A stretch of DNA of 64,000 nucleotides, from the NCBI GenBank assembly GCA_040384565.1, contig JAZKJC010000008.1, positions 18,049 to 82,048 of the forward strand, given 5' to 3'. The position numbers were made by a program, and so were the translations under genes. Below, in pieces: positions 1-64,000 of this stretch. How positions within the stretch are numbered: position 1 is the first letter of the stretch; every line of letters starts with the position of its first letter. Below the pieces are notes generated by a model. It had not been told where the DNA came from. It saw only the letters and a program-made list of their open reading frames with translations, and did not search any database. The DNA is from Patescibacteria group bacterium. Lineage in GTDB: Bacteria; Patescibacteriota; Saccharimonadia; Saccharimonadales; JAZKJC01.

Positions 1-865
1 GGATGGCCTCCGCACCGCCGGTTATTTCCGCCAGTTCTTGGGTGATTGCAGCCTGGCGCGCCGTGTTAAATTCTAGTGTTAAATCATCAATGATGTCGCT
101 GGCGTTATCGGTGGCGTTTTTCATGGCCAGCATACGCATTGAGTGCTCACTTGCCAAACTTTCCAGCAGCGCCTGCCAGATCTGCACTTCCAAAAGCCGT
201 TCTGTAACACTGTCCAGCACTACTTCTATAGATGGTTCAAAAGTTGTGTTGCTGAGTGTGTTTTCTGCTTCGTCGGATTCGTCAAACCTAGCAGGTAGCA
301 GTGGCATTGCCGTAGCAATTTGGACTAAATTGGACTTAAACTGGGTATATAGCACCTTGACGTCATCTATTTCCCGATCTCTGTACATATCTGAAGCAGT
401 GTTCAGAATTGGCCGAATATCGTTAGCGGTAGGGTGATCTGGAAGCTCAGTGTAGGCCGCAATAAGATCAATAGCCGTGACACGACGAGCAAATTTGGCG
501 CCTTGTTTGCCAACTGCTACAACCTGGCTTTTGATACCAGCTTTTTCATCCTCAATTATTGCTCGGGTGAGCATGCGGATGATGTTGGAGTTATAGGCAC
601 CAGCTAGCGTACTGTTACTTGTAATTACTACGTAAAGACGCTTTTTGACAGGGCGCGTAACAAACAGCGGGTGTTCGCTAACTTCCGTAATTGCGCTTAA
701 ACGTGTTAACAGGGAGTAAGCAAACTCACGGTAAGTCCGCCCAGCCAACGCGTACTCTTGCGCTCGACGCATTTTGCTAGCCGCCACCAATTGCATAGCC
801 TTAGTAATCTGCTTGGTGTTTTTGACGGAATTGATCCGACGTTTTAGGGTGATTGTATTAGCCAC
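1..865 (-). CDS. atpG: F0F1 ATP synthase gamma subunit; GTG start at 865, extreme C-terminus runs off the window start
   Basis: The minus-strand translation from 865 begins VANTITLKRRINSVKNTKQITKAMQLVAASKMRRAQEYALAGR, a typical gamma N-terminus, and ends ...ELAEITGGAEAI at the window edge. A GGAGG sequence sits 8 nt upstream of the GTG. It is absent from the ORF track because it is truncated. Confidence 0.8.
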   Translation of the reverse strand, partial: MANTITLKRRINSVKNTKQITKAMQLVAASKMRRAQEYALAGRTYREFAYSLLTRLSAITEVSEHPLFVTRPVKKRLYVVITSNSTLAGAYNSNIIRMLTRAIIEDEKAGIKSQVVAVGKQGAKFARRVTAIDLIAAYTELPDHPTANDIRPILNTASDMYRDREIDDVKVLYTQFKSNLVQIATAMPLLPARFDESDEAENTLSNTTFEPSIEVVLDSVTERLLEVQIWQALLESLASEHSMRMLAMKNATDNASDIIDDLTLEFNTARQAAITQELAEITGGAEAI

Positions 866-885
866 GCGGAGCCGCCTCCGGCAGC

Positions 886-915
886 GGAGAGAGGAGAGAG
901 GAGAGAGGAGAGAGG
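886..915. repeat. (GGAGAGA)x4 heptanucleotide tandem repeat in the 5' leader of atpG
   Basis: The tandem copies were read directly: ggagaga ggagaga ggagaga ggagaga. On the minus strand this is a polypyrimidine tract just upstream of the atpG RBS. Confidence 0.9.
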
Positions 916-919
916 AAGA

Positions 920-1378
920 TCATAATTGCCCCTTTAGTTTGACGCCGGTTTCTTTGGCAATTTGCTCGATCCATTGCTGCATACGGGCAAGTTGGCGGTC
1001 GCGCGCAATGTTTTCCTGTTCGTAATCATCAATCCGCTTTATGAAATTATCAATAGAATTCATGAGCCTTTCCATACTACCTTCAAGTTTATCTATGCGC
1101 GACTCAAGCCGTTCAAAACGAGCCTCCATTTTGAATTCCAAGACATCAAACTTTTGATCCATTTTCTGAAATCGCTGATCCATTTTTTCAAATCGGTGAT
1201 CGACCTGACCAGAAAAATCACGAATAACACCAGCTATATCATCAACAATTGTTTTTGATGTTTTCTCCAATGCCCTATCAAGCGTGGACTGGGTTATTGC
1301 TGGGTCATTCACCTTATTCATACCTGTTATTATACTCCATAGCCTTTGTGATTTGCTCCGTGTTAATGACAAAGCCAA
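920..1378 (-). CDS. hypothetical coiled-coil protein with an internal RFEKMDQ repeat, inserted between atpA and atpG
   Basis: 152-aa ORF rich in heptad-like charged repeats (RFEKMDQRFQKMDQKFDVLEFKMEARFERLESRIDKLEGSMERL). No catalytic motif recognised. Confidence 0.45.
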   Translation of the reverse strand: MALSLTRSKSQRLWSIITGMNKVNDPAITQSTLDRALEKTSKTIVDDIAGVIRDFSGQVDHRFEKMDQRFQKMDQKFDVLEFKMEARFERLESRIDKLEGSMERLMNSIDNFIKRIDDYEQENIARDRQLARMQQWIEQIAKETGVKLKGQL

Positions 1379-1413
1379 TTCGTCGGCGCTTAAGAGTAAT
1401 TGTATTAGACACG
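1340..1413 (-). pseudogene. degenerate duplicate of the atpG 5' end (about 25 codons)
   Basis: Minus-strand translation from the GTG at 1413 gives VSNTITLKRRRIGFVINTEQITKAMEYNNRYE*. The true atpG start reads VANTITLKRRINSVKNTKQITKAMQLV. The nucleotide motif attgtattagMcacg occurs at both 850-866 and 1395-1413. Confidence 0.6.
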
Positions 1414-1761
1414 GCTTGGAACCTCTAGTGCTTCATATGCTACCTGACAGACCTGTGTGACTAAGCTCTTTAGCGCTGGTGAGCTCCGTCCAAATACTAG
1501 CGTCGCCCTAATGTAACGTATTCTAGCTTCCGCAAGGGTTTCTGGTAAATCAGAACCTAAATACGCTAATGCATGCTCCTGAAACTTCGGTTCGAATGGA
1601 TCTAAGCCCCCGTCTCCAAGCAGACATGCTGTCGCTAAATCAGCTGTCACATCTTTGGCGGATTGAAGCAAAAATGTACTAGGGTCTAGGCTGCCAAAAT
1701 AAGGTTCCACTAATCCGTCTACAACTGCGTGTCGTGGTGGAACTTCCTGAAACAACGACAT
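1405..1761 (-). CDS. hypothetical protein (118 aa) encoded immediately after atpA
   Basis: ORF start lies 4 nt after the atpA stop, on the same strand. No recognisable domain. It occupies the slot where atpG normally follows atpA directly. Confidence 0.4.
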   Translation of the reverse strand: MSLFQEVPPRHAVVDGLVEPYFGSLDPSTFLLQSAKDVTADLATACLLGDGGLDPFEPKFQEHALAYLGSDLPETLAEARIRYIRATLVFGRSSPALKSLVTQVCQVAYEALEVPSRV

Positions 1762-1764
1762 ATA

Positions 1765-3312
1765 TTACTTAGCCTCCGCCTTTTCTTCAGGTTTATAGCT
1801 TACTGCTATCTTGTTAGCCAGGTCTATTATCATCTTCTGAACTTTTTCGTCTGGTTCGTCGCCTTTGTTGATGGCCTCAACTTCTTTGGCGTGGTCGTGC
1901 TTTAGCTCAATTAACAGGTTTGCCTCCGCGGTTTTGACTTTATCTAACGGGACTTTATCAAAACAACCGTTACTGGCTGCCAGTAGCGTGGCGTACATTT
2001 GCCAAACAGAGTATGGGCTGTACTGTGGTTGTTTGAGCAGTTCTGTCAGGCGCTGGCCACGCTCAATCCGGTGGCGGGTTTCGGCATCTAGATCGGTAGA
2101 AAACTGACTAAAAGCTGCTAATTCGCGGAATTGTGCCAGCTCAATTCGGAGGGACTTGGCAACTGATTTAACAGCTTTAGTCTGGGCGGAACTACCCACA
2201 CGGGACACTGACAAACCAACCGAAATTGCTGGCCTGATACCCTGATAGAACAAGTTTGTTTCCATGAAAATCTGGCCATCGGTAATACTAATGACGTTGG
2301 TAGGAATATAGGCGCTAATATCCCCAGCTTGAGTTTCGATAATTGGCAGGGCAGTGAGGCTACCAGCTCCAAGTTCGTCAGATAGTTTGGCAGCACGCTC
2401 CAGTAAACGAGAGTGCAGGTAAAATACATCACCAGGATAAGCTTCGCGGCCCGGTGGGCGGCGCAGTAGCAAGGACATCTGCCTATATGCAGCGGCGTGC
2501 TTGGTCAAATCATCGTAGATTATCAGAGCATGCTGCTTGTTGTCACGGAAATATTCGCCCATAGCAGTACCAGCGTATGGAGCCAGATATTGCAAGCTAG
2601 CCGGATCTGCTGCGCTGGTAGCGACTACTATAGTTTGATCCATAACACCCTCACGCTTGAGGCGTTCAACCAATCGGGCAACTTTGCTTAGCTTTTGGCC
2701 AATTGCAACATAAATGTTGATAACCCCAGTAGTTTGGCGATGCTGGTTAATCATTGTGTCTACAGCAACAGCGGTTTTACCGGTTTGACGATCTCCAATT
2801 ATAAGCTCACGTTGGCCACGCCCAATTGGCACCATGGCATCAATGGCAGTCAGGCCGGTCATCATTGGTTCATGCACGCTTTTGCGGGCGAGTACACCTG
2901 GAGCTGTGCGTTCGACACGGCTTACTTGGGTAGACTTTATGGCACCTTTGCCGTCCAGCGGGCGGCCTAACGGGTCAACCACGCGGCCGACAAGTTCTGG
3001 CCCAACCGGTACTTCAAGCACCTTGCCAGTCCGTTTAGCACTGGCACCAGCTTTGATAAGCGTATCGTCCCCTAGTAGCACGGCACCGATTTCGTCCTCA
3101 CCCAGGTTAAAGGCAAAGGCTGTCATGGTTGTGCCATCAGTTGTATTAATGTCTATCATCTCAGAATAGCCACACTTAGTAAGGCCGTACAGCCATACCA
3201 CGCCATCGCCTACGCGTGTTACCACGCCAACTTCTTCTATTTCAGGCTGTTTTTTTAGCTCGGATATTGCTGCTCGGATATCGGCTGACAGTTCAGCAAT
3301 AGATATATTCAT
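1765..3312 (-). CDS. atpA: F0F1 ATP synthase alpha subunit
   Basis: 515 aa carrying the Walker A motif GDRQTGKTA plus other strongly conserved alpha-subunit blocks ([22 protein letters not shown]). Confidence 0.95.
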
Positions 3313-3716
3313 AGGGATCCTCCCGCGCCAGTTAAGGTCTTAAATTTAGATAATTTTGCCTTAATTGTCATATCCAGCTGTTGGTTTGGCATATCTATTT
3401 TGATCCCTCCAATCACGGCAGCGTCATGCACCTGATTCAAGCTAATATTTTTAGCTTTTGGATAAGCGGACTTTAGCCATTGCTTAACGTCTTGTAACAC
3501 CTCGTCCTCAACTTGGTGAGCAGTAACAACATCTGCTTCTAAAATACCGTGTTCCTGACGATATTGCATAACATCACGCAAGATAGATTCCAGCTCGGCG
3601 GTTCGGCCTTCTGTCAGCAGATAAGCGGCAATTTCGCGCGCCAACGTCTTGGTATCACTCGTCTCAAGAGTGCGTTTAGCAATCACTTGAGCCAGTACGT
3701 GTCGTGGAACCCTCAT
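3309..3716 (-). CDS. atpH: F0F1 ATP synthase delta (OSCP) subunit, short form
   Basis: 135-aa ORF between atpF and atpA, overlapping the atpA start by 4 nt, with the helical character of OSCP/delta. The call rests on position and composition. Confidence 0.7.
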
Positions 3717-3732
3717 GCGCGTGCCTCGCAGT

Positions 3733-3760
3733 CAACAGCAAACAGTAAACAGTAAACAGT
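3733..3760. repeat. (AAACAGT)x3 heptanucleotide tandem repeat, atpF-atpH intergenic
   Basis: Read directly: caacagc aaacagt aaacagt aaacagt. Confidence 0.85.
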
Positions 3761-3776
3761 TGAGGCAATGTTTTTT

Positions 3777-3804
3777 AAGCTGTAAGCTGTAAGCTGTAAG
3801 CTGT
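3777..3804. repeat. (AAGCTGT)x4 heptanucleotide tandem repeat, atpF-atpH intergenic
   Basis: Read directly: aagctgt x4, immediately upstream of the atpF stop region. Confidence 0.9.
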
Positions 3805-3807
3805 TCA

Positions 3808-4344
3808 CTATTTCCTCCCTTTCAGGGCTTTGTCTATAAGCTTAGAATCTTTGGTGGCATCAACTTTTTCCTCTACGATTGCCTCGGTGGCTTCAGACAC
3901 AATACCTACAATTTCTTTTTCCAGCTTGCGCTTGGCTTGCTCGGTTTCCTCATTTATGCGGGCTTCAGCATCCTTGAGCATGGTATCAACTTTGCGTTGG
4001 CCGACCTTTTCGGCTTCTCGGATAATTTCTCGGGCTTCTTTTTGGCCATTGCCAATAATTTTGTCAGCTTCAATACGCGCGTCACGCATAACCTGGGTGA
4101 TTTCGGAATCTAATTTAGCTCGCTCTTTTTCCATGCGCTGGCCCAGCTTTACACCGTCTTCAATAGTCTTTCGTCGTTCCACGAGCATTTTAGTAATAGG
4201 CTTAAACGCAAATCTCTTAAGAATTAAAAACACCAGAGTAAAGGTAATCAATTGGAAAATCAGGCTCTTAGCATCTACACCCAAAGCCGCTAATGGTGAG
4301 GCTTCAGCTGAAGCTTCTTCAACTGCAAAAAACATTCCTATCAT
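3808..4344 (-). CDS. atpF: F0F1 ATP synthase subunit b
   Basis: 178 aa with an N-terminal TM helix followed by a long charged helix (AEAREIIREAEKVGQRK...), typical of subunit b. Operon position supports it. Confidence 0.85.
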   Translation of the reverse strand: MIGMFFAVEEASAEASPLAALGVDAKSLIFQLITFTLVFLILKRFAFKPITKMLVERRKTIEDGVKLGQRMEKERAKLDSEITQVMRDARIEADKIIGNGQKEAREIIREAEKVGQRKVDTMLKDAEARINEETEQAKRKLEKEIVGIVSEATEAIVEEKVDATKDSKLIDKALKGRK

Positions 4345-4362
4345 GCAGATCCTTTCCGGGTG

Positions 4363-4599
4363 TTACTTAATAATGAAGACACTGGCGAATACGAGTAACG
4401 CCATCAGCTCGATAATAGCGATAATCACCAAAATCTGACCTAGGTACTTGGAAGCTTCCGGGTTACGGCCAACGGCTGTCATGAAAGCGTTTCCAATCAA
4501 GCCAATACCAATAGCTGGCCCGATCATACCAAAGCCCATCATTATGCCCTTGGCTAATACGGCAGTGTTAATTGCGTCTTCTGCGGCAAAATAAAACAT
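4363..4599 (-). CDS. atpE: F0F1 ATP synthase subunit c (proteolipid)
   Basis: 78-aa two-helix hairpin. The GxGxGxG-like helix-1 motif (IGPAIGIGLIGN) and the conserved carboxylate region (IAIIELMAL) are both present. Confidence 0.9.
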   Translation of the reverse strand: MFYFAAEDAINTAVLAKGIMMGFGMIGPAIGIGLIGNAFMTAVGRNPEASKYLGQILVIIAIIELMALLVFASVFIIK

Positions 4600-4621
4600 T
4601 TATATCTCCTTACTTAATTTA

Positions 4622-5470
4622 CTAATTAGCTGCACTACCAACCTCGTCTTTGACTACTTTCTCGACAGTTAGGTGGTCATCCGGTGATTCATGAGCGTCA
4701 TGCTCGCCGTGCTTAACAGCAACAGCAAGGTACATAACCGTCAACATGACAAATATATAAGCTTGGAGTGCGCCAACCATCAACTCCAGAATAGTAAATG
4801 GCAGGGCCGTTATTGGTCCTGCCAGTCCGCCGAGCGTAGAGAATACGGCAATAATAATTTCACCTATCGCCACATTCAAAAACAGTCGCAAGGCTAGGCT
4901 GGCAATACGCGTAACGTCGCTAAACATTTCAAAAATTCCCAGAAGTAGTGTCAAAGGATTTTTAAGGCTGCCATTAAAATAATGGCGCAAATGCCTGCCA
5001 ATGCCAGATTCCTTGATGGCAAAGTACTGAATCAGCAGCCAGCTAATAATGGCCGCGGCCAATGTACCATTCAGATCTGCCGTAAATGGCCGCGCCAGAG
5101 GTTGACCGTTAGAAGTAAACGCCTCACCAACTCCAGGCAGTAGCCCCAACCAGTTAGTGAGCATGATAAAGAAGAATATAGACACAAAATATGGGGCGTA
5201 TTTGACCGCCTTGGCTTCGCTACCCATAGAACTTCTAAGCAAGTCGGTAATAAAATCCGTGCCAGCCTCTACCAGCTGAGTAACGCCCCCCTTGGGCAGA
5301 AGTGTCATCCGGCGGGCTACGGTAACTAGCAAAGTTATGATGATGATAGAGCAAACTACTCCGTACAGCATAGAATTGGTGATAGGAAAGCCATTGATAT
5401 AAAACACCGTCAAAGGCGTAATGTGTACCACTGGCTCAATAGCAAAATTGGAAATCAAGGAACTAAACAC
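4622..5470 (-). CDS. atpB: F0F1 ATP synthase subunit a
   Basis: 282-aa polytopic membrane protein upstream of atpE. It carries the conserved Arg-containing helix (LALRLFLNVAIGEII). Confidence 0.85.
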   Translation of the reverse strand: MFSSLISNFAIEPVVHITPLTVFYINGFPITNSMLYGVVCSIIIITLLVTVARRMTLLPKGGVTQLVEAGTDFITDLLRSSMGSEAKAVKYAPYFVSIFFFIMLTNWLGLLPGVGEAFTSNGQPLARPFTADLNGTLAAAIISWLLIQYFAIKESGIGRHLRHYFNGSLKNPLTLLLGIFEMFSDVTRIASLALRLFLNVAIGEIIIAVFSTLGGLAGPITALPFTILELMVGALQAYIFVMLTVMYLAVAVKHGEHDAHESPDDHLTVEKVVKDEVGSAAN

Positions 5471-5783
5471 GCTTTAACCTCCTAGTCCGTTTCTTGGACT
5501 TAGAGTCTTGTTCTGCTTGTTCTTGATTGACTTCCTTGATAGTCGCCCATACGGCGGCGCAACCAGCCACTGTGGCAATCATAAGACCAAGTAGAGTAAA
5601 CGATGGCGCGCTTTTGAAACGCTCATCAATCTTGACGCCTGCCACAATAGGGATAACAACAGTTACCGCCAAGCGAAATCCCATATTAGTAGTGGCCGCC
5701 AAAAATTGACGTTTAGCAGACAGTGCAATAATATTTTGCTCCAAGCTATCAATACTAGTCGTCTTAGCGGCGGCTTTCCTCAT
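5463..5783 (-). CDS. AtpI/AtpZ-like small membrane protein at the head of the atp operon
   Basis: 106 aa, two TM helices, overlaps the atpB start. Position matches atpI. Confidence 0.45.
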   Translation of the reverse strand: MRKAAAKTTSIDSLEQNIIALSAKRQFLAATTNMGFRLAVTVVIPIVAGVKIDERFKSAPSFTLLGLMIATVAGCAAVWATIKEVNQEQAEQDSKSKKRTRRLKRV

Positions 5784-5881
5784 CTACAGAGTATAGTATC
5801 AAATTAACAGATCACCCACAACCCCCCTTGGTTAAAAAGCTGAATATTGATAGGGCACTAGCGCAAAGCCGTTTTTAATTT

Positions 5882-6547
5882 TTGCATATGGACGTGTTTT
5901 GTAGCAGAATTAAGATCAACGTAGAAACTAATTGGAATGTTATGACTGAACTTGCGAGACCTATTGTGTGGGTGGATATGGACGGTGTGCTTGCTGATTT
6001 TGGGCAGGGCGTTGAGCTAGAACTGCCACCACACATTCCAATCGTCCGACCCCGTAAGAATTTATATCTTGATCTTGATTATCCCGAATATTCAGCAGTT
6101 GTTTTGGGCATAATTAGAGCTCCGGGATTTTACAGAAAGTTGCCACCCATAGAAAGCGCACTAGAAGGTTGGCAACGCTTAATAGATCTTGAGTATGATC
6201 CGCGGGTATTGTCGTCTCCCCTGCAAGCCAATCCCGCTTGCAGTACAGAAAAGCGGGATTGGCTAAAATCACACTTTGTACCACATTTTGGCCGTAAAGT
6301 GGTTGACCAAGCGCTTTTTGTAAAAGATAAGTCAAGCCAAAGAGGCATTGCACTAATAGATGACCATCCTGCCATACCTGGCGCCGAAGCCGCCGACTGG
6401 CAGCACCTTGTTTTTGACCAACCCTATAATGCGCAGGTTGAAACAGAGTTCCGTTTGCACGGGTGGAATGATCCACAGCTGCCCGAGTTATTAGAAAGAG
6501 CCCGTAACATCCAACGCCTTGGCTACATGGCACTACACCGTACATGA
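5882..6547 (+). CDS. HAD-superfamily 5'(3')-deoxyribonucleotidase-like (NT5C family). The true start is probably the internal Met near 5942
   Basis: VWVDMDGVLADF is HAD motif I in the NT5C arrangement. Confidence 0.6.
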   Translation: MHMDVFCSRIKINVETNWNVMTELARPIVWVDMDGVLADFGQGVELELPPHIPIVRPRKNLYLDLDYPEYSAVVLGIIRAPGFYRKLPPIESALEGWQRLIDLEYDPRVLSSPLQANPACSTEKRDWLKSHFVPHFGRKVVDQALFVKDKSSQRGIALIDDHPAIPGAEAADWQHLVFDQPYNAQVETEFRLHGWNDPQLPELLERARNIQRLGYMALHRT

Positions 6548-6568
6548 AAGTTTTAAATTTAAGATTAA

Positions 6569-6826
6569 TTGTGTTTTAATAAAGTTATGCCTCGACATTT
6601 TGGTTGGCCTGATCTACCTCCGCCACCAGATCGCTCGGATTGCTTGCCAATCCGAGCAAGAGAAGATGTGATGTTAGCGTTAGCCAGACATACGTTACCA
6701 CCTATTAATCCAGAACTCGTAGATCATATCCTCGGTCATGCTCCTTGTGCTGACGAATTTGAAGTTATCAGCTCTAATCCTGATATGCACGATGCTTTAC
6801 GGAAAGCCGAAGCACCAGATTACTAA
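6569..6826 (+). CDS. hypothetical protein (85 aa)
   Basis: ORF only. Confidence 0.3.
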   Translation: MCFNKVMPRHFGWPDLPPPPDRSDCLPIRAREDVMLALARHTLPPINPELVDHILGHAPCADEFEVISSNPDMHDALRKAEAPDY

Positions 6827-7108
6827 TTCAACAAATCTACGATGGATTTGACGATCGACTTAATTCAAAACTGAGTGAGGCTTTAATGAAGAGTACTCTT
6901 TATCATAGGTGTTATTTTGTAATAGTCAGCTTTATGAAGTTTTGCATTTTGTGACTCGATCTCTAACGGATATGCTAATAACACTAAACTAGGCCCGAGT
7001 TTCGCATTTAGCCACTGGTTTCAGATGCGACTAAGAGGGAATCGAAAAGTGCGAAACACATGTCAGAGCAAACTCTCATCTATCCAAACATAATCCACCC
7101 CTATAATT

Positions 7109-7148
7109 CCTACAACTTTTTAATGCGATCGCATTAAAAAGTTGTAGG
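7109..7148. promoter_or_regulatory. perfect 40-nt palindrome cctacaactttttaatgcgatcgcattaaaaagttgtagg abutting the stop of the 7149..7754 gene
   Basis: Read directly and perfectly self-complementary. A near-identical copy lies at 7750..7785. Confidence 0.85.
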
Positions 7149-7754
7149 TTAGGATGTTTTAAGAAGTTGCTTGAACCGGGCACGTAGTAGCTCTTCATTA
7201 TCAATCTTTGCTATTTCGATCAGTGTTACATAGTGACGAATTTCCAGTACATGGCACACGGCTTCTATCTCAGCCCGGCATGGGAAGGGGTACACCCAAA
7301 TACTGATTTGCAGTTGCCGGAAGCCAAGTTGCTTAAGTTTAAGATTTAAAGAGTTTCGCTTAGCACGTTCTTTCTCCGGAATATCAAAAAATACGAGGCG
7401 CCACATCTTATCCCATCTAGTTTGATATGGAATTTCCATGTTCTCAAAATTTGATTTGCGCAAACGATCCCTGCCAGCTTTTGTAAGTTTTATGCCATGC
7501 CCATAATCATGTGAGTCGTATTTGATCAGACCTTTTTGTTTCATGTAGCCCATAATTCGTCTCAACTCACGTTCACGTTGACGCTTATCGAGTCCTTTTA
7601 TCAGCTTATTGAGCGGTTTATCAAAGATTTGAACAGCGTTCGGAGCAATTACTATCGTGGTGATAAACCCACCAGCTGCAACAAACTTAAGAATTCCATC
7701 AATAATTGCTGCAGTCGTGTCCTTAGTACGTATAGTCACATATATATAATACAA
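7149..7754 (-). CDS. PaaX-C/Cas2-fold-like putative regulator (201 aa). TTG start as drawn, so the true start is uncertain
   Basis: The C-terminal block WDKMWRLVFFDIPEKERAKRNSLNLKLKQLGFRQLQISIWVYP resembles the PaaX C-terminal, Cas2-like domain. Confidence 0.45.
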   Translation of the reverse strand: MYYIYVTIRTKDTTAAIIDGILKFVAAGGFITTIVIAPNAVQIFDKPLNKLIKGLDKRQRERELRRIMGYMKQKGLIKYDSHDYGHGIKLTKAGRDRLRKSNFENMEIPYQTRWDKMWRLVFFDIPEKERAKRNSLNLKLKQLGFRQLQISIWVYPFPCRAEIEAVCHVLEIRHYVTLIEIAKIDNEELLRARFKQLLKTS

Positions 7755-7785
7755 CTTTTCAATGCGATCGCATTGAAAAGTTGTA
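7750..7785. promoter_or_regulatory. perfect 36-nt palindrome tacaacttttcaatgcgatcgcattgaaaagttgta overlapping the start codon of the 7149..7754 gene
   Basis: Same sequence as the 7109..7148 palindrome but with a symmetric T>C and A>G pair of changes that keep it perfectly self-complementary. Confidence 0.85.
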
Positions 7786-7872
7786 GGGATTGATCTGTTG
7801 TGTTTGTGGTTTGTTGTTGTTTTATGGTGTAATTTTTGAGTGATTGTGGTGGGCGCGTGGTATGATTAGCTC

Positions 7873-8109
7873 ATGGTTATTGTTTATTCAGCCGATTGGT
7901 GCGCCTTCTGTCACGCAGCCATGCAATACTTTGACAAGCTGGGCGTGAAATACGAGGAGCGCAACGTGGAGACAAACCCGCAGTATATGCATGAATCCAT
8001 CCAAAAATCCGGCCAAATGGGCATCCCGGTCATTGATATAGACGGAAAAATAATCATTGGGTTCAACCGCCCAGCAATCGACCAAGCCATTTTGGCAAAA
8101 AAATATTGA
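7873..8109 (+). CDS. glutaredoxin-like / NrdH-like redoxin
   Basis: 78 aa with a CxxC active site (WCAFC) in a thioredoxin-fold context (VIVYSADWCAFCH...GIPVIDIDGKIIIGF). Confidence 0.75.
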   Translation: MVIVYSADWCAFCHAAMQYFDKLGVKYEERNVETNPQYMHESIQKSGQMGIPVIDIDGKIIIGFNRPAIDQAILAKKY

Positions 8110-8173
8110 CACGCAAATAGTTATCTAGTATAATATAATCAGATGGTCTCAGTTTATTAAGTGATGATACGCT

Positions 8174-9736
8174 ATGTCAACAGCAATTGAAGAAACTCAA
8201 GTACTGTCAACAGCGACAGTAATAGGTGATGTTAAGGCTAGCCTCAAGTTACAGCTAGCTTATGAGCACCCTTTAATGCAAGAACTTGTCTTCGCCCTGG
8301 AAGGTTCGGATGATCCAGATATATCGCTTTGCATTCAATCTACTGGGGATTATATAAGCGAACTTACTCCTTCGCTTGCACTTGAGGCAGCCAACGAAAC
8401 AAGATTAGAAGTTGTAACCGCGGTAGAGGGCAGTTATCCGGATGGATTCACGCGCACTGACAACCATCTTACTGACCCCACAGTTATCAGTGAACCAGGA
8501 GCAAAATCTCACAAATTCAGACGTGCCAAAAATAGAGCCATATTAGCTTCTAAAACAAAGCTTTTGGCAGAAATTAAAATTGACGATATTACCGACCACC
8601 CCACAGTAGCAGCAGAGGAGGCTGAGCTTGAAAGTGCAGTACTTCTAACATTTGCTCAAAAGCAAATCCGTATTTTTGAACTGGCTAATACAATTGCCGA
8701 TACCCTAGCGCCTAGGCGTAGCCGTATTGTTTGCGCTGCGCTTGGAAAGCTTGGTATGGGCCGAAGAGTTTTGCCCAATTTACTCCGCAGTACAACTACT
8801 GCTAACCTTCACCGCACTATAGCAGAACTTGTTAGTCAAATTGGAAGCCTCAGCGACCCTAAGGCGATAGGTCAAGAAGCGGCACTACTGTTGGTCCCAA
8901 GTGTGGTTTCAAAAGCCAGAGAACAGACAAAAAAGTATTATGAGGATATGATTGAGGCAGAACTTTTAACCTTATCTTCTGCCCTACATACTTTACGCAA
9001 GGAAGGTGCTCTGCCACAGCACAAAAGCAGCACCCTTTCACTAGTTAAACCACGCCCGCTTAGCAGCTCTGGAAGTATCGAAGTAGTGATCGATCTACGC
9101 GATCAAGACCCAGAGCCTGTTGACAAGGGAACAACTGATGTTCGTCCAAATGATGTACTGGACGCCACAATGCATACTTTAGCTACCCTGGACGGACGAC
9201 AAGACCCACTCAATGGCCAGGCTAACCTGTCCGAAAAAGCAGCCGCACAGATCAAGCTCATGTTTCCAAATGTAAGTGTGGGCAGAAGGTTTGGTAAGGC
9301 TTATACCGTTCAACCAGTTGGTAGTAACAAAGGCTTATTTCATAAAGATATGGAATCGGCATTAGATGGGCTTATGCAAACACGAGAAATTAAGCGATGG
9401 ATAGCCGAACACCCTAGTACTGCTGGAAGCGTCCGCAGTCTCCTTATGACATTACTCAGCAATCCCCTAGGAACAGGAGTTGAGAAAATTGAAAATGGTT
9501 ATGTGCCAGTGAGCGATGGCAAAAATATAGCACGAAGAACGCAAATGCGCCGTTTTAGTGCCCGCAAAGCAGCTTCTGGCACTCAGAGCCTTTCAAGTAA
9601 TGTAAGTGACCCTGAGCTTAATAAGCTTAGGCTGATTTATGCTTTGCCTGTAATCGATGGCAAGACCGTATTCATGCTGATTGACGCTGGACATAAGCAA
9701 GGCTTTGAAACCAATATACAAAAAAAATACTCCTAA
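8174..9736 (+). CDS. hypothetical protein (520 aa)
   Basis: Long ORF with no recognisable motif. Confidence 0.5.
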   Translation: MSTAIEETQVLSTATVIGDVKASLKLQLAYEHPLMQELVFALEGSDDPDISLCIQSTGDYISELTPSLALEAANETRLEVVTAVEGSYPDGFTRTDNHLTDPTVISEPGAKSHKFRRAKNRAILASKTKLLAEIKIDDITDHPTVAAEEAELESAVLLTFAQKQIRIFELANTIADTLAPRRSRIVCAALGKLGMGRRVLPNLLRSTTTANLHRTIAELVSQIGSLSDPKAIGQEAALLLVPSVVSKAREQTKKYYEDMIEAELLTLSSALHTLRKEGALPQHKSSTLSLVKPRPLSSSGSIEVVIDLRDQDPEPVDKGTTDVRPNDVLDATMHTLATLDGRQDPLNGQANLSEKAAAQIKLMFPNVSVGRRFGKAYTVQPVGSNKGLFHKDMESALDGLMQTREIKRWIAEHPSTAGSVRSLLMTLLSNPLGTGVEKIENGYVPVSDGKNIARRTQMRRFSARKAASGTQSLSSNVSDPELNKLRLIYALPVIDGKTVFMLIDAGHKQGFETNIQKKYS

Positions 9737-9758
9737 TTAAACTCTGTATACTGAGAGT

Positions 9759-10328
9759 ATGGTGTTCGAGGATTATAAGCAGAAAGATTCGGTGGTTATT
9801 GTCTATACGGGCGAGGGGAAGGGTAAAACCAGCGCGGCTGTGGGGCTAATGGCTCGGGCTTTGGGTAACCGCTGGAACATAGCGTTTATACAGTTTATTA
9901 AGTATTGGGGCGTCGGTGAGCATGTGTTTATCCGGGATATTGAGCCGCTTTTTAGGGATCAGCTATTTTTCTATAAAGGCGGCAAAGGCTTTTATAAAGC
10001 TGGGGAATTAAGCGAACAGAACATAACCGAAAAACAGCATCAGGACGCAGCCGCGGAAACATACAAGGTTGCCCTGGAGTGCGTCAGCACCGGGAAATAT
10101 GACTTAGTAATTTGCGATGAAATAAATAATGCTGTTCATGATGGACTGCTGACAACCAAGCTACTTGAAAAATTACTCTTAAATCGATCATCAAAAACCA
10201 GCCTGTGCCTCACCGGCCGCAACTTCCCAAAAAGTTTACTTAAACACATTGATATCGCCACCGACATGACCAAAATAAAACACCACTTTGACGACAAATT
10301 CTTAGCCAATAAGGGCATAGATTTTTAG
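9759..10328 (+). CDS. ATP:cob(I)alamin adenosyltransferase-like (CobA/CobO/BtuR family)
   Basis: The P-loop GEGKGKTSAAVG and the DEINNAV block match the CobA/CobO family pattern. Confidence 0.65.
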   Translation: MVFEDYKQKDSVVIVYTGEGKGKTSAAVGLMARALGNRWNIAFIQFIKYWGVGEHVFIRDIEPLFRDQLFFYKGGKGFYKAGELSEQNITEKQHQDAAAETYKVALECVSTGKYDLVICDEINNAVHDGLLTTKLLEKLLLNRSSKTSLCLTGRNFPKSLLKHIDIATDMTKIKHHFDDKFLANKGIDF

Positions 10329-10330
10329 TA

Positions 10331-10603
10331 TTACTCGTTTCCGATAACTCTACGTGATATTGCTGCCGGCTCGTTGGTTTGGGGATCTAAGATTGGAGGC
10401 TGTTGGGCAAGTTCAGGATCACTGTCAATTACGCTTGCTAGACACTCCTCATAAAAGGCCAGTGCCTCGTCGGGAGTAAGCCCGCCAACTCTGCAAGCTT
10501 CCTCAGTTACTCTGAGCAAATCATTAGCAACTTGGTCTGCTCTCGTTTCTACATGCCTATAATATTCTTCAATTCTTGCACCTCGATCCATAACCCTCCG
10601 CAA
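10331..10603 (-). CDS. hypothetical protein (90 aa)
   Basis: ORF only. Confidence 0.3.
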   Translation of the reverse strand: MRRVMDRGARIEEYYRHVETRADQVANDLLRVTEEACRVGGLTPDEALAFYEECLASVIDSDPELAQQPPILDPQTNEPAAISRRVIGNE

Positions 10604-10762
10604 TAAGCTTAACTCTTATATTATACAGGTTTTGGCGTTACAAAAAATAATTATATACTAAGCCACCGTCATTTTTTTGACCCCGATCGACAGGCATATT
10701 ACTAAGTGCAAGTAGAGTAGGTCTACACTTTGTGAAACGTCTTTGAGATCAAAATACTGGCG

Positions 10763-11725
10763 GTGAATCAGCTATTTATTTACTTATTTGGATTAGTACT
10801 TTATTTGTTTTATAATATATGTATGCTCGATTTATTGGTGAGTCCGTTTCAGGTTCAGGCAAGTGTTGCTCCCGAGCAGCCCTTGGTTGTTATTACAAAT
10901 GCTACATTGGGGTCATGTACTACAGATAATCCCAATTTATTTAGAGAAATAGCGCAAGTCGCACAGGTAAGATTAGGCCGGGACAACAGGAAGCGCTGTA
11001 TTGATATAGCACCAACAGGCATATCTGATGACTTTTTAGATCCTGCAAGAAAAGTCGTATGGGGTGTCTCAAAATCAATTGTTGAAACAGCCGATTCAAA
11101 AGAATTGAATAGCCTTCGGGTATTTTTATATCGCGATCAAAATCAGTATGACAACAGTCAGACAGGTATATTCTATTCAGCTGCAACGCAAGGAATTGAG
11201 ACAGTAATTATAGCCGAGGAAAGCATTATGCTTAGGGCTGTGCGACTGGGTTATGATATACGTCGTGGTCATAACCTGAAAGGTTCGTTCACATCTAAAT
11301 TAGAATACGATGAGATTAGAGACAGCGTTCTACGCAGAAACCGCAATGGCTCTGTCAGCGTAATACCGTTGGCGGGCTACACTTTCACCCCCAGAGATTC
11401 GCCCGCAGGTGAGCGCATGTATTTCAGAAATTACCCATCCTGTGAACTACTGTTAGCTGCGATGGCAGTGGAACAAGCATCTCTAGCAGACGGCGTTATA
11501 CGCTTGTGTGATTCTGGGATTAAAAATCGTGAATACGCCGCAAGAAGTTTAGTTCAGCTAGCTGGCCATGATAATCTTCAGGTTGAGTCGGCAGCTATAA
11601 GCAATGATGGTTCGGTGAATAAGCTATTTAGCTGGGGTACTGAGAAATCCTTAAGCAAAAGGCTGAGAAATATCGTACGTAATGCTAGCGAATATCACCA
11701 ACAGCGCTGCCGTCAGCACATATAA
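10763..11725 (+). CDS. hypothetical secreted/membrane-anchored protein
   Basis: 320 aa with a hydrophobic N-terminus. Confidence 0.5.
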   Translation: MNQLFIYLFGLVLYLFYNICMLDLLVSPFQVQASVAPEQPLVVITNATLGSCTTDNPNLFREIAQVAQVRLGRDNRKRCIDIAPTGISDDFLDPARKVVWGVSKSIVETADSKELNSLRVFLYRDQNQYDNSQTGIFYSAATQGIETVIIAEESIMLRAVRLGYDIRRGHNLKGSFTSKLEYDEIRDSVLRRNRNGSVSVIPLAGYTFTPRDSPAGERMYFRNYPSCELLLAAMAVEQASLADGVIRLCDSGIKNREYAARSLVQLAGHDNLQVESAAISNDGSVNKLFSWGTEKSLSKRLRNIVRNASEYHQQRCRQHI

Positions 11726-12572
11726 GATCAAGAGGCATGCTGCGCGGACCAAACGCCCAGCTTTCACGTAAATATTCATCTGCGAATAGTAGATTAATCG
11801 TATTGCCAGCACGATCGTATTGACGATTCGCGAATGTAAGCTTGAAAAATGTTCTGGGACCGGTGCTGGTTGCCGGCACAGCTTGGTGCACGCAGTATGC
11901 ATCAAACACCGTAACCTGACCGGCAGCAAAACTAATTCTTTTTTCTCGGTCTGTTTGACCTGCGAACACATCATCCATCCAATGCGTATCAATATCAACG
12001 CCGTCCATGTCATAGACTTGAGGGAAAAAGAGAGTCGGATCACGATCGGTTGCAGAATAGCCATGTTCTATCATTACCTTAGGCTGTATCCGCCGACCTT
12101 GAAGTCCATCTGAATGAAGACCACCGCTATTTTGACGCTGCCCTTGGATAACTTCACTACGCTGAAGTGAAAGATACGCATAAAACTCATCCACGCGAGG
12201 ATTAAGGCCTTGCTCATGCGAAGCGCATAATTCCAGTATGTATCGTATACAAGCAAGTTCCTTAGGAACCCGGTATTCTGATCCAGGGAATTTTAACGGC
12301 ACAGAGTTATATTTGGTACCTATGAGTACTTGGCTAAAATCTGCTTCTCCAACCACATATGGCATACGCGGCTCTTCAAAACCATGGAGATCAAAAATAG
12401 TATTTATGTCACGGGCTATCAGTGAACCGTCCGGTGCTCCTGGGGCAAACTGTGGATCAAGGTCAAGATTATAGCCACCCTGTTCACCAAGTATCAGCGC
12501 CTGGCGCATATCGGAACCAGGTATATGAAAACTACCTAACTCGTTTTCTGATGGGTGAACTGTTCTAGCCAT
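11685..12572 (-). CDS. hypothetical protein, possibly a 2OG-Fe(II)-oxygenase-like fold
   Basis: 295 aa with HSD...H spacing. This is a weak guess. Confidence 0.45.
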   Translation of the reverse strand: MARTVHPSENELGSFHIPGSDMRQALILGEQGGYNLDLDPQFAPGAPDGSLIARDINTIFDLHGFEEPRMPYVVGEADFSQVLIGTKYNSVPLKFPGSEYRVPKELACIRYILELCASHEQGLNPRVDEFYAYLSLQRSEVIQGQRQNSGGLHSDGLQGRRIQPKVMIEHGYSATDRDPTLFFPQVYDMDGVDIDTHWMDDVFAGQTDREKRISFAAGQVTVFDAYCVHQAVPATSTGPRTFFKLTFANRQYDRAGNTINLLFADEYLRESWAFGPRSMPLDLICADGSAVGDIR

Positions 12573-12775
12573 AATACTATTTCCTCATAAGCTACTACTG
12601 AGCTTATTTTAAGTAATATACTATACTAATTGTAAAGTAAAATTGCAAGCATTTCTTATGATTGCCAGTATATTGCGTCTGGCCACATTGCATGTATAAA
12701 AACCTTAACCATCCTATCTAAGGTATTTGGTCCAGCTCCTGCGGAATAATTTATTATTGGTGCTAGAATCAATGC

Positions 12776-13285
12776 ATGGCACGGTTATATTTATTGATGG
12801 GGTATCCTGGGGCGGGGAAGACGACTGCTGCGCAGGCTATTCGTGAGGTAACTGGGGCGGAGCATGTGTCTTCTGATGCAATGCGGATTAAAATGTTTCC
12901 ACAGCCTACTTTTAGCCAGACGGAGCATGATCAGCTTTACCGGCATATAGACCGTGAAGTTGAACACTTGCTCAAGGCTGGGAAAGACGTTATTTACGAT
13001 GCAAACCTGAACCGCCACCGCCACCGCCAGGAAAAATATGCTATCTGTGAGCGCACTGGCACTAAAGCTGTGCTTATTTGGGTGCAAGCGCCTAAAGAGC
13101 TGGCCAAATCCCGGGCCGTTAACCAAAGCCGAGCGCACTTAGTGCCACAAGACGAAAGCCCCGCTGCCATGTTTAACCGCATTGCCAGATTAATAGAAGA
13201 GCCACATCCTACCGAATCCTACATTTCTATGGATGGAACCCAGATTAGCCCGGAATATGTTTCCGCCAAATTGAAACAGAAATGA
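12776..13285 (+). CDS. P-loop NTPase / predicted kinase (AAA_33-like)
   Basis: Walker A motif GYPGAGKTT. Confidence 0.6.
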   Translation: MARLYLLMGYPGAGKTTAAQAIREVTGAEHVSSDAMRIKMFPQPTFSQTEHDQLYRHIDREVEHLLKAGKDVIYDANLNRHRHRQEKYAICERTGTKAVLIWVQAPKELAKSRAVNQSRAHLVPQDESPAAMFNRIARLIEEPHPTESYISMDGTQISPEYVSAKLKQK

Positions 13286-13863
13286 GAAAGAGGACTAGGC
13301 GCAAGCTACTGACTCTAGTACTGAGTATGTTGATTGCGCTGGCAGGTTTTTATACCGAAAAGCACCAAGACCAAGTAGGGCGGGTGGCCAGTAGTGTCAC
13401 GACAGGTAGCTACCGCGTAACTGAATTCTCTGATGGGGACACCATAACGGTAGATATGAATGGCACGCAGGAACGTATCCGAATGATTGGAGTTGACACT
13501 CCAGAAACAAAAGATCCGCGCAAGGCAGTGGAGTGTTTTGGCAAAGCAGCCTCCGAATACACCAAACAACTGATTGGTAACGGGCCAGTTAGGTTAGAGG
13601 CGGATAGCCTAAGCACTAATCGTGATCGTTATGACCGATTGCTGCGTTACGTTTACACTTCAGATAACAAGCTGGTTGAGGCCGAAATTATCAAAAACGG
13701 CTACGGCTTTGCCTATGTCAGCTTCCCGTTCAGCAAGCTGGATGAGTTCAGGCTCTATGAAAAAGAAGCCCGCGAGCAAAACCGGGGGCTTTGGGCCGGG
13801 TGTCAGCCGTATGTCGACAGTAAGGGCTATATACATAGCAACGAAGAAACAAAAGTTCTCTAA
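13282..13863 (+). CDS. thermonuclease (staphylococcal-nuclease-like) family protein with an N-terminal membrane anchor
   Basis: SNase blocks are present: DGDTITV, RIRMIGVDTPE, RLLRYVY, GYGFAY. Confidence 0.8.
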   Translation: MRKRTRRKLLTLVLSMLIALAGFYTEKHQDQVGRVASSVTTGSYRVTEFSDGDTITVDMNGTQERIRMIGVDTPETKDPRKAVECFGKAASEYTKQLIGNGPVRLEADSLSTNRDRYDRLLRYVYTSDNKLVEAEIIKNGYGFAYVSFPFSKLDEFRLYEKEAREQNRGLWAGCQPYVDSKGYIHSNEETKVL

Positions 13864-13896
13864 AACAATTTCGGCGCCCGCTTCGCTCGCTTACGA

Positions 13897-14026
13897 CCCG
13901 GCCTCCTGCAAGGAAGCCGGGCTTAACAACTCCTCGCTTCTAATTGTGACTTTGACATTCCTGCCTACCGGCAGGCAGGCACGCTTCCGGAGCCTGAGGA
14001 GGCTCCATGGGGCTGCGCTCTTTTTT
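13897..14026 (+). terminator. three consecutive GC-rich hairpins ending in a T6 run, downstream of the nuclease gene
   Basis: Hairpins are cccggcctcc/ggaagccggg, cctgcc/ggcagg and ggagcct/aggctcc, then tttttt at 14021-14026. Confidence 0.45.
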
Positions 14027-14072
14027 AATCTGGCTTATGGTTGCGTTAAAGACGTCTGCATAATATTCTAGG

Positions 14073-14414
14073 TTGCATAAGGAGATGTGCATGAAGCCAA
14101 GATATATAGGCGTGACACCTGGTGGAATCCCCCACGTTAATGTAGAACCGAGTCACAAAGGCGGTATTTTTGTTGTTAATATTAGAGATGAGAGTTTTGC
14201 TGGATCTCTTATAAGACTATCCGGCTTATCACTACCGGATGCGTACGCGCTACAGAATGGAGATAGTTCGATACTGGATGTCTATTGTCCAGCGGATCCA
14301 GACAGACCCGGAGTAAGGGTACTAGCGAAATGCACTGGATCTTTAGCATTAAACTCCCATGCTTCGTTAAGCCTTATTGATGGGTTTCGGGAGTTTACAC
14401 CAATGGAGCAATAG
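14073..14414 (+). CDS. hypothetical protein (113 aa)
   Basis: ORF only. Confidence 0.35.
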   Translation: MHKEMCMKPRYIGVTPGGIPHVNVEPSHKGGIFVVNIRDESFAGSLIRLSGLSLPDAYALQNGDSSILDVYCPADPDRPGVRVLAKCTGSLALNSHASLSLIDGFREFTPMEQ

Positions 14415-14415
14415 G

Positions 14416-14631
14416 CTATAGGCTCGCCAATTGTTGTTCGTGTTTTTCGACCTGCTGGCTTAAGTCCGTAACGGCTGCTTTTATGGTTTTTATGTCGGCT
14501 TTAACTTCTTGTAAATCAGATTGTTTGGCTAACTGTTTCATGTCGTCTCGCATTTGAGTCACTAATTCAATAACCGCGTCAAATTTACTGTTCATGTCTT
14601 CAAGAACTAAGTCGGTGTGGTCATCGCTCAT
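14416..14631 (-). CDS. hypothetical small coiled-coil protein
   Basis: 71-aa ORF of helical/charged character. Confidence 0.35.
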   Translation of the reverse strand: MSDDHTDLVLEDMNSKFDAVIELVTQMRDDMKQLAKQSDLQEVKADIKTIKAAVTDLSQQVEKHEQQLASL

Positions 14632-14665
14632 ATAGTAATTGTACCAGTATTGGGGATATTTACTC

Positions 14666-15073
14666 TTACTGATTATCTCTTAGATGCCTTAGCCACCCTT
14701 CTAGCATCCATGTGATGTTTAGTCCTTTTTCATCTACAATCATATTAGAATTTTTAAATGTTTGCGGAGTATTATCCAGGCTCATTCCGTTAGTAATTAC
14801 GGCACACGGTATGTCGTGATCTTGCACTGCTTGCACTAATTTTGGAGCCGTCAATTCAGAAAATCCACCACGCCCAATTCTATGTGCAATCATTGCAGCC
14901 TTAAGAACTTTAGGGTCATGTTCTATTTCTTCAATAGCTGGAATTGCCTCATCAAAATTTACAGGCTGCCACCCTGCTACACGGGCCACATCAACCCATC
15001 TGTCAAGTGCATCATCCTTGGTTAAATCAGTATCAACTATTAGTACACGAGGTAGCTCGCCTGGCGCTGTCAT
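14666..15073 (-). CDS. hypothetical protein, possibly a receiver-like (REC-fold) domain lacking the canonical phospho-Asp
   Basis: The N-terminus RVLIVDTD resembles a REC strand 1. The expected Asp position reads H/R. Confidence 0.35.
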   Translation of the reverse strand: MTAPGELPRVLIVDTDLTKDDALDRWVDVARVAGWQPVNFDEAIPAIEEIEHDPKVLKAAMIAHRIGRGGFSELTAPKLVQAVQDHDIPCAVITNGMSLDNTPQTFKNSNMIVDEKGLNITWMLEGWLRHLRDNQ

Positions 15074-15230
15074 ATCAAACCTGTCTGTTACTTGGATTAT
15101 TATTTAATATTATAGCACGTTATTGTTAATATGCTATTATCATTTTTTAAGAACTTTTGAATAATTCCCAAGGCAAAAGTCTAGGGTCGAACCCTTAACA
15201 GGGATAAATTTTTGCACTTTATTTGTAAGG

Positions 15231-16427
15231 CTAATTTTTGTAGATGTTTTCTAGGTTTTGGGCTAGGACTTCGAGGCTGTAGGTTTTTTCGGCATAGGCG
15301 CGGATGGGTTGGGCTGATTTGGGTGTTTTCTTAATAAGAGTTTTAGACAATGCTTCGGCTACTGATGCCGGGTCGGGCCCATTAGCCAAAACATGCCCTT
15401 GTGGCGCAATTAGACTTGCCAGATTTTTATCACTCAGTACTGCCATCGCTCCGCTCGCGGCAGCCTCGACTAGAACTATCGCCTGGGTATCAAAATTATG
15501 TGAAGTCAAGACAAATACATCCGTCAGCTCCCAAAATAACTTGACCTTATCATATGGCAAACCGCCATGAATGCGCACATTATCTAGGTTGTGACGCCTC
15601 GCAAAAGCTTTTACTGCCGTTAGCTCCGGGCCATTGCCAATGATATCAACTAAAAAAGCTCGATCAGTGCTTTGGCTTAAGCGCTTAATCACCTCCATAA
15701 AAACAAGTGGGCGCTTTTCGGCAGAAACACGCCCGATCCACAATATTCGTACCGGCAGGGTAGGGTCTTCAAAGCGAGGTGTTATAGTCGTTAGATCAAT
15801 TGCATTCGGCACAACCGCATAATTACCCTCAGGATAGTACTGCTTCAGCTCCTCCATAAAGTGAAGTGAGGGCACAATTATAGCTTTGGCATGATGTGAA
15901 CTGGAAAAAATTTTCTTCAGAAGCCAGCGTTCATACAAGTAGCTGGTCTGACCGGCCAGCCTATGTGAGCGATGCGTGCCGGTACGCTTACTTTGCCACA
16001 GTGACTGTGTACGTCCGACGCCAGACAATAAGTATCTAAGCGGTCGTTTGTAGTTATGCTTAGCCCAACTAACATCATTAGTATGTATGGTTTGAATTAA
16101 AGGGGTACCATACTTGTGAGCATACCAAGTTGCCAAGTGACCAACGCCTAAGTCGGTGTGCATATGCACAATATCAAGCTTAAGGGCGCTGACAGCAGCT
16201 TTATTACGCCCAGAAACAGTTACAGTTGGGTGCATATGCGGATGCCAGGATTTAAGAGTCTCCAGCCGCAATATTCCAGGTTCACTCTGTTTAGCGCCTT
16301 TATATTTTGGACAGACCACCGTTACGTCGTGCCCATGGGACCGAAGCGCCTGGGCATGGGTGAGCACGGCAGTTTCTACTCCACCCTGATGTGGCATGTA
16401 AAAATCTGTAAAAAGTCCTATTCGCAT
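15231..16427 (-). CDS. glycosyltransferase family 4 (GT-B)
   Basis: 398 aa. The N-terminus MRIGLFTDFYMPHQGGVE and the C-terminal EAAASG-type block match GT4. Confidence 0.85.
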   Translation of the reverse strand: MRIGLFTDFYMPHQGGVETAVLTHAQALRSHGHDVTVVCPKYKGAKQSEPGILRLETLKSWHPHMHPTVTVSGRNKAAVSALKLDIVHMHTDLGVGHLATWYAHKYGTPLIQTIHTNDVSWAKHNYKRPLRYLLSGVGRTQSLWQSKRTGTHRSHRLAGQTSYLYERWLLKKIFSSSHHAKAIIVPSLHFMEELKQYYPEGNYAVVPNAIDLTTITPRFEDPTLPVRILWIGRVSAEKRPLVFMEVIKRLSQSTDRAFLVDIIGNGPELTAVKAFARRHNLDNVRIHGGLPYDKVKLFWELTDVFVLTSHNFDTQAIVLVEAAASGAMAVLSDKNLASLIAPQGHVLANGPDPASVAEALSKTLIKKTPKSAQPIRAYAEKTYSLEVLAQNLENIYKN

Positions 16428-16444
16428 GTTGTGTTTGTCCCTAT

Positions 16445-17251
16445 TTATTCCTCTAGCGGTTTACGGCCAAATACACGTGCCACATACTCTACCAAGTTAA
16501 TGATAGGCGAAAGCGCGTACAGTAGGACGGCTCCAAGCCAACCAAACACCCAAGTCCATCTGCCGTGCCGCTTGAGCGTGTGGGGCCACCACATCATATT
16601 TTCTAACAGCTCACGCCGGTTTGAGCGTACCCGCCGAACCTTCAGGCCTACCCGCAGGCTTTCCCGGTAGGTAATAGGGTAGCCAAGACTATTTACATGA
16701 ATGGCGAGATCCAGATCCTCGTGTTGGTCCAGGTAATGGCATACCAGTGTCTTTGTTTCATCCCATAGATGCTTAGGAATAACCATGTTCGTACCAAATA
16801 ATATATAGTGCCCAAGCAGTAGGCGATTTATGCGAAAGGCAATTTGCCCTTGTACCCAGCCGGCAAAGCGTGGAAACCGAAGATTATAGATGATTCCACC
16901 ACCTGTCAGCGCGTGATCTTTGTGATGCTCCTCACTGTAAAACCGTTTGACATAATGTACCCATCCCGGGAAGAGGAGTGAATCCGCGTCGATGCGCCCA
17001 ATAAGGTCACATTTAGCCGCGTTAAAGCCACTGTCACGGGCAAAGACAATACCTTGTTTGGGTTCTTGAATAATTGTCACAAATTCATAGGTCTTTGCAA
17101 TCTCAACAGTCCTGTCAGTCGAATTATTATCAACAACTATGACTTCATCCGGCGGACTGGTTTGCTTGGCAATTGCATCTAGGCACGCTTTGAGGTGCTT
17201 TTCTTCGTTAAACGCCGGTATAACAATCGATAGTGTTAATGTTTTTTGCAT
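16445..17251 (-). CDS. glycosyltransferase family 2 (GT-A)
   Basis: The N-terminal block SIVIPAFNEE...VIVVDNNSTD is typical of GT2. Confidence 0.85.
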   Translation of the reverse strand: MQKTLTLSIVIPAFNEEKHLKACLDAIAKQTSPPDEVIVVDNNSTDRTVEIAKTYEFVTIIQEPKQGIVFARDSGFNAAKCDLIGRIDADSLLFPGWVHYVKRFYSEEHHKDHALTGGGIIYNLRFPRFAGWVQGQIAFRINRLLLGHYILFGTNMVIPKHLWDETKTLVCHYLDQHEDLDLAIHVNSLGYPITYRESLRVGLKVRRVRSNRRELLENMMWWPHTLKRHGRWTWVFGWLGAVLLYALSPIINLVEYVARVFGRKPLEE

Positions 17252-17276
17252 GAATATTGTAAACTGATATTAACAG

Positions 17277-18416
17277 ATGGGCACAATAAGTCGAAAGTCG
17301 AAAGTCGAAAGTCGAAAGTCTACATCAAGAATTTCGCGGTTTAGTCTTGGCTATTTTTGGCAGCAGTTTAAGCAATGGTTTCGCGCAAAGTGGTGGCATA
17401 AAATAATTGCCGTAGTAGTTGCGGCTGTCATGTTATTTGTAAGCGGCATGTACGGGATTGCCCAGTGGTATATCTGGCAGAACCGGCACACACCAGTACG
17501 TATTGGCGCCACATTTATCCCTAACTACGCCAAATATCTAGATCTTGACCCTAAGGAAACGCTCAATGCCATGATAAATGATCTGGGCATTCAGCACTTG
17601 CGCTTAGTCAGCTACTGGAAAGATCTGGAACGTGAACCCGGTCAATACGACTTTTCGGAGCTTGACTGGCAGGTTGATATGGCAGACAAAGCACATGTCC
17701 CAGTTTCACTTTCACTAGGATTACGCCAGCCGCGCTGGCCGGAATGCCATATGCCCGCATGGGCGGAGAAATTACCAAAAGAAGCCTGGCAACCGGAACT
17801 CGAGAAATATATTCAAAAAGTTGTAGAACGTTACAAGGACCGCGAAATAATAGAAAGCTACCAGCTGGAAAATGAGTTTTTCTTAACAGTTTTTGGTATT
17901 TGCCCGGATTTTGACCGTAATCGATTAATTAAAGAAGCAGAATTAGTCAAACGTCTGGATCCTAACCGCAAACTTATTATTACGCGAAGCAACAATGCTA
18001 TGGGCTTGCCGATTGGCCAGCCACGCCCAGACGAGTTTGGTGTTTCAGTTTATAAAAGAGTTTGGGATAAATCTGTAACTAAGCGCTACTATGAGTACCC
18101 TCTCCCGGCCTGGTTTTACGCCTCTTTGGCTGGCGCTGGCAAAATTGCTACCGGCAAAGATTTGATTGTCCATGAGCTGCAAGCAGAAGCCTGGATGCCA
18201 GACGGATTTGAGATTAAAACCGCACCCCTAGAAGAACTAGACAAATCCATGAACCCGGACAGGTTACACCACCGCATCCTATATGGGATAGGCACTGGGA
18301 TGAAAACAGTAGACCTTTGGGGCGTGGAGTGGTGGTATCAGATGAAAACTAAACGCGACTCACCAGACCTATGGAAAACCGCTAAATACGAGATCAACAA
18401 AGCCAGCAAGAAATAA
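17277..18416 (+). CDS. membrane-anchored putative glycoside hydrolase (TIM-barrel-like)
   Basis: 379 aa with an N-terminal TM helix and Glu-containing blocks (QLENEF, HELQAEAW). Only an ATG at 17277 is in frame upstream of the TM helix. Confidence 0.5.
   Translation: MGTISRKSKVESRKSTSRISRFSLGYFWQQFKQWFRAKWWHKIIAVVVAAVMLFVSGMYGIAQWYIWQNRHTPVRIGATFIPNYAKYLDLDPKETLNAMINDLGIQHLRLVSYWKDLEREPGQYDFSELDWQVDMADKAHVPVSLSLGLRQPRWPECHMPAWAEKLPKEAWQPELEKYIQKVVERYKDREIIESYQLENEFFLTVFGICPDFDRNRLIKEAELVKRLDPNRKLIITRSNNAMGLPIGQPRPDEFGVSVYKRVWDKSVTKRYYEYPLPAWFYASLAGAGKIATGKDLIVHELQAEAWMPDGFEIKTAPLEELDKSMNPDRLHHRILYGIGTGMKTVDLWGVEWWYQMKTKRDSPDLWKTAKYEINKASKK
17288..17320. repeat. (GTCGAAA)x4+ heptanucleotide tandem repeat inside the 5' end of the 17277..18416 CDS
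   Basis: Read directly. The 7-nt unit is not a multiple of 3. Confidence 0.9.
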
Positions 18417-18505
18417 AAAACAGTCGACCTCATAATAATCAATCCTAATATCTAATTATAGCACATATTGTCAATTAAGGCAACATACTTCATACTGTTA
18501 GCGTT

Positions 18506-18970
18506 ATGGCTAAGAAGAAAGCACAAGATGCTAAGCAAATCAGCAATCGCCGGGCTCGTCATGATTACGACCTCGGGGATGGTTTAGTTGTGGGCATAGC
18601 CCTTAGTGGCGCGGAGACCAAAAGCCTGCGCCGAGGCCATGGCCACCTAAAAGGCTCCTACGTCACGGTCAAAGATAATGAGCTATGGCTGGTGAATGCC
18701 ACCATTACCGGCGACAGCGCCGTCAGGGTGCCAGAAGAAGACAAAACCCGTAACCGCAAGCTGTTGGCCAAACAAAGGGAAATAGCCGCTCTCATGGCAG
18801 CCAAACAGCAAGGCCAAACTATAGTACCATTAGAACTATTAACCCGTGGCCGCTACATAAAGCTCCGCATAGCCTCCGGCCGTGGCCGCAAAAAATACGA
18901 CAAAAGGGAAACAATAAAACGCCGCGACCAAGACCGCTCAAATAACCAGGAATTAAAACAACACCGCTAA
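18506..18970 (+). CDS. smpB: SsrA-binding protein
   Basis: 154 aa with NRRARHDY, VVGIALSGAE and a basic C-terminal tail. Confidence 0.9.
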   Translation: MAKKKAQDAKQISNRRARHDYDLGDGLVVGIALSGAETKSLRRGHGHLKGSYVTVKDNELWLVNATITGDSAVRVPEEDKTRNRKLLAKQREIAALMAAKQQGQTIVPLELLTRGRYIKLRIASGRGRKKYDKRETIKRRDQDRSNNQELKQHR

Positions 18971-18978
18971 CCCGATAC

Positions 18979-19012
18979 GTACAAGGTTCTATGTACAAGG
19001 TTCAACCTTGTA
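18979..19012 (+). terminator. hairpin gtacaaggtt/aaccttgtac after the smpB stop
   Basis: A 10-bp perfect inverted repeat. There is no strong T tract. Confidence 0.35.
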
Positions 19013-19026
19013 CGGTAATAGCTTGC

Positions 19027-19055
19027 TTGTCGAGCTCTCCCGTCTCCGTTATAAT
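19027..19055 (+). promoter_or_regulatory. sigma70-like promoter TTGTCG-N17-TATAAT upstream of tRNA-Asn
   Basis: A near-consensus -35 and -10 with 17-nt spacing, about 110 nt upstream of the tRNA. Confidence 0.5.
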
Positions 19056-19165
19056 GCACCAGTATCGTATTACGAAATACGTAGTAGTATAACTGTTAGC
19101 GTCATTATCATGTCCTGACCGTCATACCAACTACGTTATACGTTCTACGCAATCATCCCGGGTAG

Positions 19166-19240
19166 CTCAATGGTGGAGCAAGAAGCTGTTAACTTCGAGG
19201 TTGTCGGTTCGAGTCCGACCCCGGGAGCCAGACCAAGCAC
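19166..19240 (+). tRNA. tRNA-Asn (anticodon GUU) with encoded CCA
   Basis: Cloverleaf folded by hand: acceptor TCCCGGG/CCCGGGA, D-arm GCTC-AATGGTG-GAGC, anticodon loop CTGTTAA, T-arm GTCGG-TTCGAGT-CCGAC, discriminator G then CCA. Confidence 0.85.
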
Positions 19241-19253
19241 TAAGAGAGGTAGA

Positions 19254-19296
19254 CCGGGTTCCTAGACCGGTCTTTCTCTATTTTTGAGCATTACCT
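19254..19296 (+). terminator. rho-independent terminator after tRNA-Asn
   Basis: Stem gagaggtagaccgg/ccggtctttctct, followed by attttt. Confidence 0.55.
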
Positions 19297-19317
19297 ATGA
19301 AATTTTCGCCCCCGTTA

Positions 19318-19350
19318 CGGGTTCGAATCCAGCCCCTGTCTTGTCCGAAA
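19318..19350 (+). other. degenerate tRNA T-arm/acceptor-like fragment (GGTTCGAATCCAGCCCC), a possible relic att site
   Basis: It matches the fragment at 22461-22485 in 15 of 17 positions (GGTTCGAAyCCAGyCC). It has no CCA and no 5' half. Confidence 0.4.
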
Positions 19351-19491
19351 ATGTTGGAACGGTCAAATGACACGAACGATTCCAATTTTTCTCTGCAACA
19401 CGGTTCCGAAACCGACCAGCCCACTATATGGCAACCAGGCAGATTGAAAGCCGACCGGGTTCCATGACCAAGCCCTCGAGTGATGACTTAT

Positions 19492-21189
19492 CTACACGAT
19501 CACACCGTGACATTTCTTATACTTCTTACCACTGCCACATGGACAAGGCTCATTGCGGCCAATCTTCTCCCCAGTTTGCAATGAAAAAACCGTTAATTTA
19601 TCATTAGTGCGCTCCTGCGTGCTAAAATCTAGTCCAAGCGATAGTACGAAATCTTCATAAGCAAAAAGCTCGGGATATTTGTTCTCTTGTCTGAGTAAAT
19701 CTTCGGTAGACTTCTGACCGGCTTTCCGCCGTTCCTTTGCTTCACTCAGTCGTTTTGACTCAAGTAAACGATCAATTTGTTCCGCCTCTTTCTGCGTCTG
19801 TTTATAACCACGTTTATCGCCGAGGTTCTCGTAAGCAGCCAACAGGTAATCCTCGAGGCACTGCAGCGGCCATTCGTCTGGCTCAAGTTCGCCAGCAAGC
19901 ACCCTGACCCAGACTGTATGACTTACGCCTATTGTCTTGTGGTCTTCGCCAGTCTCTAGCAAACCACGGGCAATCCCCATGGCCATCATTTGACTGTGCT
20001 CTGGATAACGCTTGAGTAACTGCTCTAATTGATACTGCCAATTCTTACCTGTAGTAATTCGCCTAATCACATCAGCTACCGCAAAGTCCGGGAAAAAGCC
20101 GCTGGCCAGACCGGCTTCAGCAATAGCGAACATGTGTTCCACAACACCCGATTGCCGAAGCACCTCATACGCTAACAAATCATGAACAGTAGCCCGTAAA
20201 CTTGCAAAATCATGAGGATACTTTTGATATGTTTCGAAGACTGCTTTGTCGGTTTGCTCAAAAGCCCATGCCAAGCGTTCAATAGTGACAAAGTAGAGGT
20301 TGCTGTCGGGCTCAACATCCTCCAGGTCAAAAACGATTGACATAAAAGTCTCCATGAGCGGCCGAGTAATCAAGCGATCCCACAGCACCTCGCAGGCTGC
20401 ATAGAGGTAGTCATCATCGACTTCCCGAGCGTCAGACGCCCGCGCTTTAACTTTGTCAACGATCGTCTCAATAGCATCTCTAACCGGACGACCGATGGCT
20501 TTGAATTCTATCTCATCAAGCTCAATACCCATTTTGGCCAACTTTTTTAGAATCTGCTCGGTCGATGTGGTCTCTAGGTCTTTAGACAATACAAAATCAA
20601 AACGCGGGTTGTCTGCAAGCTTGCGCAGGCTATATTGCAAAAAGTCACCGCGTAGAGCCTGTTCTTGTAGCTTTTGCCCGAAACTATATTGCGGGTTCAA
20701 ATTCAGTGCAATGTTTAGCGCCGCTTCCCCTAACAGTAAACTGCCGTTAAGATACGCTGTTGAGGCGACATTAGCAAAGAGACGATACGGTTCGGCAATG
20801 ATGATACGTTCATCCAGAGCTGTTTGCAACGTCTTAAGCCAGAGCGTCTCGCTTTCCTCCGTGTTGCCACGGCGTAGTGCAGCATCGGCGGACAGCGACA
20901 TTTCAACGATGAACGTTGGATCTATGGTATGTAGCGTAACCCCGCTCAAAGTTGAACGATCTGCATTCAGTGGCTTTGCAGCCTGAAGGATATTGTCAAC
21001 CTCTGATGGTTCCATATTGAGACTGGCTGCCATGCTAATCAATACTGACAGCCAAAGTGGCGCCTTGTCGGCCCCAGCCGTATCCATTTTGCGCCATCGT
21101 TCCAAATCCTCAGCCGTCAATATGCTTTCAAGCTGTGTACCTCGAATTGCGTCGTTGATTGCTTTGGTATTCATTAACGAATCCTCCAT
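19492..21189 (-). CDS. SEC-C motif domain protein (about 565 aa from the internal Met)
   Basis: The C-terminal [17 protein letters not shown] is a SEC-C metal-binding motif. A start at 21189 avoids the overlap with the upstream gene. Confidence 0.55.
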
Positions 21190-21190
21190 G

Positions 21191-21832
21191 TTATTCCAGA
21201 TATAGCTTAGAGAATTTTTTGCCATCAATAACTTGCAGCACCGATCCATCACCCAACGGGGTACCATCTGGCATTGTAGAGAACGTATCTATACACCACA
21301 CTCCATTTTTAACCTCATAACAAGTATCGGTAGGGGTGTGTCCAAATACTTGAGACGTATCCTTGTATATAATACTGCCCCCAGGTCTTGCCCAAATAGG
21401 GCTCATGTCATTCCATAGGCCATCCACATCTTTTAGGCCAGACCACTCATTTGTTATGCCAGCGTGAGAATAAGTAACGCCATCAATTTCGATAATAACA
21501 GGCAGGCCAGCAAGCCACGCTTTCACATTTTTATTTTCTAGGGCATCGATTAAAATTTGTGTCATAGGATTGTAGCCAGATTGCAATGAAGGCGTATTGT
21601 TGACATATATGTAGTCGTGATTACCTGTAACAAGCTCAACCTTGCCTTGGTTTTTAGTCTGCAGATCTTTTAGAGTATTCCAAGTGTTTAGGGTATCTTG
21701 CGGACTAGCGCTAAAGTCATCCGCATAATCACCACAGAAAATAACCTTATCATAAACGTTGTTGAGTTTAGCGACTTTCTCAATAATCCATATTTTTGTG
21801 TGAATGTCGCCCATGGCGAGTACTTTTGCCAT
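21191..21832 (-). CDS. calcineurin-like metallophosphoesterase (lambda-PPase-like)
   Basis: Motifs GDIH, GDYADD and GNHD are present. Confidence 0.75.
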
Positions 21833-21853
21833 AATTTACGTGCAGGCGACTAG

Positions 21854-22201
21854 TTACGCCCGTCCGTGCAATTTTCGTATACGTGCCCGTACCGATTCTT
21901 GATACTGTGTAGGGTTTTGCATTTGGTGATAGGCACGAACAGCGATAACCTCAAAACTATCATCATCTACAAGGTAAACAACTGCGACTTTGTAATTTTT
22001 CATCTGCATCTTACGTACATCTGGGTCATCTTTGAACACGACGTTAGCTCGTGGCAAGTTTTCCAAGTTCGCTACGGTTTCCATAGCTTCATCGAAAAAA
22101 TTCGCTGCCGATTCAGCGTCCACTAGTTCTTCATAAAATGCCATGAGTTCAGCGATATCGTTCTCGGCATCTTCTGTAAGATTGACGCTATACTTTTGCA
22201 C
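21854..22201 (-). CDS. type II toxin, RelE/ParE family
   Basis: 115 aa. The C-terminal YKVAVVYLVDDDSFEVIAVRAYHQ block fits RelE/ParE. It overlaps a small upstream ORF. Confidence 0.65.
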   Translation of the reverse strand: MQKYSVNLTEDAENDIAELMAFYEELVDAESAANFFDEAMETVANLENLPRANVVFKDDPDVRKMQMKNYKVAVVYLVDDDSFEVIAVRAYHQMQNPTQYQESVRARIRKLHGRA

Positions 22202-22376
22202 CAGCCAGCTCCTGATATTTTTTTAGAATATCTTTCTTGGCCTGGCTGAGCGGTATACGGTTTTTAGGATTTTTAGCATGTTTAATGCGTCGCTCCAGCT
22301 CAAGTAGAAACTCTGGGCTGCTTTCATCTACATTAATGACTTTGCTACTATTCATACTTTTATTATACCTTATCAC
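22188..22376 (-). CDS. putative antitoxin partner of the ParE-like toxin
   Basis: 62-aa ORF overlapping the toxin start by 14 nt, the classic toxin-antitoxin arrangement. Confidence 0.5.
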   Translation of the reverse strand: MIRYNKSMNSSKVINVDESSPEFLLELERRIKHAKNPKNRIPLSQAKKDILKKYQELAGAKV

Positions 22377-22452
22377 ACGTAAAAATACGCGTAAAAACTT
22401 GATAAATAACGGATGTGAGCTATCATTAAGCGAGTCTAAAATCGGATGGTAA

Positions 22453-23967
22453 TTAAGTTTGGTTCGAACCCAGTCCGGGGAGCCAATTTCCAGATTTAGC
22501 CATGTCTGTTAGAGCATCAAACGGCTCTAACAGATTAAAAACTAGCTTTTCACCGTCTAGTTTGGCGTTAGGAAGTACTAAATTGAGTAGGTATCGTTTT
22601 TGTTCCAGTTTCGTACTTTCTGCTGCTAACAGTTCTGCGCCTCGGCTTGCGACATCTAAAATGTATGACGCACCGATAACAAAAGCCTTGTCGCCGTCTG
22701 CGTGGTCAGCAATTTGCTGTGCTATGTCTTTTTGCTTTGTTTCAAGGTCTTTAACCATAGATTCAAACAGTTGGTGCCTATGAGCAAACTGTTTTCTGTC
22801 ACTAAACAAGTCTTTAATATCTATGTCTATCTGGTCATGTTCTCTTTGCAGACGTTTTTTATTGGTTAAGTAATGTTTCTGCTCTGAATCGTGGTTACGC
22901 TCAATTTCAGCAACAATTTCGGGCATTACTTGCTCTGGTACTTGAAAGCCAGTAAAGACTTCCATGACTTGGGCTATTAGTTTGTCTTCGTTAACAATCT
23001 TTGCACCATGCTTACCGCCGTACTCTGTACAGCGCATTAAGTTGTACTTATCTTTTTTGCGGTCTGTCGTAATGGTATAGCCACAAGTGTTGCACTTTAA
23101 GTTCTTAAACAGAAACTGCCTACCATACTTGGTACGGTGCAAGGCTCGTTGCTCTTTGACTTCTTGGCACCTGTCCCAAATCCAGGGCTGCACAATAGCA
23201 CCGTAGTGGTGGACGTAGATGTTGCCGTCATAGCGCATTTTGCCGTAATAGAATGGGTTCTTAAGTATTTCTTCCCACTGACCACGAGTAATAGCCTTTT
23301 GGAGCTTGGTATTGCTTACCAGACCGTCATTCTTTAATTCTTTAGCAATCATAGCGAATGACATGCCAGTTGAGCGCAGCTCAAAGCCTTTGGCAATGTG
23401 ACGGCTGCGTACTGGGTCAGGTTTGATATGCCTAATATCATTACCGTTGGCGTCCTTGCCCTTAACATAGTTGATGTAGCCAATAGGGGCTTTGCCTGGC
23501 CATTCACCGTCTGCCAGCTTTTGGTCAAAACGGCGTTTAACGTTGTCCCGTATTGCGCTGGAATAGTAGCCAGCAAGTGCTACGCCAATATCTAGGCGAA
23601 ACAAATCGGCTGCTGGTGAGTTTTTATGAATGTACAGATTATCTGACGGGAAGTGCATTTCAATGCGTCCTTGCCGAAATAGTGCAGTCAAAACTTGCTT
23701 TTCTTCTGACGAGGAGTCACGGCTAAAGCGGTCAATTTTATCAAAAACTACGATTGACAGGTCTGTTGCTTCCATTAAAGGCTGCATAACGCTTTCTCTG
23801 AACTTTTTGCGTGTATCTTTGAACGCTGTTTCGTCAAACTCTACGTAAATGTAATCCTTATCTTCAATCCATTTTTGTTCTTTCGCGTAGTCTTTTAGTT
23901 TTTTTGTTTGGGCGGGAAGTGCTTCCCGTTGTACTGGGTCTGATACCCTTGCTATTAAATAATTCAT
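22453..23967 (-). CDS. large serine recombinase (resolvase/invertase-type catalytic domain, recombinase domain and zinc ribbon)
   Basis: The N-terminus YLIARVSDPVQ carries the catalytic Ser. A recombinase-domain block (PIGYINY...) and CNTCGY...C zinc-ribbon cysteines are also present. Confidence 0.85.
   Translation of the reverse strand: MNYLIARVSDPVQREALPAQTKKLKDYAKEQKWIEDKDYIYVEFDETAFKDTRKKFRESVMQPLMEATDLSIVVFDKIDRFSRDSSSEEKQVLTALFRQGRIEMHFPSDNLYIHKNSPAADLFRLDIGVALAGYYSSAIRDNVKRRFDQKLADGEWPGKAPIGYINYVKGKDANGNDIRHIKPDPVRSRHIAKGFELRSTGMSFAMIAKELKNDGLVSNTKLQKAITRGQWEEILKNPFYYGKMRYDGNIYVHHYGAIVQPWIWDRCQEVKEQRALHRTKYGRQFLFKNLKCNTCGYTITTDRKKDKYNLMRCTEYGGKHGAKIVNEDKLIAQVMEVFTGFQVPEQVMPEIVAEIERNHDSEQKHYLTNKKRLQREHDQIDIDIKDLFSDRKQFAHRHQLFESMVKDLETKQKDIAQQIADHADGDKAFVIGASYILDVASRGAELLAAESTKLEQKRYLLNLVLPNAKLDGEKLVFNLLEPFDALTDMAKSGNWLPGLGSNQT
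22456..22485 (+). other. tRNA 3'-end-like fragment (T-loop, T-stem, acceptor, discriminator, CCA) overlapping the recombinase stop; putative att site
   Basis: The sequence ggttcgaacccagtccggggagcca has no matching 5' tRNA half upstream. On the opposite strand the same nucleotides encode the last 11 codons of the recombinase (GNWLPGLGSNQT). Confidence 0.5.
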
Positions 23968-24047
23968 TTATTGTATCCTTACTATTATTTTATGATTTAC
24001 CTCTGATAATTACTACCAGTAAGGGGGAGATAAACTCCCCCATGTGC

Positions 24048-24500
24048 CTACGCTTCCAACAGTCCAATGAGCTTCTGCTGTTCGTCTGCCGATATAAGTG
24101 GCTCATGTAAGCCCTTATACAGTTCTTCACCGCTACGTATCAAGCCGATATAGTACGGATTGGTAACGATTCGTTTTATGCTAGCCTTACTGCGAATATC
24201 TAATGATTCACCGCTTAAAAGGATAGATAACCGTAACCTAAACTCCTCGGTAGAAATCTTACCGTTGGCTGCTTCCTGCATTACTACACGCATAGCCATA
24301 CCTCTACGGGTTATGCGGAACAATCCGCTAGTTTCTGTAGTTGAGTAGCCAAAAGGTGGACGCCGTAGTGCATATCCAGCTTTGGCTAGATTCTGCATTG
24401 CTGTCTTTGTATTTTCACACGCTGTTAGGCGTTGATATTCAGCTATCACTGACATAAAATCTTTCATTATCTTTTCTGTTGCTTCTTCTTGCTTATTCAT
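24048..24500 (-). pseudogene. truncated serine-recombinase-like ORF (C-terminal and recombinase-domain portion only)
   Basis: 150 aa. The block AGYALRRPPFGYSTTETSGLFRITRRG resembles the recombinase domain of large serine recombinases. No catalytic N-domain is encoded upstream. Confidence 0.4.
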
Positions 24501-24594
24501 TATTTGAACTCCATTTAATTTAAGTTATTGTTGCGCAAGGGCTATGCTGTGTTGCTGTTAGCCTAACCGCTTGCGTCTATGTAAGTGTGATATG

Positions 24595-24780
24595 TTATTT
24601 CTCTGGCTCTACCTCGCTTTGCGTCTTAGTGTTCCGCCAGTCCTGGTGCTGTTTATCCAGCACAATTAGGAACTCTATGTAGCGCACAAGGTTAAACTTA
24701 ATTTCCTTGTATTGCTGTTCGGTTAGCTGCTTGTCATAGAACTTTTCAAACAGCGCCTTAGCGTCGGGTTGCTTACTCAT
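24595..24780 (-). CDS. hypothetical small protein
   Basis: 61-aa ORF overlapping the next gene's start. Confidence 0.3.
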   Translation of the reverse strand: MSKQPDAKALFEKFYDKQLTEQQYKEIKFNLVRYIEFLIVLDKQHQDWRNTKTQSEVEPEK

Positions 24781-25765
24781 TTTCAGCCCCTGTTTCTAAG
24801 CTGTAGTGTATGTTTCTACCTACGCCTTGTGTTTCTTTTACCAAGCCTTCTTCAAGTAGTTCTTCTAGTAGCTCACGCAATTTATGTTCGTTGATTTTTA
24901 CGCCTTGCTGCTTTAAGCTCGCAAGCAACTCTTTTTGAATTGGTTGCTGGTTTTCGCTTAGCTGCGTAAGAATTGTGTCTTTTAGCATTTGACGCTTCTT
25001 ATCTGATATATTCACTTCGCCGTCGTATATGAGCTGAAACGAATCATCATCCGCGCTTATTTCTACTTCAAACTTACCTAGCTCTGGGGCATAGCGGTTT
25101 TTAGTCTGATGTACTACTAAGCTGTCTTTGCGCCGACTTATAGCTACATGGCTGTCTATTGACGCTGGAATGTCTGACGAGCCACGCATTGCGTTAAGCC
25201 CACTATCGGCATTTACGCCAGGCTTACGATTGTGGTGTGTCAGTATCAGCGTAATGTCCTGCGCAGTAAACTTCCTAAGTTGCTTAAACACTGCTGCCAT
25301 TTCGCCAGAACTGTTTTCGTCACTGGCATGTATGCGCACCAGGGAATCTATGATGATTACCTTGATGTCCCGTATTGCACACTCAATGAGTGTTTCGGCG
25401 ACTGTTTCGTTGCTTAAAACGAAACCAGGCTGTGGACTAAAGTAAATTGGTAAATCCGCTAGTGCGCCGAGCATAAACAGACGTTCTTGGACGAGCCGTT
25501 GGCTGTTTTCTTCGTCTATTATCAGCACTCCACTTTGCTTTGTTGCAAACTCACCGAATAGTGGTTCGCCCCTAGCTACGCTTATTGCTGTGTGTAGCGT
25601 TATCCATGTTTTGCATGACGCTGGTGCGCCCGAAAATATCGTTATAGCTGCGTCTGGCACAAGCTTGTCCACGAGCCATTTCTGGGGCGGAAAGTTTTTG
25701 TGCATTAGTTCTTGTATTGTTAGTAATTGGTCCATATTGGAAACCTTTCGTAAGAAGCTATCCAA
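24773..25765 (-). CDS. RecA-family (AAA_25/RepA-like) ATPase with a C-terminal winged-helix domain; mobile-element replication or mobilisation protein
   Basis: Walker A GAPASCKTW and Walker B VIIIDSL. The C-terminus LRELLEELLEEGLV resembles a wHTH. Confidence 0.6.
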   Translation of the reverse strand: MDSFLRKVSNMDQLLTIQELMHKNFPPQKWLVDKLVPDAAITIFSGAPASCKTWITLHTAISVARGEPLFGEFATKQSGVLIIDEENSQRLVQERLFMLGALADLPIYFSPQPGFVLSNETVAETLIECAIRDIKVIIIDSLVRIHASDENSSGEMAAVFKQLRKFTAQDITLILTHHNRKPGVNADSGLNAMRGSSDIPASIDSHVAISRRKDSLVVHQTKNRYAPELGKFEVEISADDDSFQLIYDGEVNISDKKRQMLKDTILTQLSENQQPIQKELLASLKQQGVKINEHKLRELLEELLEEGLVKETQGVGRNIHYSLETGAENE

Positions 25766-25911
25766 CGGAACAGGTTGTTATTGGTGTTGGACGGCTTCTT
25801 TTCCCGTTCCACAATCATCATCTCAACTAATAAAGGAGCTGTGATTCAGCCCCTAAACAACACGGTTTAGTTACGGTTTTCTAATCTGCTATAAACGTAT
25901 GTTTAACGATT

Positions 25912-26802
25912 TTATTCGGTGTTTTTTCGGTAGCTTTTTATAAGCTCAACGTAGACTTTTTGCTGCTGTGGCGCAAGTTCTTTTACTGGCGTAAAGCGCA
26001 CGGTCTTCTTGCTCGTACCTGCAAAGAATATGTCTTTAAGCTCTTTATTAAATCCTTGTAATCTAATTACTTCGGACAGGTCTTTATAACTTTGGCAGCC
26101 GTCAATAAGTTGAATGTCGCCAATGCCAATGTTCTGGTTAGTATGAGTTTGTACGTAGTGCATTAAATTATAAGGACCAGAATCTACACGCAAGTTTTTA
26201 ATAGGAAATAATTCTTTGCCTTTAATACCAATGAGTATTCGCGTGCCGTCTATCTTTACTTCGGCATACATTATTTGCGCAAGCGGGGCGGTATCAGTAC
26301 GGCGCACTGTCGCTCCAAATGCTTGGCAAGTTTCGTCTGTCGGTTTTATTGCTTCAATGATAATAAGACCTTTAATTGCTACAGCCAACAGTGTTTCTAC
26401 AAACTTTTTACTATTACTGGACTGATTACCCTTAATGTCCCTAGCCGTATTTGAAGTACCTAGCTTATTAAGCAATCGTGTTTCGTGCTGCGCATACAAT
26501 GTAATGGAATTGCCAGTGGGTGCAAATATACGGTCAGACTGGAAATACTCAATATAGCTATTAACCATATCCTTAAACCACCTGGTATCGGCAGTCTGTA
26601 CGGCACTGTCTATGCTTTCAATCCTGGCTTCATTTACCAGCTTCTCTAGCACTGCTGCACAGTAGTCTTTATTGTTCGGGTAACCAATAAAGTCGGTCAG
26701 TAAGCCTTGCAGCTTTTCTTGGTCAGCTTGAACATAGCCACTAAGCAAGGCGTAGATATACAGCAAACGGCTGTCCCAAAACTGCGTTATAGGCATTTTC
26801 AT
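25912..26802 (-). CDS. hypothetical protein (296 aa) of the mobile-element module
   Basis: ORF only. Confidence 0.4.
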   Translation of the reverse strand: MKMPITQFWDSRLLYIYALLSGYVQADQEKLQGLLTDFIGYPNNKDYCAAVLEKLVNEARIESIDSAVQTADTRWFKDMVNSYIEYFQSDRIFAPTGNSITLYAQHETRLLNKLGTSNTARDIKGNQSSNSKKFVETLLAVAIKGLIIIEAIKPTDETCQAFGATVRRTDTAPLAQIMYAEVKIDGTRILIGIKGKELFPIKNLRVDSGPYNLMHYVQTHTNQNIGIGDIQLIDGCQSYKDLSEVIRLQGFNKELKDIFFAGTSKKTVRFTPVKELAPQQQKVYVELIKSYRKNTE

Positions 26803-27249
26803 GTCTGCAATTATTGTAAATCATGGGCTAGATTGTGCCGAATCGGTAAGTTTTATGCTTAACCAGTAAAAATGCCATTCTTCACTGATATTGCTCTGTT
26901 CTTGGCAATTTTAGTTATAAATATAAACACGTCTATTTCGGGGATTTGTCTGCTTTAGTGCCAGCAGCAGCATGTAGGTTTCTAATCATTGCGTAAACAG
27001 CGTGTTCTTTTGGGGGCTTTATGTGCGACATGTCTGGTATTCGCCGTTTCATTATCATTTGCAGTTTTAGTTTGCTTTGCTCGTCCATATACTAATTATA
27101 GGACAGTTCAACATAGCCTGTAGAGGACATTTACAGCCGATTTAAGCTGATTTATTGCCTTTAACGACTAACTCTACCAAAAGCCCCGCAAACTCCGCAA
27201 TTATAAGAGTAATTGTTGTATAGTTATATCAGACTGCAAAGGAGTTAAC

Positions 27250-28230
27250 ATGAAAGTAAAAGTATCCGAATTAAAAAACAATGTCTTAGCTGGTGTTTCT
27301 AAACTAGGCTACGAAGACCAAGACGCACAAACTATTGCAGATGTACTCCTTTACGCCCAGCTTCGTGGCAATAATCAAGGTATAACTAAGATTGCTACTG
27401 GTGGTGTGCCTAAGGCTAGCGATGTAAAGCCACTGGAAGTTGTAAAAGAAAACAAGTGTGGTGCTTTGCTATCGGGTGGACATTCAATGGTGGCTACTGC
27501 AAAAGCCGCACAAATGGCAGCAGATTTAGCAGCGCAGCACGGCGTTGGAGTGGTAGCTTCTAACCATACCTTTACTTCATCTGGCGCAATAGGCTATTTT
27601 TCACGACAGATTGCTCAACAAGGTTGTATTGGCTTTGTCTGTGTAGGAAATGGCTCATTTGCTTTTGTTGCCCCAAGTGGTTCAGCAGAGGCTAAACTCG
27701 GTACGAATCCATTCTCTTATGCGTTTCCGTACAATGGTGGCGAAGTGGTCTTTGATAATGCAACTGCTGCTATGGCATTTTTTGGAATAGTTGAAGCCAA
27801 GCTAAAAGGCGAAGCCCTGCCAGAAGGTATTGGGTTTGATAAAAATGGCAGTCCTAGCACAGACGCAGCCGAAGTATTGGACGGCTCAATTTCAACCTTT
27901 GCAGAGCATAAGGGCTTCGGACTTTCTCTATTTGTGCAGTTGCTCGGCAGTGCCTTTGCGCTAGCTGGTATGCCAGGTGCGCATGAAGATGACGGCGCAG
28001 GTACATTCGTAATGGCGATTGACCCTGGATTGCTGGCTGGTAAAGATGAGTATATGAAACGAGCTACAGAACTTGTTAACAGCGTTAAGGCTGCTAAACC
28101 ATTACCAAATAAAAGCGTTTTATTACCTGGTGAACATGGTGACACACTTGCAAAACAAGCAGAAGAAAGTGGCGAAATTGAAATTGCTGACGCTATTTGG
28201 AGCGAACTTACAGCATTTGTGAGTAATTAG
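27250..28230 (+). CDS. Ldh_2 family (malate/L-lactate dehydrogenase family 2) oxidoreductase, the family that includes ketimine (Pip2C/Pyr2C) reductases
   Basis: 326 aa with family-characteristic blocks (HSMVAT, ASNHTF, GTNPFSYAFP, AEHKGFGLS). Confidence 0.75.
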   Translation: MKVKVSELKNNVLAGVSKLGYEDQDAQTIADVLLYAQLRGNNQGITKIATGGVPKASDVKPLEVVKENKCGALLSGGHSMVATAKAAQMAADLAAQHGVGVVASNHTFTSSGAIGYFSRQIAQQGCIGFVCVGNGSFAFVAPSGSAEAKLGTNPFSYAFPYNGGEVVFDNATAAMAFFGIVEAKLKGEALPEGIGFDKNGSPSTDAAEVLDGSISTFAEHKGFGLSLFVQLLGSAFALAGMPGAHEDDGAGTFVMAIDPGLLAGKDEYMKRATELVNSVKAAKPLPNKSVLLPGEHGDTLAKQAEESGEIEIADAIWSELTAFVSN

Positions 28231-28237
28231 GTAGCGT

Positions 28238-29206
28238 ATGAACGATAAACGTATTCTTATACTTGGTGCTGGTGTATCTGGGCTATCTACGGGTATTTTA
28301 CTGCTCAAAGACGGTTACGGCGTTGATATTTGGGCTAAGGATTTACCGCCCAATACTACGTCAAACATAGCTGCTGCTGTTTGGTATCCATACCTTTGCA
28401 ATCCCAAAGATAAGGCAGCCAAGTGGAGCGGTTTTACACTCAAGTATCTACAGCAAAATACGCTTAACGACCCTGATAGCGGTTGCATAGAAAGAACCAT
28501 TACCGAGGTGTTTGACAAAAAGGTAGATGAACCCTGGTGGCAGGAAGCTGTTACTGAATACAGACGACCTGCTCAAGGTGAACTTCCAGCAGGATATGTG
28601 GACGGATACCAAACCAAAGCAATTTTAATGGACACTACCTTTTATATGGACTGGTTACTCAAGCAGTACAAAGAATTAGGTGGCGCCCTTGAGCAGAAGA
28701 CCATAGAGGATATACAAGAAACATTTAATCAGTACGATATTGTCGTTAACTGCACAGGTTTAGGCTCAAAAGAGTTATTTAATGACGATAGAGTATTTCC
28801 CGTTAGAGGACAGGTTGTTTACGTTAAGCCGAATGGCTTTGAGGAAGTAGTGGCAGATGATGACGGACCTAATAATCTTGCCGTTATTATTCCTCGTATT
28901 AACGACATTGTATTAGGTGGAACTGCACAACCGAATAATTGGAGCTTGGAAGTAGACCCTAAAGATACAGAAGACATTTTAAGGAAAGCAAAATTGTTAT
29001 CACCCGCATTTAATGACGTAGAGGTTATCGGACAAAAAGTGGGTTTGCGTCCAGCAAGAGACGAAGTTCGTCTAGAAATAGAAAGGTTTGGTAATAAAGC
29101 TGTCATACATAACTATGGACACGGCGGTGCTGGCTATACACTGTCCTGGGGTTGCGCAAATGATGTTAAAGAGTTGGTAAAGGGACTCGGCTCCCTACAA
29201 GCGTAA
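28238..29206 (+). CDS. D-amino-acid-oxidase-family FAD-dependent oxidoreductase
   Basis: N-terminal Rossmann ILILGAGVSGLSTG, and the C-terminal HNYGHGGAGYTLSWGCA block typical of DAAO. Confidence 0.75.
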   Translation: MNDKRILILGAGVSGLSTGILLLKDGYGVDIWAKDLPPNTTSNIAAAVWYPYLCNPKDKAAKWSGFTLKYLQQNTLNDPDSGCIERTITEVFDKKVDEPWWQEAVTEYRRPAQGELPAGYVDGYQTKAILMDTTFYMDWLLKQYKELGGALEQKTIEDIQETFNQYDIVVNCTGLGSKELFNDDRVFPVRGQVVYVKPNGFEEVVADDDGPNNLAVIIPRINDIVLGGTAQPNNWSLEVDPKDTEDILRKAKLLSPAFNDVEVIGQKVGLRPARDEVRLEIERFGNKAVIHNYGHGGAGYTLSWGCANDVKELVKGLGSLQA

Positions 29207-29391
29207 ACTGTTTTGCATTTTACAAAATATGTGCTATATTATAAAACTATGAAAGCAATTTCAATATCAGCCGTATCATTTTTTACAGTCTCTACTCACG
29301 GAGGCATTGCTAACTTTACCCAATAAATAAAGCAAATCAACAAAACTTAAGCCTCCAACCAGGAGGCTTTTTTAATTCATAAGGAAAGATT

Positions 29392-30402
29392 ATGTCAAAA
29401 CTTAAACCAAGAGAAATTGTAATGGACGCTGTAGGTGAAAGCACTACGGCAGATGTCCTATACCCACAAATAATAGTCAACCACGAAGCAGTACCGTTAG
29501 AAAGTGAGGAACAATTAAAGGCTTGGGCTGTAGGAGCTGCTACGGTCAATGCACTGATTAAGTCTAGCGACAGACGTGCTATAAACGACCAGTTATGGCG
29601 TTACTGTGCTGCACCTGACGACTACCCTTTGGAATTGCGTACTATTTACGGTGGTTCAGAAAATCCACATTCAGTTGACGTATTAGACTGGGCTTTGCCT
29701 TCATTAGCTATCGCAGCAGCAATGCAAAGATACGGAATGAGTCCTAGTGTGTCTGTACTTAGTGCAGATGAAGCTTCAATAAGACTTAACGGTCTTCAAG
29801 CAGAAGCCACCACGCAGCACACCAACGATACCCTACAGTTAGTTGAGCGAGTTGGTAGGCGTTACTATCCTAGCGTAGACCTAGAAGTTGGACGTTTAAC
29901 GTGGGACGAATTAACTGCTGAACCATATTCAGACGATGTTGATTTACTACGTAGTCAACAGCTCGGAGCTTCGGTAGTAAAAATAGTAAGCGGTCTTGAG
30001 GAAATGGTACAAAAGCGTGGCGGTGATATAGATAGTGTCTCGGCATACCTCGGTTTACATAACACTGCATACGCTATTTACACAGGCAAGCCCACCATAA
30101 AGATAGCAGGAGCGTCAGAAGAACGCTTCACTGTAATTCAACGTGAGCTAGCCGCAGCTCACTCTGAAATAACTGGCACTAAAGACATAGACAATAAATC
30201 CTGCTTAGTGGCTGGGGTTATACATGATAGCCCAAGTACGGCTCCGTACTATGTACAGGCAGGAATAAAAGTACCAAGTGTACTAGAAAGAATAAACGGA
30301 ATGGACTACCCGCTAGATATTCTGGCTAAGGAATATGGTCTTGGTCGTGTTGCAAGCAGAATAGCCGCTCTAAATATGAACCCACAAGAGGGCTTAGTAT
30401 GA
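29392..30402 (+). CDS. hypothetical protein (336 aa) in the aaRS-like cluster
   Basis: No recognised motif. The stop overlaps the next start by 4 nt. Confidence 0.5.
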   Translation: MSKLKPREIVMDAVGESTTADVLYPQIIVNHEAVPLESEEQLKAWAVGAATVNALIKSSDRRAINDQLWRYCAAPDDYPLELRTIYGGSENPHSVDVLDWALPSLAIAAAMQRYGMSPSVSVLSADEASIRLNGLQAEATTQHTNDTLQLVERVGRRYYPSVDLEVGRLTWDELTAEPYSDDVDLLRSQQLGASVVKIVSGLEEMVQKRGGDIDSVSAYLGLHNTAYAIYTGKPTIKIAGASEERFTVIQRELAAAHSEITGTKDIDNKSCLVAGVIHDSPSTAPYYVQAGIKVPSVLERINGMDYPLDILAKEYGLGRVASRIAALNMNPQEGLV

Positions 30403-31343
30403 AAATGTATATTGAACCACTAAAGAAAGATGTTCTTGACCGCTACCTTGACGTTCAAGACTTAACCCAAGCTGCTGAACCACATGCAGTTAAGTTGTTG
30501 TACCAAAAAATAGAAGACTATATGCGAGCAGCTCACCCAGACAGCAAAGTTATTGTATATCGGCAAAATCCAGTAGTACCTGTTGAAGATAACTACGATA
30601 AATTGCTAATCGGTAAAGATAACATTAGTCGTTCATCTACTTACACGCACTATGCTGACGACACCCACATTCTACGAACCCATACGTCTGCACATATGCC
30701 CCAAATACTTGAGGACTTAGCTAGACGAGATGACTGGAATGATGTTGTTGTTCTATTACCAGGTTTGGCGTACAGACGAGATGTTACAGACAAAACGCAC
30801 TTAGGTGTACTGCACCAGCTAGATATGTGGCGTGTCATTAAGAATAGTCCTGACAAGCCAGCTATTGTTAAAGACGACCTACTAGATGTAGTTAATGGAG
30901 TGGCAAGTGTTGCTGCACCAGGCTGGAAATTACGAATTGTAGATAACCCACACCCGTATACAAAAGGTGGCATTGAAGTTAATGCTGTAAAAGACGGGCG
31001 AGACATTGAAATACTTGAGTGCGGTTTAACGAGCGACCAATTATTGCAAGACTCTGGCTTAGACCCAAATAAGTATTCTGGTTGGGCGTTGGGTATGGGC
31101 TTAGACCGCTTAGTAATGACACTCAAGGCTATTCCAGATATTCGTTACTTGCGTTCTACTAACCCTGACATTGCTAAACAAATGGTTGATTTGACTCCCT
31201 ACAATGAAGTGTCACACCAGCCGAGTATCAAGCGTGACATGTCCTACAGTGTGCCCAAAGGCTATGTTGAGGAAGATATTAACGAGGACATTCGTAATGC
31301 ACTTGGCAATGATATGAATATATTGGAAAGCGGGAAGTCTTGA
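30399..31343 (+). CDS. mitochondrial-type monomeric phenylalanyl-tRNA-synthetase-like class II catalytic core
   Basis: Motif 2 ILRTHTSAHMPQ and AYRRDVTDKTHLGVLHQLD (compare the mito-PheRS block VYRRDQIDSQHYPIFHQLE). Motif 3 is GWALGMGLDRLVM. The C-terminus DMSYSVPKG matches the start of an FDX-ACB domain. Confidence 0.7.
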   Translation: MKMYIEPLKKDVLDRYLDVQDLTQAAEPHAVKLLYQKIEDYMRAAHPDSKVIVYRQNPVVPVEDNYDKLLIGKDNISRSSTYTHYADDTHILRTHTSAHMPQILEDLARRDDWNDVVVLLPGLAYRRDVTDKTHLGVLHQLDMWRVIKNSPDKPAIVKDDLLDVVNGVASVAAPGWKLRIVDNPHPYTKGGIEVNAVKDGRDIEILECGLTSDQLLQDSGLDPNKYSGWALGMGLDRLVMTLKAIPDIRYLRSTNPDIAKQMVDLTPYNEVSHQPSIKRDMSYSVPKGYVEEDINEDIRNALGNDMNILESGKS

Positions 31344-31531
31344 GTGAAACACTAGCGGAGCAGCTTCCCGACAAAATAAAAGAACGGCTTGGCTGTAAGC
31401 CTAATCAGAAAAATATACTAGTGCGGATTACTCTACGACATCTGGAAAAGACGCTTACAAAAAAGCAAGCCAACGACATCTATGACCATATTTACGGCAA
31501 AATAAATTACGGTACAGGCGGATACCTGTAG
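31340..31531 (+). CDS. FDX-ACB (ferredoxin-fold anticodon-binding) domain fragment continuing the PheRS-like gene in a shifted frame
   Basis: ILVRITLRHLEKTLTKKQANDIYDHI matches the FDX-ACB signature (...RITYRHMERTLSQREV...). It starts at a TTG overlapping the upstream TGA. Confidence 0.55.
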   Translation: MSETLAEQLPDKIKERLGCKPNQKNILVRITLRHLEKTLTKKQANDIYDHIYGKINYGTGGYL

Positions 31532-31543
31532 AAAGGCTATAAT

Positions 31544-32590
31544 ATGAATATGAAATACAGTTTTTATGACGACTACACCGAAGGCGCTCACCCAGAAATC
31601 CTAAAATACATAAGTGAGCATAATTTAGACCAACAACTAACATACGGGCGAGATGAGTATAGTAAGTTGGCTGCTGAAAGAGTAAACAAAGCATTTGGCA
31701 CAAATAATGCAGACGTACATTTCTTGCCCACTGGCACTGTCTGTAATGTCATAGGATTAAAGTCTATGCTTCGTGCTATTGAAGGGGTTATTGCGCCAGC
31801 AAGTGGTCATATAAACACCCATGAAACAGGTGCTTTAGAAGCTCACGGACATAAGATTATTTGGGTTGATACGCCTGACGGCAAGCTCACACCAGCCTTA
31901 ATAGACAAGGCTCTAGCTCTCTACGAAGACGAGCATACAGTAATTCCAAAAGTTGTATATCTGACCCAGGTAACTGAACTCGGCACTGTTTACACTAAAG
32001 AAGAACTCAAAACTGTAATTGACTACTCCAAATCAAAGGGTCTTTACACATTCCTAGACGGCGCACGTTTAGCTATGGCAGTCGCTAGCAAAACAGCTAA
32101 TATGACAATGGAAGATGTCGGCAATCTTGGGCTTGATATGTTCTACATCGGTGGCACTAAAAACGGTGGTATGTACGGCGAAGCGTTGGTTATACAAAAC
32201 GATATATTCAAGAAAGACTTCCGCCATTTTATAAAGCAGCGTGGCGGTATGATGGCTAAAGGTCGTTTTATTGGTCTACAGTTTGCTCGGTTCTTTGACG
32301 AAGATAACTTATGGCTTAACCTGGCTAACCATGCTAATGAAATGGCACAGTTGTTATTTAACGGTCTACAGGAACTAGGAATTGAGTTTGACCTTACGGC
32401 AGACGCGAACCAGGTTTTTCCAATCTTAGACAACAAAGTCTATGAGCAGTTGAGCCAAGAGTATGGCTTTTACCCCTGGAATAAAGTTGGTAATGATAAA
32501 ACTAAAGTACGTTTTGTTTGTTCATGGGCTACGCCTAAAGACCAAGTTGAAGCGTTAATTGCTGACGCAAGAAAGATTACCCAACAATGA
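31544..32590 (+). CDS. threonine aldolase family PLP-dependent enzyme (beta-eliminating lyase superfamily)
   Basis: 348 aa. HFLPTGTVCN aligns with FLPTGTQAN of low-specificity threonine aldolase. The N-terminal YSFYDDYTEGAHPEIL block and a GGTKNG Lys region also fit. Confidence 0.7.
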   Translation: MNMKYSFYDDYTEGAHPEILKYISEHNLDQQLTYGRDEYSKLAAERVNKAFGTNNADVHFLPTGTVCNVIGLKSMLRAIEGVIAPASGHINTHETGALEAHGHKIIWVDTPDGKLTPALIDKALALYEDEHTVIPKVVYLTQVTELGTVYTKEELKTVIDYSKSKGLYTFLDGARLAMAVASKTANMTMEDVGNLGLDMFYIGGTKNGGMYGEALVIQNDIFKKDFRHFIKQRGGMMAKGRFIGLQFARFFDEDNLWLNLANHANEMAQLLFNGLQELGIEFDLTADANQVFPILDNKVYEQLSQEYGFYPWNKVGNDKTKVRFVCSWATPKDQVEALIADARKITQQ

Positions 32591-33120
32591 AGTTTGGCAA
32601 ATTAGACTTCGCAGATGTTAGCCAGCATTCTAACTTAGTAGCTGCGCCGACAGATGAAGCAATTAAACAGCATGACCTTTCAGATGTTCTAGTTGCAGAA
32701 ATTGACGCTGAAGTAGCGGATACAGCAGCTTTCTGTGAAGCTTACGATATTGGAATGGACATATCAGCCAATTGCGTTGTCGTTGAAGCTAAAAGAGCCG
32801 ATAAAACGTGGTATGCAGCTTGTTTAATCTTAGCTACCAATCGGGCTGATATAAACGGCGTTGTAAGACGACACTTAGACGCTCGTAAAATATCTTTTGC
32901 GCCTATGGATACAGCAACCTCGCTGACAAAAATGGAGTACGGCGGTATCACCCCAATCGGTTTACCAGAGGACTGGCAGTTAATTGTTGACGAAGCTATT
33001 ATCCAAAAAGAGCGAGTAATAATCGGTAGCGGTATTCGTGGCTCAAAATTACTTGTAGAAAGCAGCATTTTTTCTAAACTGCCTAATGTTGCTATCAAGG
33101 ATATTGCAAAAACTAGTTAG
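32587..33120 (+). CDS. YbaK/ProX-family aminoacyl-tRNA trans-editing deacylase-like protein
   Basis: 177 aa. The C-terminal block GGITPIGLPEDWQLIVDEAIIQKERVIIGSG matches the YbaK/ProX deacylase domain pattern. Confidence 0.65.
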   Translation: MKFGKLDFADVSQHSNLVAAPTDEAIKQHDLSDVLVAEIDAEVADTAAFCEAYDIGMDISANCVVVEAKRADKTWYAACLILATNRADINGVVRRHLDARKISFAPMDTATSLTKMEYGGITPIGLPEDWQLIVDEAIIQKERVIIGSGIRGSKLLVESSIFSKLPNVAIKDIAKTS

Positions 33121-33164
33121 AACACAGTGTGGCTACCTCTGTAGTTTAAGGGTAGAATTAGAGT

Positions 33165-34943
33165 ATGTACGGGAAGAACATACTGATTATTCCAACGCAC
33201 GAAGATGTGTTTGGCGAACAGGCTAAGACCGAAGCCCAGATTATTGACGGACTGAAAGAGTTTAGCAGCCTGACTATATTGCACCTATGTACAAAGTTAA
33301 TGCTGTTTCTAAACAGTAGTGGGGCGAAAACTCCCGCAAAACAAACGGAACTTGCGCAAGGCTTACTCAATCAAGAAACGAGAGAACGATTACAGGCATT
33401 TATAGAAAATAGTGACGAAAAAGACCCGAACATACTTATCTTTCACCACTGTCCCGTAATGATGATGGTAAAACTCAATCTTGAGCATAATAATACTGAT
33501 GGTCTTGAGATTACTACCGAAGAAACTCGCACGAAGTTTGCTAGTCTTCTAATTTCTTTATGTGACATCTGGCTTTATAACGACAGGCTTAAAGGGGGTG
33601 GCAGCAAGCAGCAACGCAATTTCTTTTTAGAAGGCTTTCGGGCGTACCAAGCACGACAGTTCCTGCAAGAGAATGACGGCGAACCAATGATAAACCTACT
33701 CACAAGAGGTCGCTACATAGTTGATAAAGTGCGAGCAGATACTCGTCTTACTTTTGATGAGTCCTTCAAAACTGCGACTGGAATGGAACTAACTCTGTAT
33801 ATGGACATTCTTTTAATGCTGACTGCTCAATGGACAATCAACGTTGATACGACCAAGCTTGATGACATTTCGGTTAGAAGCACAGAGGAGTACTTTAAGC
33901 ACACTACACTTAGCGCAGAAGACATAAACAAGTTCTTAGATATTGTCGGCTTCAAGATGGACGATTACACCACACTTAATCAAAGATACCTTGAAATGAT
34001 AGGTATGCCTGATGACGACCACTTAGTAAACTTTATAACTTTTATGAAGAAGCCGATACTTCGCTACGACAACAAGTTTTTGTGCCTAAGCCCTAACTTC
34101 CTGCTTCTACAGCTTACCGAAGGACCATATAATATCGTTCGTGAAGCTATTAAGGGTACAAAGCAGGAGCAATTGTTACCTGTAGTTTGGGGCGATACTT
34201 ATGAGCAATATGCACTTGAAAGACTAGCAGCTACGTTTCCCAAATCAACTCATCAGAAACTTAAAGACAAGAATAACTCCGAAACAATAGACGCCTTGAT
34301 TGACCTAGATGATGTTGTTCTGCTAACAGAAATTAAATACCCGCATTGGTCATTCAGGGCAAGAATTACTGGTAAGCGTGAAGATATGCACGGCTATATG
34401 GAAAGAATTGCTCGCTATAAGCCAAAGAAAGAAAAGCTGGGACAGCCAAAGGTTGATAAGAAAAAAGGGCTTGGTCAAATCAAGTACTTCGTTGAAAAAG
34501 TAGCAGACGACACTGCTGTAGCCCCTGTAGATTTAACTAAAAAGCTATTAGTTCCGTTGCTAATTGTTGGCGAGGAATACCCAGTAGACCCTATAAACCG
34601 CCAGCTACTTGAGGGTTATGCTGCTAGCGAAGGCTGCTTGATAACAAAAGATAGTAGAGTGTTGCCATTCGTACTTATTACCAGCGAGGAACTTGAGCTT
34701 ATTGAATCGCTGGTAGAGGGTATAGGGCTTGAGGAAACAAAGAAATTGTTTATGACTTACGTTATGCGCCTACACCCAGACCACCGAGAACCCGAATATC
34801 ATAAACGAGCTACATCATTTAAGAATGAAGTCTTTAACCGAAAGATAAAAGTACCTAATAATATGTTTATGAAAACTCAATCCAAAGCAGCATTTGAACC
34901 AGTCAGAGCATATTTTAAGAATAAATCAGACCTGCCTTTATAA
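33165..34943 (+). CDS. hypothetical protein (592 aa)
   Basis: Long ORF with no recognised motif. Confidence 0.5.
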   Translation: MYGKNILIIPTHEDVFGEQAKTEAQIIDGLKEFSSLTILHLCTKLMLFLNSSGAKTPAKQTELAQGLLNQETRERLQAFIENSDEKDPNILIFHHCPVMMMVKLNLEHNNTDGLEITTEETRTKFASLLISLCDIWLYNDRLKGGGSKQQRNFFLEGFRAYQARQFLQENDGEPMINLLTRGRYIVDKVRADTRLTFDESFKTATGMELTLYMDILLMLTAQWTINVDTTKLDDISVRSTEEYFKHTTLSAEDINKFLDIVGFKMDDYTTLNQRYLEMIGMPDDDHLVNFITFMKKPILRYDNKFLCLSPNFLLLQLTEGPYNIVREAIKGTKQEQLLPVVWGDTYEQYALERLAATFPKSTHQKLKDKNNSETIDALIDLDDVVLLTEIKYPHWSFRARITGKREDMHGYMERIARYKPKKEKLGQPKVDKKKGLGQIKYFVEKVADDTAVAPVDLTKKLLVPLLIVGEEYPVDPINRQLLEGYAASEGCLITKDSRVLPFVLITSEELELIESLVEGIGLEETKKLFMTYVMRLHPDHREPEYHKRATSFKNEVFNRKIKVPNNMFMKTQSKAAFEPVRAYFKNKSDLPL

Positions 34944-35217
34944 ACCGAGAAACAGAATATATCTATATATATTAGTTTTTGCGCTTTCAAACAGTATCCC
35001 ATATCGGTTCTAAGCCAAATGCGTCAGACTCAAAGAAACGCCGAGCATTATCTACTTCACGGGCTAGGCGCACGATAGCGTCATAATACTTAGTGCGGAA
35101 CATGTACGGTAGAGGGAGCCAAATAAGAACACCTTAAAACGCCTCGCTCGTACGGTTAGACTTGACTAATTCAGTATAAGCACTAAGCTTAAGCTAATAG
35201 TTAGTGAGTTTAACTGG

Positions 35218-37386
35218 ATGGTCAAAGCAATGAATGAGCAGCCTGATATACAGCTCCCCGAAAGTTCTAATAGTTTAAAGTCCAAAATCACAAAACGTTT
35301 ACGCATTGATCGATTGCATATTTCTTCTCGGGCAAAAGCTGTGGTAGCAGTAGTGTTATTCGCAGTAGTTGGATCAGTACTACTATTTATCACAAATGCC
35401 TTACCAACGAATGTTATAAATTCAGCCAATTTTTCCGCAGAAGGTGAGTTGAAGCGATACATAATCGAAGATTTTGAAAAGATTAAAGGTGGCAAAGAGG
35501 GGTTTCACCGTGAAGAATTTTTCCTGAAAACAAATACAGGCGACCAAGTAAAATTAAACTTGCCCGAGGAAGCTCAGCAAAAACTTAAAGGGGGCTCCAG
35601 GGTAAGAATAAGTGGTAATAAAACAGGCGATACAGTAACAGTAGAACAAAATTATGCAGCCTCTATACAGGTCCTTGCAGAACCTCCCGCGGGAACAGAC
35701 CTGACAACTACTGACCCTTCTACTACTACGGCCAGCACAAACCGTAAAGTAGCGGTGATATTAATTAATTTTACTGACGATACCAGTCAACCAGTAACAG
35801 TTGATGCGGCTCGGCGGGAAGTTTTCACGGATCCCAACTATTCTGCTAACGCTTTCTACAAAAGAAGTTCTTATAACCTACTGGGTCTGACTGGGCATAC
35901 TAATGTCGACGGTGACATATTTGGGTACTACACCATAGGCGCCACAAAGTCCGGGAACTGCGACTACACTTTATGGGGGAGGCTTGCCGATCAAGCTGCC
36001 CAGTCTGCAGGCGCTGATTTGTCAGTATATAATCATATTATCTATGCTTTTCCTTCAGCGAATTGTGGCTTTGGGGGCATAGCAGATCTACCTGGTAGTC
36101 ATGTTTGGCTCAATGGTAGTATCTCAGGCACTCCACTTAGCCATGAGCTAGGACACAACCTCGGTCTGTACCATGCTAATGGCTTTGCCTGCAAGGATAC
36201 GTATGGTTTTACAGTATCAATAAGTGATAGGTGCAGCAGCCTTGAATACTATGACATGTTTGACACCATGGGCTCGGGATTTAACTTAGATGATTTTAAT
36301 GGGTATTACAAAAGACGCCTCAACTGGTTGGTTCCTTCAAATACGCAGACCGTAACTACAAGCGGTGATTATACGATCAATAGCCTCGAATCTACTGGTT
36401 CGGGAGTGAACGAGATAAGAATTCCGCGCTACGTCACTGCTGCAGGAATTACTCAGTATCTTCACCTTGAATATCGGCAGCGTAATGGTGAAGGTGTCCT
36501 TGTGCGACAAGTTGATGAAACCTTTGGAAGATCATATCTATTTGATACAACCGACGAAACCGCATTCTTTTGGCAGTTCAAGGACGCGCCACTTGCTATT
36601 GGCAGGACATTAACAGATGCTACTTACAATATCACCATAACACCTATATCTTCGACGCCGTCAAGCGTCAAAATACGCATTACTATTACTGGAACCACCA
36701 TCACAAAAGGCAAACCTAGCAAAAGAACAACAACCACGCCCGCCCCCCCAGAAAATGCCCAGTATGTATCTACTACTGCGCCTTTGGCGGTAAAGCCAGG
36801 TGGTCAGGTATTTAGCGCATCAATCACAATGAAGAATACCGGCACAACTACCTGGACTGCGGCGGATTATCAGCTCGGTGCAATTGTCATACCCTCCAAC
36901 AAATGGGGACAAACCCGGTTGAGTCTAAGTCGAGATGTAGCACCGGGAGCGACGGCCACATTCACCGGCACGTTCACGTCACCTGAGGCTATGGAATTTG
37001 ACAGAGCGCAATCTTTCAGTTGGCGCATGCTGAAGAACTCTACAAATACTTGGTTTGGCGGTGCCTTGACCAAGGCGATCACTGTCTCGAACGATCTGAC
37101 GGCGCCAGCACAACCTATGGACCTAAAGACCACTGCCGTAACTTCGAGCAGCGTGTCGCTGTCTTGGACTGCCTCTTCCACGCCAGGTGTGGCAGGCTAT
37201 CGTGTGTATAGAGTAAATAGTGGCGGTGCATTATATCTTGCAGGCTACACGACGTATACAACAGTATTCACCGATGCGATCGGTTTGAGCCCGTCTACGC
37301 CATACACATACTATATCGTGGCAATTAACTACAACGGACTAGAGTCTCTACAGTCTACGTCTGTAAACGTTACTACTCTAAAATAA
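35218..37386 (+). CDS. secreted zinc metalloprotease (metzincin-type HEXXHXXGXXH) with a C-terminal FN3-like domain
   Basis: HELGHNLGLYH zinc site, an N-terminal TM/signal and a C-terminal LSWTASSTPGVAGYRVYR FN3-like block. Confidence 0.7.
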   Translation: MVKAMNEQPDIQLPESSNSLKSKITKRLRIDRLHISSRAKAVVAVVLFAVVGSVLLFITNALPTNVINSANFSAEGELKRYIIEDFEKIKGGKEGFHREEFFLKTNTGDQVKLNLPEEAQQKLKGGSRVRISGNKTGDTVTVEQNYAASIQVLAEPPAGTDLTTTDPSTTTASTNRKVAVILINFTDDTSQPVTVDAARREVFTDPNYSANAFYKRSSYNLLGLTGHTNVDGDIFGYYTIGATKSGNCDYTLWGRLADQAAQSAGADLSVYNHIIYAFPSANCGFGGIADLPGSHVWLNGSISGTPLSHELGHNLGLYHANGFACKDTYGFTVSISDRCSSLEYYDMFDTMGSGFNLDDFNGYYKRRLNWLVPSNTQTVTTSGDYTINSLESTGSGVNEIRIPRYVTAAGITQYLHLEYRQRNGEGVLVRQVDETFGRSYLFDTTDETAFFWQFKDAPLAIGRTLTDATYNITITPISSTPSSVKIRITITGTTITKGKPSKRTTTTPAPPENAQYVSTTAPLAVKPGGQVFSASITMKNTGTTTWTAADYQLGAIVIPSNKWGQTRLSLSRDVAPGATATFTGTFTSPEAMEFDRAQSFSWRMLKNSTNTWFGGALTKAITVSNDLTAPAQPMDLKTTAVTSSSVSLSWTASSTPGVAGYRVYRVNSGGALYLAGYTTYTTVFTDAIGLSPSTPYTYYIVAINYNGLESLQSTSVNVTTLK

Positions 37387-37428
37387 TTTTCGGTTGAAGT
37401 AGCCTAGTTCCTAAATAGCAAATTCTTG

Positions 37429-37468
37429 CTTTATTGCGGTTATAACCTCCTCTATCGTGGTGAGCCAA
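37429..37468. repeat. copy 1 of a ~45-bp intergenic repeat family (TTTATWGCGGTTATAACYTCCTCTATYGTKGTGAGCCA)
   Basis: Aligns at about 85% with the copies at 38107 and 40082. It contains the palindromic core GGTTATAACC. Confidence 0.8.
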
Positions 37469-37682
37469 ATACAACGCTCAAAAAAGAAAAGACGCCTCTG
37501 GGTCAGATTCAGCCCCGTATGCGTCTTTTACAGTTGTAATTATAGCTGTTGGCTATTTTATTGTCTATATTTGGTCTGTTGACAAGGTTGTCACTAAAAA
37601 TGAAGACAAAAAAAAGAAAAGACACGGTTGATACAGTACAGTAACGTGCGCGTCTTATCCACTTAAAATACTATCAAAACAC

Positions 37683-38078
37683 CTATAATATGTCAATAAT
37701 TTTTTGCGTTTTGGTTATGATTTTAAGGTGTTTTATTTTGTGAGGACCAGCCGATAGGTAGTAGTTTATTCGAGCTATTGCCCTGCTTTGATGCAGTTTG
37801 GCGCGACGCAGATCGAGTACAACATTGCGTGATTGTCTGTGAGCGGCACGCAAATTGTTATCGATAGTTTTCTTGCCATTACCTCTTGGACTTTTGATTT
37901 CCCATTTTATACCGTTGACATCTATATCTGGTGTTTTCTTTGTCTCTGGACGCAAAAATATAACGTCTGCCTTGAAGTGGTATGCCAAAATGAGTGCCGC
38001 CGACAGCTCATGCTCTTTTGGAACATCTACTAAATCAGTTTGAACAATAACAGTGTACTTCGCCATAATCTGTACCAC
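37683..38078 (-). CDS. hypothetical protein with a PD-(D/E)xK-like nuclease motif
   Basis: PDIDVNGIKWEIKS gives the spacing PD...E.K. Confidence 0.35.
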   Translation of the reverse strand: MVQIMAKYTVIVQTDLVDVPKEHELSAALILAYHFKADVIFLRPETKKTPDIDVNGIKWEIKSPRGNGKKTIDNNLRAAHRQSRNVVLDLRRAKLHQSRAIARINYYLSAGPHKIKHLKIITKTQKIIDIL

Positions 38079-38106
38079 TATAGCACAGCTACCCCTGTTA
38101 GGTCAT

Positions 38107-38152
38107 GTTTTATTATGGTTATGACTTCCTCTATCGTGCTGAGCCAAGCATA
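38107..38152. repeat. copy 2 of the ~45-bp intergenic repeat family
   Basis: ttttattatggttatgacttcctctatcgtgctgagccaagc. Confidence 0.8.
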
Positions 38153-38192
38153 GGCACTTACCGAAAGGGTAGGTGTTTTTGTTAAGAATATA

Positions 38193-39218
38193 ATGCAACA
38201 GTATTTCCTCACCTATAGTTTATACTTTGTTGTAATGCCTCCCAGCTCAAATTCAGAAAATACACCTATATTGTTGCCTCCGGCCGATCAGTCTGGAAAG
38301 CACAGTCATCTTAAATATATTTTTCTTGCGCTTGCTTTTATTTGTGCGCCACTTTCGGTATCAATAAACCAGGCTGACATAGACTCAAATTCATTTTCCA
38401 CACTAGGATACGGACCATTTTCGGGGCTGATAAGAATATTGGGGGCTATTTTTGGAGGGATTTTTATATGGAAGCTGCTAAGAGAGAGTAAAGACAGCCC
38501 TCCCCCTCAAGCTGACAGGCTTACTAGAATACTCCTAAGCCTACTTACATTAGGAATCATTATTACGCCATTCATAATCTGCGATATTCAACCTATAGTC
38601 CGTGAGCGACAAGCCTTTAGAGATTATGAAAATACTTACGATACTATTATCGGTACCGGAACCAGACCAAAGGCACTGACTGAGTTTTATAATAATTTTC
38701 CTGCCGATGTATATATGCCCAAGTGGAAGACGGGTTCGGCTGTTAATAAGATGAGCGACAGGGCGGTAAAATACCATCTTGAGTATGCACCCTTGCAGCC
38801 TAATAATGACTATAAGGCTGGTGATGAAAGTCCGCTTAACAAACCAGAATACTTTATTGTCTATGTGACACATCCTGACAACGAGATTAAAAAATTTCTT
38901 AATCCACCCAGGAACTGTAGTATTGAAAATGCTATAAAATTGCTTCAAGGTACAGCAACTAGTAATACGCAAATGTATCCTTGTACTATTCTAGGGACTA
39001 ACTCTGTAGGGAGCCCTATCTACGGTGATACAGACTGGAAGTCTTTGAATGCTTTACCTGATAAGAAGTATGCTTTTACGATGTATGGTGAAGATAATAT
39101 TCATATTTTTGAACAATATGGTGATGCCGAGAATGTGTCTGGTGGTGAATTGAGTCAATTGCAAGCTTGGCAAGGAATCTACCGCAAATTTGACAACTAT
39201 GATTTTGATGCACGCTGA
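38193..39218 (+). CDS. hypothetical membrane protein (341 aa)
   Basis: Several hydrophobic segments at the N-terminus. Confidence 0.5.
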   Translation: MQQYFLTYSLYFVVMPPSSNSENTPILLPPADQSGKHSHLKYIFLALAFICAPLSVSINQADIDSNSFSTLGYGPFSGLIRILGAIFGGIFIWKLLRESKDSPPPQADRLTRILLSLLTLGIIITPFIICDIQPIVRERQAFRDYENTYDTIIGTGTRPKALTEFYNNFPADVYMPKWKTGSAVNKMSDRAVKYHLEYAPLQPNNDYKAGDESPLNKPEYFIVYVTHPDNEIKKFLNPPRNCSIENAIKLLQGTATSNTQMYPCTILGTNSVGSPIYGDTDWKSLNALPDKKYAFTMYGEDNIHIFEQYGDAENVSGGELSQLQAWQGIYRKFDNYDFDAR

Positions 39219-39524
39219 GTGAGGGCAGCTCTAACTTCGTCCAGTATGCGAAGCTCATTTGCTCGACAAACTCAGTAATTCCTTAACAGCGTCAAGACTA
39301 TGTACGTCGAAATCAATACTACTTGTTCGCAACTCGTCTGCTATCGTGAGCCCTGGATTTTCTCATATTTTTCTAAAAGAATTAGGCGGGGGGAAATTCC
39401 GGACAATAGAAATGAGCCAAGCCGTAATAGATGAAGTCAGAACTGTTAATTCAGTTCTGACTCTTTATATGGGCATGCTGGATTTGAAACCAACAATAGC
39501 ATCTGCATCTGTTATCATTATGTA

Positions 39525-40061
39525 ATGAGTAGCCCTAGAGTTATTTTATTAAATGGTTTTGCTGGCTCGGGTAAAAGTACTATTGCTCGAATGTATGTTG
39601 ATAATCATCCGCTTGCAATGGTTATCGAAGGTGACGAACTCATTGTCAATATTGGCGACTGGCTGGATCATGAAGATGAAGCTCGTGACCTTGTTTTTGC
39701 ACTAACGAAAGAAATGCTCAGAGCTTCATTAAGCCTGGGCCATGATGTTATTATTCCTTATCTTGCCACAAACGCAGAAGAAGTTGCAGAATTAGAGCAA
39801 ATTGCTACAAGTAGTAATTCACGATTTTATGAATTTTATTTAGCCACTCACAAAGACCACGCCGTTCAAAGACTGTTAAATCGTGGAGCTTGGGGCGAAG
39901 CCGGCTTGCCGCCACTCACAAGCGATGACACCCCAAGAATTACGCAGCTTTATGAACACATGGAGGCTGCATTGCCTAAGCGCCCCAATCAAACACATGT
40001 TCAAATCAAAGAAGGAAGTCCAGTTGATACATATCAAGAAGTGCTAAAGTCCATTCAGTAG
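39525..40061 (+). CDS. P-loop NTPase / predicted kinase (AAA_33-like), second copy in the window
   Basis: Walker A motif GFAGSGKST. Confidence 0.6.
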   Translation: MSSPRVILLNGFAGSGKSTIARMYVDNHPLAMVIEGDELIVNIGDWLDHEDEARDLVFALTKEMLRASLSLGHDVIIPYLATNAEEVAELEQIATSSNSRFYEFYLATHKDHAVQRLLNRGAWGEAGLPPLTSDDTPRITQLYEHMEAALPKRPNQTHVQIKEGSPVDTYQEVLKSIQ

Positions 40062-40081
40062 CTTAAGCATGCTAAATCTTG

Positions 40082-40130
40082 TTTTATAGCGGTTATAACT
40101 TCCTCTATTGTTGTGAGCCAGGCCAAGCAG
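40082..40130. repeat. copy 3 of the ~45-bp intergenic repeat family
   Basis: gttttatagcggttataacttcctctattgttgtgagccaggccaagcag. Confidence 0.8.
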
Positions 40131-40318
40131 AGTAAAGTTCAGGCCTGGTTCCTCTCCTCCTGGAGGGGCAAGCAGCCGAAAACTTGACCCGGTTCCGTGA
40201 CCGTTGTCCTTTCAATTTCTAGGCAAATTGTAGCCCTTAACAGGCTATTGACATCGCATTTGTTAAAGCATAAGCTTGAGAATGTAACTTAATATAAGGT
40301 AGTAAGGAAACAAGAAAT

Positions 40319-40918
40319 ATGCGCAAAAATACATTTAAGCACAGCTTGATTGCTGCTGTAGTGATGTTAACCATGTCTAGTGCGGTGCCAGTCTTGGCTG
40401 TGCCCCAACAGCCCGCACAAGCCCAAGAAGCACAACAAAATGCCCAAACACGCCAAGAAGCGGCTCAAACTAATGCCGAGGAACGGCGTGAAGCAGCCCA
40501 AACACGGCTGGCTGACGCCAAGCTAAAAGCTTGCCAGAACCGTGAAAAAGCGATCACTAATATAATGGCGCGGCTGGCTGATCGCGGTACTAAGCAACTT
40601 GACGTATTTACGAAGATTTCAGAACGAACCCAGGAATTCTACACGTCTAAGGGCAAAGTACTTAGTAACTACGACGCGCTCGTCGCGGAAGTAAATACCA
40701 AGAAAGCTGCTGCTGAAACAGCTGTCGACACAATCAAGAACACGAGCGTTGAGTTCGCATGTGATGGCGAAGATCCTAAAGGTGTTGTCTCTGCATTTAA
40801 AGAAAGCCTGAAAGCTGAAATTACGGCATTAAAAGATTACAAAACTGCCGTTAAAAACCTAATCGTAGGTGTTAAATCAGTCCAAGGCACAACATCGTCC
40901 GAAGGGAGCCAGCAATGA
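40319..40918 (+). CDS. hypothetical secreted protein (signal peptide, Q/A-rich)
   Basis: 199 aa. The N-terminus MRKNTFKHSLIAAVVMLTMSSAVPVLA looks like a signal peptide. Confidence 0.5.
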   Translation: MRKNTFKHSLIAAVVMLTMSSAVPVLAVPQQPAQAQEAQQNAQTRQEAAQTNAEERREAAQTRLADAKLKACQNREKAITNIMARLADRGTKQLDVFTKISERTQEFYTSKGKVLSNYDALVAEVNTKKAAAETAVDTIKNTSVEFACDGEDPKGVVSAFKESLKAEITALKDYKTAVKNLIVGVKSVQGTTSSEGSQQ

Positions 40919-41220
40919 AATTACGCACTAACCAATCAGGTTTTTCAGCTGTTGAGTTAATCATCATACTGGCTGTCGTGGCAGGTCTTGGTTTTGTAGG
41001 CTACACAGTGTACGACCGGCAACCAGATAAGAAAACGACTGACAACACCAGCCAGCAACCAAAGAATGAATCAGCCACCGCCACCGATGTAGGGTCAGCA
41101 CCGGAAATCAAATCTACCAGCGACCTAGACAAAGCCAGCGCCACGCTTGACCAAACCGACCCGGATGGCAGCAATAGTACGGACGCCAGTCAACTCGATA
41201 GCGAAGTGTCAACATTTTAG
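40915..41220 (+). CDS. type IV pilin-like protein (prepilin-type N-terminal cleavage/methylation motif)
   Basis: QSGFSAVELIIILAVVAGL resembles a class III signal (G/F cleavage, Glu at +5, hydrophobic helix). Confidence 0.6.
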   Translation: MKLRTNQSGFSAVELIIILAVVAGLGFVGYTVYDRQPDKKTTDNTSQQPKNESATATDVGSAPEIKSTSDLDKASATLDQTDPDGSNSTDASQLDSEVSTF

Positions 41221-41234
41221 CTCCCTAGCAAATT

Positions 41235-41978
41235 ATGGGGCCATCTAGTCCAGACAAACCAACTGAGCCTATTGTGGTTCAGCCCACACCAGCGGTTTAT
41301 ACTAGTGAACTATTCCAAAAAGATGTTGTCCCAGTGCTCCCAAGCCCCAAGCAAAATCTTTTTGCTCGTATCGGCAATAAGAAGTTACTCGTTGCTGGGC
41401 TAGCTTTAGGCATGCTCATTTTAATAAGTGGCATAGCCTACGCTCAATTGAGTAGGTCCGGCAGCAAACTGCCTACAGACCAGCCATTGACAGAAAATCA
41501 ATCCGAAGAGTCTGTGTCAAACACACAAAGTGGCGATTTACCTCAAGGTGCCTCCGAACAACAGACACCTTCAGACGGTAGCAGCTCAACACCGTCAAAT
41601 ACTACTACGCAATCTACTACCGGTACCTCCGGTGGTTCAAGTTCGGGAGGAACAGGATCAACAACACCACCCAGTTCAGGTAGCGGCAGTACCCAAACGG
41701 CCCCTAAAACATATGAAATTAGCTATACCGATAGCTGCTATAGTCCGGCAAATGTAACCATCAAGAAAAACGATACCGTAAGGTTCACCAATAACAACAC
41801 TAAAAATATGTGGCCAGCGTCTGATAACCATCCGTGGCACACCCTCTACTCTGGGTTTGATGCCAATAACAGCATAGCTCCAGGCGGTTCATACTCATTT
41901 ACGTTTACAAAGACGGGCTCTTGGGGTTATCACGATCACCAAAAATCAAGTTGCACGGGCACAATCACTGTTCAGTAA
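41235..41978 (+). CDS. hypothetical membrane-anchored S/T/G-rich protein with a small C-terminal beta-rich domain
   Basis: 247 aa with a TM helix and a low-complexity linker. Confidence 0.45.
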   Translation: MGPSSPDKPTEPIVVQPTPAVYTSELFQKDVVPVLPSPKQNLFARIGNKKLLVAGLALGMLILISGIAYAQLSRSGSKLPTDQPLTENQSEESVSNTQSGDLPQGASEQQTPSDGSSSTPSNTTTQSTTGTSGGSSSGGTGSTTPPSSGSGSTQTAPKTYEISYTDSCYSPANVTIKKNDTVRFTNNNTKNMWPASDNHPWHTLYSGFDANNSIAPGGSYSFTFTKTGSWGYHDHQKSSCTGTITVQ

Positions 41979-42125
41979 GCCAAGAGATCATTAACAGGAA
42001 TAGACCTTATGGCTATGCAACAGTCTTTTTCTTTAGTAAAGTCTTCTTAACAGAGGTGAAGTGGTTAGTGTCCTTTTCCTATTTATAAAAAGTAAAATCC
42101 GTGCACTTATTGCTACAATTGGTCT

Positions 42126-44111
42126 ATGCTTAAACTCAGAGACTTACTACCTTTTGTACTTTTAGTGGTTCTATTGCTTCCTGCCATTGCAAACTCACAG
42201 TCGGTCTACATAAAAGACGAAACCGCAGGTGTTCTAAACCAACCCACTTTACCATCAAAGACAGTGGTTTTAACTTTTGATGACGGACCATCAGAATACA
42301 CTCCTGAAGTATTGGAAATACTCAGAGAAAAACAAGTGAAAGCCACCTTTTTTGTAGTTGGCAGTCAGGCTGTACAGCATAAGTTACTTAAGCAGATTTA
42401 TGATGAAGGCCATGAAATCGGCAACCACACCTATACCCATCTTGATTTATCCAAGGCTCCCAATTGGCGTATGAAACTGGAGCTAAACATAACCCGCATT
42501 ATCATAACGTCCCAGACAAACCACTCTACTAGGTTATTCCGTCCGCCTTTGCTTGGGTCTGACGCGCTAACACCGGAAGCACGTTCAATAGTTAATAAAG
42601 CTGCGGACCTTGGCTATATAACGGTTGGTGAAACAATTGATTCAGAGGACTGGCGCAAACCTGGTACGCAAAAACTCATCGCCAATGCCACAGACGAAAG
42701 CGGTGGAATTATTCTGTTGCATGACGGTGGTGGTGACCGCAGCCAAACAGTCAAAACATTACCGGAAATCATAGATTACTACCAAAAACATGACTACAAA
42801 TTTATGACCATAAACCAAGCCCTTGGCATTTCCAGGCAGGATGTCATGCCTGCGCTATCAACAACTGATCGTCTGCTTGCCATACTTGCTAAAGTAGTTA
42901 TAACAGCTGTTTCCTGGATAGGTACCGGGCTGCGGTGGTTTATCATTATACTAATTGTTGCCAGTTTTGGACGATTTTTCATAGTTACCGTTGCCGCTTT
43001 GATTCAGTCTCGACGCAAGTTCAAGCTGGATACAACCGAGAATCTTCCATGCAGTATCTTAATACCGGCCTACAACGAGTCAGCGGTTATACAAAGCTGC
43101 CTTAAGTCCGTGCTTGCTAGCAACTACACTCGTTTTGAAGTTCTGGTAATTGATGATGGCTCTAAAGATAACACTTATGAGTTGGCAAATGAAGTCCAAG
43201 ATCCCCGTCTTCGTGTATTACGTAAAGAAAATGGCGGCAAAGCCTCGGCACTCAATTATGGCATTGCCGAGGCGAGGGCACCTTTTCTGATCGCCATTGA
43301 TGCTGATACTGTTTTTAGGACTCGTACAATAGCTAAACTGATGCGTCACTTTGCCAACCCTAGAGTGGGAGCGGTCTCCGGTAATACTAAAATTGTGAAT
43401 CGGCACAAACTGATCACCAAACTGCAGTCGTTAGAATACATTGTGGGGTTTAACCTAGACCGGCGCATGGGGGATCTGTTTGATTGTATTACGGTGGTTC
43501 CGGGGGCGGTTGGCGCATTCAGAAAATCGGCCATCAATAGAATAGGTGGTTTTACGTTTGATACGCTGGCAGAGGACACTGACCTTACTCTTTCAATCAA
43601 AGAAACTGGCTACAAAATAGTTTACGATGCTGAGGCGGTAGCATTGACTGAAGCACCAGCGACTATCCGGGACTTGCTGAAGCAACGCTTCCGCTGGACG
43701 TTCGGCACCATGCAAGCTATCTGGAAACATAAGCGATCGTTCCTTAATCCAAGACGTGGCAGCCTCGGCATGATCGGCTTGCCGTATCTCTTATTCTTCC
43801 AGATAATCTTTCCGCTGTTTAGCCCCTTGTTTGACCTAGCGCTTATAATCGGGCTTATAAACCATCATTATAAGCTAATGGTGGTCAGCTTTGTAGTCTA
43901 TACGGTAGTCGACATTCTTACGGCTGCGATAGCACTGCGGCTAGATAGTGAAAAACTTCGTAATCTCTGGATCCTTATTCCACAAAGGATTCTTTACAGA
44001 CAGCTTATGTACTACGTGATCGTACGCTCATTTATAAACGTACTGAGAGGCAGATTGGTACACTGGGGCAAACTGGAGCGCAAAGGCACTCACTTAGCTA
44101 AGAGCTTGTAG
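42126..44111 (+). CDS. bifunctional polysaccharide deacetylase (NodB/CE4) and processive family-2 glycosyltransferase
   Basis: N-terminal TFDDGP and HTYTH (NodB motifs). C-terminal GT2 with the DxD region and QRFRW (Q-x-x-R-W). Confidence 0.85.
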   Translation: MLKLRDLLPFVLLVVLLLPAIANSQSVYIKDETAGVLNQPTLPSKTVVLTFDDGPSEYTPEVLEILREKQVKATFFVVGSQAVQHKLLKQIYDEGHEIGNHTYTHLDLSKAPNWRMKLELNITRIIITSQTNHSTRLFRPPLLGSDALTPEARSIVNKAADLGYITVGETIDSEDWRKPGTQKLIANATDESGGIILLHDGGGDRSQTVKTLPEIIDYYQKHDYKFMTINQALGISRQDVMPALSTTDRLLAILAKVVITAVSWIGTGLRWFIIILIVASFGRFFIVTVAALIQSRRKFKLDTTENLPCSILIPAYNESAVIQSCLKSVLASNYTRFEVLVIDDGSKDNTYELANEVQDPRLRVLRKENGGKASALNYGIAEARAPFLIAIDADTVFRTRTIAKLMRHFANPRVGAVSGNTKIVNRHKLITKLQSLEYIVGFNLDRRMGDLFDCITVVPGAVGAFRKSAINRIGGFTFDTLAEDTDLTLSIKETGYKIVYDAEAVALTEAPATIRDLLKQRFRWTFGTMQAIWKHKRSFLNPRRGSLGMIGLPYLLFFQIIFPLFSPLFDLALIIGLINHHYKLMVVSFVVYTVVDILTAAIALRLDSEKLRNLWILIPQRILYRQLMYYVIVRSFINVLRGRLVHWGKLERKGTHLAKSL

Positions 44112-44544
44112 GCCGGTGAGCCCGACCGTAATCACTCTTGCCGGGTTGGTTGGTTAGACCTTGGTCAGATTTTGTGGGAGCTGTAGTTGTCGGTGTTGTC
44201 GTAGTGTTGGGCGTAGTTTCGCCTGTGGTAGATAGAGGATTAAAACTAGGCTGTGAAGCTTCAGACGGTGGCGGAGTACTGGGATTGGATAATTGAGATG
44301 ATCCGCCTGATGTCTGCCGCCTATCTGATAAGGATGTATTTGATGGCTGGGATGTTTGCACAGACTTAATCTGTGGCTCACCGGCGCCAAAAGTCTTCGG
44401 CAGATTGAAGCTACTCCAGTTTGGTAAGTATAGTAGCGCACCCACGCTTAGTAGAACTAAGGGTAGAGCTGCAGTAGAACCGAGCAGGCCAGTACCAAGC
44501 TTAATTTTGCGCCAACGCTTACCTGTTTCATCTAAGAAAACCAT
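44098..44544 (-). CDS. hypothetical S/T/P-rich membrane protein
   Basis: 148 aa with a TM helix and a low-complexity tail. Confidence 0.4.
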   Translation of the reverse strand: MVFLDETGKRWRKIKLGTGLLGSTAALPLVLLSVGALLYLPNWSSFNLPKTFGAGEPQIKSVQTSQPSNTSLSDRRQTSGGSSQLSNPSTPPPSEASQPSFNPLSTTGETTPNTTTTPTTTAPTKSDQGLTNQPGKSDYGRAHRPTSS

Positions 44545-44970
44545 AGTATAATTTTACAATATTACCTTTTTATTATTAACTAGGCCCACTGAACAGTAAT
44601 TATGCCCGTGCAGCCAGGTTTCAAGTGATCATTATACCCCCATGATGCTGGATGAGCAAACTTCTGTAGTGGTCCAATACACCGAGGACGGTTCTTGGGG
44701 AGTATTTTTGGCTTGCACTCGTCTGGTGTCAAGTACCAAGAGATTGGTGTAGCCGTTAACTGTGGTACTTGGTAAGCCCCTGGTCACCATGTCCTGCTGA
44801 TCTTTGAGGTCAATAGCACCATACCATTTTATGTCTCATTACCTTTCTTAAAGGTTCGAGACCCTTATGCGGAGCTATAGAACTAGAATAGACATTGCAC
44901 CTACAAAGGAGCACGCGCCTATGTATCCGTCACTGTAATTATAGTGTTTTGGATATGGTAAAATTACTTT

Positions 44971-45246
44971 ATGAGCTTGATACAAAATGACCTACGAGAA
45001 ATTCGCACTATAGTGCATTCTGTTGTGCAAGAAGTGGTTGAGCCTCTCATTACGCCTTTGTCAAATGAAATTCAGGTTCTCCGAAATGACATAAAAGAAA
45101 TATACGATATGCTCTCTGAACTTCAATCTACGAAAATTACAGATAAAGAATTCAAAAAACGATCACTAGAAGAAAAGTTACTGACACTGAATGCTGAACT
45201 TTTGGCCGCCGCCAAGCAAGCTGACATATCATTGCCCCGTAATTAA
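44971..45246 (+). CDS. hypothetical coiled-coil protein
   Basis: 91-aa ORF. Confidence 0.35.
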   Translation: MSLIQNDLREIRTIVHSVVQEVVEPLITPLSNEIQVLRNDIKEIYDMLSELQSTKITDKEFKKRSLEEKLLTLNAELLAAAKQADISLPRN

Positions 45247-45263
45247 GATGCTGACCTAAGCAA

Positions 45264-45545
45264 ATGCAAAATATAATTATGACCAGACATGGAATAGCAA
45301 CTGGTGTTGCGCATAAAGTACCAGCAGATTTACGCAAAGCTTTGCTGTCTGATGAGTCTGCCTTAGAAAGATGGGAGGACTTAACGCCTCTGGCGCGTAA
45401 TGAGTGGATCTGCTGGACTATAAACGTCAAGACAGATGAAACTAGGAAAAAACACGTAGATAGGGTTGTCACGGAGCTTTTGGAAGGCATGCGTCGGCCT
45501 TGTTGTTGGGTTGGCTGCATGCATCGTTCAAAAACAAAAAAGTAG
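45264..45545 (+). CDS. YdeI/OmpD-associated family (DUF1905-like) protein
   Basis: LTPLARNEWICWTINVKTDETRKKHVDRVVTELLEGMRRP matches the YdeI-family C-terminus. Confidence 0.5.
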   Translation: MQNIIMTRHGIATGVAHKVPADLRKALLSDESALERWEDLTPLARNEWICWTINVKTDETRKKHVDRVVTELLEGMRRPCCWVGCMHRSKTKK

Positions 45546-45568
45546 CTATTTGGGTATATACTGAAGCT

Positions 45569-45778
45569 ATGCAAAAACTAGCTACAAAAGTATTTATTAT
45601 CTCATCGATTTTATTTGGTATTTTGGGAATCTTAATGGTACTGACTGGAACAGACCCAGACGAGAACAGCACCGGCTTGACACTCGTCATTACCAAACTG
45701 TTTATGACAACTGTCTTCGTTATCTTAACTTCATTTGCTCTGAGTGTTGCGGGCAAATACTTAGACGGCAAAAAGTAG
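45569..45778 (+). CDS. small hypothetical membrane protein (start taken at the internal Met)
   Basis: Two hydrophobic helices. Confidence 0.3.
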   Translation: MQKLATKVFIISSILFGILGILMVLTGTDPDENSTGLTLVITKLFMTTVFVILTSFALSVAGKYLDGKK

Positions 45779-45805
45779 TTAATAAGTTTAAAGGGAGGTT
45801 ATGCT

Positions 45806-46264
45806 ATGAAGATAATTACACCTAATCTATGGTACGACGGCAATGCTAAAGAGGCTGTTGATTTCTACGTTTCAGTGTTCCCGGACAGTAAAGTGATCTC
45901 CACGATGTATTATCCAAACAGTGCCGAGGAAGGTTTGGCTGATTTTCAAAAAGACCTTGCTGGTAAGGTTTTAACAATTGAATTCGAACTGAGCGGCAAC
46001 CGTTTTGTTGCTATCAATGCCGGGCCGGAGTTTAAGTTCAATGAATCAGTATCGTTTTCTATCCCATGCGAAGACCAGGCGGAGATTGACTACTATTGGG
46101 AAAAGCTATCAAAAGTCCCAGAATCCGAGCAGTGCGGTTGGTGCAAAGACCAGTATGGATTGAGCTGGCAGGTAGTACCCAAAAACATGGAAGAGTTAAT
46201 GAAAAAACCGGGCGCTTATGCCAAAATGATGCAGATGCACAAAATTGTTATTGACGATTTCTAG
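45806..46264 (+). CDS. VOC-superfamily PhnB-like protein (3-demethylubiquinone-9 3-methyltransferase-like domain)
   Basis: MKIITPNLWYDGNAKEAVDFYVSVF is typical of the PhnB-like family. Confidence 0.7.
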   Translation: MKIITPNLWYDGNAKEAVDFYVSVFPDSKVISTMYYPNSAEEGLADFQKDLAGKVLTIEFELSGNRFVAINAGPEFKFNESVSFSIPCEDQAEIDYYWEKLSKVPESEQCGWCKDQYGLSWQVVPKNMEELMKKPGAYAKMMQMHKIVIDDF

Positions 46265-46656
46265 TAGCTTAATCTTTCTAAAACGCCACGGCGTTTGACG
46301 ATGTTTTTGTAGTCCCACTGGATTGTTTTGGACTTTTCTAGCCAACGCTTTAGGTCGTCAATGTTAACTTGATCAGGAGCGATGTAGCGGGCTTCGGCAG
46401 CTTTGAAGCTGCCTTCTGGTAGCAAACCGGCTTCGTCAAACGACTGGCCGCTCCAAAATAATAACCTTACGCAGTTTTTTAATACATCGTACCCGGCAAC
46501 CGGGTTGCCCTCTAAAAACCAAACAGGCGCGCCATGCCATATTTTACTTTCTGCTTCGGGCAAGTTGCTGTCAATTTCTTTTGCCAGCAACACACAAATA
46601 GCTTTTTCGGCTTTTGCCTGAGAATCGTTAAAAGTCTTAATATCTTTCTTCATCAT
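46261..46656 (-). CDS. DUF1801/YdhG-like domain protein (start taken at MMKKD)
   Basis: About 131 aa. Weak resemblance only. Confidence 0.4.
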   Translation of the reverse strand: MMKKDIKTFNDSQAKAEKAICVLLAKEIDSNLPEAESKIWHGAPVWFLEGNPVAGYDVLKNCVRLLFWSGQSFDEAGLLPEGSFKAAEARYIAPDQVNIDDLKRWLEKSKTIQWDYKNIVKRRGVLERLSY

Positions 46657-46695
46657 TATTAATAATACATTACTGACAAAGCACAACGCTAACAG

Positions 46696-47526
46696 TTGAG
46701 AAATACGTCCACTGCGAAGAAGCTAAGTTTTACTATATATCCTTTTGATGATATTCTATATTTAATGGCCCCTGTAGACGCTCAGTCCGCGCGACTTAAT
46801 AATTTCGGCGCTCTTGTGCAGAGCGCTTGGACTGATTTTGCCGAAAGTGAGCATAGATTCAGGCTATGTATTTCCACGATTGCCGCCTTAGGGACAATTG
46901 CGGTTAATGTTCCAAAGCTTCCTCTTGTGGGAGTACCTAACTTAGCCCTTGAGGCATTAGAGCATACGAATAGCCCCACCGTAACGGGTTTAATAACAGG
47001 AGCAATATTTGGAGCATGGACTTTAGGCGCGGCTAGCCTTGTTGACGCAGCTGGCAACCATTTCCCCAAGGTCAAACAAGTGGTAAGAGAGCGATTTTCG
47101 CGTGCTACAGATTTTTTGTCTAATACATTGCCGGGCTTCACATTCGAGGATGAGGACAGGCATGAACATAGAAGTCGAGCCAAACAACTGGGACATGGTG
47201 CCCTGACTCATATTAGACGTGGCCTGACAGTCTTAGGTATCGGCGCCGGGTTTTATGTAGGAACCGCTCAGATAGAGGAAAGGCCACGTCAAGAAATTCG
47301 TCGTTTACGGCGCTTAGCCGCTGGTGACGCGACCCTCATGATTGGTGGTTTATCTTGCGCGACTACCGCTATAGTCACAAAAATAACTGAGAAAGATCCG
47401 GCACTGGCTGAACGGATTCAAGATGGAGCAACTGATTCAAAAATACTGGTAGGTCTGGCGGTTAGCCTGCTGGTAAGTCAAGGGCTTAATAAGAGACGAC
47501 ACAAACGCCAACTCGGCCAGGTATAA
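46696..47526 (+). CDS. hypothetical membrane protein
   Basis: 276 aa with several TM segments. Confidence 0.45.
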   Translation: MRNTSTAKKLSFTIYPFDDILYLMAPVDAQSARLNNFGALVQSAWTDFAESEHRFRLCISTIAALGTIAVNVPKLPLVGVPNLALEALEHTNSPTVTGLITGAIFGAWTLGAASLVDAAGNHFPKVKQVVRERFSRATDFLSNTLPGFTFEDEDRHEHRSRAKQLGHGALTHIRRGLTVLGIGAGFYVGTAQIEERPRQEIRRLRRLAAGDATLMIGGLSCATTAIVTKITEKDPALAERIQDGATDSKILVGLAVSLLVSQGLNKRRHKRQLGQV

Positions 47527-47632
47527 AATCTTATAGCTATAAGTTTCCAAGCAATATTTCTGTGCGTAGAGAAGCTTAATTGCTAAATACTTGACAAAAT
47601 CTAACCAGTAAATTTAAAAGCCGGTATACTGT

Positions 47633-48610
47633 TTGATAATAATGCTTGAAGCACCGTTTGCAATTCTTGTTATTCTCATTTTAGTAACGGTTAGTGGCTT
47701 TGCGACCAACTACAAGCGGCGCCATAGAAAGTTCGAAACTGCCGGGACTTCTATTCTTATGACTTATTATACAGAGGGAATGGAGCTTATACCCCTGAAA
47801 AAGGGCTTAATAGGCGATATGCACTTCACGGCAATTGCTGCTTTTTCTAAACTAATCAACGGTGCAGACAGCAGGCCGGCGCTTTTATTCCGCGTTGAAC
47901 TGCCTTTTCACAGCCGAGTTCACTTACTTGGTATTCCCAAGCAGTCCGGCGCAATACAGCTGGAACCAGCTGGAGGTAAAAGTGTGATGGAACTGGTTGA
48001 ATTAGAAGGTGATTACCCGAAATACTTTTCGCTGTTTGCGGAAAAGGAAATGCAAGCTCAGAGCAGGTATGTGCTTGATCCAAAGGCAATGGTATTTACT
48101 ATTGATTTCTGCCAGTCGCATAACTGGGAAATCTTGGGTGGGGATCTCTATTTTGTACAAGCTACTGCTAATGTTCCGGGTGATAAGACGAACATGATCG
48201 ATGACGCAGTACAGTTTGTAAAGGAAATCGAGCCTGCGATAGCCATACCTCTAACGGAAACTGAAATCCGTCTGCGTACGCCATACAACGAAGAGCGAAG
48301 AACCGATTTGGCGTGTCCACTGTGTAATAAAACTTTGCTAAACGAGCAAAGCTTTCTGGCGTGTCCGGATAACCATGGATTTCTACTGAAAGCGACTGTT
48401 CTACTACAAATAAACCGTGGAACCGTGGTTTTACCAAATGTTTCTGCGCATGAAAACGTAAAACGCAACATACCTGCTGCCTGTCCAGCGTGTGGAGAGA
48501 TTATGAAGCATGTACCTTACAACGGCGGCAAAACCATTATAGATAGCTGCAATAACTGCCCATACCGCTGGCTCGACGCAGGCGAGTTAGTAGCAAATAT
48601 GACCAACTAA
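47633..48610 (+). CDS. hypothetical protein with C-terminal zinc-ribbon motifs
   Basis: CPLCN...C and CPACGE...CNNCP cysteine pairs. N-terminal TM. Confidence 0.5.
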   Translation: MIIMLEAPFAILVILILVTVSGFATNYKRRHRKFETAGTSILMTYYTEGMELIPLKKGLIGDMHFTAIAAFSKLINGADSRPALLFRVELPFHSRVHLLGIPKQSGAIQLEPAGGKSVMELVELEGDYPKYFSLFAEKEMQAQSRYVLDPKAMVFTIDFCQSHNWEILGGDLYFVQATANVPGDKTNMIDDAVQFVKEIEPAIAIPLTETEIRLRTPYNEERRTDLACPLCNKTLLNEQSFLACPDNHGFLLKATVLLQINRGTVVLPNVSAHENVKRNIPAACPACGEIMKHVPYNGGKTIIDSCNNCPYRWLDAGELVANMTN

Positions 48611-48693
48611 AAAAACAGTAAGTACCCAGAAAGATCCGTGAGGGCGATATACCGTAACTTTGATGTCCTAAACGACATTAAAGCCCGACAAGC

Positions 48694-49554
48694 TTAGGTC
48701 TCAATTTTATTCTGTTTGATCCAAAGCCTTACAGCCTGCACATGCGAGCAATCGCCTCGCTTAGCAAAAGGCTTTTGCCCATTAGACAACGGGCAATCAC
48801 AACCCCAGTCATGATTAGATATAAAAATAAGCTCGTGGTCACTTGTGTTTCCTTTTACTAAAAAGCTAATGTTACTCCTAGCCTGTACTTTGTTATTTAG
48901 AAAATATTTAAGAGCTTGGTGAAACAGTTTAATAAATGAAATATACGATCCTGAAGCCAGATACTGACGAGCGTATTTTAAGGTATGTGACTGAAGATTT
49001 TGGGGTAAGTCATTAAACTGCCGTCTATTTTGCAAGCTGCTTTGTATGCACTCGCTTACTGCTTTTCTCTTAGCTACACTTATGTTAAATAACAGTATAT
49101 CTGGACGTGCTAAAATCTGTTGAGTCAGTTCATTATGATATACGATCGTAATTGTGCCGATGAAATCATTAGATGCATCTAAATACTTTTTGAGCAAAGA
49201 CTTAAACTTTTCTGAATAGAGCTGCATTTGACCAATTTCATCGATATAGAGCAATTCATTTGCATGGAACGTTGAAAGACTTTTTACGAATCCATCAAGT
49301 ACATTCGGCTGGACATAGTAATGCCCGACTTTCTTGCTCGACAGCCTATCTATTTGAGCCAGGACCGCGGTGTTTCCACTCGTATCCTCAACCATGAAAC
49401 CCGTACGACGACCATTTTGAGACACTTCTTTACTGACAAAGCCCTTTTTTGCGTCTATGTCTTTAAGCACGCTGATAAGCATAGTACTCTTGCCACTTTT
49501 TGGCTGACCCGTAATAAGTATTTTCATTCTCTCAATGTTATCATGCCGAATCAT
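48694..49554 (-). CDS. THEP1-like P-loop NTPase fused to a SWIM-type zinc finger
   Basis: Walker A ILITGQPKSGKST and Walker B LLYIDEIG. The C-terminus CDCP...C.H is the SWIM CxCxnCxH pattern. Confidence 0.6.
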   Translation of the reverse strand: MIRHDNIERMKILITGQPKSGKSTMLISVLKDIDAKKGFVSKEVSQNGRRTGFMVEDTSGNTAVLAQIDRLSSKKVGHYYVQPNVLDGFVKSLSTFHANELLYIDEIGQMQLYSEKFKSLLKKYLDASNDFIGTITIVYHNELTQQILARPDILLFNISVAKRKAVSECIQSSLQNRRQFNDLPQNLQSHTLKYARQYLASGSYISFIKLFHQALKYFLNNKVQARSNISFLVKGNTSDHELIFISNHDWGCDCPLSNGQKPFAKRGDCSHVQAVRLWIKQNKIET

Positions 49555-49582
49555 ATCCGTTAGGACGTGATAGTATAGCTAC

Positions 49583-50209
49583 ATGATCAACATAACGGCG
49601 AAATCCCCAAATGAAGCTTGGGTAGAAACGTTCAAAGCTCTTTTACAAAAGAGCAGTGAAACAGGGAACAAAAAGTACTTTCGTGATGAGACAACAGTTA
49701 TTGAGATCACTCACCCGTCAGTTGCCCCAGCGGATTCACGCTTCCCTATGGCACAAGCCGATCTTGATGTTATCAACCATTACATTCATACGGGAGAGAA
49801 TGAGGAGAATGTCGTTCATGAGTGGACCAAGCTCTACTATCACCGCGCCTTTGATAAGCCAAAATCCCAAATAGAATTTTTGATAGATAAATTGAATGCC
49901 GATCAACCCGTTGGCGAGGCACAGATTTCGATGTGGAATAAAAATATAGATCAGGGGCAGAAAGTATCCCCTTGCACTCAAATTATATGGGCTCGTATTA
50001 AACATAACCGACTAGAGCTACACGTACACGCTAATTCTTCTGATGCCTATAACAAGCTGCTTATGAACATGTTGGAGTTCATATCCCTACAGCACTATAT
50101 TGCCCAAAAAGTAAATGTGCCGGTGGGCAAATTCTACCATTTCATCGACTCTTGCCATTTGCACCATAAAGATATTACAGTTATTACAGAGCTCCATGCT
50201 AAGCTATAA
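49583..50209 (+). CDS. short thymidylate-synthase-fold (ThyA / dCMP-hydroxymethylase-like) protein
   Basis: 208 aa. SPCTQIIWARIKHNRLELHVHANSSDAYNKLLMNMLEFISLQHYIAQKVNVPVGKFYHFIDSCHLHHKD aligns with the TS block PCH..QFYV..LSCQLYQRS.D.FLG.PFNIASYALL..M.A.....G.F....GD.H.Y.NH. The catalytic Pro-Cys is present. Confidence 0.5.
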   Translation: MINITAKSPNEAWVETFKALLQKSSETGNKKYFRDETTVIEITHPSVAPADSRFPMAQADLDVINHYIHTGENEENVVHEWTKLYYHRAFDKPKSQIEFLIDKLNADQPVGEAQISMWNKNIDQGQKVSPCTQIIWARIKHNRLELHVHANSSDAYNKLLMNMLEFISLQHYIAQKVNVPVGKFYHFIDSCHLHHKDITVITELHAKL

Positions 50210-50258
50210 CAGAAGAATGCGTTTGATTATAAATTAATATTATGGTATACCGTTTACT

Positions 50259-51470
50259 ATGAAAAGTGAGTTAGCCCCGGCTGTTATTGCTGGATTTGAC
50301 TTTGTACAAGGTGCCGACGCCCCAGATATTAATGACACGTACCGTCATAATTTGAGCCGCCTGGTACTTCTTCAGGATAAAGGCGTCACTCATTTTTATG
50401 GTTGTTATCTTGACCTTGAACCGGATAATAAGGTCTGGATGAGCCCGGTTGAGGTAGATGACGGCGAAAACTATTCATATTTTCAAGTTTTATACGTCAA
50501 TACCACTCCGCAGGAAGCTTTGGACAGAAAAGATTTACCCGTATCTGGGCTGGAAGTAAACGAAACCAGCTTTAAACTGAACTCTAGTACTGACCCCGAG
50601 TTTCGGCAGTTGATGGCTCAATTTGATAGTGGGGAAAAACATATTCTTGTAAGATACTGCAATAATGGCATGGCATACTACCCCCGCAGCATTACACCCA
50701 GACAAGAAACTGAAGTCCGCAATAGACACCTGGAAAAATTAATCGTTGCAACAGGATTACGCGAACCAGAATTAACTATCTCTTTGGTCATGCCATCACA
50801 AAATGGCAATTCTATAATCACTCCACAGCTTTTTGACACCGTTCACGCCAAAAAATTTCCTTTTAACGGCGGTGAAGTATACTCATACGGCATATTACTA
50901 GAGGATGACCCTTGGCAATATTATGAAGTCTTTACGCCACGCAGAATTGAGAAAATGACAGGTAGCGATTTGCTAGTACGCATTGACTCGGGGTGTGATA
51001 TCGGGCAGATATATGATGACCATGGCTGTGATTGCCGCGAGCAGTTTCATGGTGCCTTAGCGGAAATGCAGCAATTAGGCCGGGGTGTAGTTATACATAT
51101 TCCAGCTCAGGACGGCAGAGGTTATGGTACGGCGACAAAAATGGAAACAGAAGGATTAAAACGGGGCATTGAAGTCGCTACTAACCATAGTAATGCTAAA
51201 CCTGTAGATACGATAACTGCAGCGCAAATGGTGCTAGGGACTGAATTTGATATAAGGACCTATAGGGGCGCGGGTAGGTTGCTCACGATGCTTGGTCTTA
51301 GGTCTATAATTCTTCAAACTGACAATCGCTTGAAGACAGCCGGAGTAATTAGTGAAGGAATAGATGTGAGAAGAACCCCAACCAACACCAGTGGAGCTAA
51401 TGGTTCAATGCAACATGTAGAAGCCAAACACCTTCACTCAAAAATATACTATGAGGCAAGCAGGGCTTAA
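50259..51470 (+). CDS. fusion protein: unknown N-terminal domain (~200 aa) plus a GTP cyclohydrolase II (RibA)-like C-terminal domain
   Basis: LVRIDSGCDIGQIYDDHGCDCREQ gives the zinc-binding C...CxC. GVVIHIPAQDGRGYG fits QEGRGIGL. A ...LLTML...IILQTDN tail follows, as in GCHII. Confidence 0.6.
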   Translation: MKSELAPAVIAGFDFVQGADAPDINDTYRHNLSRLVLLQDKGVTHFYGCYLDLEPDNKVWMSPVEVDDGENYSYFQVLYVNTTPQEALDRKDLPVSGLEVNETSFKLNSSTDPEFRQLMAQFDSGEKHILVRYCNNGMAYYPRSITPRQETEVRNRHLEKLIVATGLREPELTISLVMPSQNGNSIITPQLFDTVHAKKFPFNGGEVYSYGILLEDDPWQYYEVFTPRRIEKMTGSDLLVRIDSGCDIGQIYDDHGCDCREQFHGALAEMQQLGRGVVIHIPAQDGRGYGTATKMETEGLKRGIEVATNHSNAKPVDTITAAQMVLGTEFDIRTYRGAGRLLTMLGLRSIILQTDNRLKTAGVISEGIDVRRTPTNTSGANGSMQHVEAKHLHSKIYYEASRA

Positions 51471-51471
51471 C

Positions 51472-52362
51472 ATGGAAAGTATAGAACCGGCAGAGCCTTA
51501 CTATCCACCCGCAGCGCCTGGAATTGAAAAAATTAGAAATCGCTGGATAGAGATTGATTCGATGGCCGGGCTAGGAATAGATCCAGACCTTGAAAGAATT
51601 CCGGCGGAAATCTGGGAAGAAGTCGGCGGAGCTGAAAATGTTGCCGACGGGATCACACTATTTGCAAAAGGTATCATAGACGCGACGGCTGATCTTGTGG
51701 TTGATATGAAGCCTAACCCCGTCTTCTTTAAGGGCAGCGCAGGTCGTCTTGCTCTTGCCAATACTTTTGCTTATATGAAAGAAAAGCATCCCGGTGTCCT
51801 GCGAGTGTGTGACGGTAAGTTTGCCGAAGTCGGGCACTCAGCAGAAAAAATTGCCGATGAAATTTTTGGCGATTTAGACGCCGATGCCGTATTGCTTAAT
51901 CCCTACTTAGGTTTTGACGCGATTGAGCCTTTTGCTAAGTGGAAAGATAAGTTGGTAATTTTGTGTGTCAATACTTCTAATCCTTCGGCAGCGCAGATTC
52001 AAAACTTACCGCTGACCGATGGTAACCCGCTATGGAAACACATACTGCTGGAAAGCATGCAATCATGGAATTATAACGGGAACATCATACCAGTTATGAG
52101 TGCTACACATCCAGACAATTTAATTGGAATAAGGGATATCGTCGGCGATACGCCAATACTACTGGCTGGAGTAGGCAGCCAAGGTGGTAGTGTAGATGAG
52201 ACGGTGCCTGGCTGTCTGGATTCGCAAGGTTACGGACTCATGATTGGCGCTTCTCGCGCAGTGCTATACCCAGATGTTCAGGCGGGCGAAACAGCCATCC
52301 ATGCATCTCGGCGCGCGGCCCTGACACTACGCGACAACATCAATTTAGCAAAGGCTGCTTGA
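51472..52362 (+). CDS. OMP-decarboxylase-family (ribulose-phosphate-binding barrel) protein with a non-canonical catalytic motif
   Basis: VDMKPNPVFF occupies the DxKxxD position with the second Asp replaced. ILLAGVGSQGGS matches the PGVGAQGG phosphate-binding loop. The start is taken at the second Met, giving a 1-nt gap after the upstream stop. Confidence 0.5.
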   Translation: MESIEPAEPYYPPAAPGIEKIRNRWIEIDSMAGLGIDPDLERIPAEIWEEVGGAENVADGITLFAKGIIDATADLVVDMKPNPVFFKGSAGRLALANTFAYMKEKHPGVLRVCDGKFAEVGHSAEKIADEIFGDLDADAVLLNPYLGFDAIEPFAKWKDKLVILCVNTSNPSAAQIQNLPLTDGNPLWKHILLESMQSWNYNGNIIPVMSATHPDNLIGIRDIVGDTPILLAGVGSQGGSVDETVPGCLDSQGYGLMIGASRAVLYPDVQAGETAIHASRRAALTLRDNINLAKAA

Positions 52363-53003
52363 TGAACAAAATCATATTCGCCCCAGAACAGCGCAGCGCA
52401 GAGTTAGACCTCGCGCATGAACGTAAACTTCTAAAGGATCGGCTATTCATTTTACTACTTGGGCCATCTGGAGTTGGTAAATCCACCATTATAAAAGAAT
52501 TAAATAATCTAACTGGTAACACCAGATTTTCTTATGTGAAACCTTTTATGACAAGACCGCTTCGCCCTGATGAAACAGATAAAATTAGCATTAGTTCTGA
52601 AGGATTTGATCAGATGAAAGATCGAAGTGAGTTCGTGGTTGTAAACGATAGGTACCATGTACGCTATGGTACGCCTCTGTCCGGCATCCTTAGTCCGCTC
52701 AGCCAGCAGATAACACCAATTCTAGATTACCCACTGGAAACAGTGCCAGCACTGCAAAGACCAGAGTACGACACCCTTAATTTTTATGTCTATCCGGCTT
52801 CAATTGAGGAGTGGAAACAAAGAATGGAGAGTAGCGGGAGAAATATGAATGGTCGATTGGAGGCAGGCTTACATGAGCTAGGCAGACTTGCTGCACTAGG
52901 TTTTGTCCACCCTGATATTGATTTAAGCGTTGTTAATGCAGATGGCGCCAGTAGCGCTGCAGCACACGATATTCTAGAATGCATAGACACGCTGGTCACG
53001 TAG
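52359..53003 (+). CDS. guanylate-kinase-like P-loop nucleotide kinase (divergent)
   Basis: LLGPSGVGKSTIIKEL P-loop, then TRPLRPDE...F...YGT blocks that resemble Gmk. The canonical GMP-binding Tyr and Glu positions are not conserved. Confidence 0.55.
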   Translation: MMNKIIFAPEQRSAELDLAHERKLLKDRLFILLLGPSGVGKSTIIKELNNLTGNTRFSYVKPFMTRPLRPDETDKISISSEGFDQMKDRSEFVVVNDRYHVRYGTPLSGILSPLSQQITPILDYPLETVPALQRPEYDTLNFYVYPASIEEWKQRMESSGRNMNGRLEAGLHELGRLAALGFVHPDIDLSVVNADGASSAAAHDILECIDTLVT

Positions 53004-53004
53004 T

Positions 53005-53481
53005 TCAGTTTGCTTCAGCAGTTGGCACTTCTGGCTGTGCTCGCGCCTGAGCTTGCTCGACGCTTCCGTAGGCATGCATTGATCCCGGGACAAGCCTATA
53101 TGCTGGCCTATCCTCTTGTGGGTAGACCATTGGATTACCTATTACGTTAGCACAAGAGGCACAGGCTAGGGAACCGGCTCTTTTTATAGTCTTGGACGTG
53201 AGATCCACCAGTTCTAACACAAGCGCTGGAGGCCAAACTATTCGGTCGTTATAACACCTTTTTAACTGACCTGGACCATCTTTCTGATACACCATTACCG
53301 GCTCTTCACAACTAGCACAAGCTATATACAAAAACCTCGAAGCGCCCCGAGCACGAGCATATCTATCTTTTCGGGGCTTAAACGTATCATTTGGAAATTC
53401 CATTTGGCTATTATTATACAATATACAAGGTATTAATCCCAGTGTTTCATTCTTACAGCATCCCTCGCCAACCCTGTCCAC
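53005..53481 (-). CDS. hypothetical Cys-rich protein (two CASC-type pairs)
   Basis: 158 aa with ACASCEEP and ACASCANV. Confidence 0.4.
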   Translation of the reverse strand: MDRVGEGCCKNETLGLIPCILYNNSQMEFPNDTFKPRKDRYARARGASRFLYIACASCEEPVMVYQKDGPGQLKRCYNDRIVWPPALVLELVDLTSKTIKRAGSLACASCANVIGNPMVYPQEDRPAYRLVPGSMHAYGSVEQAQARAQPEVPTAEAN

Positions 53482-53569
53482 GCTGTTCTACGCACTACGG
53501 CCACCTTGCGGTCTACTGGCTCATTGATCATTCCCAGACGATATAAAACATTACACGTTCTTGTTTTAC

Positions 53570-55564
53570 CTATTTGCGGGCTAGTTTTTGTTTGATAATT
53601 TTCTTGATTTTAGTGCGCAAGGGCGGGCTTACTATTGGCAGGCTAAAGTAAAATTTTGTACCTGTGCCATGAGATGATTCAAACCAGAGTTTGCCGTGCA
53701 TTTGCTCAATGTATTCTTTGGTTATGTACATACCTAGCCCTGTACCTGTGACGCTTTTGCGGTCTTCATGTTCCACGCGGAAGAACTTTTCAAACATATG
53801 GGCTTTTTGGTCTTCTGGGATGCCTAAGCCATTATCTTCTATGCATGTGACTAACAGATTGTCTTGGACTTGGTGGGAAACTATTACGTGACCACCGGGA
53901 CGGTTGTATTTGATGGCGTTTGAAACAAAATTATTAATTATTATTCTGAGTCTTTGCTCATCCGCAAGCACGTCTGCTTCGTGTACGTGCTTGTACTCCA
54001 GGGTTACATTGGTAATTTTAGCCACGACGGCCATGGTGCTTATGACGTCTTCTACGACAGGCTTAATTGGCACTGTCGTTAGCGCGAACTCTGACCGGCC
54101 ACTTTCTAGACGGGCGACGTTGAGCATATCATTTACCAAATCGCGCAGGCGAGCCGATCCGTAATATGCTTGGTCAATCAGAAACTTTGCCTTATCATCC
54201 AGTTTTTTGTCGTACATTTCATTAAACATTGATAAATGACCGATAATTGCGGTCAGTGGTGCCCGCAGCTCATGAGTGGCCACAGATATAAATTCTTTAT
54301 TTTTCTCATCTACGGATTTTTCGACATCAAAAATACGTTGGGCCATAGCATTCATGGTTTCCGCCAGACGCACAAATTCGCCGTCAGCATGGTCTAGCGC
54401 AATTTTATAATCCAGCCTGCCCGAACCAAATACCATAGCCCCACTAACAAGGCTAACAATATTGCGCAGGGTCCGCTGTATAAAGAATGTGCCAACCCAA
54501 ACAAAGCCCACCATAAATAACCCAATCACTACCACAGCCGCAAGCTGCGCATCCCTAAGAGTCGCCAGTACGGCTGCCGTAGGCGAAGCAATTGCCACCG
54601 ACCAGTTGGACGAGCCAGCCGGTGCCCCCACAACCGTATGGTCTACATTGTCCAGAGGTATATTTATATACGGTTCATGATGCAGTTCATTAATGCTGGT
54701 TTTGAACCCGTCAGCATCTTTAAGAATAGGGTAGGCCGGGCTGCCGGTGCTATCCAGTAATAACGCTAATGTCCTTGTCCGGTCTATCGGGGCACTTTCC
54801 CAAACCTGCCTAATGAAATTTTCGTTTTGCAAATCATAGGCAGCCAAAACACTCCCGCCAGGAATTTGAAAAGCAAAAACGGCCAATTGGTAACCCTCGG
54901 CAGTGGCTAGCTTACCTCTTATTGAGCCTACTAACGCACTCTCCGCATCAGGCTGAAAAATATTTGTAGAAGCCTTGAATATGCCGGAGTAGGCCGAACT
55001 GACAGGTTGTTTTTTGTCGTTAATTATCAGTAACGCCAAAGTTTCTGGGAAAAATTGCTTAAACGCGGAAATACGTTCATTTATACGCTGGTTTTGGTCT
55101 TGAATCATTTCCTCGCCAAGCAATACGTATTCGTTTTCCAAAGACGCTAGGTTACCTGTGTTACTGCCCGCAAAACCACCGCGGAATGGCTCGCAGACAC
55201 CATTTGGAGCATCCTTGAAAGTAAACTTTTTCTGCATGTGGGCCCGGCAAGCATCACGGTTGTCATCTAATTGTTTTCTGTCGGAGTTATATTCGCTTTT
55301 GATTACAAATAGCTCCGTACCGCTTTGCTTGAGAATAGTTTCACGCAGGGCAAACTCACGCTCCAGCGTAGCGGCAGTTGTTGTGGCGGAACGCTTAAGG
55401 CCATCTATAGCTTGCCGGTGCAAAATATTTCCAAGCTGCCAAATGGTTGCCGCGCTCAACAACAATAGAGCCACAAAAGGCGGCGCCAACACTCGCATGA
55501 CAAACCGACGGTGCAGGTTACCGTTATTTTTGCTCTCAGACATAAGCATTATTGTACATGGCAA
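53570..55564 (-). CDS. sensor histidine kinase (periplasmic sensor, HAMP, HisKA, HATPase_c)
   Basis: H-box ATHELRAPLTAI, N-box NAIKYN, and G1/G2 boxes DNGLGI and GTGLGM. Confidence 0.85.
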   Translation of the reverse strand: MPCTIMLMSESKNNGNLHRRFVMRVLAPPFVALLLLSAATIWQLGNILHRQAIDGLKRSATTTAATLEREFALRETILKQSGTELFVIKSEYNSDRKQLDDNRDACRAHMQKKFTFKDAPNGVCEPFRGGFAGSNTGNLASLENEYVLLGEEMIQDQNQRINERISAFKQFFPETLALLIINDKKQPVSSAYSGIFKASTNIFQPDAESALVGSIRGKLATAEGYQLAVFAFQIPGGSVLAAYDLQNENFIRQVWESAPIDRTRTLALLLDSTGSPAYPILKDADGFKTSINELHHEPYINIPLDNVDHTVVGAPAGSSNWSVAIASPTAAVLATLRDAQLAAVVVIGLFMVGFVWVGTFFIQRTLRNIVSLVSGAMVFGSGRLDYKIALDHADGEFVRLAETMNAMAQRIFDVEKSVDEKNKEFISVATHELRAPLTAIIGHLSMFNEMYDKKLDDKAKFLIDQAYYGSARLRDLVNDMLNVARLESGRSEFALTTVPIKPVVEDVISTMAVVAKITNVTLEYKHVHEADVLADEQRLRIIINNFVSNAIKYNRPGGHVIVSHQVQDNLLVTCIEDNGLGIPEDQKAHMFEKFFRVEHEDRKSVTGTGLGMYITKEYIEQMHGKLWFESSHGTGTKFYFSLPIVSPPLRTKIKKIIKQKLARK

Positions 55565-55589
55565 ACATCGATATTGGTTAGGTTGAGCG

Positions 55590-56462
55590 CTATATTCCTA
55601 TACAGTTATGCGCTGTGTTTATAGTTGCTGACTGCGTGAATGTTGGAGCATCAATGGTAATCTGCAGGCTAAAGTTGGTGGCCGGGAGACAGGGGAGGGT
55701 GATTACTTTTTGCCTTGTAGTTAGTGAGCTTCCGTTTGGAGCCGAGAAACTACTAGTTTCATTGGCACTTTGTAAACTACTGCGCCAGCTATAACTGACG
55801 GTTCCGGGCCCGTTCTGAGTGCTTAAGCCAGAGTTAAATACATAAATTTTTGAACACGTTTGGGGCTTGGGTTTAGGGGTCGTACAGTCCAGTGAGCTGC
55901 TATCTAACTGAAAACTGGCTATTGAGGCACTAAATATTAAAGGTGCTGGCGGCGGGCTGCCGGCAGGAGGAGGTGGGCTTGTAGTAGGCGAAGTTGTGCC
56001 ACCGCCAGTGGATGCTGTGCCATTAGCTGATGTACTGCCATTGGTATTTATTGCAAATGACGACGGACTGCCGGCAGGTACCGCCGCAGCTGGCTGATTG
56101 TTAGCATTATCACTATTCTTTTTGAGTTCATCAGTTTTATCTTTGCTCAAAAGCGTACCATAACCTTGACCCCCGTTAGTCACCCCAGCCAGGAGGTCTG
56201 CCAATGATGACTTTTGTGATACTCGTAGATATGTAGCAGTGCCAGCCAATAGCAAAAAGATTAACGTCAAAATCACAGGCAGGCTATAATCACGCACAAA
56301 CCGCCTAGCACGAATATAGGGATGAACCCAGCTAGTATTAAGGCTCTCGCGAAATATTTTGGTAAGACGCTTGTTTGAATCTATACCAGTCACTCTGAAC
56401 TTTGGCCTAGATCGAACATGTGATATTTTGCTGTACATATTTGTTATTTTTACTACTATCAA
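55590..56462 (-). CDS. hypothetical membrane-anchored S/T/P/G-rich protein
   Basis: 290 aa with a TM helix and a low-complexity region. Confidence 0.45.
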   Translation of the reverse strand: MIVVKITNMYSKISHVRSRPKFRVTGIDSNKRLTKIFRESLNTSWVHPYIRARRFVRDYSLPVILTLIFLLLAGTATYLRVSQKSSLADLLAGVTNGGQGYGTLLSKDKTDELKKNSDNANNQPAAAVPAGSPSSFAINTNGSTSANGTASTGGGTTSPTTSPPPPAGSPPPAPLIFSASIASFQLDSSSLDCTTPKPKPQTCSKIYVFNSGLSTQNGPGTVSYSWRSSLQSANETSSFSAPNGSSLTTRQKVITLPCLPATNFSLQITIDAPTFTQSATINTAHNCIGI

Positions 56463-56981
56463 GTATGTCAGTATTCTGCAGGTTGTCCAGTCTTTTCTCT
56501 ATAAATTACTCTGCGTGCTTGTGGTTTGATTAGGCTGCTGCGTCCCCTGCAATTACTTCAGCTCCAGTAACTTCTTTTGAGGCAGTGACATAATCAGAAT
56601 ATGCCCTTATGGCAGTTCTGCCTAAAGGGGGCGGGAATAACGTGGCCCTTAACTGCGGACCCATGACAGCGCTTCGCAACGCGTCATGACCGGGCGTATG
56701 TCCAAAATAATTTACAATGCTTACAGCACCCCCATGGGGGACTTCAGCCTCTAGCGGGCCACTAAGCCCAGCTTCAACTACACCCATTCACATCCTTTTT
56801 CTTAAGCAAATATACGATAACAGTTACGTTAAATATTTTCTGTTAGATTTTTTACATCTACAGTTGTTGTTTTATTAATCTATTTTGTGGACTAATGTTG
56901 ACGGTTATGCTACCTTGTTCTCAGAAACAAATATCTCTTTGGGACTTAAACTGGTGACAAACATAATAAGGAGGGTCAGTC

Positions 56982-59900
56982 ATGGGAGTTCTTGCTATAG
57001 GCCGTAAACGGTTATTAATCGTTGCGGTTGTTTTGTTATGTTTATTCAGCATACCTAGTGTTTTTGGTGAGCATGGCGGGCCGCCAAAAGCGGACTTAGA
57101 CCAAGCACACAATGGTTCAGCTGCCTCTCCAGACTCGCCGGTTGACTGGGTAAACGGCAATGCAAATGAAAATAATTCTCACTACATTGAGGGGTATTCC
57201 ATTCCTTATCGTCTGATATTTTCAAACTTATCAGTTGGGGAACATACCGTAATTATAGAGTGGGACATCAAGCATAGCGGCGCGCATGCCATTGACTACA
57301 TTACGTCTTATGATCGCCTGGAGCCGCATGCTCCGTTTGGCCATGGTGCCGAGGGCATTAACCCAATTGAAGGAACTACCGCTACTGGAACACCTGATAC
57401 TTTTCCCATTCCGGTTCCAAGTAGTACTGGGAGTCCGGTTCCTGATCAGCCAACTACTGATTTTAATACTTTACAAGATAGTGAGCGCCAGATGACGCTT
57501 TGGAACGGCACAATTACCGACATGGAATATGTTGCAGAAGGCGATCTTAACGAAGAAAATTCATCAACCAGGATGTCAATTGCTTTCACTGTTACCGAAC
57601 CTCATGATGACGCTGTCTTAGCCTGGGGCGGTCATATTGGCACCGCGGAAGTTTGGGGAGATGGCAACTCGGCCGGTGGCATTAGTGGCTCGCCATACCA
57701 TACTCGCTTGATCTCCCTTGATGGGGTAGGCGGCAATCAAGACCGCTCGCTATCTGCTGCGGCTGTTATACCAGCACCACAAGGTTCAATTACACTTGAT
57801 AAGGTTACCGTTCCTTCGGCTGACGCCCAGAGTTTCGGATTTACAACTAGTGGTTTACCTGCTCCAACCAGTCCATCACTTACTGACGCGGCCACACCAA
57901 TTGTTTGGTCTGCACTTGAGGATGGCACGTACACCATTACAGAAAATGTTCCTGGTGATTGGGACTTAACAAGCAAGAACTGTACCGGAGCAACGCAGGG
58001 TACGACCATTACTCCTACAGCTTCTGGCCTTAATATAAGCCTAGCGAATGGCGATCAGTTGGTTTGTACTTTTACTAATACTAAACGCGCGCATATTATT
58101 GTCGATAAAGTTACGCAGCCCAGTGGTGACCAGCAAAGCTTTGGATTTACCACTACTGGTGCAGGTTACACTGGCTTCTCACTGACCGACTCGGCCGCTT
58201 CAAATAATCAGTCTGTTGTGCCAGGAAATTACACGGTCGCAGAAACAGCCGTTGATGGTTGGACTCAAGTCAGCGCAACATGTGATGGTCAGCAATCCCC
58301 AAATTCGATTACCGTAACGGCCGGCCAAACGGTTACTTGCACGTTTACAAATAGCAAACTTCCGAGATTGACGCTTGTAAAAACTGTTACGAATGATAAC
58401 GGTGGTACCTCGCTACCGGGCGCTTGGACGCTGACAGCAACAGGACCTACACCTTTGTCTGGCGTCACTGGTACTGCGGCGGTTACAAATGCTGCGGTTA
58501 GCGCAGGCGAGTACAACTTGGGCGAGACTGGTGAGCCAGCCGGCTACACAGCCGGTACATATTCATGTGCTAACAACAGTGGCAACCCAGTGGTAAGCAA
58601 TACTATTACACTAGCTCCTGGCGACAATGCCACTTGTACTATAAATAATAACGACAATGCCCCAGGTTTAACTCTTGTAAAAGTTGTGACTAATGACAAC
58701 GGTGGTGGTGCTACCGAGAATCAATGGACGTTAACCGCTACCGGTCCAACTGGTTTTAGCGGTGCGGGACCCTCAGTATCAAATGGTGCTTCATTTGATA
58801 CAGGCAGCTACGACTTATCTGAATCTGGACCTAGTAGCTACACGGCCAGCAGTTGGGTATGTGTCGGCGGAACGCAAGATGATAGTGACACCGTCAGAGT
58901 AAGTTTGGGACAATCTGCTATTTGTACAATTACAAACAACGATAATGCTCCATCCTTAACTCTCGTAAAAGTGGTGGTGAACGATAACGGCGGTACCGCG
59001 CTAGAAAATGCCTGGACGTTAACCGCTACCGGGCCAGCTGGTTTTAGTGGCGCTGGACCCTCAGTACCCAACGGCACTTCATTTGATGCCGGTTCGTATG
59101 ATCTAAGCGAAACTGGGCCAGCTGGTTATACAGCTAGTGATTGGGTGTGTGTTGGCGGTACACAAAATGACGGAGATACCGTAACAGTAGGCCTTGGCCA
59201 ATCAGCCACTTGTACTATTACAAACAATGACAATGTTCCAACATTGATTCTCAATAAAGTCGTCGTCAATGATAATGGCGGCAGCGCAACCGAGAGCCAG
59301 TGGACTCTGAATGCGCTAGCCGGTCCAACACCATTCTCGGGCCCGGGAGCAGTAGGTGACACAGATGTTACAAGCAATGCAGCCTTTGATGCTGGTACCT
59401 ATTCATTGACAGAAACAGGCGGGCCAGCCGGTTATACAGCGAGTGCTTGGACCTGCGTTGGCGGAAATCAAAATGGAGCCAACATTACTGTCGGCTTGGG
59501 ACAAACCGCCACCTGTACCATTACAAATAATGACCAACAAGCTTCTATAACTGTCGTTAAGGTAGTTACAAACGACAACGGCGGTTCAGCTTTGCCAAAT
59601 GACTTCAATCTTACCCTAGAAAGTAATCCTGTCACGTCCGGCATAACAGTACCCGTTAACCCCGGAACATACACAGCAGGTGAGACAAATCTGCCTGGCT
59701 ATACATTTGAGGGCTTCAGTGGTGATTGTGACCAAAATGGCGACACAACCGTTGCGTTGGGCGAGACCAAAACTTGCACGCTGACCAACAATGACCGACA
59801 GGCGTTCCTGATAGTGAACAAAACCGTCATCAATGACAATGGCGGTACCGCTGGACCAAACGACTTCTTGTTGACTGTTGATAATACTTCCGTCTTAGAT

Positions 59901-62474
59901 GAAGTTGCCGTCCCTGTTAACCCAGGTGTACATACAGCCGGGGAGACGCTACTGACTGGCTACACAGCTGGTCCGTGGGGAGGCGATTGTAATGTAAATG
60001 CAAGTGTGACTGTAGCGCTTGGTGAAACCAAGACATGTACCATTACGAATAATGACACCACAGGCACGCTTACGATTGTGAAAAATACCGTAGGTGGTGA
60101 CGGGCAATTTAACTTTACTGTTACCGGCCCGACTGCTTCAACACCGAGTATCACAACAGCTGCCGGTACTGGTTCAAACGGCCCAACCAATGTAAATGCC
60201 GGCACGTACTCAGTAGCAGAAACCATTCCTGATGGCTGGACGCTGAATTCTGGCACATGTAATGACGGTACTTCCGTGTTTGATGTGGCTACTGTCGCTA
60301 ACATCCAAGTTTCGCTAGGCGAAAACGTCATTTGTACATTCACTAATACCAAAAGGCCGAAACTCACCGTTGTGAAAGTAACGGTTCCTGCCGATGATGA
60401 TGGTAACTTCAATCTGCTCATTAACGGTACCGAACACGCCACAGATGTCGGCGATGGCGGTACAACCGGAGCGCAGTTTGCAGTCATCGGCGCAAATACG
60501 TTTGCAGAAGCAGCCGGAACAAACACTAACTTAGCTGACTATACAAGTGTCGTATCTGGTGATGGCTGCGGTGGTACAGCTACAGCTGGCACCATTACAC
60601 TGGCGGCTGGCGATGACAAAACCTGTACTATCACGAACACCCGAAAAGGTCGCATCATTGTAAATAAAGTAACCGATCCTGCTGGCGATCCACAGAGCTT
60701 CGACTTTACGGCCGGTGGTACTGGCTATAACAACTTTTCGTTAACTGACGCTGCAGCTCCAAACAACCAACAGGTCGTACCAGGCTTGTACACTGTGACC
60801 GAGACAGTACCGGCTGGTTGGGACCAAACTTCTGCAACTTGTGACAGCGATGAAGCACCCGGTAGCATAGACGTTGGACCTGGCGAAACAGTTACCTGCA
60901 CATTTACGAACCAGAAAGATGCCAATATCGTGGTCATCAAACAGACTATTCCGGCTGGTGACCTAACCCTATTTACCTTTGTGGCTAACTACGACAACGA
61001 TGGCTTCAGCCTAAGTGACGGGCAGTCTAATGATTCAGGCGACCTCAATCCAGGCGCCTACTCGGTCAGCGAAACTGTACCGGTTGGTTGGGTTCTAGAT
61101 AGTGCTACTTGCAGCAATCAACAAAACCCAGGCTCACTTACTCTGGCAGCTGGGCAAACTATCACCTGTACCTTTACGAATGGTAGGCTTCCAAAGCTCA
61201 CACTTGTAAAAAATGTTACGAATAATAATGGCGGTACGCTTGGCGTGAGTGATTTCCCGCTGTTCGTAGACGCACAATCAGTGACCAGTGGTCAAGCAAA
61301 TACCTTTGCACCAGGCAACTACACAGCTTCTGAAACAAACCATCCGGACTACACCGCCAGTGTCTGGGGCGGAGCGTGTGCAGCAACTGGAACAGTAACA
61401 TTAGCATTCGGTGATGATAAGACTTGTACTATCACCAACAACGACACCGCGCCTCAACTTCATTTACGCAAGGTTATAGTCAATGACAATGGTGGCGCAG
61501 CAACTGTTGCTGACTTCACACTGACCGCAAATGGTACTGGCTCTAACGACCTATCTGGTACAAGCCCTGTAGATTCCGGCCCTGGCTTAATTGCAGATAC
61601 ATTTGCCTTAAGTGAAACCGGTCCAGCCGGCTACACGGCATCAGCCTGGGTCTGCGTTGGCGGGACACAAAATGGCGCGAATATTACCGTTGGCATTAAC
61701 CAATCAGCTACTTGTACTATTACTAACAATGACATTGCGCCGCGGCTGATCGTCATCAAAACTGTCATCAACGACAACGGTGGCACACGAGTAGCTGGCG
61801 ACTTCACTATGCTTGTTACTGCTACCGAACCGTCTGATGATAACTTCCCAGGCAACGCGGCCGGCACAACCATTACGTTGGACGTTGGAGCCTACAGTGT
61901 TGACGAGCAAGACGCGCTTGGTTACATAAAAACGTTGGGTACAGACTGCGTGGGTACAATCGCCATCGGTGAAACTAAAACCTGTACCATCACCAACAAT
62001 GACCCCGTACCGCCAATTACCCGTACCATTGGCTTCTGGCAAACCCATCTGGCCCTTGCCACTCAGGTTTTTGAAGCCAATCAACAAAACAATTACTGGT
62101 TCATTTGTGGACCCCGCACTATTGAAACCATTGGCGAGCTAGAAGGTGGCCTCTGGGCAAATGTCGCCAAAACGACCACAAATGCCAAGCGCAGCAAGCT
62201 AAATCAAGCCCGCATGCAAATGATGCAGCAACTACTTGGCGCCATGCTCAACAAAGCAGCCTTTGAAACTGATGATGGTGACTTGATAGCCGCAGCCAAA
62301 ACAGCCTATTGCACGGAAGACACCGCCCAAATACTATCACTCGCCGGCCAACTTGACACCTTCAATAACAGTGGTGACGACACGCCACTACCCACAGGAG
62401 TAAATACCGCCTCAGCCACACCAAAGACCGCCAAAGACGTCGCCACAGAAGAAGCCTGGGACACATTACCTTAG
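56982..62474 (+). CDS. giant secreted surface protein (1830 aa) with at least 14 tandem ~95-105-aa Ig-like repeat domains and a unique ~170-aa C-terminal domain
   Basis: N-terminal signal and strong RBS (aaggaggg). Each repeat carries L(T/I)LVK.V.NDNGGTA...WTLTA.GP...YxLSETGPAGYTAS.WVCVGGTQ...LGQSATCTITNND, resembling Cna-B/DUF11/prealbumin-like adhesin repeats. Confidence 0.8.
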   Translation: MGVLAIGRKRLLIVAVVLLCLFSIPSVFGEHGGPPKADLDQAHNGSAASPDSPVDWVNGNANENNSHYIEGYSIPYRLIFSNLSVGEHTVIIEWDIKHSGAHAIDYITSYDRLEPHAPFGHGAEGINPIEGTTATGTPDTFPIPVPSSTGSPVPDQPTTDFNTLQDSERQMTLWNGTITDMEYVAEGDLNEENSSTRMSIAFTVTEPHDDAVLAWGGHIGTAEVWGDGNSAGGISGSPYHTRLISLDGVGGNQDRSLSAAAVIPAPQGSITLDKVTVPSADAQSFGFTTSGLPAPTSPSLTDAATPIVWSALEDGTYTITENVPGDWDLTSKNCTGATQGTTITPTASGLNISLANGDQLVCTFTNTKRAHIIVDKVTQPSGDQQSFGFTTTGAGYTGFSLTDSAASNNQSVVPGNYTVAETAVDGWTQVSATCDGQQSPNSITVTAGQTVTCTFTNSKLPRLTLVKTVTNDNGGTSLPGAWTLTATGPTPLSGVTGTAAVTNAAVSAGEYNLGETGEPAGYTAGTYSCANNSGNPVVSNTITLAPGDNATCTINNNDNAPGLTLVKVVTNDNGGGATENQWTLTATGPTGFSGAGPSVSNGASFDTGSYDLSESGPSSYTASSWVCVGGTQDDSDTVRVSLGQSAICTITNNDNAPSLTLVKVVVNDNGGTALENAWTLTATGPAGFSGAGPSVPNGTSFDAGSYDLSETGPAGYTASDWVCVGGTQNDGDTVTVGLGQSATCTITNNDNVPTLILNKVVVNDNGGSATESQWTLNALAGPTPFSGPGAVGDTDVTSNAAFDAGTYSLTETGGPAGYTASAWTCVGGNQNGANITVGLGQTATCTITNNDQQASITVVKVVTNDNGGSALPNDFNLTLESNPVTSGITVPVNPGTYTAGETNLPGYTFEGFSGDCDQNGDTTVALGETKTCTLTNNDRQAFLIVNKTVINDNGGTAGPNDFLLTVDNTSVLDEVAVPVNPGVHTAGETLLTGYTAGPWGGDCNVNASVTVALGETKTCTITNNDTTGTLTIVKNTVGGDGQFNFTVTGPTASTPSITTAAGTGSNGPTNVNAGTYSVAETIPDGWTLNSGTCNDGTSVFDVATVANIQVSLGENVICTFTNTKRPKLTVVKVTVPADDDGNFNLLINGTEHATDVGDGGTTGAQFAVIGANTFAEAAGTNTNLADYTSVVSGDGCGGTATAGTITLAAGDDKTCTITNTRKGRIIVNKVTDPAGDPQSFDFTAGGTGYNNFSLTDAAAPNNQQVVPGLYTVTETVPAGWDQTSATCDSDEAPGSIDVGPGETVTCTFTNQKDANIVVIKQTIPAGDLTLFTFVANYDNDGFSLSDGQSNDSGDLNPGAYSVSETVPVGWVLDSATCSNQQNPGSLTLAAGQTITCTFTNGRLPKLTLVKNVTNNNGGTLGVSDFPLFVDAQSVTSGQANTFAPGNYTASETNHPDYTASVWGGACAATGTVTLAFGDDKTCTITNNDTAPQLHLRKVIVNDNGGAATVADFTLTANGTGSNDLSGTSPVDSGPGLIADTFALSETGPAGYTASAWVCVGGTQNGANITVGINQSATCTITNNDIAPRLIVIKTVINDNGGTRVAGDFTMLVTATEPSDDNFPGNAAGTTITLDVGAYSVDEQDALGYIKTLGTDCVGTIAIGETKTCTITNNDPVPPITRTIGFWQTHLALATQVFEANQQNNYWFICGPRTIETIGELEGGLWANVAKTTTNAKRSKLNQARMQMMQQLLGAMLNKAAFETDDGDLIAAAKTAYCTEDTAQILSLAGQLDTFNNSGDDTPLPTGVNTASATPKTAKDVATEEAWDTLP

Positions 62475-62547
62475 TCATTGTTCGTAACTTCAAGACTATA
62501 ACAGCCTGAATCTCAAAACCCCACCAAATAAGCGCTATACTTAATTA

Positions 62548-63153
62548 ATGATTATTGACTTATCAGTGGCGATAAATTTGCAGACACCGGTATATCCTGG
62601 CGACCCAGCGACAAAGATCGAGCCTGCAGGAGTCTTGAGTAGGGATGGTTATTGTGATCACTATATTTCACCAGGAACTCACGTTGGAACGCACATTGAC
62701 GCCCCTATGCACATGATTGAGGGCGGTATATCTCTGGATCAAATACCTGCGGACAACTTCATAGGCCAAGGCCGCTATATTGGCGTTACTAACGGAAATT
62801 TAATGGCGATACAAGACGCACATATCGAGCATGGGGATATCGTATTGTTAGATACTGGCATGAATGAAAAGTATCATGATCCTGTTTATTTTTCAGACTA
62901 CCCGGCAATGTCCGAAGAAACAGCCCATTATCTTGTTAAGAAGAAAGTCAAGATGGTCGGGCTTGATGCCTGCAGCGTAGATAACATAGAGGGCTTTCCG
63001 ATCCACAAAATCCTGTTAGCAGGTAACGTTCTCATTATTGAGAATCTGACAAACTTACGCACTCTTGCGGGCAAACAGTTTAAAGTCTACGCCTTGCCAT
63101 TAAACCTAGAACTTGATGCCTCCCCGGCCAGAGTAATCGCAGAAACTACCTAG
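62548..63153 (+). CDS. cyclase-family protein (kynurenine formamidase / arylformamidase-like)
   Basis: PGTHVGTHIDAPMH is the HxGTHxDxPxH motif. Confidence 0.75.
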   Translation: MIIDLSVAINLQTPVYPGDPATKIEPAGVLSRDGYCDHYISPGTHVGTHIDAPMHMIEGGISLDQIPADNFIGQGRYIGVTNGNLMAIQDAHIEHGDIVLLDTGMNEKYHDPVYFSDYPAMSEETAHYLVKKKVKMVGLDACSVDNIEGFPIHKILLAGNVLIIENLTNLRTLAGKQFKVYALPLNLELDASPARVIAETT

Positions 63154-63569
63154 TCGACTACAATTACTGCGCCTAGCATAGTAGGGTGGGGATTGCAGTG
63201 GTATTGGAAAGTGCCGGTTTGATCAAAAACTTTCTCATAGGTGCCATTTTTGCCAATGGCTTCGCTATCTATAAAATTGCCTTCGTCACCTGTAATAGTG
63301 TGCTTGGCAGAATCTTTGTTTGTCCAGGTAACTTTGGTGTCTTTTTTGACTTTAATAATTTCTTGCTTAAACGCGTAGCCAGACAGGTCTACGCTAACCG
63401 CGCTGCTGGAATCAACCGCCATTGAGGATACAGCTTGCGCGACTTTTTCCTGGAACTGACCCTTTTCCTTAGAATTACGTATAAATAAAAAGCCAGCGCC
63501 CGTGATTACCACGAGCGCTAAGATTAGCAAGGCTTTTTTGTTCATAAACAACCTACTACTTTGGCGCAT
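63150..63569 (-). CDS. cupredoxin (plastocyanin/pseudoazurin-like type-1 copper protein) with an N-terminal anchor
   Basis: H...YHCNPHPTMLG supplies the His, Cys, His and Met ligands of a type 1 Cu site. Confidence 0.7.
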   Translation of the reverse strand: MRQSSRLFMNKKALLILALVVITGAGFLFIRNSKEKGQFQEKVAQAVSSMAVDSSSAVSVDLSGYAFKQEIIKVKKDTKVTWTNKDSAKHTITGDEGNFIDSEAIGKNGTYEKVFDQTGTFQYHCNPHPTMLGAVIVVD

Positions 63570-63679
63570 TTTGCCCGAAAATCTGCGCTTCGGTGCTCAT
63601 GTACCAATAAGTACACTACGCTCCAATGCTCGCCTATCGACCAAACTGCACTCAAACGAGTAGATTGTAACATCGATCT

Positions 63680-63994
63680 TTAAGCTTCGGTGGCTTTCAT
63701 ACCAAAACCAGCGTAAAGCGCAACGGCAGTAATGACTAGGTGAAGTAGGTTATCTGCCATGTTAACACCGATTAGGCCAAGCACTGTGTCGCCTTGGATA
63801 AATCCAACTACGGTTACAACGGCGTAAACGATACCGAAAACCTGGAAGTAGGTTCGAGCACCCTTAGGACCACTTGCAGCCAGTGCAAAGGCAGCAACAC
63901 CAGATGCAATGTGAATGATATTGTGCAAAGTGCTGACATCAAATATTCCGAGCAGTTTTCCGTCACTGGTTACACCTGGCACAAAACCAAGCAC
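63680..63994 (-). CDS. small membrane protein (DUF4383-like). The N-terminus may extend beyond the window end
   Basis: Hydrophobic ORF. The window ends 6 nt upstream of the listed Met. Confidence 0.4.
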   Translation of the reverse strand: MLGFVPGVTSDGKLLGIFDVSTLHNIIHIASGVAAFALAASGPKGARTYFQVFGIVYAVVTVVGFIQGDTVLGLIGVNMADNLLHLVITAVALYAGFGMKATEA

Positions 63995-64000
63995 GCCAAT

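Follow-up and report, generated by a model that had tools for sequence, protein, structure and literature searches.

A probable 12.6-kb integrative element in a Saccharibacteria-type genome, with a large serine recombinase whose attP appears to lie within its own coding sequence and whose C-terminus is read from a tRNA-Asn relic

The window considered here (the whole 64,000-nucleotide stretch of DNA that was analysed) contains an intact tRNA-Asn(GTT) gene on the forward strand, which ARAGORN places at 19156–19230. The initial annotation had recognised this gene next to a putative element, with coordinates (19166–19240) that were 10 nt off. Directly on its 3' side lies the trailer GACCAAGCAC, a motif kept at the tRNA-Asn and att junctions of three related loci (L004, L086 and L091), followed by a forward-strand hairpin at about 19242–19288, within the host flank, with the U-run AUUUUU. 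This hairpin (RNA fold dG −19.4, z −1.8) is conserved in L004 and L086, and its role as a terminator is plausible, though statistically not strong at this z value. Two tRNA-like fragments follow on the same strand. Fragment 1 (GGTTCGAATCCAGCCCC, 19320–19336), a degenerate T-arm sequence that had been noticed before but placed at 19330–19345, has homologous copies at the same place in L004, L086 and L091; it is an old tRNA-like relic and does not mark an element boundary. Fragment 2 (22459–22485, 27 nt) is a relic tRNA-Asn 3' end comprising T-loop, T-stem, acceptor strand, discriminator and CCA. It has no 5' half and is not called as a tRNA by ARAGORN, and the spacing of its T-loop equals that of real tRNAs. 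The part of it first reported, at 22461–22485 (GGTTCGAACCCAGTCCGGGGAGCCA), had been positioned exactly, and the likeness to tRNA reaches about 2 nt further left. The two fragments do resemble each other, at 14 of 17 positions instead of the 15 counted earlier, but the idea that they derive from a different tRNA does not hold for fragment 2: this fragment is tRNA-Asn-derived, as its first 16 nt show no difference from the 3' ends of tRNA-Asn in L040 and L055. Its 25-mer has no second copy in the window at up to 3 mismatches (0 in 100 shuffles), and the chance expectation of the 16-mer pattern is 0.07, the pattern having been built from the two copies themselves. Fragment 2 also resembles the displaced tRNA 3' end of an ancient island, and its homologue in L091 has a hairpin-like flank. 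The intact tRNA-Asn gene at 19156–19230, approximately 3.2 kb from fragment 2, is a potential attB that is unoccupied. Truncated tRNAs, in which the match ends at the anticodon loop, were considered as well and rejected at least for L086, where a tRNA-Asn that seemingly stops at this loop carries a group I intron.

The segment between the fragments (19492–22376, reverse strand) codes, according to Pfam, for a SEC-C protein (19492–21267), a metallophosphoesterase (21191–21832), ParE (21854–22201) and an antitoxin (22188–22376). It was initially offered as one of two possible elements, a small one of about 3.1 kb with the two fragments as att sites. The fragments are indeed direct repeats flanking it, a toxin-antitoxin pair is typical island cargo, and the segment probably was once an island, since fragment 2 resembles a displaced tRNA 3' end; we consider it probable that it is an ancient, fixed one. 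As a recent element it is largely refuted and very improbable. The segment has 87% nucleotide identity to positions 17–3003 of L004, the homology extending across fragment 1 as far as the end of the tRNA, and both segment and fragments are kept in place in L004 and in L086–L095, with the antitoxin-ParE-phosphoesterase genes adjoining SmpB in L086–L089. Homologues of the phosphoesterase number 410 at E ≤ 1e-20, with identities of up to 90%, and several are on contigs of 100–780 kb; the phosphoesterase gene is accompanied by antitoxin-ParE in the contexts P0126 and P0134, and adjoins SmpB in the P0126 loci. Moreover, there is no recombinase inside the segment, and the other half of the neighbouring recombinase gene (see below) is found 12.6 kb to the right and not at fragment 1. 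Judging from these sequence comparisons, the segment is conserved chromosomal synteny beside SmpB-tRNA-Asn in many Saccharimonadales, and both fragments are conserved with it.

Fragment 2 is overlapped by an open reading frame of 504 aa (22453–23967, reverse strand), the integrated form of a large serine recombinase (LSR). Pfam detects the Resolvase (2.9e-11) and Recombinase (8.6e-10) domains and, weakly, Zn_ribbon_recom (5e-4, below the curated cut-off). Across 40 LSR homologues, the residues of the catalytic R-V-S..Q and D-R..R motifs (A6, R7, V8, S9 and Q13; K77, D79, R80 and R83) are invariant, as are C292, C295 and C313. While a phmmer search of the LSR against the PDB sequences gave no match, a fold search did: the AF2 model of the homologue P0048, which has long helices (347–450) between zinc-ribbon elements, returned the SPbeta, PhiC31, Bxb1 and LI integrases as top Foldseek matches (E 8e-15 to 1e-10). 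The Resolvase catalytic motifs, the Recombinase domain and a zinc ribbon with an inserted coiled coil place the protein among the LSRs. Codons 1–494 (23967–22486) are encoded by the element, and codons 495–504 (W-L-P-G-L-G-S-N-Q-T, then a stop) come from the antisense strand of the tRNA relic. The annotation had correctly described an LSR ending on the antisense strand of a tRNA 3' end, but with 11 codons where we count 10 and the stop.

Upstream of the LSR, on the same strand, are three ORFs and an ATPase gene. The first ORF (24048–24500, 150 aa, Pfam Recombinase) covers positions 202–351 of phrog_95 and is 21% identical to the LSR of the element. It had been taken for a truncated second recombinase, yet it is a conserved stand-alone ORF that also precedes the LSR in about 10 other loci, with homologues in L010 (76%), L043, L005, L009, L012, L016 and L106–L108. 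The second (24595–24780, 61 aa) has no family match in Pfam or PHROG; its homologues lie directly upstream of LSRs in 16 loci, and it is a candidate regulator or directionality factor. It is followed by the gene of a RepA/helicase-like RecA-fold ATPase with a C-terminal winged helix (24773–25765; Pfam AAA_25, 3e-29), 90% identical in L082, which matches phage and plasmid primase-helicase families in PHROG and would probably replicate an excised circle. The last backbone ORF (25912–26802, 296 aa) is 82% identical in L082 and 61% in L048, again with no match in Pfam or PHROG. Between this backbone and the right junction, an aminoacyl-tRNA synthetase (aaRS)-like cluster (27250–34943, forward strand) contains genes identified with Pfam as Ldh_2 (starting at 27250), FAD oxidoreductase (28238), an uncharacterised protein (29392), a PheRS-alpha-like protein (30399), a beta-eliminating lyase (31544), a YbaK-type editing domain (32587) and a 592-aa ORF (33165). 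The cluster is mobile cargo of the element, and homologues of its PheRS-like and YbaK proteins are also found in other LSR loci. Neither a relaxase nor an origin of transfer or an initiator was recognised in the element, its ORFs include no capsid, tail or terminase family that would make it a prophage, and no tyrosine integrase is present among the annotated ORFs between 16 and 51 kb.

The right end is marked by a displaced native 3' end of an LSR gene, 44 codons and a stop (WLPLPYMFRTKYYDAIVRLAREVDNARRFFESDAFGLEPIWDTV, 34987–35121, reverse strand), which forms the P arm of attR. Read from 35121 to 34987, this tail keeps the frame of TGG and has homologues in P0048, P0060 and L004, whose tails are uninterrupted; it aligns to the C-terminal tail of P0060 from the invariant W (E 9e-7) and to that of L004 (E 6e-12). 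A comparison of attL and attR side by side shows that they have only a 9-bp core (GGGAGCCAA) in common, at 22478–22486 and 35114–35122 on the forward strand, and both arms distinguish the reconstructed attP from the reconstructed attB. Fragment 2 is the B arm of attL, the occupied attachment site, and the host flank resumes at 35122–35123. The right junction was located only via the 7-mer GGAGCCA combined with translation; no further tRNA 3'-end copy was detected to the right of the LSR when the window was searched with an 11-mer, with a T-loop-plus-CCA pattern, or with the 25-mer allowing up to 3 mismatches, and in its GC profile the element does not stand out from its flanks. We consider it likely, from the split gene, the core and both junctions, that 22486–35121 is an integrative element of about 12.6 kb with an LSR carrying attP inside its own coding sequence, inserted at the 3'-end relic of a tRNA-Asn. 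Of the two extents first envisaged, this bears out the larger, reaching rightwards from the recombinase, with its end now fixed at 35114–35122.

Related genomes, which the annotation had proposed to search for an empty site, show that the insertion is polymorphic. The same relic site is unoccupied in L086–L090 and L091–L093, upstream of the same antitoxin-ParE-phosphoesterase genes, and is occupied by other LSRs in L123 and L154. In the closest relative, a contig (L082) whose LSR is 94% identical, the homology of the backbone (94% identical) ends 10 nt into the left core, and stops at 27091 on the other side. The predicted attP junction reads ...AAATCTGGAAAT|TGGCTCCCTCTACCGTAC... and that of the empty attB ...CCGGGGAGCCA|AATAAGAACACC... 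Neither an excised circle nor an attP junction of the window element was observed in the contig collections; there were no circular contigs among 79 metagenome loci, and no relatives of the LSR in IMG/VR.

That the tail at 35121 belongs to the LSR of the window is suggested by its orientation, the common core and its homology; excision would then rejoin the 494-codon body and the 44-codon tail into a protein of 538 aa. Alternatively, the LSR could abut tRNA sequence through mere genome compactness, the tail being an orphan of an older, unrelated insertion and the true boundaries lying elsewhere or having eroded. Orphan tail relics do gather near tRNA-Asn in a relative (L091, at 8709, 10870 and 11430), and the pairing was not seen as a circle. 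However, a single LSR body and a single tail occur in the window, in the same orientation, both flush with the same 9-bp core and with the 44-codon frame intact, and the same geometry is seen in at least 19 loci. Together with the end of the L082 backbone homology within the left core and the presence of cargo homologues in other LSR loci, this makes the orphan explanation improbable. Even less credible, to the point of being negligible, is an assembly chimera in which a circular episome was stitched into the chromosome at a common tRNA-like repeat. Logan contigs of the same sample do break inside tRNA-Asn (19174–19184) and between 24165 and 24309, but independent contigs from run SRR26324625 cross both junctions unbroken (L001, equal to window positions 19174–24165, spans attL, and L175 spans attR), indicating that the arrangement is no assembly artefact, and a common core of 9 bp is too short to mislead an assembler.

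An integration route can be proposed for the LSR element. The attP core would consist of the codon of the invariant Trp-495 and the next few bases (TGGCTCC), which is the reverse complement of the tRNA-Asn discriminator and CCA end, TGG being the antisense of CCA. The chromosomal site would be a tRNA 3' end, with acceptor strand and T-arm as one arm and the tRNA trailer as the other; the target used here would be the conserved 27-nt relic, which offers a whole arm 3.2 kb downstream of the live tRNA-Asn gene. Recombination would linearise the element within the LSR gene, so that the 494-codon body would read antisense into the tRNA sequence and gain 10 foreign codons, while the native 44-codon tail would move to the far end of the element. 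On this route, it is because attP lies inside the LSR ORF that the C-terminus would be tRNA-encoded and the native tail replaced. The crossover presumably falls within seven bases (CCA, the discriminator and three more), and the T-loop GTTC may serve as a motif for the zinc-ribbon domain. In the native arms, a GAAC motif sits 5 bp more distally than in the arms made of tRNA sequence, a shift that fits the offset of zinc-ribbon motifs between attP and attB in LSRs (PMC3783163). The P arm of the window element itself has GCAC instead of GAAC, and Arg-Thr codons could explain part of the conservation of this motif. No clear axis emerged when 32 reconstructed attP and 20 attB sites were scanned for dyad symmetry.

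More than 100 related loci have the same tRNA-encoded LSR ending, in Saccharibacteria and other Patescibacteria. In 54 of 57 genome loci, as well as in 52 metagenome loci, the invariant Trp codon has as its first base the last base of a complete tRNA; these targets are the tRNAs for Asn, Gly, Arg, Asp, Trp, His and Phe. The residues after the Trp track the acceptor stem of the target (WL for Asn, WCG for Gly, WY for Arg and WRA for Asp). At the protein level, the ending is tRNA antisense in 97 of the 120 closest clusters and a native tail in about 15. Displaced native tails were found 6.4–9.9 kb upstream in at least 19 loci, and the cores of 19 other loci measure 7–9 bp. Repeats of the tRNA end (16–21 nt) were also considered as far junctions of L026, L030 and L052, and rejected: in-frame native tails lie 54–700 bp inside them, and the repeats are extra relics. 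L050 has such a repeat and no detected tail. Decayed arrays are seen in L091 and tandem arrangements in L046, L004 and L020.

With attP inside the ORF, integration swaps the C-terminal helix, and this exchange may alter the activity of the LSR or its direction. The truncated 504-aa protein could instead be inactive, leaving the element fixed unless an intact copy is supplied, for instance by a second element in tandem. The gene is split in most database copies (the 97 of 120 clusters), the arrays and tandems mentioned above would fit, and the archaeal suicidal integrases provide a precedent (PMC7253208). On the other hand, those integrases are cut into two stumps, while no canonical LSR domain extends past W495/497 and only the terminal helix (about 44 aa) is removed here, and the displaced tail is still an intact frame in this and many other loci. 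We regard such a dead end as rather unlikely; it concerns activity and not identity, and is compatible with the LSR element described above. More broadly, and tentatively, these enzymes may represent a large undescribed family of bacterial serine integrases that use universal features of tRNA 3' ends, CCA being read as the invariant Trp codon and GTTC of the T-loop supplying the outer DNA motif. If so, the constant spacing of these two features would allow hopping between tRNA species by changing a few post-Trp codons, and the helix swap would be a built-in switch for directionality or immunity, in a counterpart of the archaeal suicidal integrases. Such elements may be main chromosomal mobile elements of Saccharibacteria. 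The family shows a route by which the targeting of a serine integrase can be bound to tRNA 3' ends, and is a natural setting in which to test if swapping the C-terminus can steer the direction of such an enzyme without a separate directionality factor. The codons that follow the invariant Trp directly reveal the specificity, an attractive property for re-targeting integrases, and the loci provide ready-made pairs of integrase and att sites for Saccharibacteria and other Patescibacteria, which are poor in genetic tools. It also follows from the endings that these recombinases are mostly present in databases in an integration-truncated form, their last residues being tRNA antisense and not selected protein sequence.

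Compared with known systems, the LSR shares its catalytic domain, recombinase domain, zinc ribbon with coiled coil and fold with PhiC31, Bxb1, A118/LI and SPbeta, as well as short att sites with minimal identity between attP and attB, the candidate outer motif being shifted by 5 bp. In canonical LSRs, however, attP lies outside the integrase ORF and attB in protein-coding genes or intergenic DNA, and we know of no described change to the protein upon integration. In the Myxococcus phage Mx8, attP is said to lie within the 3' end of the int gene (IntP/IntX; Tojo et al. 1996; Magrini et al. 1999), and integration into a tRNA-Asp gene reportedly replaces the C-terminus of the integrase without destroying it. 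The Mx8 enzyme is a tyrosine recombinase of a single phage, whereas the LSR family covers many loci and many tRNA targets. Serine recombinases at tRNA genes are said to be rare, the examples being Mycobacterium AICEs at tRNA-Leu and the filamentous phage phiRSM at tRNA-Ser, whose enzyme is described as resolvase-like; these descriptions, which report no intragenic attP or tRNA-encoded C-terminus, set them apart (PMC3218068). As in Islander/TIGER-type islands, which have tyrosine integrases, the tRNA 3' end is used, and relics and arrays accumulate at a tRNA hot spot. Those islands duplicate a tRNA segment of 15–50 nt and restore the gene, while here the ends have only a 9-bp repeat, against the direct repeats of at least 15 nt expected of a classical tRNA island, and the tRNA sequence is not replaced. 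In our literature search, neither an intragenic attP nor this tRNA register was described for any serine integrase. An attP within the integrase gene was thought peculiar to archaeal tyrosine recombinases, and is seen here in bacterial serine integrases. In the SSV-type (type I, 'suicidal') integrases of SSV1, pTN3 and pT26-2, tyrosine recombinases 'so far restricted to archaea', attP lies in the integrase ORF, a tRNA gene is the target, and integration splits the gene to both ends of the element (PMC7253208). The LSR family resembles them in all of these, in the translation of the att sequence as protein, in a target specificity that varies across the family, and in the occurrence of tandem or hybrid arrangements. 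It differs in that the archaeal genes are cut into two inactive stumps at a long tRNA-identical segment, while here only the C-terminal helix is lost, at a core of 7–9 bp at the CCA end. As a bacterial large serine recombinase, the enzyme acts like the SSV type without being a member of it, and the closest analogues of the intragenic attP are the archaeal suicidal tyrosine integrases and Mx8 IntP.

The minus strand encodes a large serine recombinase (LSR) of 504 aa at 22453-23967, which has matches to Resolvase, Recombinase and, weakly, zinc-ribbon domains, and in which the serine-recombinase catalytic motifs are present. Its final ten codons (W-L-P-G-L-G-S-N-Q-T) come from the antisense strand of a clean tRNA 3' end, GGTTCGAACCCAGTCCGGGGAGCCA, at 22461-22485 (fragment 2), which occurs a single time within the window. 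This confirms what the initial annotation had observed, including the missing 5' half of this tRNA. The sole tRNA that ARAGORN found in the window is a tRNA-Asn(GTT) at 19156-19230 (+), for which the annotated positions were 10 nt too high; a hairpin and U-run lie 3' of it (~19242-19288), and a degenerate tRNA fragment, GGTTCGAATCCAGCCCC, lies at 19320-19336 (fragment 1).

A scan of the window for the core GGAGCCA gave a match at 35115-35121, within an intergenic gap. From 35121, the minus strand encodes WLPLPYMFRTKYYDAIVRLAREVDNARRFFESDAFGLEPIWDTV followed by a stop, which is a tail of the native type, i.e. the C-terminus of an uninterrupted LSR. This tail (35121-34987) aligns to those of the homologous proteins P0060, beginning exactly at its invariant W (E 9e-7), and P0048 (WLPLADMLRTKYY), and to a tail piece in the homologous locus L004 (E 6e-12). 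The LSR gene is therefore divided into two parts of like orientation: the body, codons 1-494 at 23967-22486 (-), and the final 44 codons at 35121-34987 (-). A 9-bp core, GGGAGCCAA, is found flush with the body (22478-22486) and with the tail (35114-35122), and computational circularisation of the intervening 12,636 bp regains an ORF of 538 aa. The reconstituted attP junction is predicted to read AAATCTGGAAAT-TGGCTCCC-TCTACCGTACATG, and the empty chromosomal site CAGTCCGGGGAGCCA-AATAAGAACACC. At least 19 other loci show the same arrangement, an in-frame native tail 6.4-9.9 kb upstream of an LSR whose end is fused to a tRNA, and the two share a core of 7-9 nt; given the shortest cores and the lack of identity to the left of TGG, the crossover is placed within CCA, the discriminator and 3 nt. 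For L082, the closest backbone relative (contig JAXOUH010019527.1, compared without 1.26 kb at its far end), the same pairing of body and tail would put a tail like WLPLPYMFRTKYY... at the far end, flush with TGGCTCCC. The left and right junctions are spanned by independent Logan contigs (L001 and L175, respectively, both from run SRR26324625). Of the two extents initially proposed, the larger one, running to the right of the recombinase, is thus upheld, with its exact ends now set by both cores, and we regard this structural account of the element as probable. Logan contigs of the same run also break in tRNA-Asn (19174-19184) and in a 150-aa recombinase-domain ORF (24165-24309), which suggests alternative paths, i.e. 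strain variants or repeats, in the sample.

The closest LSRs (L082, 94% identity; L013, 72%; L002, 62%) overlap a complete tRNA-Asn, and the window LSR overlaps just 27 nt of tRNA. Both fragments had been taken for relics of a different tRNA. The first 16 nt of fragment 2 are however identical to the tRNA-Asn ends of loci L040 and L055, and its T-loop spacing is normal for a tRNA, so that fragment 2 derives from tRNA-Asn. The smaller extent proposed, an element between the two fragments, finds no support, as the 3.2-kb block is conserved: antitoxin, ParE, metallophosphoesterase and SEC-C genes are found together in L004 at 87% nucleotide identity, with homology that extends across fragment 1 and the hairpin as far as the final bases of tRNA-Asn, and antitoxin-ParE-phosphoesterase form a block in L086-L095 (beside SmpB in L086-L089). 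A search with the phosphoesterase gave 410 homologues (E<=1e-20), with identities of up to 90%. The genes to the left of fragment 2 are not, then, recent cargo, and fragment 1, of which L004, L086 and L091 also have conserved copies, is an older relic and no element boundary. The SEC-C flank is itself a variable spot: the window and L004 have the 591-aa SEC-C-motif protein (19492-21267, -), whereas L086-L095 lack it and there the tRNA-Asn region follows the phosphoesterase more directly, and L004 carries an additional 1.4-kb insert (ORFs of 175 and 88 aa) past it.

Related genomes with an empty site, a comparison suggested at the outset, were found in L086-L090 and L091-L093, where a homologue of fragment 2 (TGGCTC..GGACTGGATTCGAACCA..) lies upstream of the antitoxin gene with host DNA on its other side and no LSR. 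The same relic is occupied by other LSRs in L123 and L154. Fragment 2 still supplies the tRNA-derived arm and core, and may represent the displaced 3' end from an ancient island that has since become fixed. The live tRNA-Asn of the window, followed by its conserved trailer GACCAAGCAC, bears no insertion, and at the matching position L004 shows an attR-type junction.

According to homology with L082, the backbone of the element consists of the LSR, a 61-aa ORF, an AAA_25 RepA/helicase-like ATPase and a 296-aa ORF, and ends at 27091. Extra to L082 is the 150-aa ORF (24048-24500, -), which carries the LSR-type recombinase (DNA-binding) domain alone and is 21% identical to the element's LSR. It had been considered a truncated second recombinase, but since about ten loci have such an ORF directly upstream of the LSR, it is a gene and not debris; its product could compete for, or modulate, att-site binding. 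The region at 27250-34943 encodes Ldh_2, an FAD oxidoreductase, a PheRS-alpha-like protein, a beta-eliminating lyase, a YbaK-type editing domain and two unknown proteins. This aaRS-like cluster lies wholly within the element and is therefore mobile cargo. Locus L160 has a PheRS-like homologue (44%, two paralogues) beside a native-tail LSR, and L115 has a YbaK homologue (55%). No virion genes are seen among the ORFs of the element and no relatives were found in IMG/VR; it looks like a small integrative plasmid-like element.

A search with the window LSR gave more than 1,100 matches. From the invariant Trp (W495) onwards, most C-termini read ...W-x(3-5)-[D/G/E]-S-N-..., TGG being the antisense of CCA and GA(T/C)-TCG-AAC that of the T-loop; some homologues read through the whole tRNA (20-27 codons). 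Among the 120 closest clusters, 71 have this tRNA-antisense ending, a further 26 stop within 5 codons after W, and some 15 carry native tails that differ from it and resemble one another (W-x-x-[LV]-x-x-x-[FL]-R-T...). In 57 of 80 genome loci, nearly all from Saccharibacteria or other Patescibacteria MAGs with three from Streptomyces/Kitasatospora, a complete tRNA is convergent with the LSR, and in 54 of these 57 the first base of the W codon is the last base of the tRNA. The targets are Asn-GTT, Gly-GCC, Gly-TCC, four Arg isoacceptors, Asp, Trp and His; a second, independent collection of 79 metagenome loci gave 52 complete tRNAs in the same register and brought in Phe. The target's acceptor stem is mirrored in the residues that come after W (WL for Asn, WCG for Gly, WY for Arg, WRA for Asp, WQG for Trp). 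In several Saccharibacteria, tRNA-Asn(GTT) genes appear split in the anticodon loop: in L086 (10942-11229), with a group I intron match (Rfam Intron_gpI, 100 bits, the Rfam scan covering this locus), and, with the identical break just past the LSR end, in L023, L024, L028, L033, L042 and L104. ARAGORN overlooks such interrupted genes, and the count of tRNA-fused LSRs is therefore an underestimate. The Kitasatospora and Streptomyces homologues (L019, L032, L035) are 40-45% identical and have uninterrupted native tails and no neighbouring tRNA. Actinomycetes belong to the phylum hosting epibiotic Saccharibacteria, and these homologues could reflect either host-epibiont exchange or the ancestral state of the family.

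The AlphaFold model of P0048, which is of the native type (pLDDT 84), matches the SPbeta, PhiC31, Bxb1 and LI integrases. All canonical domains are complete by helix 483-494 and W497 in this model, and the native tail is a single helix (500-527, pLDDT 54-69); integration therefore takes away one terminal helix and not a domain. Native (attP-type) arms carry GAAC at positions 26-29 from the T of TGG, and tRNA (attB-type) arms carry the T-loop GAAC at 21-24; in the alignment, 27 of 29 Arg codons retain the third-position A of this motif. The same 5-bp offset has been described in LI integrase for its zinc-ribbon-domain motif (PMC3783163), and it fits a centre near the discriminator. We regard this as suggestive only, because the window's own arm has GCAC, and no dyad axis emerged in a symmetry scan of the sites.

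The tRNA-Asn neighbourhood gathers rows of orphan native tails with small cargo (TA pairs, kinases), as well as tandem elements in which the LSR body of one is joined to the tail of another. L091 has a row of native-tail relics (8709, 10870, 11430), L046 a decayed LSR end fused to a native tail (4237), and L004 (4646 and 10001-11548) and L020 two LSRs each. The tandem arrangement implies secondary integration beside an occupied site; such arrays would arise from attP x attL-type events, and fusions of a body to a foreign tail would account for chromosomal LSR copies with native tails. The tail swap itself may change the activity or direction of the LSR, and read-through from the tRNA may run antisense to it in the integrated state. 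Extra copies of the tRNA-Asn 3' end (12-21 nt, starting exactly at CCA) are seen beyond the far junction of integrated elements, at a distance of 54-700 bp (L026, 2211-2228; L024, 2373 and 2545; L030, 2853 and 3505; L052, 4904; L050, 3329); some have homologous spacers (L030 and L052), and they resemble the relics of the window.

IntP of Mx8 is a bacterial tyrosine integrase whose C-terminus is altered upon integration into tRNA-Asp. The archaeal SSV-type suicidal tyrosine integrases, with attP in the ORF and tRNA targets, have been described as "so far restricted to archaea" (PMC7253208). Integration into tRNA genes by serine recombinases has been called rare, the examples being Mycobacterium AICEs (tRNA-Leu) and phiRSM (tRNA-Ser) (PMC3218068). 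For serine integrases, neither an attP inside the gene nor this CCA/Trp register was found described in the literature searched. The window enzyme works like the SSV-type suicidal and Mx8-type integrases, but belongs to the LSR family.

Follow-up and report, generated by a model that had tools for sequence, protein, structure and literature searches.

The six ORFs that lie in one direction between positions 27250 and 33120 of the window (the whole 64-kb stretch of DNA analyzed here) are three units and not one pathway. The first unit is an Ldh_2-family gene with a D-amino-acid oxidase homologue, the second is a conserved leader followed by the gene for a 336-aa protein and by the gene for SrmL, a relative of phenylalanyl-tRNA synthetase (PheRS), and the third is a resident chromosomal pair encoding a threonine aldolase and a YbaK-like protein. 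The best explanation of this mosaic is, we think with fair though far from full confidence, that SrmL is a mobile, attenuator-controlled back-up ligase charging tRNA-Phe.

Organization of the region and its island

A preliminary description had presented the six genes as one module dedicated to a non-canonical amino acid. Its ORF coordinates and its two 4-nt overlaps (30399-30402 and 32587-32590) were found as described. The main features are the following.

19156..19230, + strand: tRNA-Asn(GUU) (ARAGORN; Rfam 63.6 bits), left edge of the variable island
19231..31531, no strand: island of ~12.3 kb between tRNA-Asn and the threonine-aldolase gene (tblastx synteny; absent from the syntenic locus L089)
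22453..23967, - strand: large serine recombinase (Pfam Resolvase, Recombinase, Zn_ribbon_recom)
24773..25765, - strand: AAA_25 (RecA-like) ATPase with winged-helix C-terminus (Pfam AAA_25 3e-29 and HTH_12)
27250..28230, + strand: Ldh_2-family 2-oxo/2-hydroxy-acid (or imine) oxidoreductase (Pfam 2e-66)
28238..29206, + strand: D-amino-acid / D-aspartate oxidase (DAO) homologue (PDB matches over the full length)
29392..30402, + strand: 336-aa protein, a stand-alone class Ic aminoacyl-tRNA-synthetase-like catalytic domain
30399..31343, + strand: SrmL catalytic core, 5' part of a frameshifted gene (NF051887 338 bits, cut-off 300)
31337..31531, + strand: C-terminal FDX-ACB (anticodon-binding) part of SrmL, in the other frame (matches NF051887 model positions 291-347)
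31544..32590, + strand: L-threonine aldolase, resident flank gene (PDB threonine aldolase 1svv, 9e-89)
32587..33120, + strand: YbaK/EbsC-superfamily protein, resident flank gene (Pfam tRNA_edit 7e-17)

Profile searches agreed with the earlier domain calls (Ldh_2 and tRNA_edit with the E-values listed, DAO 1e-35, tRNA-synt_2d 1e-27 for the SrmL core and Beta_elim_lyase 1e-30), and the 336-aa protein, which had been called unknown, has no Pfam or NCBIfam match. The mobile module reported on the left is present on the minus strand as the serine recombinase and the AAA_25 ATPase, the latter being the replication or maintenance module of the island. A recombinase fragment also lies within the island, at 24048-24500.

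The tRNA-Asn(GUU) is an integration hot spot. Locus L089 has the gene order GT2, GH42-like, SmpB, tRNA-Asn, recombinase remnant and aldolase-YbaK, with none of the island genes. When the window was compared with it by tblastx, the GT2, GH42-like, SmpB and tRNA-Asn genes matched to ~19.2 kb and the match resumed at 31532. The L089 tRNA-Asn, which is 98.7% identical, stands ahead of the recombinase remnant, and in L065 tRNA-Asn abuts a serine recombinase gene. We looked for att direct repeats at the island edges and found none, so the edges are placed by synteny alone, with the single locus L089.

This synteny puts the last two genes outside the inserted island. The aldolase and the YbaK-like gene, which had been counted as part of the module, are both found at the matching tRNA-Asn site of L089, where the island is missing, and are not cargo of the island; the aldolase is also syntenic in L092, and neither locus has SrmL. 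YbaK-like homologues are common in Saccharibacteria (at least 8000 candidates with E <= 0.001). Among 80 loci of such homologues, none had SrmL, the 336-aa gene, DAO or Ldh_2 nearby and two had the aldolase, so that the proposed tie between a YbaK-type trans-editing factor and the synthetase finds no counterpart in these loci.

The left-hand genes do recur together. L085 has Ldh_2-DAO-336aa in the same order as the window, with an Ldh_2 copy 66% identical, and L084 has DAO-336aa. The Ldh_2 protein had been likened to DpkA-type ketimine reductases. Its best PDB match is L-sulfolactate dehydrogenase (1e-37, against 2e-20 for DpkA), and sulfolactate, malate and ureidoglycolate dehydrogenases are all closer to it than DpkA is. 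The DAO homologue matches D-aspartate oxidase (2.5e-48) and D-amino-acid oxidases (~1e-46). The five window neighbours were found near SrmL in 0 of 46 loci holding an SrmL-type or related monomeric gene in species-representative genomes.

SrmL and the 336-aa protein

The synthetase is already catalogued as NCBIfam NF051887, "PheS-related mystery ligase SrmL"; a literature search for SrmL found no paper. Full-length SrmL-type relatives, the phage copy included, score 367-443 bits in this model (338 for the window fragment) and 114-170 bits in pheS_mito, under the cut-off of 258. The SrmL score in TIGR00468 pheS is 77, with a cut-off of 237. Among PDB entries, human mitochondrial PheRS matches best, over both domains and at 1e-35, bacterial PheS alpha reaching 1e-22 or weaker. 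These scores agree with the earlier view of a mitochondrial-PheRS-like enzyme rather than an ordinary PheS, and the sequence contains the motifs quoted for it, ILRTHTSAHMPQ, AYRRDVTDKTHLGVLHQLD and GWALGMGLDRLVM. SrmL is a single chain with a class II core and FDX-ACB and without a beta subunit, whereas the bacterial housekeeping PheRS is alpha2beta2. The absence of pheT from the window was confirmed by tblastn, which detected neither pheT nor a second pheS, and pheST was not found in any locus fetched, the window included.

Examination of the active-site residues, as had been proposed, revealed a remodelled pocket, HPYT and HQLDMW in the window copy. Family members retain the arginines of motifs 2 and 3; all have HPY in place of FPF, and FHQ.EG has given way to H[QM].D.W. 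To judge from the sequences, these pocket changes together with the Q-to-M and E-to-D replacements in motif 2 may mean that a different amino acid is used.

SrmL is a horizontally mobile and probably accessory gene. A full scan found it in only ~40 species-representative genomes; it is sporadic in Saccharibacteria and other Patescibacteria and occurs also in huge phages. Some MAGs have two copies (L006 and L008, L017 and L024). The earlier remark that the synthetase lies beside mobile DNA was borne out, with SrmL adjoining serine recombinases and rolling-circle-Rep modules at tRNA-Asn; recombinases related to that of the window adjoin it in L004, L012, L020, L062 and L065, and smpB is upstream of it in the window, L025 and L082. 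Its neighbourhood is hypervariable (671 ORFs falling into 505 clusters). In the huge-phage loci L077 and L081 an SrmL-type gene has tRNA-Phe(GAA) as its immediate neighbour, within arrays of 26-29 tRNAs. At other loci (L073, L086, L025 and L041) SrmL does have trans-editing genes for company, but these are AlaX-like instead of YbaK-like. These AlaX-like genes, sometimes 3' of SrmL, may substitute for the editing site missing from the monomeric enzyme.

The 336-aa protein has a class Ic fold (TyrRS/TrpRS/cyclodipeptide-synthase-like) with neither HIGH nor KMSKS motif, and is a new, previously unrecognised synthetase-like family in which the ATP-binding signatures are absent. Its gene is paired with SrmL by the same 4-nt overlap in L082/83 and L086/87, making three contexts on different SrmL branches, and it occurs without SrmL in L084 and L085. 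Its relatives adjoin racemases or D-amino-acid oxidases.

The leader of the 336-aa gene and SrmL

What had been described as one unit is split between the DAO and 336-aa genes, where an intrinsic terminator follows a promoter-like site and a leader ORF of 25 codons.

29212..29240, + strand: promoter-like site, TTTGCA-17-TATATT with upstream TG (pattern scan; consensus match only)
29249..29326, + strand: leader ORF MKAISISAVSFFTVSTHGGIANFTQ, 25 codons, tandem Phe codons at 29279-29284
29287..29375, + strand: attenuator RNA (alternative pairings, terminator scan, covariance model R1)
29287-29293: attenuator segment 1
29300-29305: attenuator segment 2, GGAGGC
29351-29356: attenuator segment 3, GCCUCC
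29362-29375: attenuator segment 4 and U-run

The promoter-like region (TTGCAT...TATGCTATAAT) is conserved in five loci. Covariance model R1, in which the window attenuator scores 133 bits, gave 19 matches at E <= 0.02 across 18 loci. One of these, a second match in L073 (26.7 bits), is without the core segments and probably spurious; the other 18 are credible leaders. Leaders of this first type lie directly upstream of SrmL, of PcfJ-like-SrmL, of 336aa-SrmL or of the 336-aa gene alone. All 16 of the 18 that have a readable leader ORF keep FF at the same position, with synonymous variation; the Phe codons are only two, rarely four (FFFF in L021). The 1:2, 2:3 and 3:4 helices are predicted in 18/18 leaders, the 2:3 duplex at -10 to -14 kcal/mol. 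Compensatory changes are seen in 13 pairs, the paired cells amount to 88% (40-57% with the partners slid), and none of 500 shuffles reached the observed pairing and compensation values. Segments 2, 3 and 4 covary (GGAGGC/GCCUCC vs GGGGGUC/GCCCCC) via synonymous Gly codons, and RNA-structure constraints account for part of the leader-peptide conservation.

In a second SrmL clade the leaders are of another kind and end in FFFFGFFAA-type runs (up to FFFFGFF). No such Phe-codon leader is seen in the more distant HPY-type subgroup (L032-L038) or in the phage copies, and the match of the leader to Rfam Phe_leader is at chance level (24.6 bits vs 55, E 0.96). From its sequence, the leader ahead of the 336-aa gene and SrmL appears to sense a shortage of charged tRNA-Phe.

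Alternative readings and proposed function

In the six-gene reading of the preliminary description, Ldh_2, DAO and the aldolase would make a non-canonical imino or beta-hydroxy amino acid, SrmL would charge it and YbaK would proofread. The genes are indeed co-directional and packed, with 12 nt from the corrected SrmL stop to the aldolase start, the amino-acid pocket of SrmL is remodelled, and D-amino-acid enzymes recur with the 336-aa partner. This reading is nevertheless largely refuted by the synteny with L089, and we consider it very improbable: a promoter-like site and a terminator separate Ldh_2-DAO from 336aa-SrmL, the YbaK homologues keep no company with SrmL in the 80 loci, the aldolase is an ordinary L-threonine aldolase, ketimine reductases are not closest to the Ldh_2 protein, and the Phe-codon attenuators indicate canonical Phe-tRNA supply. 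Unlikely, but less so, is that the substrate which SrmL attaches to tRNA-Phe is not L-Phe (but, for instance, Tyr, meta-Tyr, D-Phe or a hydroxy acid) and that SrmL feeds a tRNA-dependent small-molecule pathway in which the 336-aa enzyme acts like a cyclodipeptide synthase or aminoacyl transferase. The family-wide HPY, the fold of the 336-aa protein without HIGH and KMSKS, and its translational coupling to SrmL in three contexts would fit, as would a GGS motif after its strand 1, at what we take to be the position of the cyclodipeptide synthase Gly-x-Ser nucleophile, and the neighbouring oxidases and racemases could be tailoring enzymes. However, the 336-aa partner is absent in >90% of the SrmL contexts seen, its gene also occurs without SrmL, and a route draining tRNA-Phe would need the opposite of induction when charged tRNA-Phe is scarce. 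We give hardly any credence to the 25-codon ORF being a ribosomal peptide precursor modified by tRNA-dependent 336-aa and SrmL enzymes, with the hairpin only setting the precursor:enzyme mRNA ratio. The peptide sequence of this ORF is indeed conserved (MK.IS...FF.S..GG.A.F) and a terminator-like hairpin separates it from the enzyme genes, but the conserved residues after FF overlie paired RNA segments, in which synonymous Gly codons change in step with the terminator arm, SrmL alone follows many leaders, and the unrelated leaders of the other clade are mainly Phe runs, as is typical of attenuators.

A different doubt concerns the window copy itself. The synthetase had been said to continue into FDX-ACB; its ORF instead ends at 31343, and a single-base deletion near 31335 (GAAAGCGG-GAAGTC vs GAAAGCGTAGAAGTC in the DNA alignment to relatives) has put the remainder of the domain into another frame. 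Intact relatives have 376-377 aa. The window SrmL is either decaying or mis-assembled, and because this copy is frameshifted the operon may be non-functional. It is possible, if doubtful, that the deletion is real, SrmL a pseudogene and the operon dead cargo without current function in this genome: the frameshift costs the protein most of its anticodon-binding domain, GenBank annotates the identical ORF (V4702_03080) as a 314-aa hypothetical protein, and the island also holds the recombinase fragment. On the other side, SrmL has no other lesions, the rest being 82-92% identical to intact relatives, the downstream frame is open up to the normal stop, and the deletion, which falls at a G run, could stem from faulty assembly.

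Taken together, the Phe-codon leader peptides and the phage homologues flanked by tRNA-Phe favor ordinary phenylalanine and tRNA-Phe, and point, at the level of sequence, to back-up tRNA-Phe charging upon Phe-tRNA shortage and not to a non-canonical-amino-acid module. In this mosaic, the island sits beside tRNA-Asn, downstream of smpB, with its large serine recombinase and AAA_25 ATPase and, at its right end, the Ldh_2/D-amino-acid-oxidase pair and then the attenuator-controlled operon; the aldolase and YbaK-like genes are resident neighbours of a chance landing site. Ahead of the operon, a ribosome would translate the short leader peptide with its tandem Phe codons. Under a shortage of charged tRNA-Phe it would stall on these codons and mask segment 1; segments 2 and 3 would then pair as an antiterminator, letting transcription continue into the 336-aa gene and SrmL. 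With plentiful Phe-tRNA-Phe the 3:4 terminator would form. Attenuation of pheST, pheA and trp follows the same logic, which implies that SrmL serves to increase the amount of aminoacylated tRNA-Phe. The 336-aa protein would share this control; its usual neighbours are enzymes interconverting D- and L-amino acids. SrmL would be an alternative PheRS or a back-up, called on, for instance, when phenylalanine is limiting or the alpha2beta2 housekeeping enzyme is inhibited, and its remodelled pocket may alter affinity, inhibitor sensitivity or specificity. New here are the 336-aa class Ic family and the predicted Phe-Phe-codon attenuators ahead of SrmL operons.

Gene content of the cluster and limits of the insert

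The preliminary description of this region suggested that six co-directional genes form a self-contained module that makes a non-canonical amino acid and charges it to tRNA or proofreads it. All six ORFs are present on the plus strand:

27250-28230, plus strand: oxidoreductase of the Ldh_2 family
28238-29206, plus strand: flavoenzyme of the D-amino-acid oxidase family (DAO)
29392-30402, plus strand: 336-aa protein, the upstream partner of the synthetase
30399-31343, plus strand, with an out-of-frame remainder at 31337-31531: SrmL, the single-chain PheRS-like ligase
31544-32590, plus strand: aldolase
32587-33120, plus strand: YbaK-like protein of 177 aa

The two 4-nt overlaps, 30399-30402 and 32587-32590, exist as described, and profile searches recovered the expected domains, namely Ldh_2 (2e-66), DAO (1e-35), tRNA-synt_2d (1e-27), Beta_elim_lyase (1e-30) and tRNA_edit (7e-17).

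The YbaK-like protein had been put forward as the editing partner of the synthetase. Its family is large and common among Saccharibacteria (at least 8000 candidates at E <= 0.001), and out of 80 metagenome loci carrying a homologue none contained SrmL, the 336-aa gene, DAO or Ldh_2, which leaves no linkage to support this partnership; the aldolase was found upstream in two of the 80. One of these two aldolase-YbaK loci, L089, is syntenic with the window across GT2, GH42-like, SmpB and tRNA-Asn genes (the tRNA is 98.7% identical), and there the tRNA-Asn is followed by a recombinase remnant, one unrelated gene and the aldolase-YbaK pair. By this synteny the window appears to bear an insert of about 12.3 kb (19231-31531) between tRNA-Asn and a resident aldolase-YbaK pair, and SrmL is the last gene of this insert. 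Two other comparison loci (L025 and L082) likewise have SrmL downstream of smpB, which indicates a hot spot. With 9e-89 to PDB 1svv, the aldolase is an ordinary L-threonine aldolase. The YbaK-like protein stands far from characterised YbaK, with 62 bits on tRNA_edit against a threshold of 25.5 and 37.6 bits on the YbaK equivalog TIGR00011 against 153.

The link to amino-acid-modifying enzymes survives in part: the left-hand genes recur with the 336-aa gene, but the right-hand pair is resident. None of the five other genes of the cluster has a homologue near the approximately 40 SrmL loci of a one-genome-per-species scan. Nor do the six genes form one transcription unit, since a promoter-like site, a leader ORF and a terminator separate DAO from the 336-aa gene. 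The tight co-directional packing beside the insertion site had made unrelated resident genes resemble members of a pathway, and this calls for caution.

The recombinase of the island carries Resolvase, Recombinase and zinc-ribbon recombinase domains. Neither a repeat of the tRNA-Asn 3' end nor one shared by the island ends turned up in a search for att sites. Three further features lie in the insert:

19295-19340: GGGTTCGAATCCAGCCCCTG, resembling a tRNA T-arm/acceptor end, about 70 nt past tRNA-Asn
19492-21267 and 21191-21832, minus strand: 591-aa protein (SEC-C motif at the C-terminus) and calcineurin-like phosphoesterase, in the left part of the island, with weak PADLOC matches (PDC-S12/E2-like and PDC-S10)
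24048-24500, minus strand: 150-aa Recombinase-domain fragment beside the intact serine recombinase

The tRNA-like stretch, which neither ARAGORN nor Rfam calls as a tRNA, may be left over from an earlier integration. The recombinase fragment is probably what is left of a second element, as in the tandem elements of locus L065. Just past the YbaK-like gene, a 592-aa protein (33165-34943) gave a sub-threshold NCBIfam match to the antiphage protein GapS1 (60 bits against 320) and no PADLOC or Pfam match. A reading of the region as a defence system was dropped because PADLOC had no match for SrmL, the 336-aa protein, YbaK, the AAA_25 ATPase or the GapS1-like protein.

SrmL: family, substrate pocket and distribution

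The synthetase is indeed unusual and lies in mobile DNA, as had been claimed, but its family was already catalogued and the window copy is frameshifted. The 314-aa ORF scored 338.3 bits on the NCBIfam model NF051887, "PheS-related mystery ligase SrmL", passing the cut-off of 300 though truncated; its displaced C-terminus gave a further 58 bits over model positions 291-347, and P0001, an intact relative, scored 410 bits. NF051887 is a family by name, without an ascribed function. The window protein is not a member of bacterial PheS alpha (TIGR00468, 77.4 bits against a cut-off of 237), and neither the window fragment (157.5 bits) nor P0001 (170 bits) passes the mitochondrial PheRS model TIGR00469 (cut-off 258). 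The assignment to a mitochondrial rather than a PheS type held: with the family profile the best solved relative was human mitochondrial PheRS, at 1e-35 across the catalytic and anticodon-binding domains, against 1e-22 or weaker for bacterial PheS alpha. The reported absence of pheT was likewise confirmed, as two PheS/PheT pairs, run by tblastn on the window and on all loci retrieved, matched only SrmL itself. Our literature search returned no paper on SrmL and nothing relevant on monomeric PheRS in Saccharibacteria or the Candidate Phyla Radiation, or on mitochondrial-like PheRS in bacteria.

The synthetase had also been said to run on into an FDX-ACB domain. The ORF ends at 31343 and the remainder of that domain lies in another frame (31337-31531), so that the window copy is not one intact polypeptide of about 376 aa with a class II core followed by FDX-ACB. 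Alignment of the DNA to relatives showed that one base is missing near 31335; GenBank lists the truncated product of this Patescibacteria MAG as V4702_03080, and the relatives read LESVEVLSET across the junction. Among the 120 best relatives listed nearly all measure 371-386 aa, mostly about 376-377, with a few truncated or extended entries. The split is either a pseudogene or an assembly error.

Motif 2 (YRRD) and motif 3 (GLDRL) are invariant in the SrmL family and FDX-ACB is conserved across it. With both motif arginines, which bind ATP, and a tRNA-binding domain, SrmL has the make-up of a predicted tRNA-charging class II synthetase. The pocket, for which a check had been suggested, has HPY in place of FPF and is not a classical Phe pocket. 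In PheRS the two Phe of FPF sandwich the ring of the substrate; in every SrmL they are His and Tyr. The window protein reads HPYT and HQLDMW at its pocket motifs. HPY is invariant in 19 of 19 aligned SrmL sequences as well as in the phage and Paceibacteria subgroups, and the PheRS strand FHQ.EG becomes H[QM].D.W. One HPY subgroup, 45-49% identical, occurs in Paceibacteria-like genomes amid gyrB, thrS and dnaE. We also found monomeric PheRS-like proteins of 340-344 aa that carry FPF and FDX-ACB, in Bacteroidota MAGs (L042-L046) and huge phages (L078-L080). The two of these scored on TIGR00469, L042 and L078, pass with 310 and 373 bits, and judged by pocket and profile this bacterial and phage group looks like true monomeric PheRS, distinct from SrmL.

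Mitochondrial monomeric PheRS, such as human FARS2 (PDB 3CMQ/5MGH; TIGR00469), is among the closest known designs. SrmL shares with it a class II PheRS core, a C-terminal FDX-ACB and the lack of a beta subunit, and keeps the LRTHTSAH, YRRD and G.GLDRL motifs. It differs in having no insertion between the two matched stretches, in reading HPY for FPF and H[QM].D.W for FHQLEG, and in being a bacterial or phage protein that is accessory and mobile.

The one-genome-per-species scan yielded 61 loci, of which about 40 are SrmL, in Saccharibacteria and other Patescibacteria. Their surroundings are hypervariable (671 ORFs fell into 505 clusters), and among 96 downstream and 76 upstream genes surveyed with Pfam no dominant neighbour emerged. 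The commonest neighbouring families were PcfJ (five, in one clade only), LigT-type 2H phosphoesterases (three) and AlaX-like proteins (two). In the clade nearest to the window (82-92% identity) a PcfJ-like protein of 247-250 aa precedes SrmL, and both lie in small elements that also encode a large serine recombinase, SpoVG and a Rep of the rolling-circle type; the element in L065 adjoins tRNA-Asn. The idea that the 336-aa protein is a diverged PcfJ-like partner was ruled out, as the two show no similarity. The sporadic distribution of SrmL and the presence of two copies in some MAGs, seen alongside its mobile-element setting, indicate an accessory, mobile gene. The MAGs with two copies are those of L006 and L008 and of L017 and L024. 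Several contigs end 36-600 nt upstream of SrmL, which suggests that the DNA at the leader is repeated or strain-variable.

Two huge-phage contigs from IMG/VR (415 and 578 kb) carry SrmL-type genes with the HPY pocket (L077, 9723-11323; L081, 9815-11086). These are 38-41% identical, that of L077 scores 443 bits on NF051887, and both lie inside arrays of 26-29 tRNAs with tRNA-Phe(GAA) directly flanking. AlaX-like genes stand directly 3' of SrmL in L073 (5411-6136), L086 (3921-4364) and L025 (11219-11938), and 2.4 kb upstream of it in L041 (6855-7574). They recur on separate branches of the SrmL tree, and the two proteins scored (L073 and L086) fall below the AlaXM cut-off (117 against 300). Other genes seen 3' of SrmL encode a baeRF_family10 protein, release-factor-like and ribosome-hibernation-factor-like, immediately 3' in L009/L010 (11313-12080), and LigT-type 2H phosphoesterases and a HEPN protein in L017, L020, L030 and L069.

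A leader with tandem Phe codons

The gap between DAO and the 336-aa gene measures 185 nt and contains the following:

29212-29240, plus strand: promoter-like site
29249-29326, plus strand: 25-codon leader ORF, MKAISISAVSFFTVSTHGGIANFTQ, with FF at codons 11-12
29349-29369, plus strand: intrinsic terminator found by a terminator scan, followed by a T-run, 17 nt ahead of the start codon

This leader, which we call type 1, is kept in all five loci with the 336-aa gene. It folds as four segments with alternative 1:2, 2:3 and 3:4 pairings. A covariance model built from these five leader sequences (R1) matched 19 sites in 18 loci at E <= 0.02. The lowest score, 26.7 bits, belongs to a second match in L073 that lacks the core segments and is probably spurious, and the 18 remaining matches were treated as type-1 leaders. 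All 18 lie directly upstream of SrmL, a PcfJ-like-SrmL pair, a 336aa-SrmL pair or the 336-aa gene alone. Phe-Phe occupies the same place in 16 of 16 readable leader ORFs, as FFFF in L021, with synonymous codon variation. Segment 2, inside the ORF, reads GGAGGC or GGGGGUC; segment 3 (GCCUCC or GCCCCC) and segment 4 covary with it through synonymous glycine codons. The 2:3 duplex amounts to -10 to -14 kcal/mol in each of the 18 leaders. In the R1 alignment 88% of cells are paired, against 40-57% when the partners are slid, and compensatory changes occur in 13 pairs; none of 500 shuffles reached the observed values. A second covariance model (R2) found no further type-1 leaders. The region thus has the parts of a predicted attenuator: a short ORF with tandem Phe codons, and antiterminator and terminator hairpins that exclude each other, the terminator directly ahead of the gene it would control.

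Rfam matched only the tRNA in the whole window. In a permissive search RF01859 (Phe_leader) gave 24.6 bits at 29263-29376 against a gathering threshold of 55 (E 0.96), that is, at chance level; the type-1 leader is analogous to RF01859, not a member of it. Leader-peptide attenuators of enterobacteria govern pheST (pheM), pheA (pheL; RF01859) and the trp operons. The type-1 leader shares with them a short tandem-codon ORF, exclusive 1:2, 2:3 and 3:4 hairpins and a terminator before the gene. Like that of pheST it would govern a PheRS-type enzyme, but here an accessory one in Patescibacteria and not the housekeeping synthetase.

An unrelated leader (type 2) precedes SrmL of another clade at nine loci (L005, 9824-10000; L009, L011, L012, L013, L014, L016, L018 and L019). 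It lies about 160-180 nt upstream of SrmL and contains an ORF of 31-36 codons ending in Phe runs, such as ...SQSFFFFGFFAA or ...VNFFFFGFFAA. The stop codon lies within a conserved hairpin, GCUGCC-UAG-CAGC, after which comes a U-rich tail. Type-1 leaders have two Phe codons (compare the two Trp codons of trpL), and type 2 has up to six. To our knowledge, no leader-peptide attenuator is known in the Candidate Phyla Radiation; the type-1 leader would represent a new family of ribosome-mediated attenuators there.

The 336-aa partner and the proposed role of SrmL

Compared with subclass Ic TyrRS and TrpRS, the 336-aa protein has a Rossmann-type class I catalytic fold, and a shallower model of it gave the same answer. 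By inspection HIGH and KMSKS are absent. The protein reads YGGSENPHSVDVLDW after strand 1 and KIAGASEERF after the last strand, where remote relatives have KxGGxGE. The invariant motifs of the family are its own: GGS past strand 1, Y..xH, K..G..E and PYY. We found no match in Pfam (tRNA-synt_1b included), NCBIfam or the PDB sequences, and its profile retrieved nothing significant from the latter. It differs from class Ic synthetases and cyclodipeptide synthases in these motifs, in lacking sequence-level similarity to them and in bearing an N-terminal helical extension. A class Ic-like fold with motifs of its own and no family match thus makes it a new stand-alone class Ic-like catalytic domain, an unannotated branch of the class I synthetase-like superfamily.

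Only seven close homologues were found among 5.8 billion clusters, in these settings:

L085: Ldh_2, DAO, 336-aa gene
L084: DAO, 336-aa gene
L082/83: Asp/Glu-type racemase, 336-aa gene, SrmL
L086/87: IS66 transposase, 336-aa gene, SrmL, AlaX-like gene

The 336aa-SrmL pairs retain the 4-nt overlap and fall on two separate branches of the SrmL neighbour-joining tree. Remote relatives were recovered by an exhaustive profile search. One of them, P0249 in L168/L169 (L169, 380-3335), lies between an amino-acid racemase gene, which overlaps it, and a genuine TrpRS gene, which follows it; another is overlapped by a class III aminotransferase gene. The P0249 locus adjoins the genes for ribosomal proteins L17, L13 and S9. 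The link of the 336-aa protein to D-amino-acid enzymes is a consistent one. DAO is a full-length homologue of D-amino-acid and D-aspartate oxidases over residues 2-314 (6rkf, 2.5e-48; 1dao, 3e-46). Ldh_2 had been likened to DpkA-type ketimine reductases; its match to DpkA (1wtj, 2e-20) is weaker than that to sulfolactate dehydrogenase (1e-37) and to type-2 malate/lactate and ureidoglycolate dehydrogenases, and it falls far below the cut-offs of all NCBIfam equivalogs. The absence of ATP motifs, taken with the neighbours, suggests that the 336-aa protein may act on aromatic amino acids or aminoacyl-tRNA.

Tandem codons for an amino acid just upstream of segment 1 follow the classical logic of trp, phe and his attenuation, and genes under such control usually raise the supply of charged tRNA. 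When Phe-tRNA-Phe runs short, a ribosome would stall on the Phe codons of the leader and mask segment 1; with segment 1 masked, the antiterminator would form and the operon would be transcribed. This logic, the FDX-ACB domain, the tRNA-Phe genes flanking the phage copies, the precedent of phage synthetases and the AlaX-like neighbours all point to tRNA-Phe charging. The most economical reading is that SrmL serves as a portable single-chain back-up for tRNA-Phe charging.

The nearest parallels are auxiliary inducible synthetases, such as Streptomyces trpRS1 (under ribosome-mediated attenuation), Bacillus thrZ and tyrZ and the plasmid-borne ileS2/mupA. They too are second synthetases, induced when cognate charging falls and often horizontally transferred. 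SrmL, whose charging activity is predicted, differs from them in an architecture unlike that of the housekeeping enzyme (monomer versus alpha2beta2) and in having no known inhibitor or stress. Duplicated synthetases are very frequent (PMC4787780). For huge phages, Al-Shayeb et al. (2020, PMC7162821) report up to 15 synthetases per phage and suggest that these serve tRNAs encoded by the phage itself, charging them. The window SrmL differs from the phage copies in lying on a small integrative island of a bacterial chromosome without a nearby tRNA-Phe, and in having a leader attenuator, which they lack. AlaX-like genes directly 3' of SrmL would fit a monomeric enzyme without an editing domain; the YbaK-like neighbour in the window is a common resident gene.

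The six-gene module for a non-canonical amino acid finds no support: two of its genes are resident neighbours, the synthetase family was already catalogued, the window copy is frameshifted and the regulation points to phenylalanine. The altered pocket leaves the possibility, judged from the HPY replacement, that the amino acid is other than plain L-Phe. A wider reading joins both proteins. The 336-aa protein would found a new class Ic-like family acting on aminoacyl-tRNA without ATP, perhaps as a deacylase or transferase that uses a Ser nucleophile on D- or mis-aminoacylated aromatic tRNAs, working with SrmL (or TrpRS) and with racemase or D-amino-acid oxidase partners under a Phe-tRNA-sensing attenuator. 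SrmL, as a portable PheRS encoded by one gene and altered in its pocket, would keep tRNA-Phe charged for mobile elements and huge phages. In its entirety we consider this combination unlikely.

Three things are new here: the attenuator, a class Ic-like family of partner proteins set among D-amino-acid enzymes, and a concrete hypothesis on what the "mystery" ligase does. The Phe-codon leaders and the phage tRNA-Phe neighbours give the first concrete, testable clue to the function of this ligase, namely that SrmL may belong to tRNA-Phe charging and be switched on when charging fails. Bacterial PheRS takes two genes and roughly 1100 aa, and Saccharibacteria are host-dependent and unable to make amino acids. 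If the proposed role is true, a 377-aa one-gene PheRS-type enzyme carried on islands and huge phages would be a compact bypass of the two-gene enzyme, relevant to host-dependent Saccharibacteria, to resistance against PheRS inhibitors and to the engineering of orthogonal synthetases.

Follow-up and report, generated by a model that had tools for sequence, protein, structure and literature searches.

Does a PheRS-like gene that stops within its C-terminal domain, with the remainder of that domain encoded in a second frame, reflect an error in the sequence, a gene lost to mutation, or two frames that are joined by design? The locus that raises this question lies in a Saccharimonadales contig, of which a 64-kb stretch was analysed as a whole (hereafter, the window). 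The original prediction had described a PheRS-like catalytic core separated by a frameshift from its FDX-ACB anticodon-binding domain, and had put forward a sequencing or assembly indel, an inactivating mutation and programmed frameshifting as three open options. This was the right set of options; however, they did not prove equally likely, and a recent inactivating mutation is favoured. The features of the locus are as follows:

30399 to 31531, forward strand: putative disrupted SrmL gene (PheS-related ligase), 377 aa once one base is put back
30399 to 31343, forward strand: ORF1, 314 aa, GenBank MES2971275.1 / V4702_03080, "hypothetical protein"
31340 to 31531, forward strand: ORF2, 63 aa, TTG start, -1 (= +2) frame relative to ORF1, GenBank MES2971276.1 / V4702_03085
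31313 to 31343, forward strand: overlap zone of 31 nt in which both frames are open
31332 to 31334 (~31333), forward strand: 1-nt deletion, placed by codon alignments, removing position 2 or 3 of the Val312 codon

The two reading frames and the position of the break

ORF1 ends in NDMNILESGKS, followed by a TGA at 31341-31343, and encodes the whole class II core and, within the FDX-ACB domain, β1, α1 and the opening three residues of β2, before the out-of-frame residues GKS. ORF2 encodes the remainder of β2, β3 and α2 and terminates in GTGGYL, the normal C-terminus of the SrmL family; in the ancestral gene its TTG encoded Leu315, and this codon now overlaps with the stop of ORF1 (TTGA). The ORF2 frame is open from 31313, directly after a TGA at 31310-31312, and because both frames are open only within 31313-31343, the change of frame, whether by mutation or by the ribosome, is confined to that interval. 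In Pfam searches, ORF1 matched PF01409 (E 1.2e-27, model positions 17-245 of 246) and ORF2 alone matched the FDX-ACB family PF03147 (E 1.2e-4, model positions 50-85 of 94). When the two were joined, the FDX-ACB match ran unbroken through residues 272-369 (model positions 1-85 of 94, E 9.2e-7), with PF01409 covering residues 29-261 of the repaired protein, and the resemblance lies far beyond what chance would give. Restoring the base yields a 1134-nt gene with the normal family C-terminus, and its 377 aa equal the modal length of the homologues. The coordinates given in the original prediction for the 314-aa ORF and its stop were borne out, as were the continuation of the FDX-ACB domain in the +2 frame from the TTG at 31340, here by the PF03147 match of ORF2, and the proposal that both ORFs are one gene of ~377 aa.

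Homologs of the joined sequence were recovered by protein search, with 673 hits in total. Of the best 120, almost every one was an unsplit protein with both domains, 371-386 aa in length (mostly 376-377) and 66-91% identical to the query; among the best 120, the sole truncated close entry (P0014, labeled at its source as the NCBI MAG "Patescibacteria group bacterium") was the window's own 314-aa product. The intact homologs retrieved, ~130 in number, were all single ORFs of 371-417 aa, again mostly 376-377, and the repaired protein was 82-92% identical to 377-aa single-ORF homologs. The junction was spanned in one alignment by 131 of the 134 proteins compared, the other three being the window's two pieces and one contig-end fragment. 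The pattern ILES-V-EVLSET crossed the junction in 22 of 22 aligned homologs, the junction position was Val in 125 of 126, and 11 related genomic loci matched in a single frame. The comparison with orthologs, which had been suggested as a check, thus found the junction to be in frame in all intact homologs.

Codon alignments with ten related loci (L001, L002, L004-L009, L015, and L019) placed the loss of a single base within the codon for Val312. The relatives read AGC GTA/GTG/GTT GAA GTN/ATA (Ser-Val-Glu-Val/Ile) in these 10 loci, and the window reads ATA TTG GAA AGC G-G GAA GTC TTG AGT at the lesion; the deletion allele has the form AGCGGGAAG and the in-frame allele the form AGCGTGGAAG (or another GTN codon). 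An intact allele from the same strain was not found among the cluster members of the ten closest representatives, which were at most 91.8% identical, and two pattern scans of metagenome contigs from JGI, with 0 or 1 additional base permitted at the lesion, gave no match.

Family assignment and likeness to PheRS

The repaired protein scored 415.8 bits (cutoff 300, model positions 2-347 of 349) against NCBIfam NF051887, an equivalog model named "PheS-related mystery ligase SrmL" with no assigned function, and it has the architecture of that model, a tRNA-synt_2d core followed by FDX-ACB in ~377 aa. ORF1 alone scored 338.3 bits over model positions 2-288 of 349; positions 289-347 were reached only after the base was restored, and the gene as it stands gives no full-length match in a single frame. 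In length and domain order the repaired protein is like the 376-377-aa homologs from Candidatus Saccharibacteria MAGs; the window gene differs by the 1-nt deletion, which leaves the last 59 positions out of frame. Scores fell below the curated cutoffs both for mitochondrial PheS (TIGR00469 pheS_mito, 174.6 against 258.35) and for bacterial PheS (TIGR00468, 76.8 against 237.45). By curated cutoffs, the window gene is accordingly classed as a disrupted member of SrmL and as no bona fide PheRS; a PheRS-like core and FDX-ACB domain in one broken gene, as originally predicted, was upheld, but not its identity as PheRS proper. Candidatus Saccharibacteria MAGs are the source of nearly all the relatives. 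In the literature searched, no paper was found on the SrmL gene (the name "SrmL" had unrelated uses and the term "PheS-related" was absent), nor was a link found between Saccharibacteria and monomeric PheRS or pheS/pheT.

The closest structural counterpart was human mitochondrial PheRS, which was the best PDB match by sequence (E 3e-27, identity ~24%) and, through 3cmq, the best match by fold (TM 0.68 over ~400 columns, full length); the human FARS2 structures are PDB 3cmq, 3tup, and 5mgh. According to the literature, no other monomeric synthetase than mitochondrial PheRS (FARS2) is known to have a class II catalytic module, and it binds the anticodon of tRNA-Phe through its C-terminal domain (PMC3275996). 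SrmL has the same one-chain arrangement of a class II module and a C-terminal FDX-ACB domain (PMC3275996), and the motifs HTS, YRRD..H...HQL, and GWA.G.GL.RL are common to both; however, SrmL is bacterial (Patescibacteria/Saccharibacteria), and the phenyl-ring stacking motif, FPF in mitochondrial PheRS, is HPY, and invariant, in the SrmL family. The FPF pair corresponds to Phe258 and Phe260 of the Thermus thermophilus PheRS α subunit, and in the cytosolic PheRS of eukaryotes, which charges Phe nonetheless, the two positions are occupied by Asn and Tyr (PMC3275996); because of this, the HPY motif leaves the substrate specificity of SrmL undecided. With bacterial PheS, SrmL shares the PF01409 core, and its FDX-ACB domain shares its fold with PheT domain B8 (TIGR00472 match, positions 699-788; PMC3275996), but it differs from bacterial PheRS in having neither the N-terminal coiled coil nor a β subunit and in carrying the anticodon-binding domain fused to the catalytic chain.

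In an AlphaFold model of the protein (mean pLDDT 73), the C-terminal domain was predicted to be of βαββα type, with β1 at residues 277-286, α1 at 291-308, β2 at 309-319, β3 at 337-346, and α2 at 355-369, and with residue 312 within the central strand β2. Because the break sits inside β2, neither ORF1 nor ORF2 is predicted to hold a complete FDX-ACB domain. On this model, the truncated product would retain the catalytic core and lack a foldable FDX-ACB, a loss that, by analogy with mitochondrial PheRS, should abolish tRNA binding.

Origin and age of the deletion

We favor, with a probability of about 0.6, a recent and genuine inactivating deletion in an accessory SrmL gene, which would make the locus a nascent pseudogene and no regulatory device. 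The loss of one base from the Val312 codon (GTN to G-G, ~31333) of a 377-aa SrmL gene would move the frame by -1 within the central β2 strand of the FDX-ACB domain, and translation would end after three wrong residues, giving a product with the catalytic core and only the beginning of the RNA-binding domain. The deletion would thereby most likely inactivate or cripple an accessory gene in a variable, recombinase-associated region. Among the options first listed, the inactivating mutation is the best reading of a deletion that was confirmed in a second assembly and that is followed by an intact, selected frame.

The sequence past the break indicates how long ago the base was lost. In the 65 codons downstream, there were no stops and no further indels, and every family-invariant residue was kept. 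The dN/dS of this segment was 0.08-0.09 in comparisons with L015 and L001, both at dS above 1, versus 0.05 for the same segment between two intact genes and 0.03-0.04 for the N-terminal part. The frame was therefore selected for over essentially the whole divergence, and the deletion is very recent.

The chief alternative, which we regard as unlikely, is a sequencing or consensus artefact, in which the gene is intact in the organism and either a read-level error or a minor or defective variant chosen at a strain bubble entered the assembly. A lone lesion in an otherwise perfectly conserved gene, with no downstream decay and the invariant residues kept, has the look of an error, the SrmL family is strongly conserved (dN/dS 0.03-0.05), the source genome is a MAG, and an intact downstream frame suits an artefact as well as it suits a very recent mutation. 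A Logan contig (SRR26324625_1713829), assembled independently from raw run SRR26324625 and reached by look-ups of the 63-aa and 348-aa products, bears directly on this point; an exact look-up of the 314-aa product gave no match. The 8299 bp retrieved (of 8363 bp) were an exact substring of the window at 29292-37590, deletion included, with a gene series of 336/314/63/348/177/592/722 aa identical to that of the window. Since the Logan assembly reproduces the deletion, an assembly or polishing error specific to the MAG is excluded, and the deletion is, at the least, the allele that dominates the reads. Base-for-base agreement between two independent assemblers extends over 8.3 kb; however, both assemblies were probably built on the same reads, and an error that recurs systematically in the reads, or a consensus that follows the majority variant, could have passed into both. 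Long exact k-mer contigs imply accurate reads, in which the same deletion seldom recurs at a given site, and in the relatives the deletion site, a GTN codon followed by GAA, is not a homopolymer.

The rest of the window also argues against an error of this kind. Approximately 70 window ORFs were scanned with Pfam and gave essentially full-length matches (the ATP synthase operon, glycosyltransferases, SmpB, a histidine kinase, and others), and no second frameshifted gene was found in the 64 kb; because these ORFs include no further split gene, the assembly does not seem to be indel-prone. An assembly error, part of the first option originally listed, is disfavored by the shared deletion and by the freedom of the window from other indel damage, and, as far as two assemblies of one read set can show, the organism's DNA carries the deletion.

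If the deletion is real, the gene might be split and still functional, either because the 314-aa product works alone or because reinitiation at TGA-TTG supplies a 63-aa piece that completes the FDX-ACB domain in trans; we consider this improbable. The stop and start share the letters TTGA, the purine-rich 22 nt before them pair moderately with an anti-Shine-Dalgarno sequence (-7.5 kcal/mol, a value in the range spanned by genuine window genes), the whole PF01409 core is kept in ORF1, and both ORFs are annotated in GenBank. Against this, the TTG of ORF2 is merely the ancestral Leu315 codon, the 35 other gene starts checked in the window comprise 34 ATG and 1 GTG, and the cut is predicted to fall inside a β-strand and not at a domain boundary. 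None of the ~130 homologs is split at the junction, so related genomes showed no conserved pair of ORFs in which the FDX-ACB ORF has its own start, the pattern named in the original prediction as the mark of a genuine split gene, and there was no sign of adaptation to the split state. More doubtful still is the specific proposal of a split aaRS-like enzyme at the stage of fission, maintained by UUGA reinitiation, or of a core that alone performs a possibly tRNA-independent function of SrmL.

A regulatory reading, in which programmed -1 ribosomal frameshifting or slippage during transcription would fix how much full-length enzyme is made relative to the truncated form, has in its favor the -1 relation of ORF1 and ORF2 and the 31-nt zone open in both frames, but it is by far the least credible reading and seems close to refuted: no slippery X_XXY_YYZ heptamer occurs in 31313-31343 (the gene has a single such heptamer, CCCAAAT at 31064, which precedes the zone by 250 nt), there is no run of at least four identical bases from 31261 to 31372, RNA folding was the same as that of shuffles (z -1.08 for 31336-31440 and z -0.36 for 31300-31400) with no stable stimulatory structure found 5-9 nt downstream of the site, and the arrangement is conserved in no homolog, all intact ones being in frame. 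The heptamer and downstream structure for which the original prediction had proposed a search were both absent, and its regulatory option found no support in a homopolymer run, a significant fold, or a relative with the same arrangement. The overlapping 0/-1 ORFs encoding one protein recall dnaX and the IS3-family transposases; however, unlike these, the window site has no heptamer, stimulatory structure, or conserved arrangement.

An alternative code with UGA read as Gly was also considered and rejected: frame-0 readthrough of the TGA meets a TAG three codons on, and code 11 yields full-length domains across the window.

Gene neighborhood and dispensability

The genes that flank SrmL differed in every related locus, and no neighbor was common to the window and its relatives. 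The 336-aa ORF upstream of SrmL bears no relation to the 247-aa protein encoded upstream in L001 and L015, and no Pfam, NCBIfam, or PADLOC model matched it; PADLOC also returned no defense-system hits for SrmL or its immediate neighbors. The sole recurrent neighbor was a serine recombinase, which lies within 5 kb of SrmL in L001, L006, L007, and L015; that of the window (22453-23967) is 6.4 kb from SrmL, adjoins a ParE toxin gene, a recombinase fragment, and an AAA_25 protein, and lies downstream of a tRNA-Asn (19156-19230), although no att-type repeat of the tRNA-Asn 3′ end was found. SrmL thus looks like accessory, dispensable mobile cargo in a variable, recombinase-associated region, and a real knockout is plausible for that reason.

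As a counterpoint, the strong purifying selection on the family (dN/dS 0.03-0.05) shows that SrmL is normally useful to its hosts. Neither canonical pheS nor canonical pheT was found in the 64-kb window; should SrmL be the sole PheRS, the cell could not survive a real knockout, and an error would become likelier. A natural knockout in one lineage, in turn, hints that cells can do without SrmL, as would be expected of an accessory gene but not of the housekeeping PheRS.

The value of the frameshift lies mainly in annotation, since it is an ordinary event in a curated family and adds nothing toward new recoding biology. MES2971275.1 and MES2971276.1, both listed in GenBank as hypothetical proteins, represent one SrmL gene broken by a single-base deletion, for which the proper annotation is a frameshifted pseudogene, or a corrected sequence should the reads disagree. 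Of greater interest is the intact SrmL family, a strongly conserved, one-chain, mitochondrial-PheRS-like protein that is widespread in Saccharibacteria and has no known function.

Elsewhere in the window, the only other possible gene fragment was a recombinase remnant at 24048-24500.

The SrmL family and a degraded copy

SrmL (PheS-related mystery ligase) shares the build of mitochondrial PheRS and, like it, is made as one chain; however, the phenylalanine-stacking motif, FPF in the mitochondrial enzyme, is invariantly HPY in the SrmL family, and more distant members carry HMLE instead of the motif-2 HQLD/E. Judged by its sequences, the intact family is strongly conserved, with 66-92% identity and a dN/dS of 0.03-0.05 (the window copy at 30399-31531 and those of related loci L001, L004-L010, L015, and L019). 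Its hosts are chiefly Candidatus Saccharibacteria MAGs, and no function has been published, as far as our literature search showed. At 1121-2200 of locus L012, a contig of 2.5 kb assigned to a Flavobacteriales bin, lies a heavily degraded copy: numerous in-frame stops interrupt it, and its middle segments are garbled. It is a pseudogene of long standing or else a product of noisy sequence; the window copy, in contrast, carries one clean lesion.

Gene neighborhood of SrmL in the window

Within the window, SrmL lies inside a run of genes, all on the same strand (27250-33120), made up of:

Ldh_2-family dehydrogenase
DAO-type FAD oxidoreductase
336-aa unknown ORF, whose stop overlaps the start of SrmL (ATGA)
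SrmL
threonine-aldolase-like PLP enzyme
YbaK-like aminoacyl-tRNA deacylase

The run is one of genes connected with amino-acid chemistry or with tRNA editing, and none of SrmL's neighbors is kept beside it elsewhere among the related loci compared. A 592-aa ORF at 33165-34943 had no Pfam or PADLOC matches and matched the NCBIfam antiphage GapS1 family weakly, at 60 bits, below the cutoff of 320.

Serine recombinases and possible mobility

Serine recombinase genes recur near SrmL:

L001, 3357-4853 and 6445-8022
L006, 3068-4969
L007, 1-1600
L015, 1-1582

Because these genes lie only a few kb from SrmL in neighborhoods that are otherwise unrelated, their recurrence suggests that SrmL is cargo carried by integrative elements. 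The window encodes a serine recombinase as well, in the region 3′ of a tRNA-Asn gene:

19156-19230, tRNA-Asn
591-aa SEC-C-motif protein
metallophosphatase
ParE toxin
22453-23967, serine recombinase, 504 aa
24048-24500, recombinase fragment, 150 aa
AAA_25 protein

This region (19156-27000) looks like an integrated mobile element; a search for an att-type repeat of the tRNA-Asn end found none.

Other genes in the window

In the F-type ATP synthase operon, atpA (1765-3312) and atpG (1-865), which are usually neighbors, flank two extra ORFs at 920-1761 (minus strand), one coiled-coil-like (152 aa) and the other without matches (118 aa). A CdiA C-terminal toxin domain was found in a 131-aa ORF at 37683-38078, and an 1830-aa surface protein with ∼17 repeats of the SpaA-type prealbumin fold is encoded at 56982-62474.
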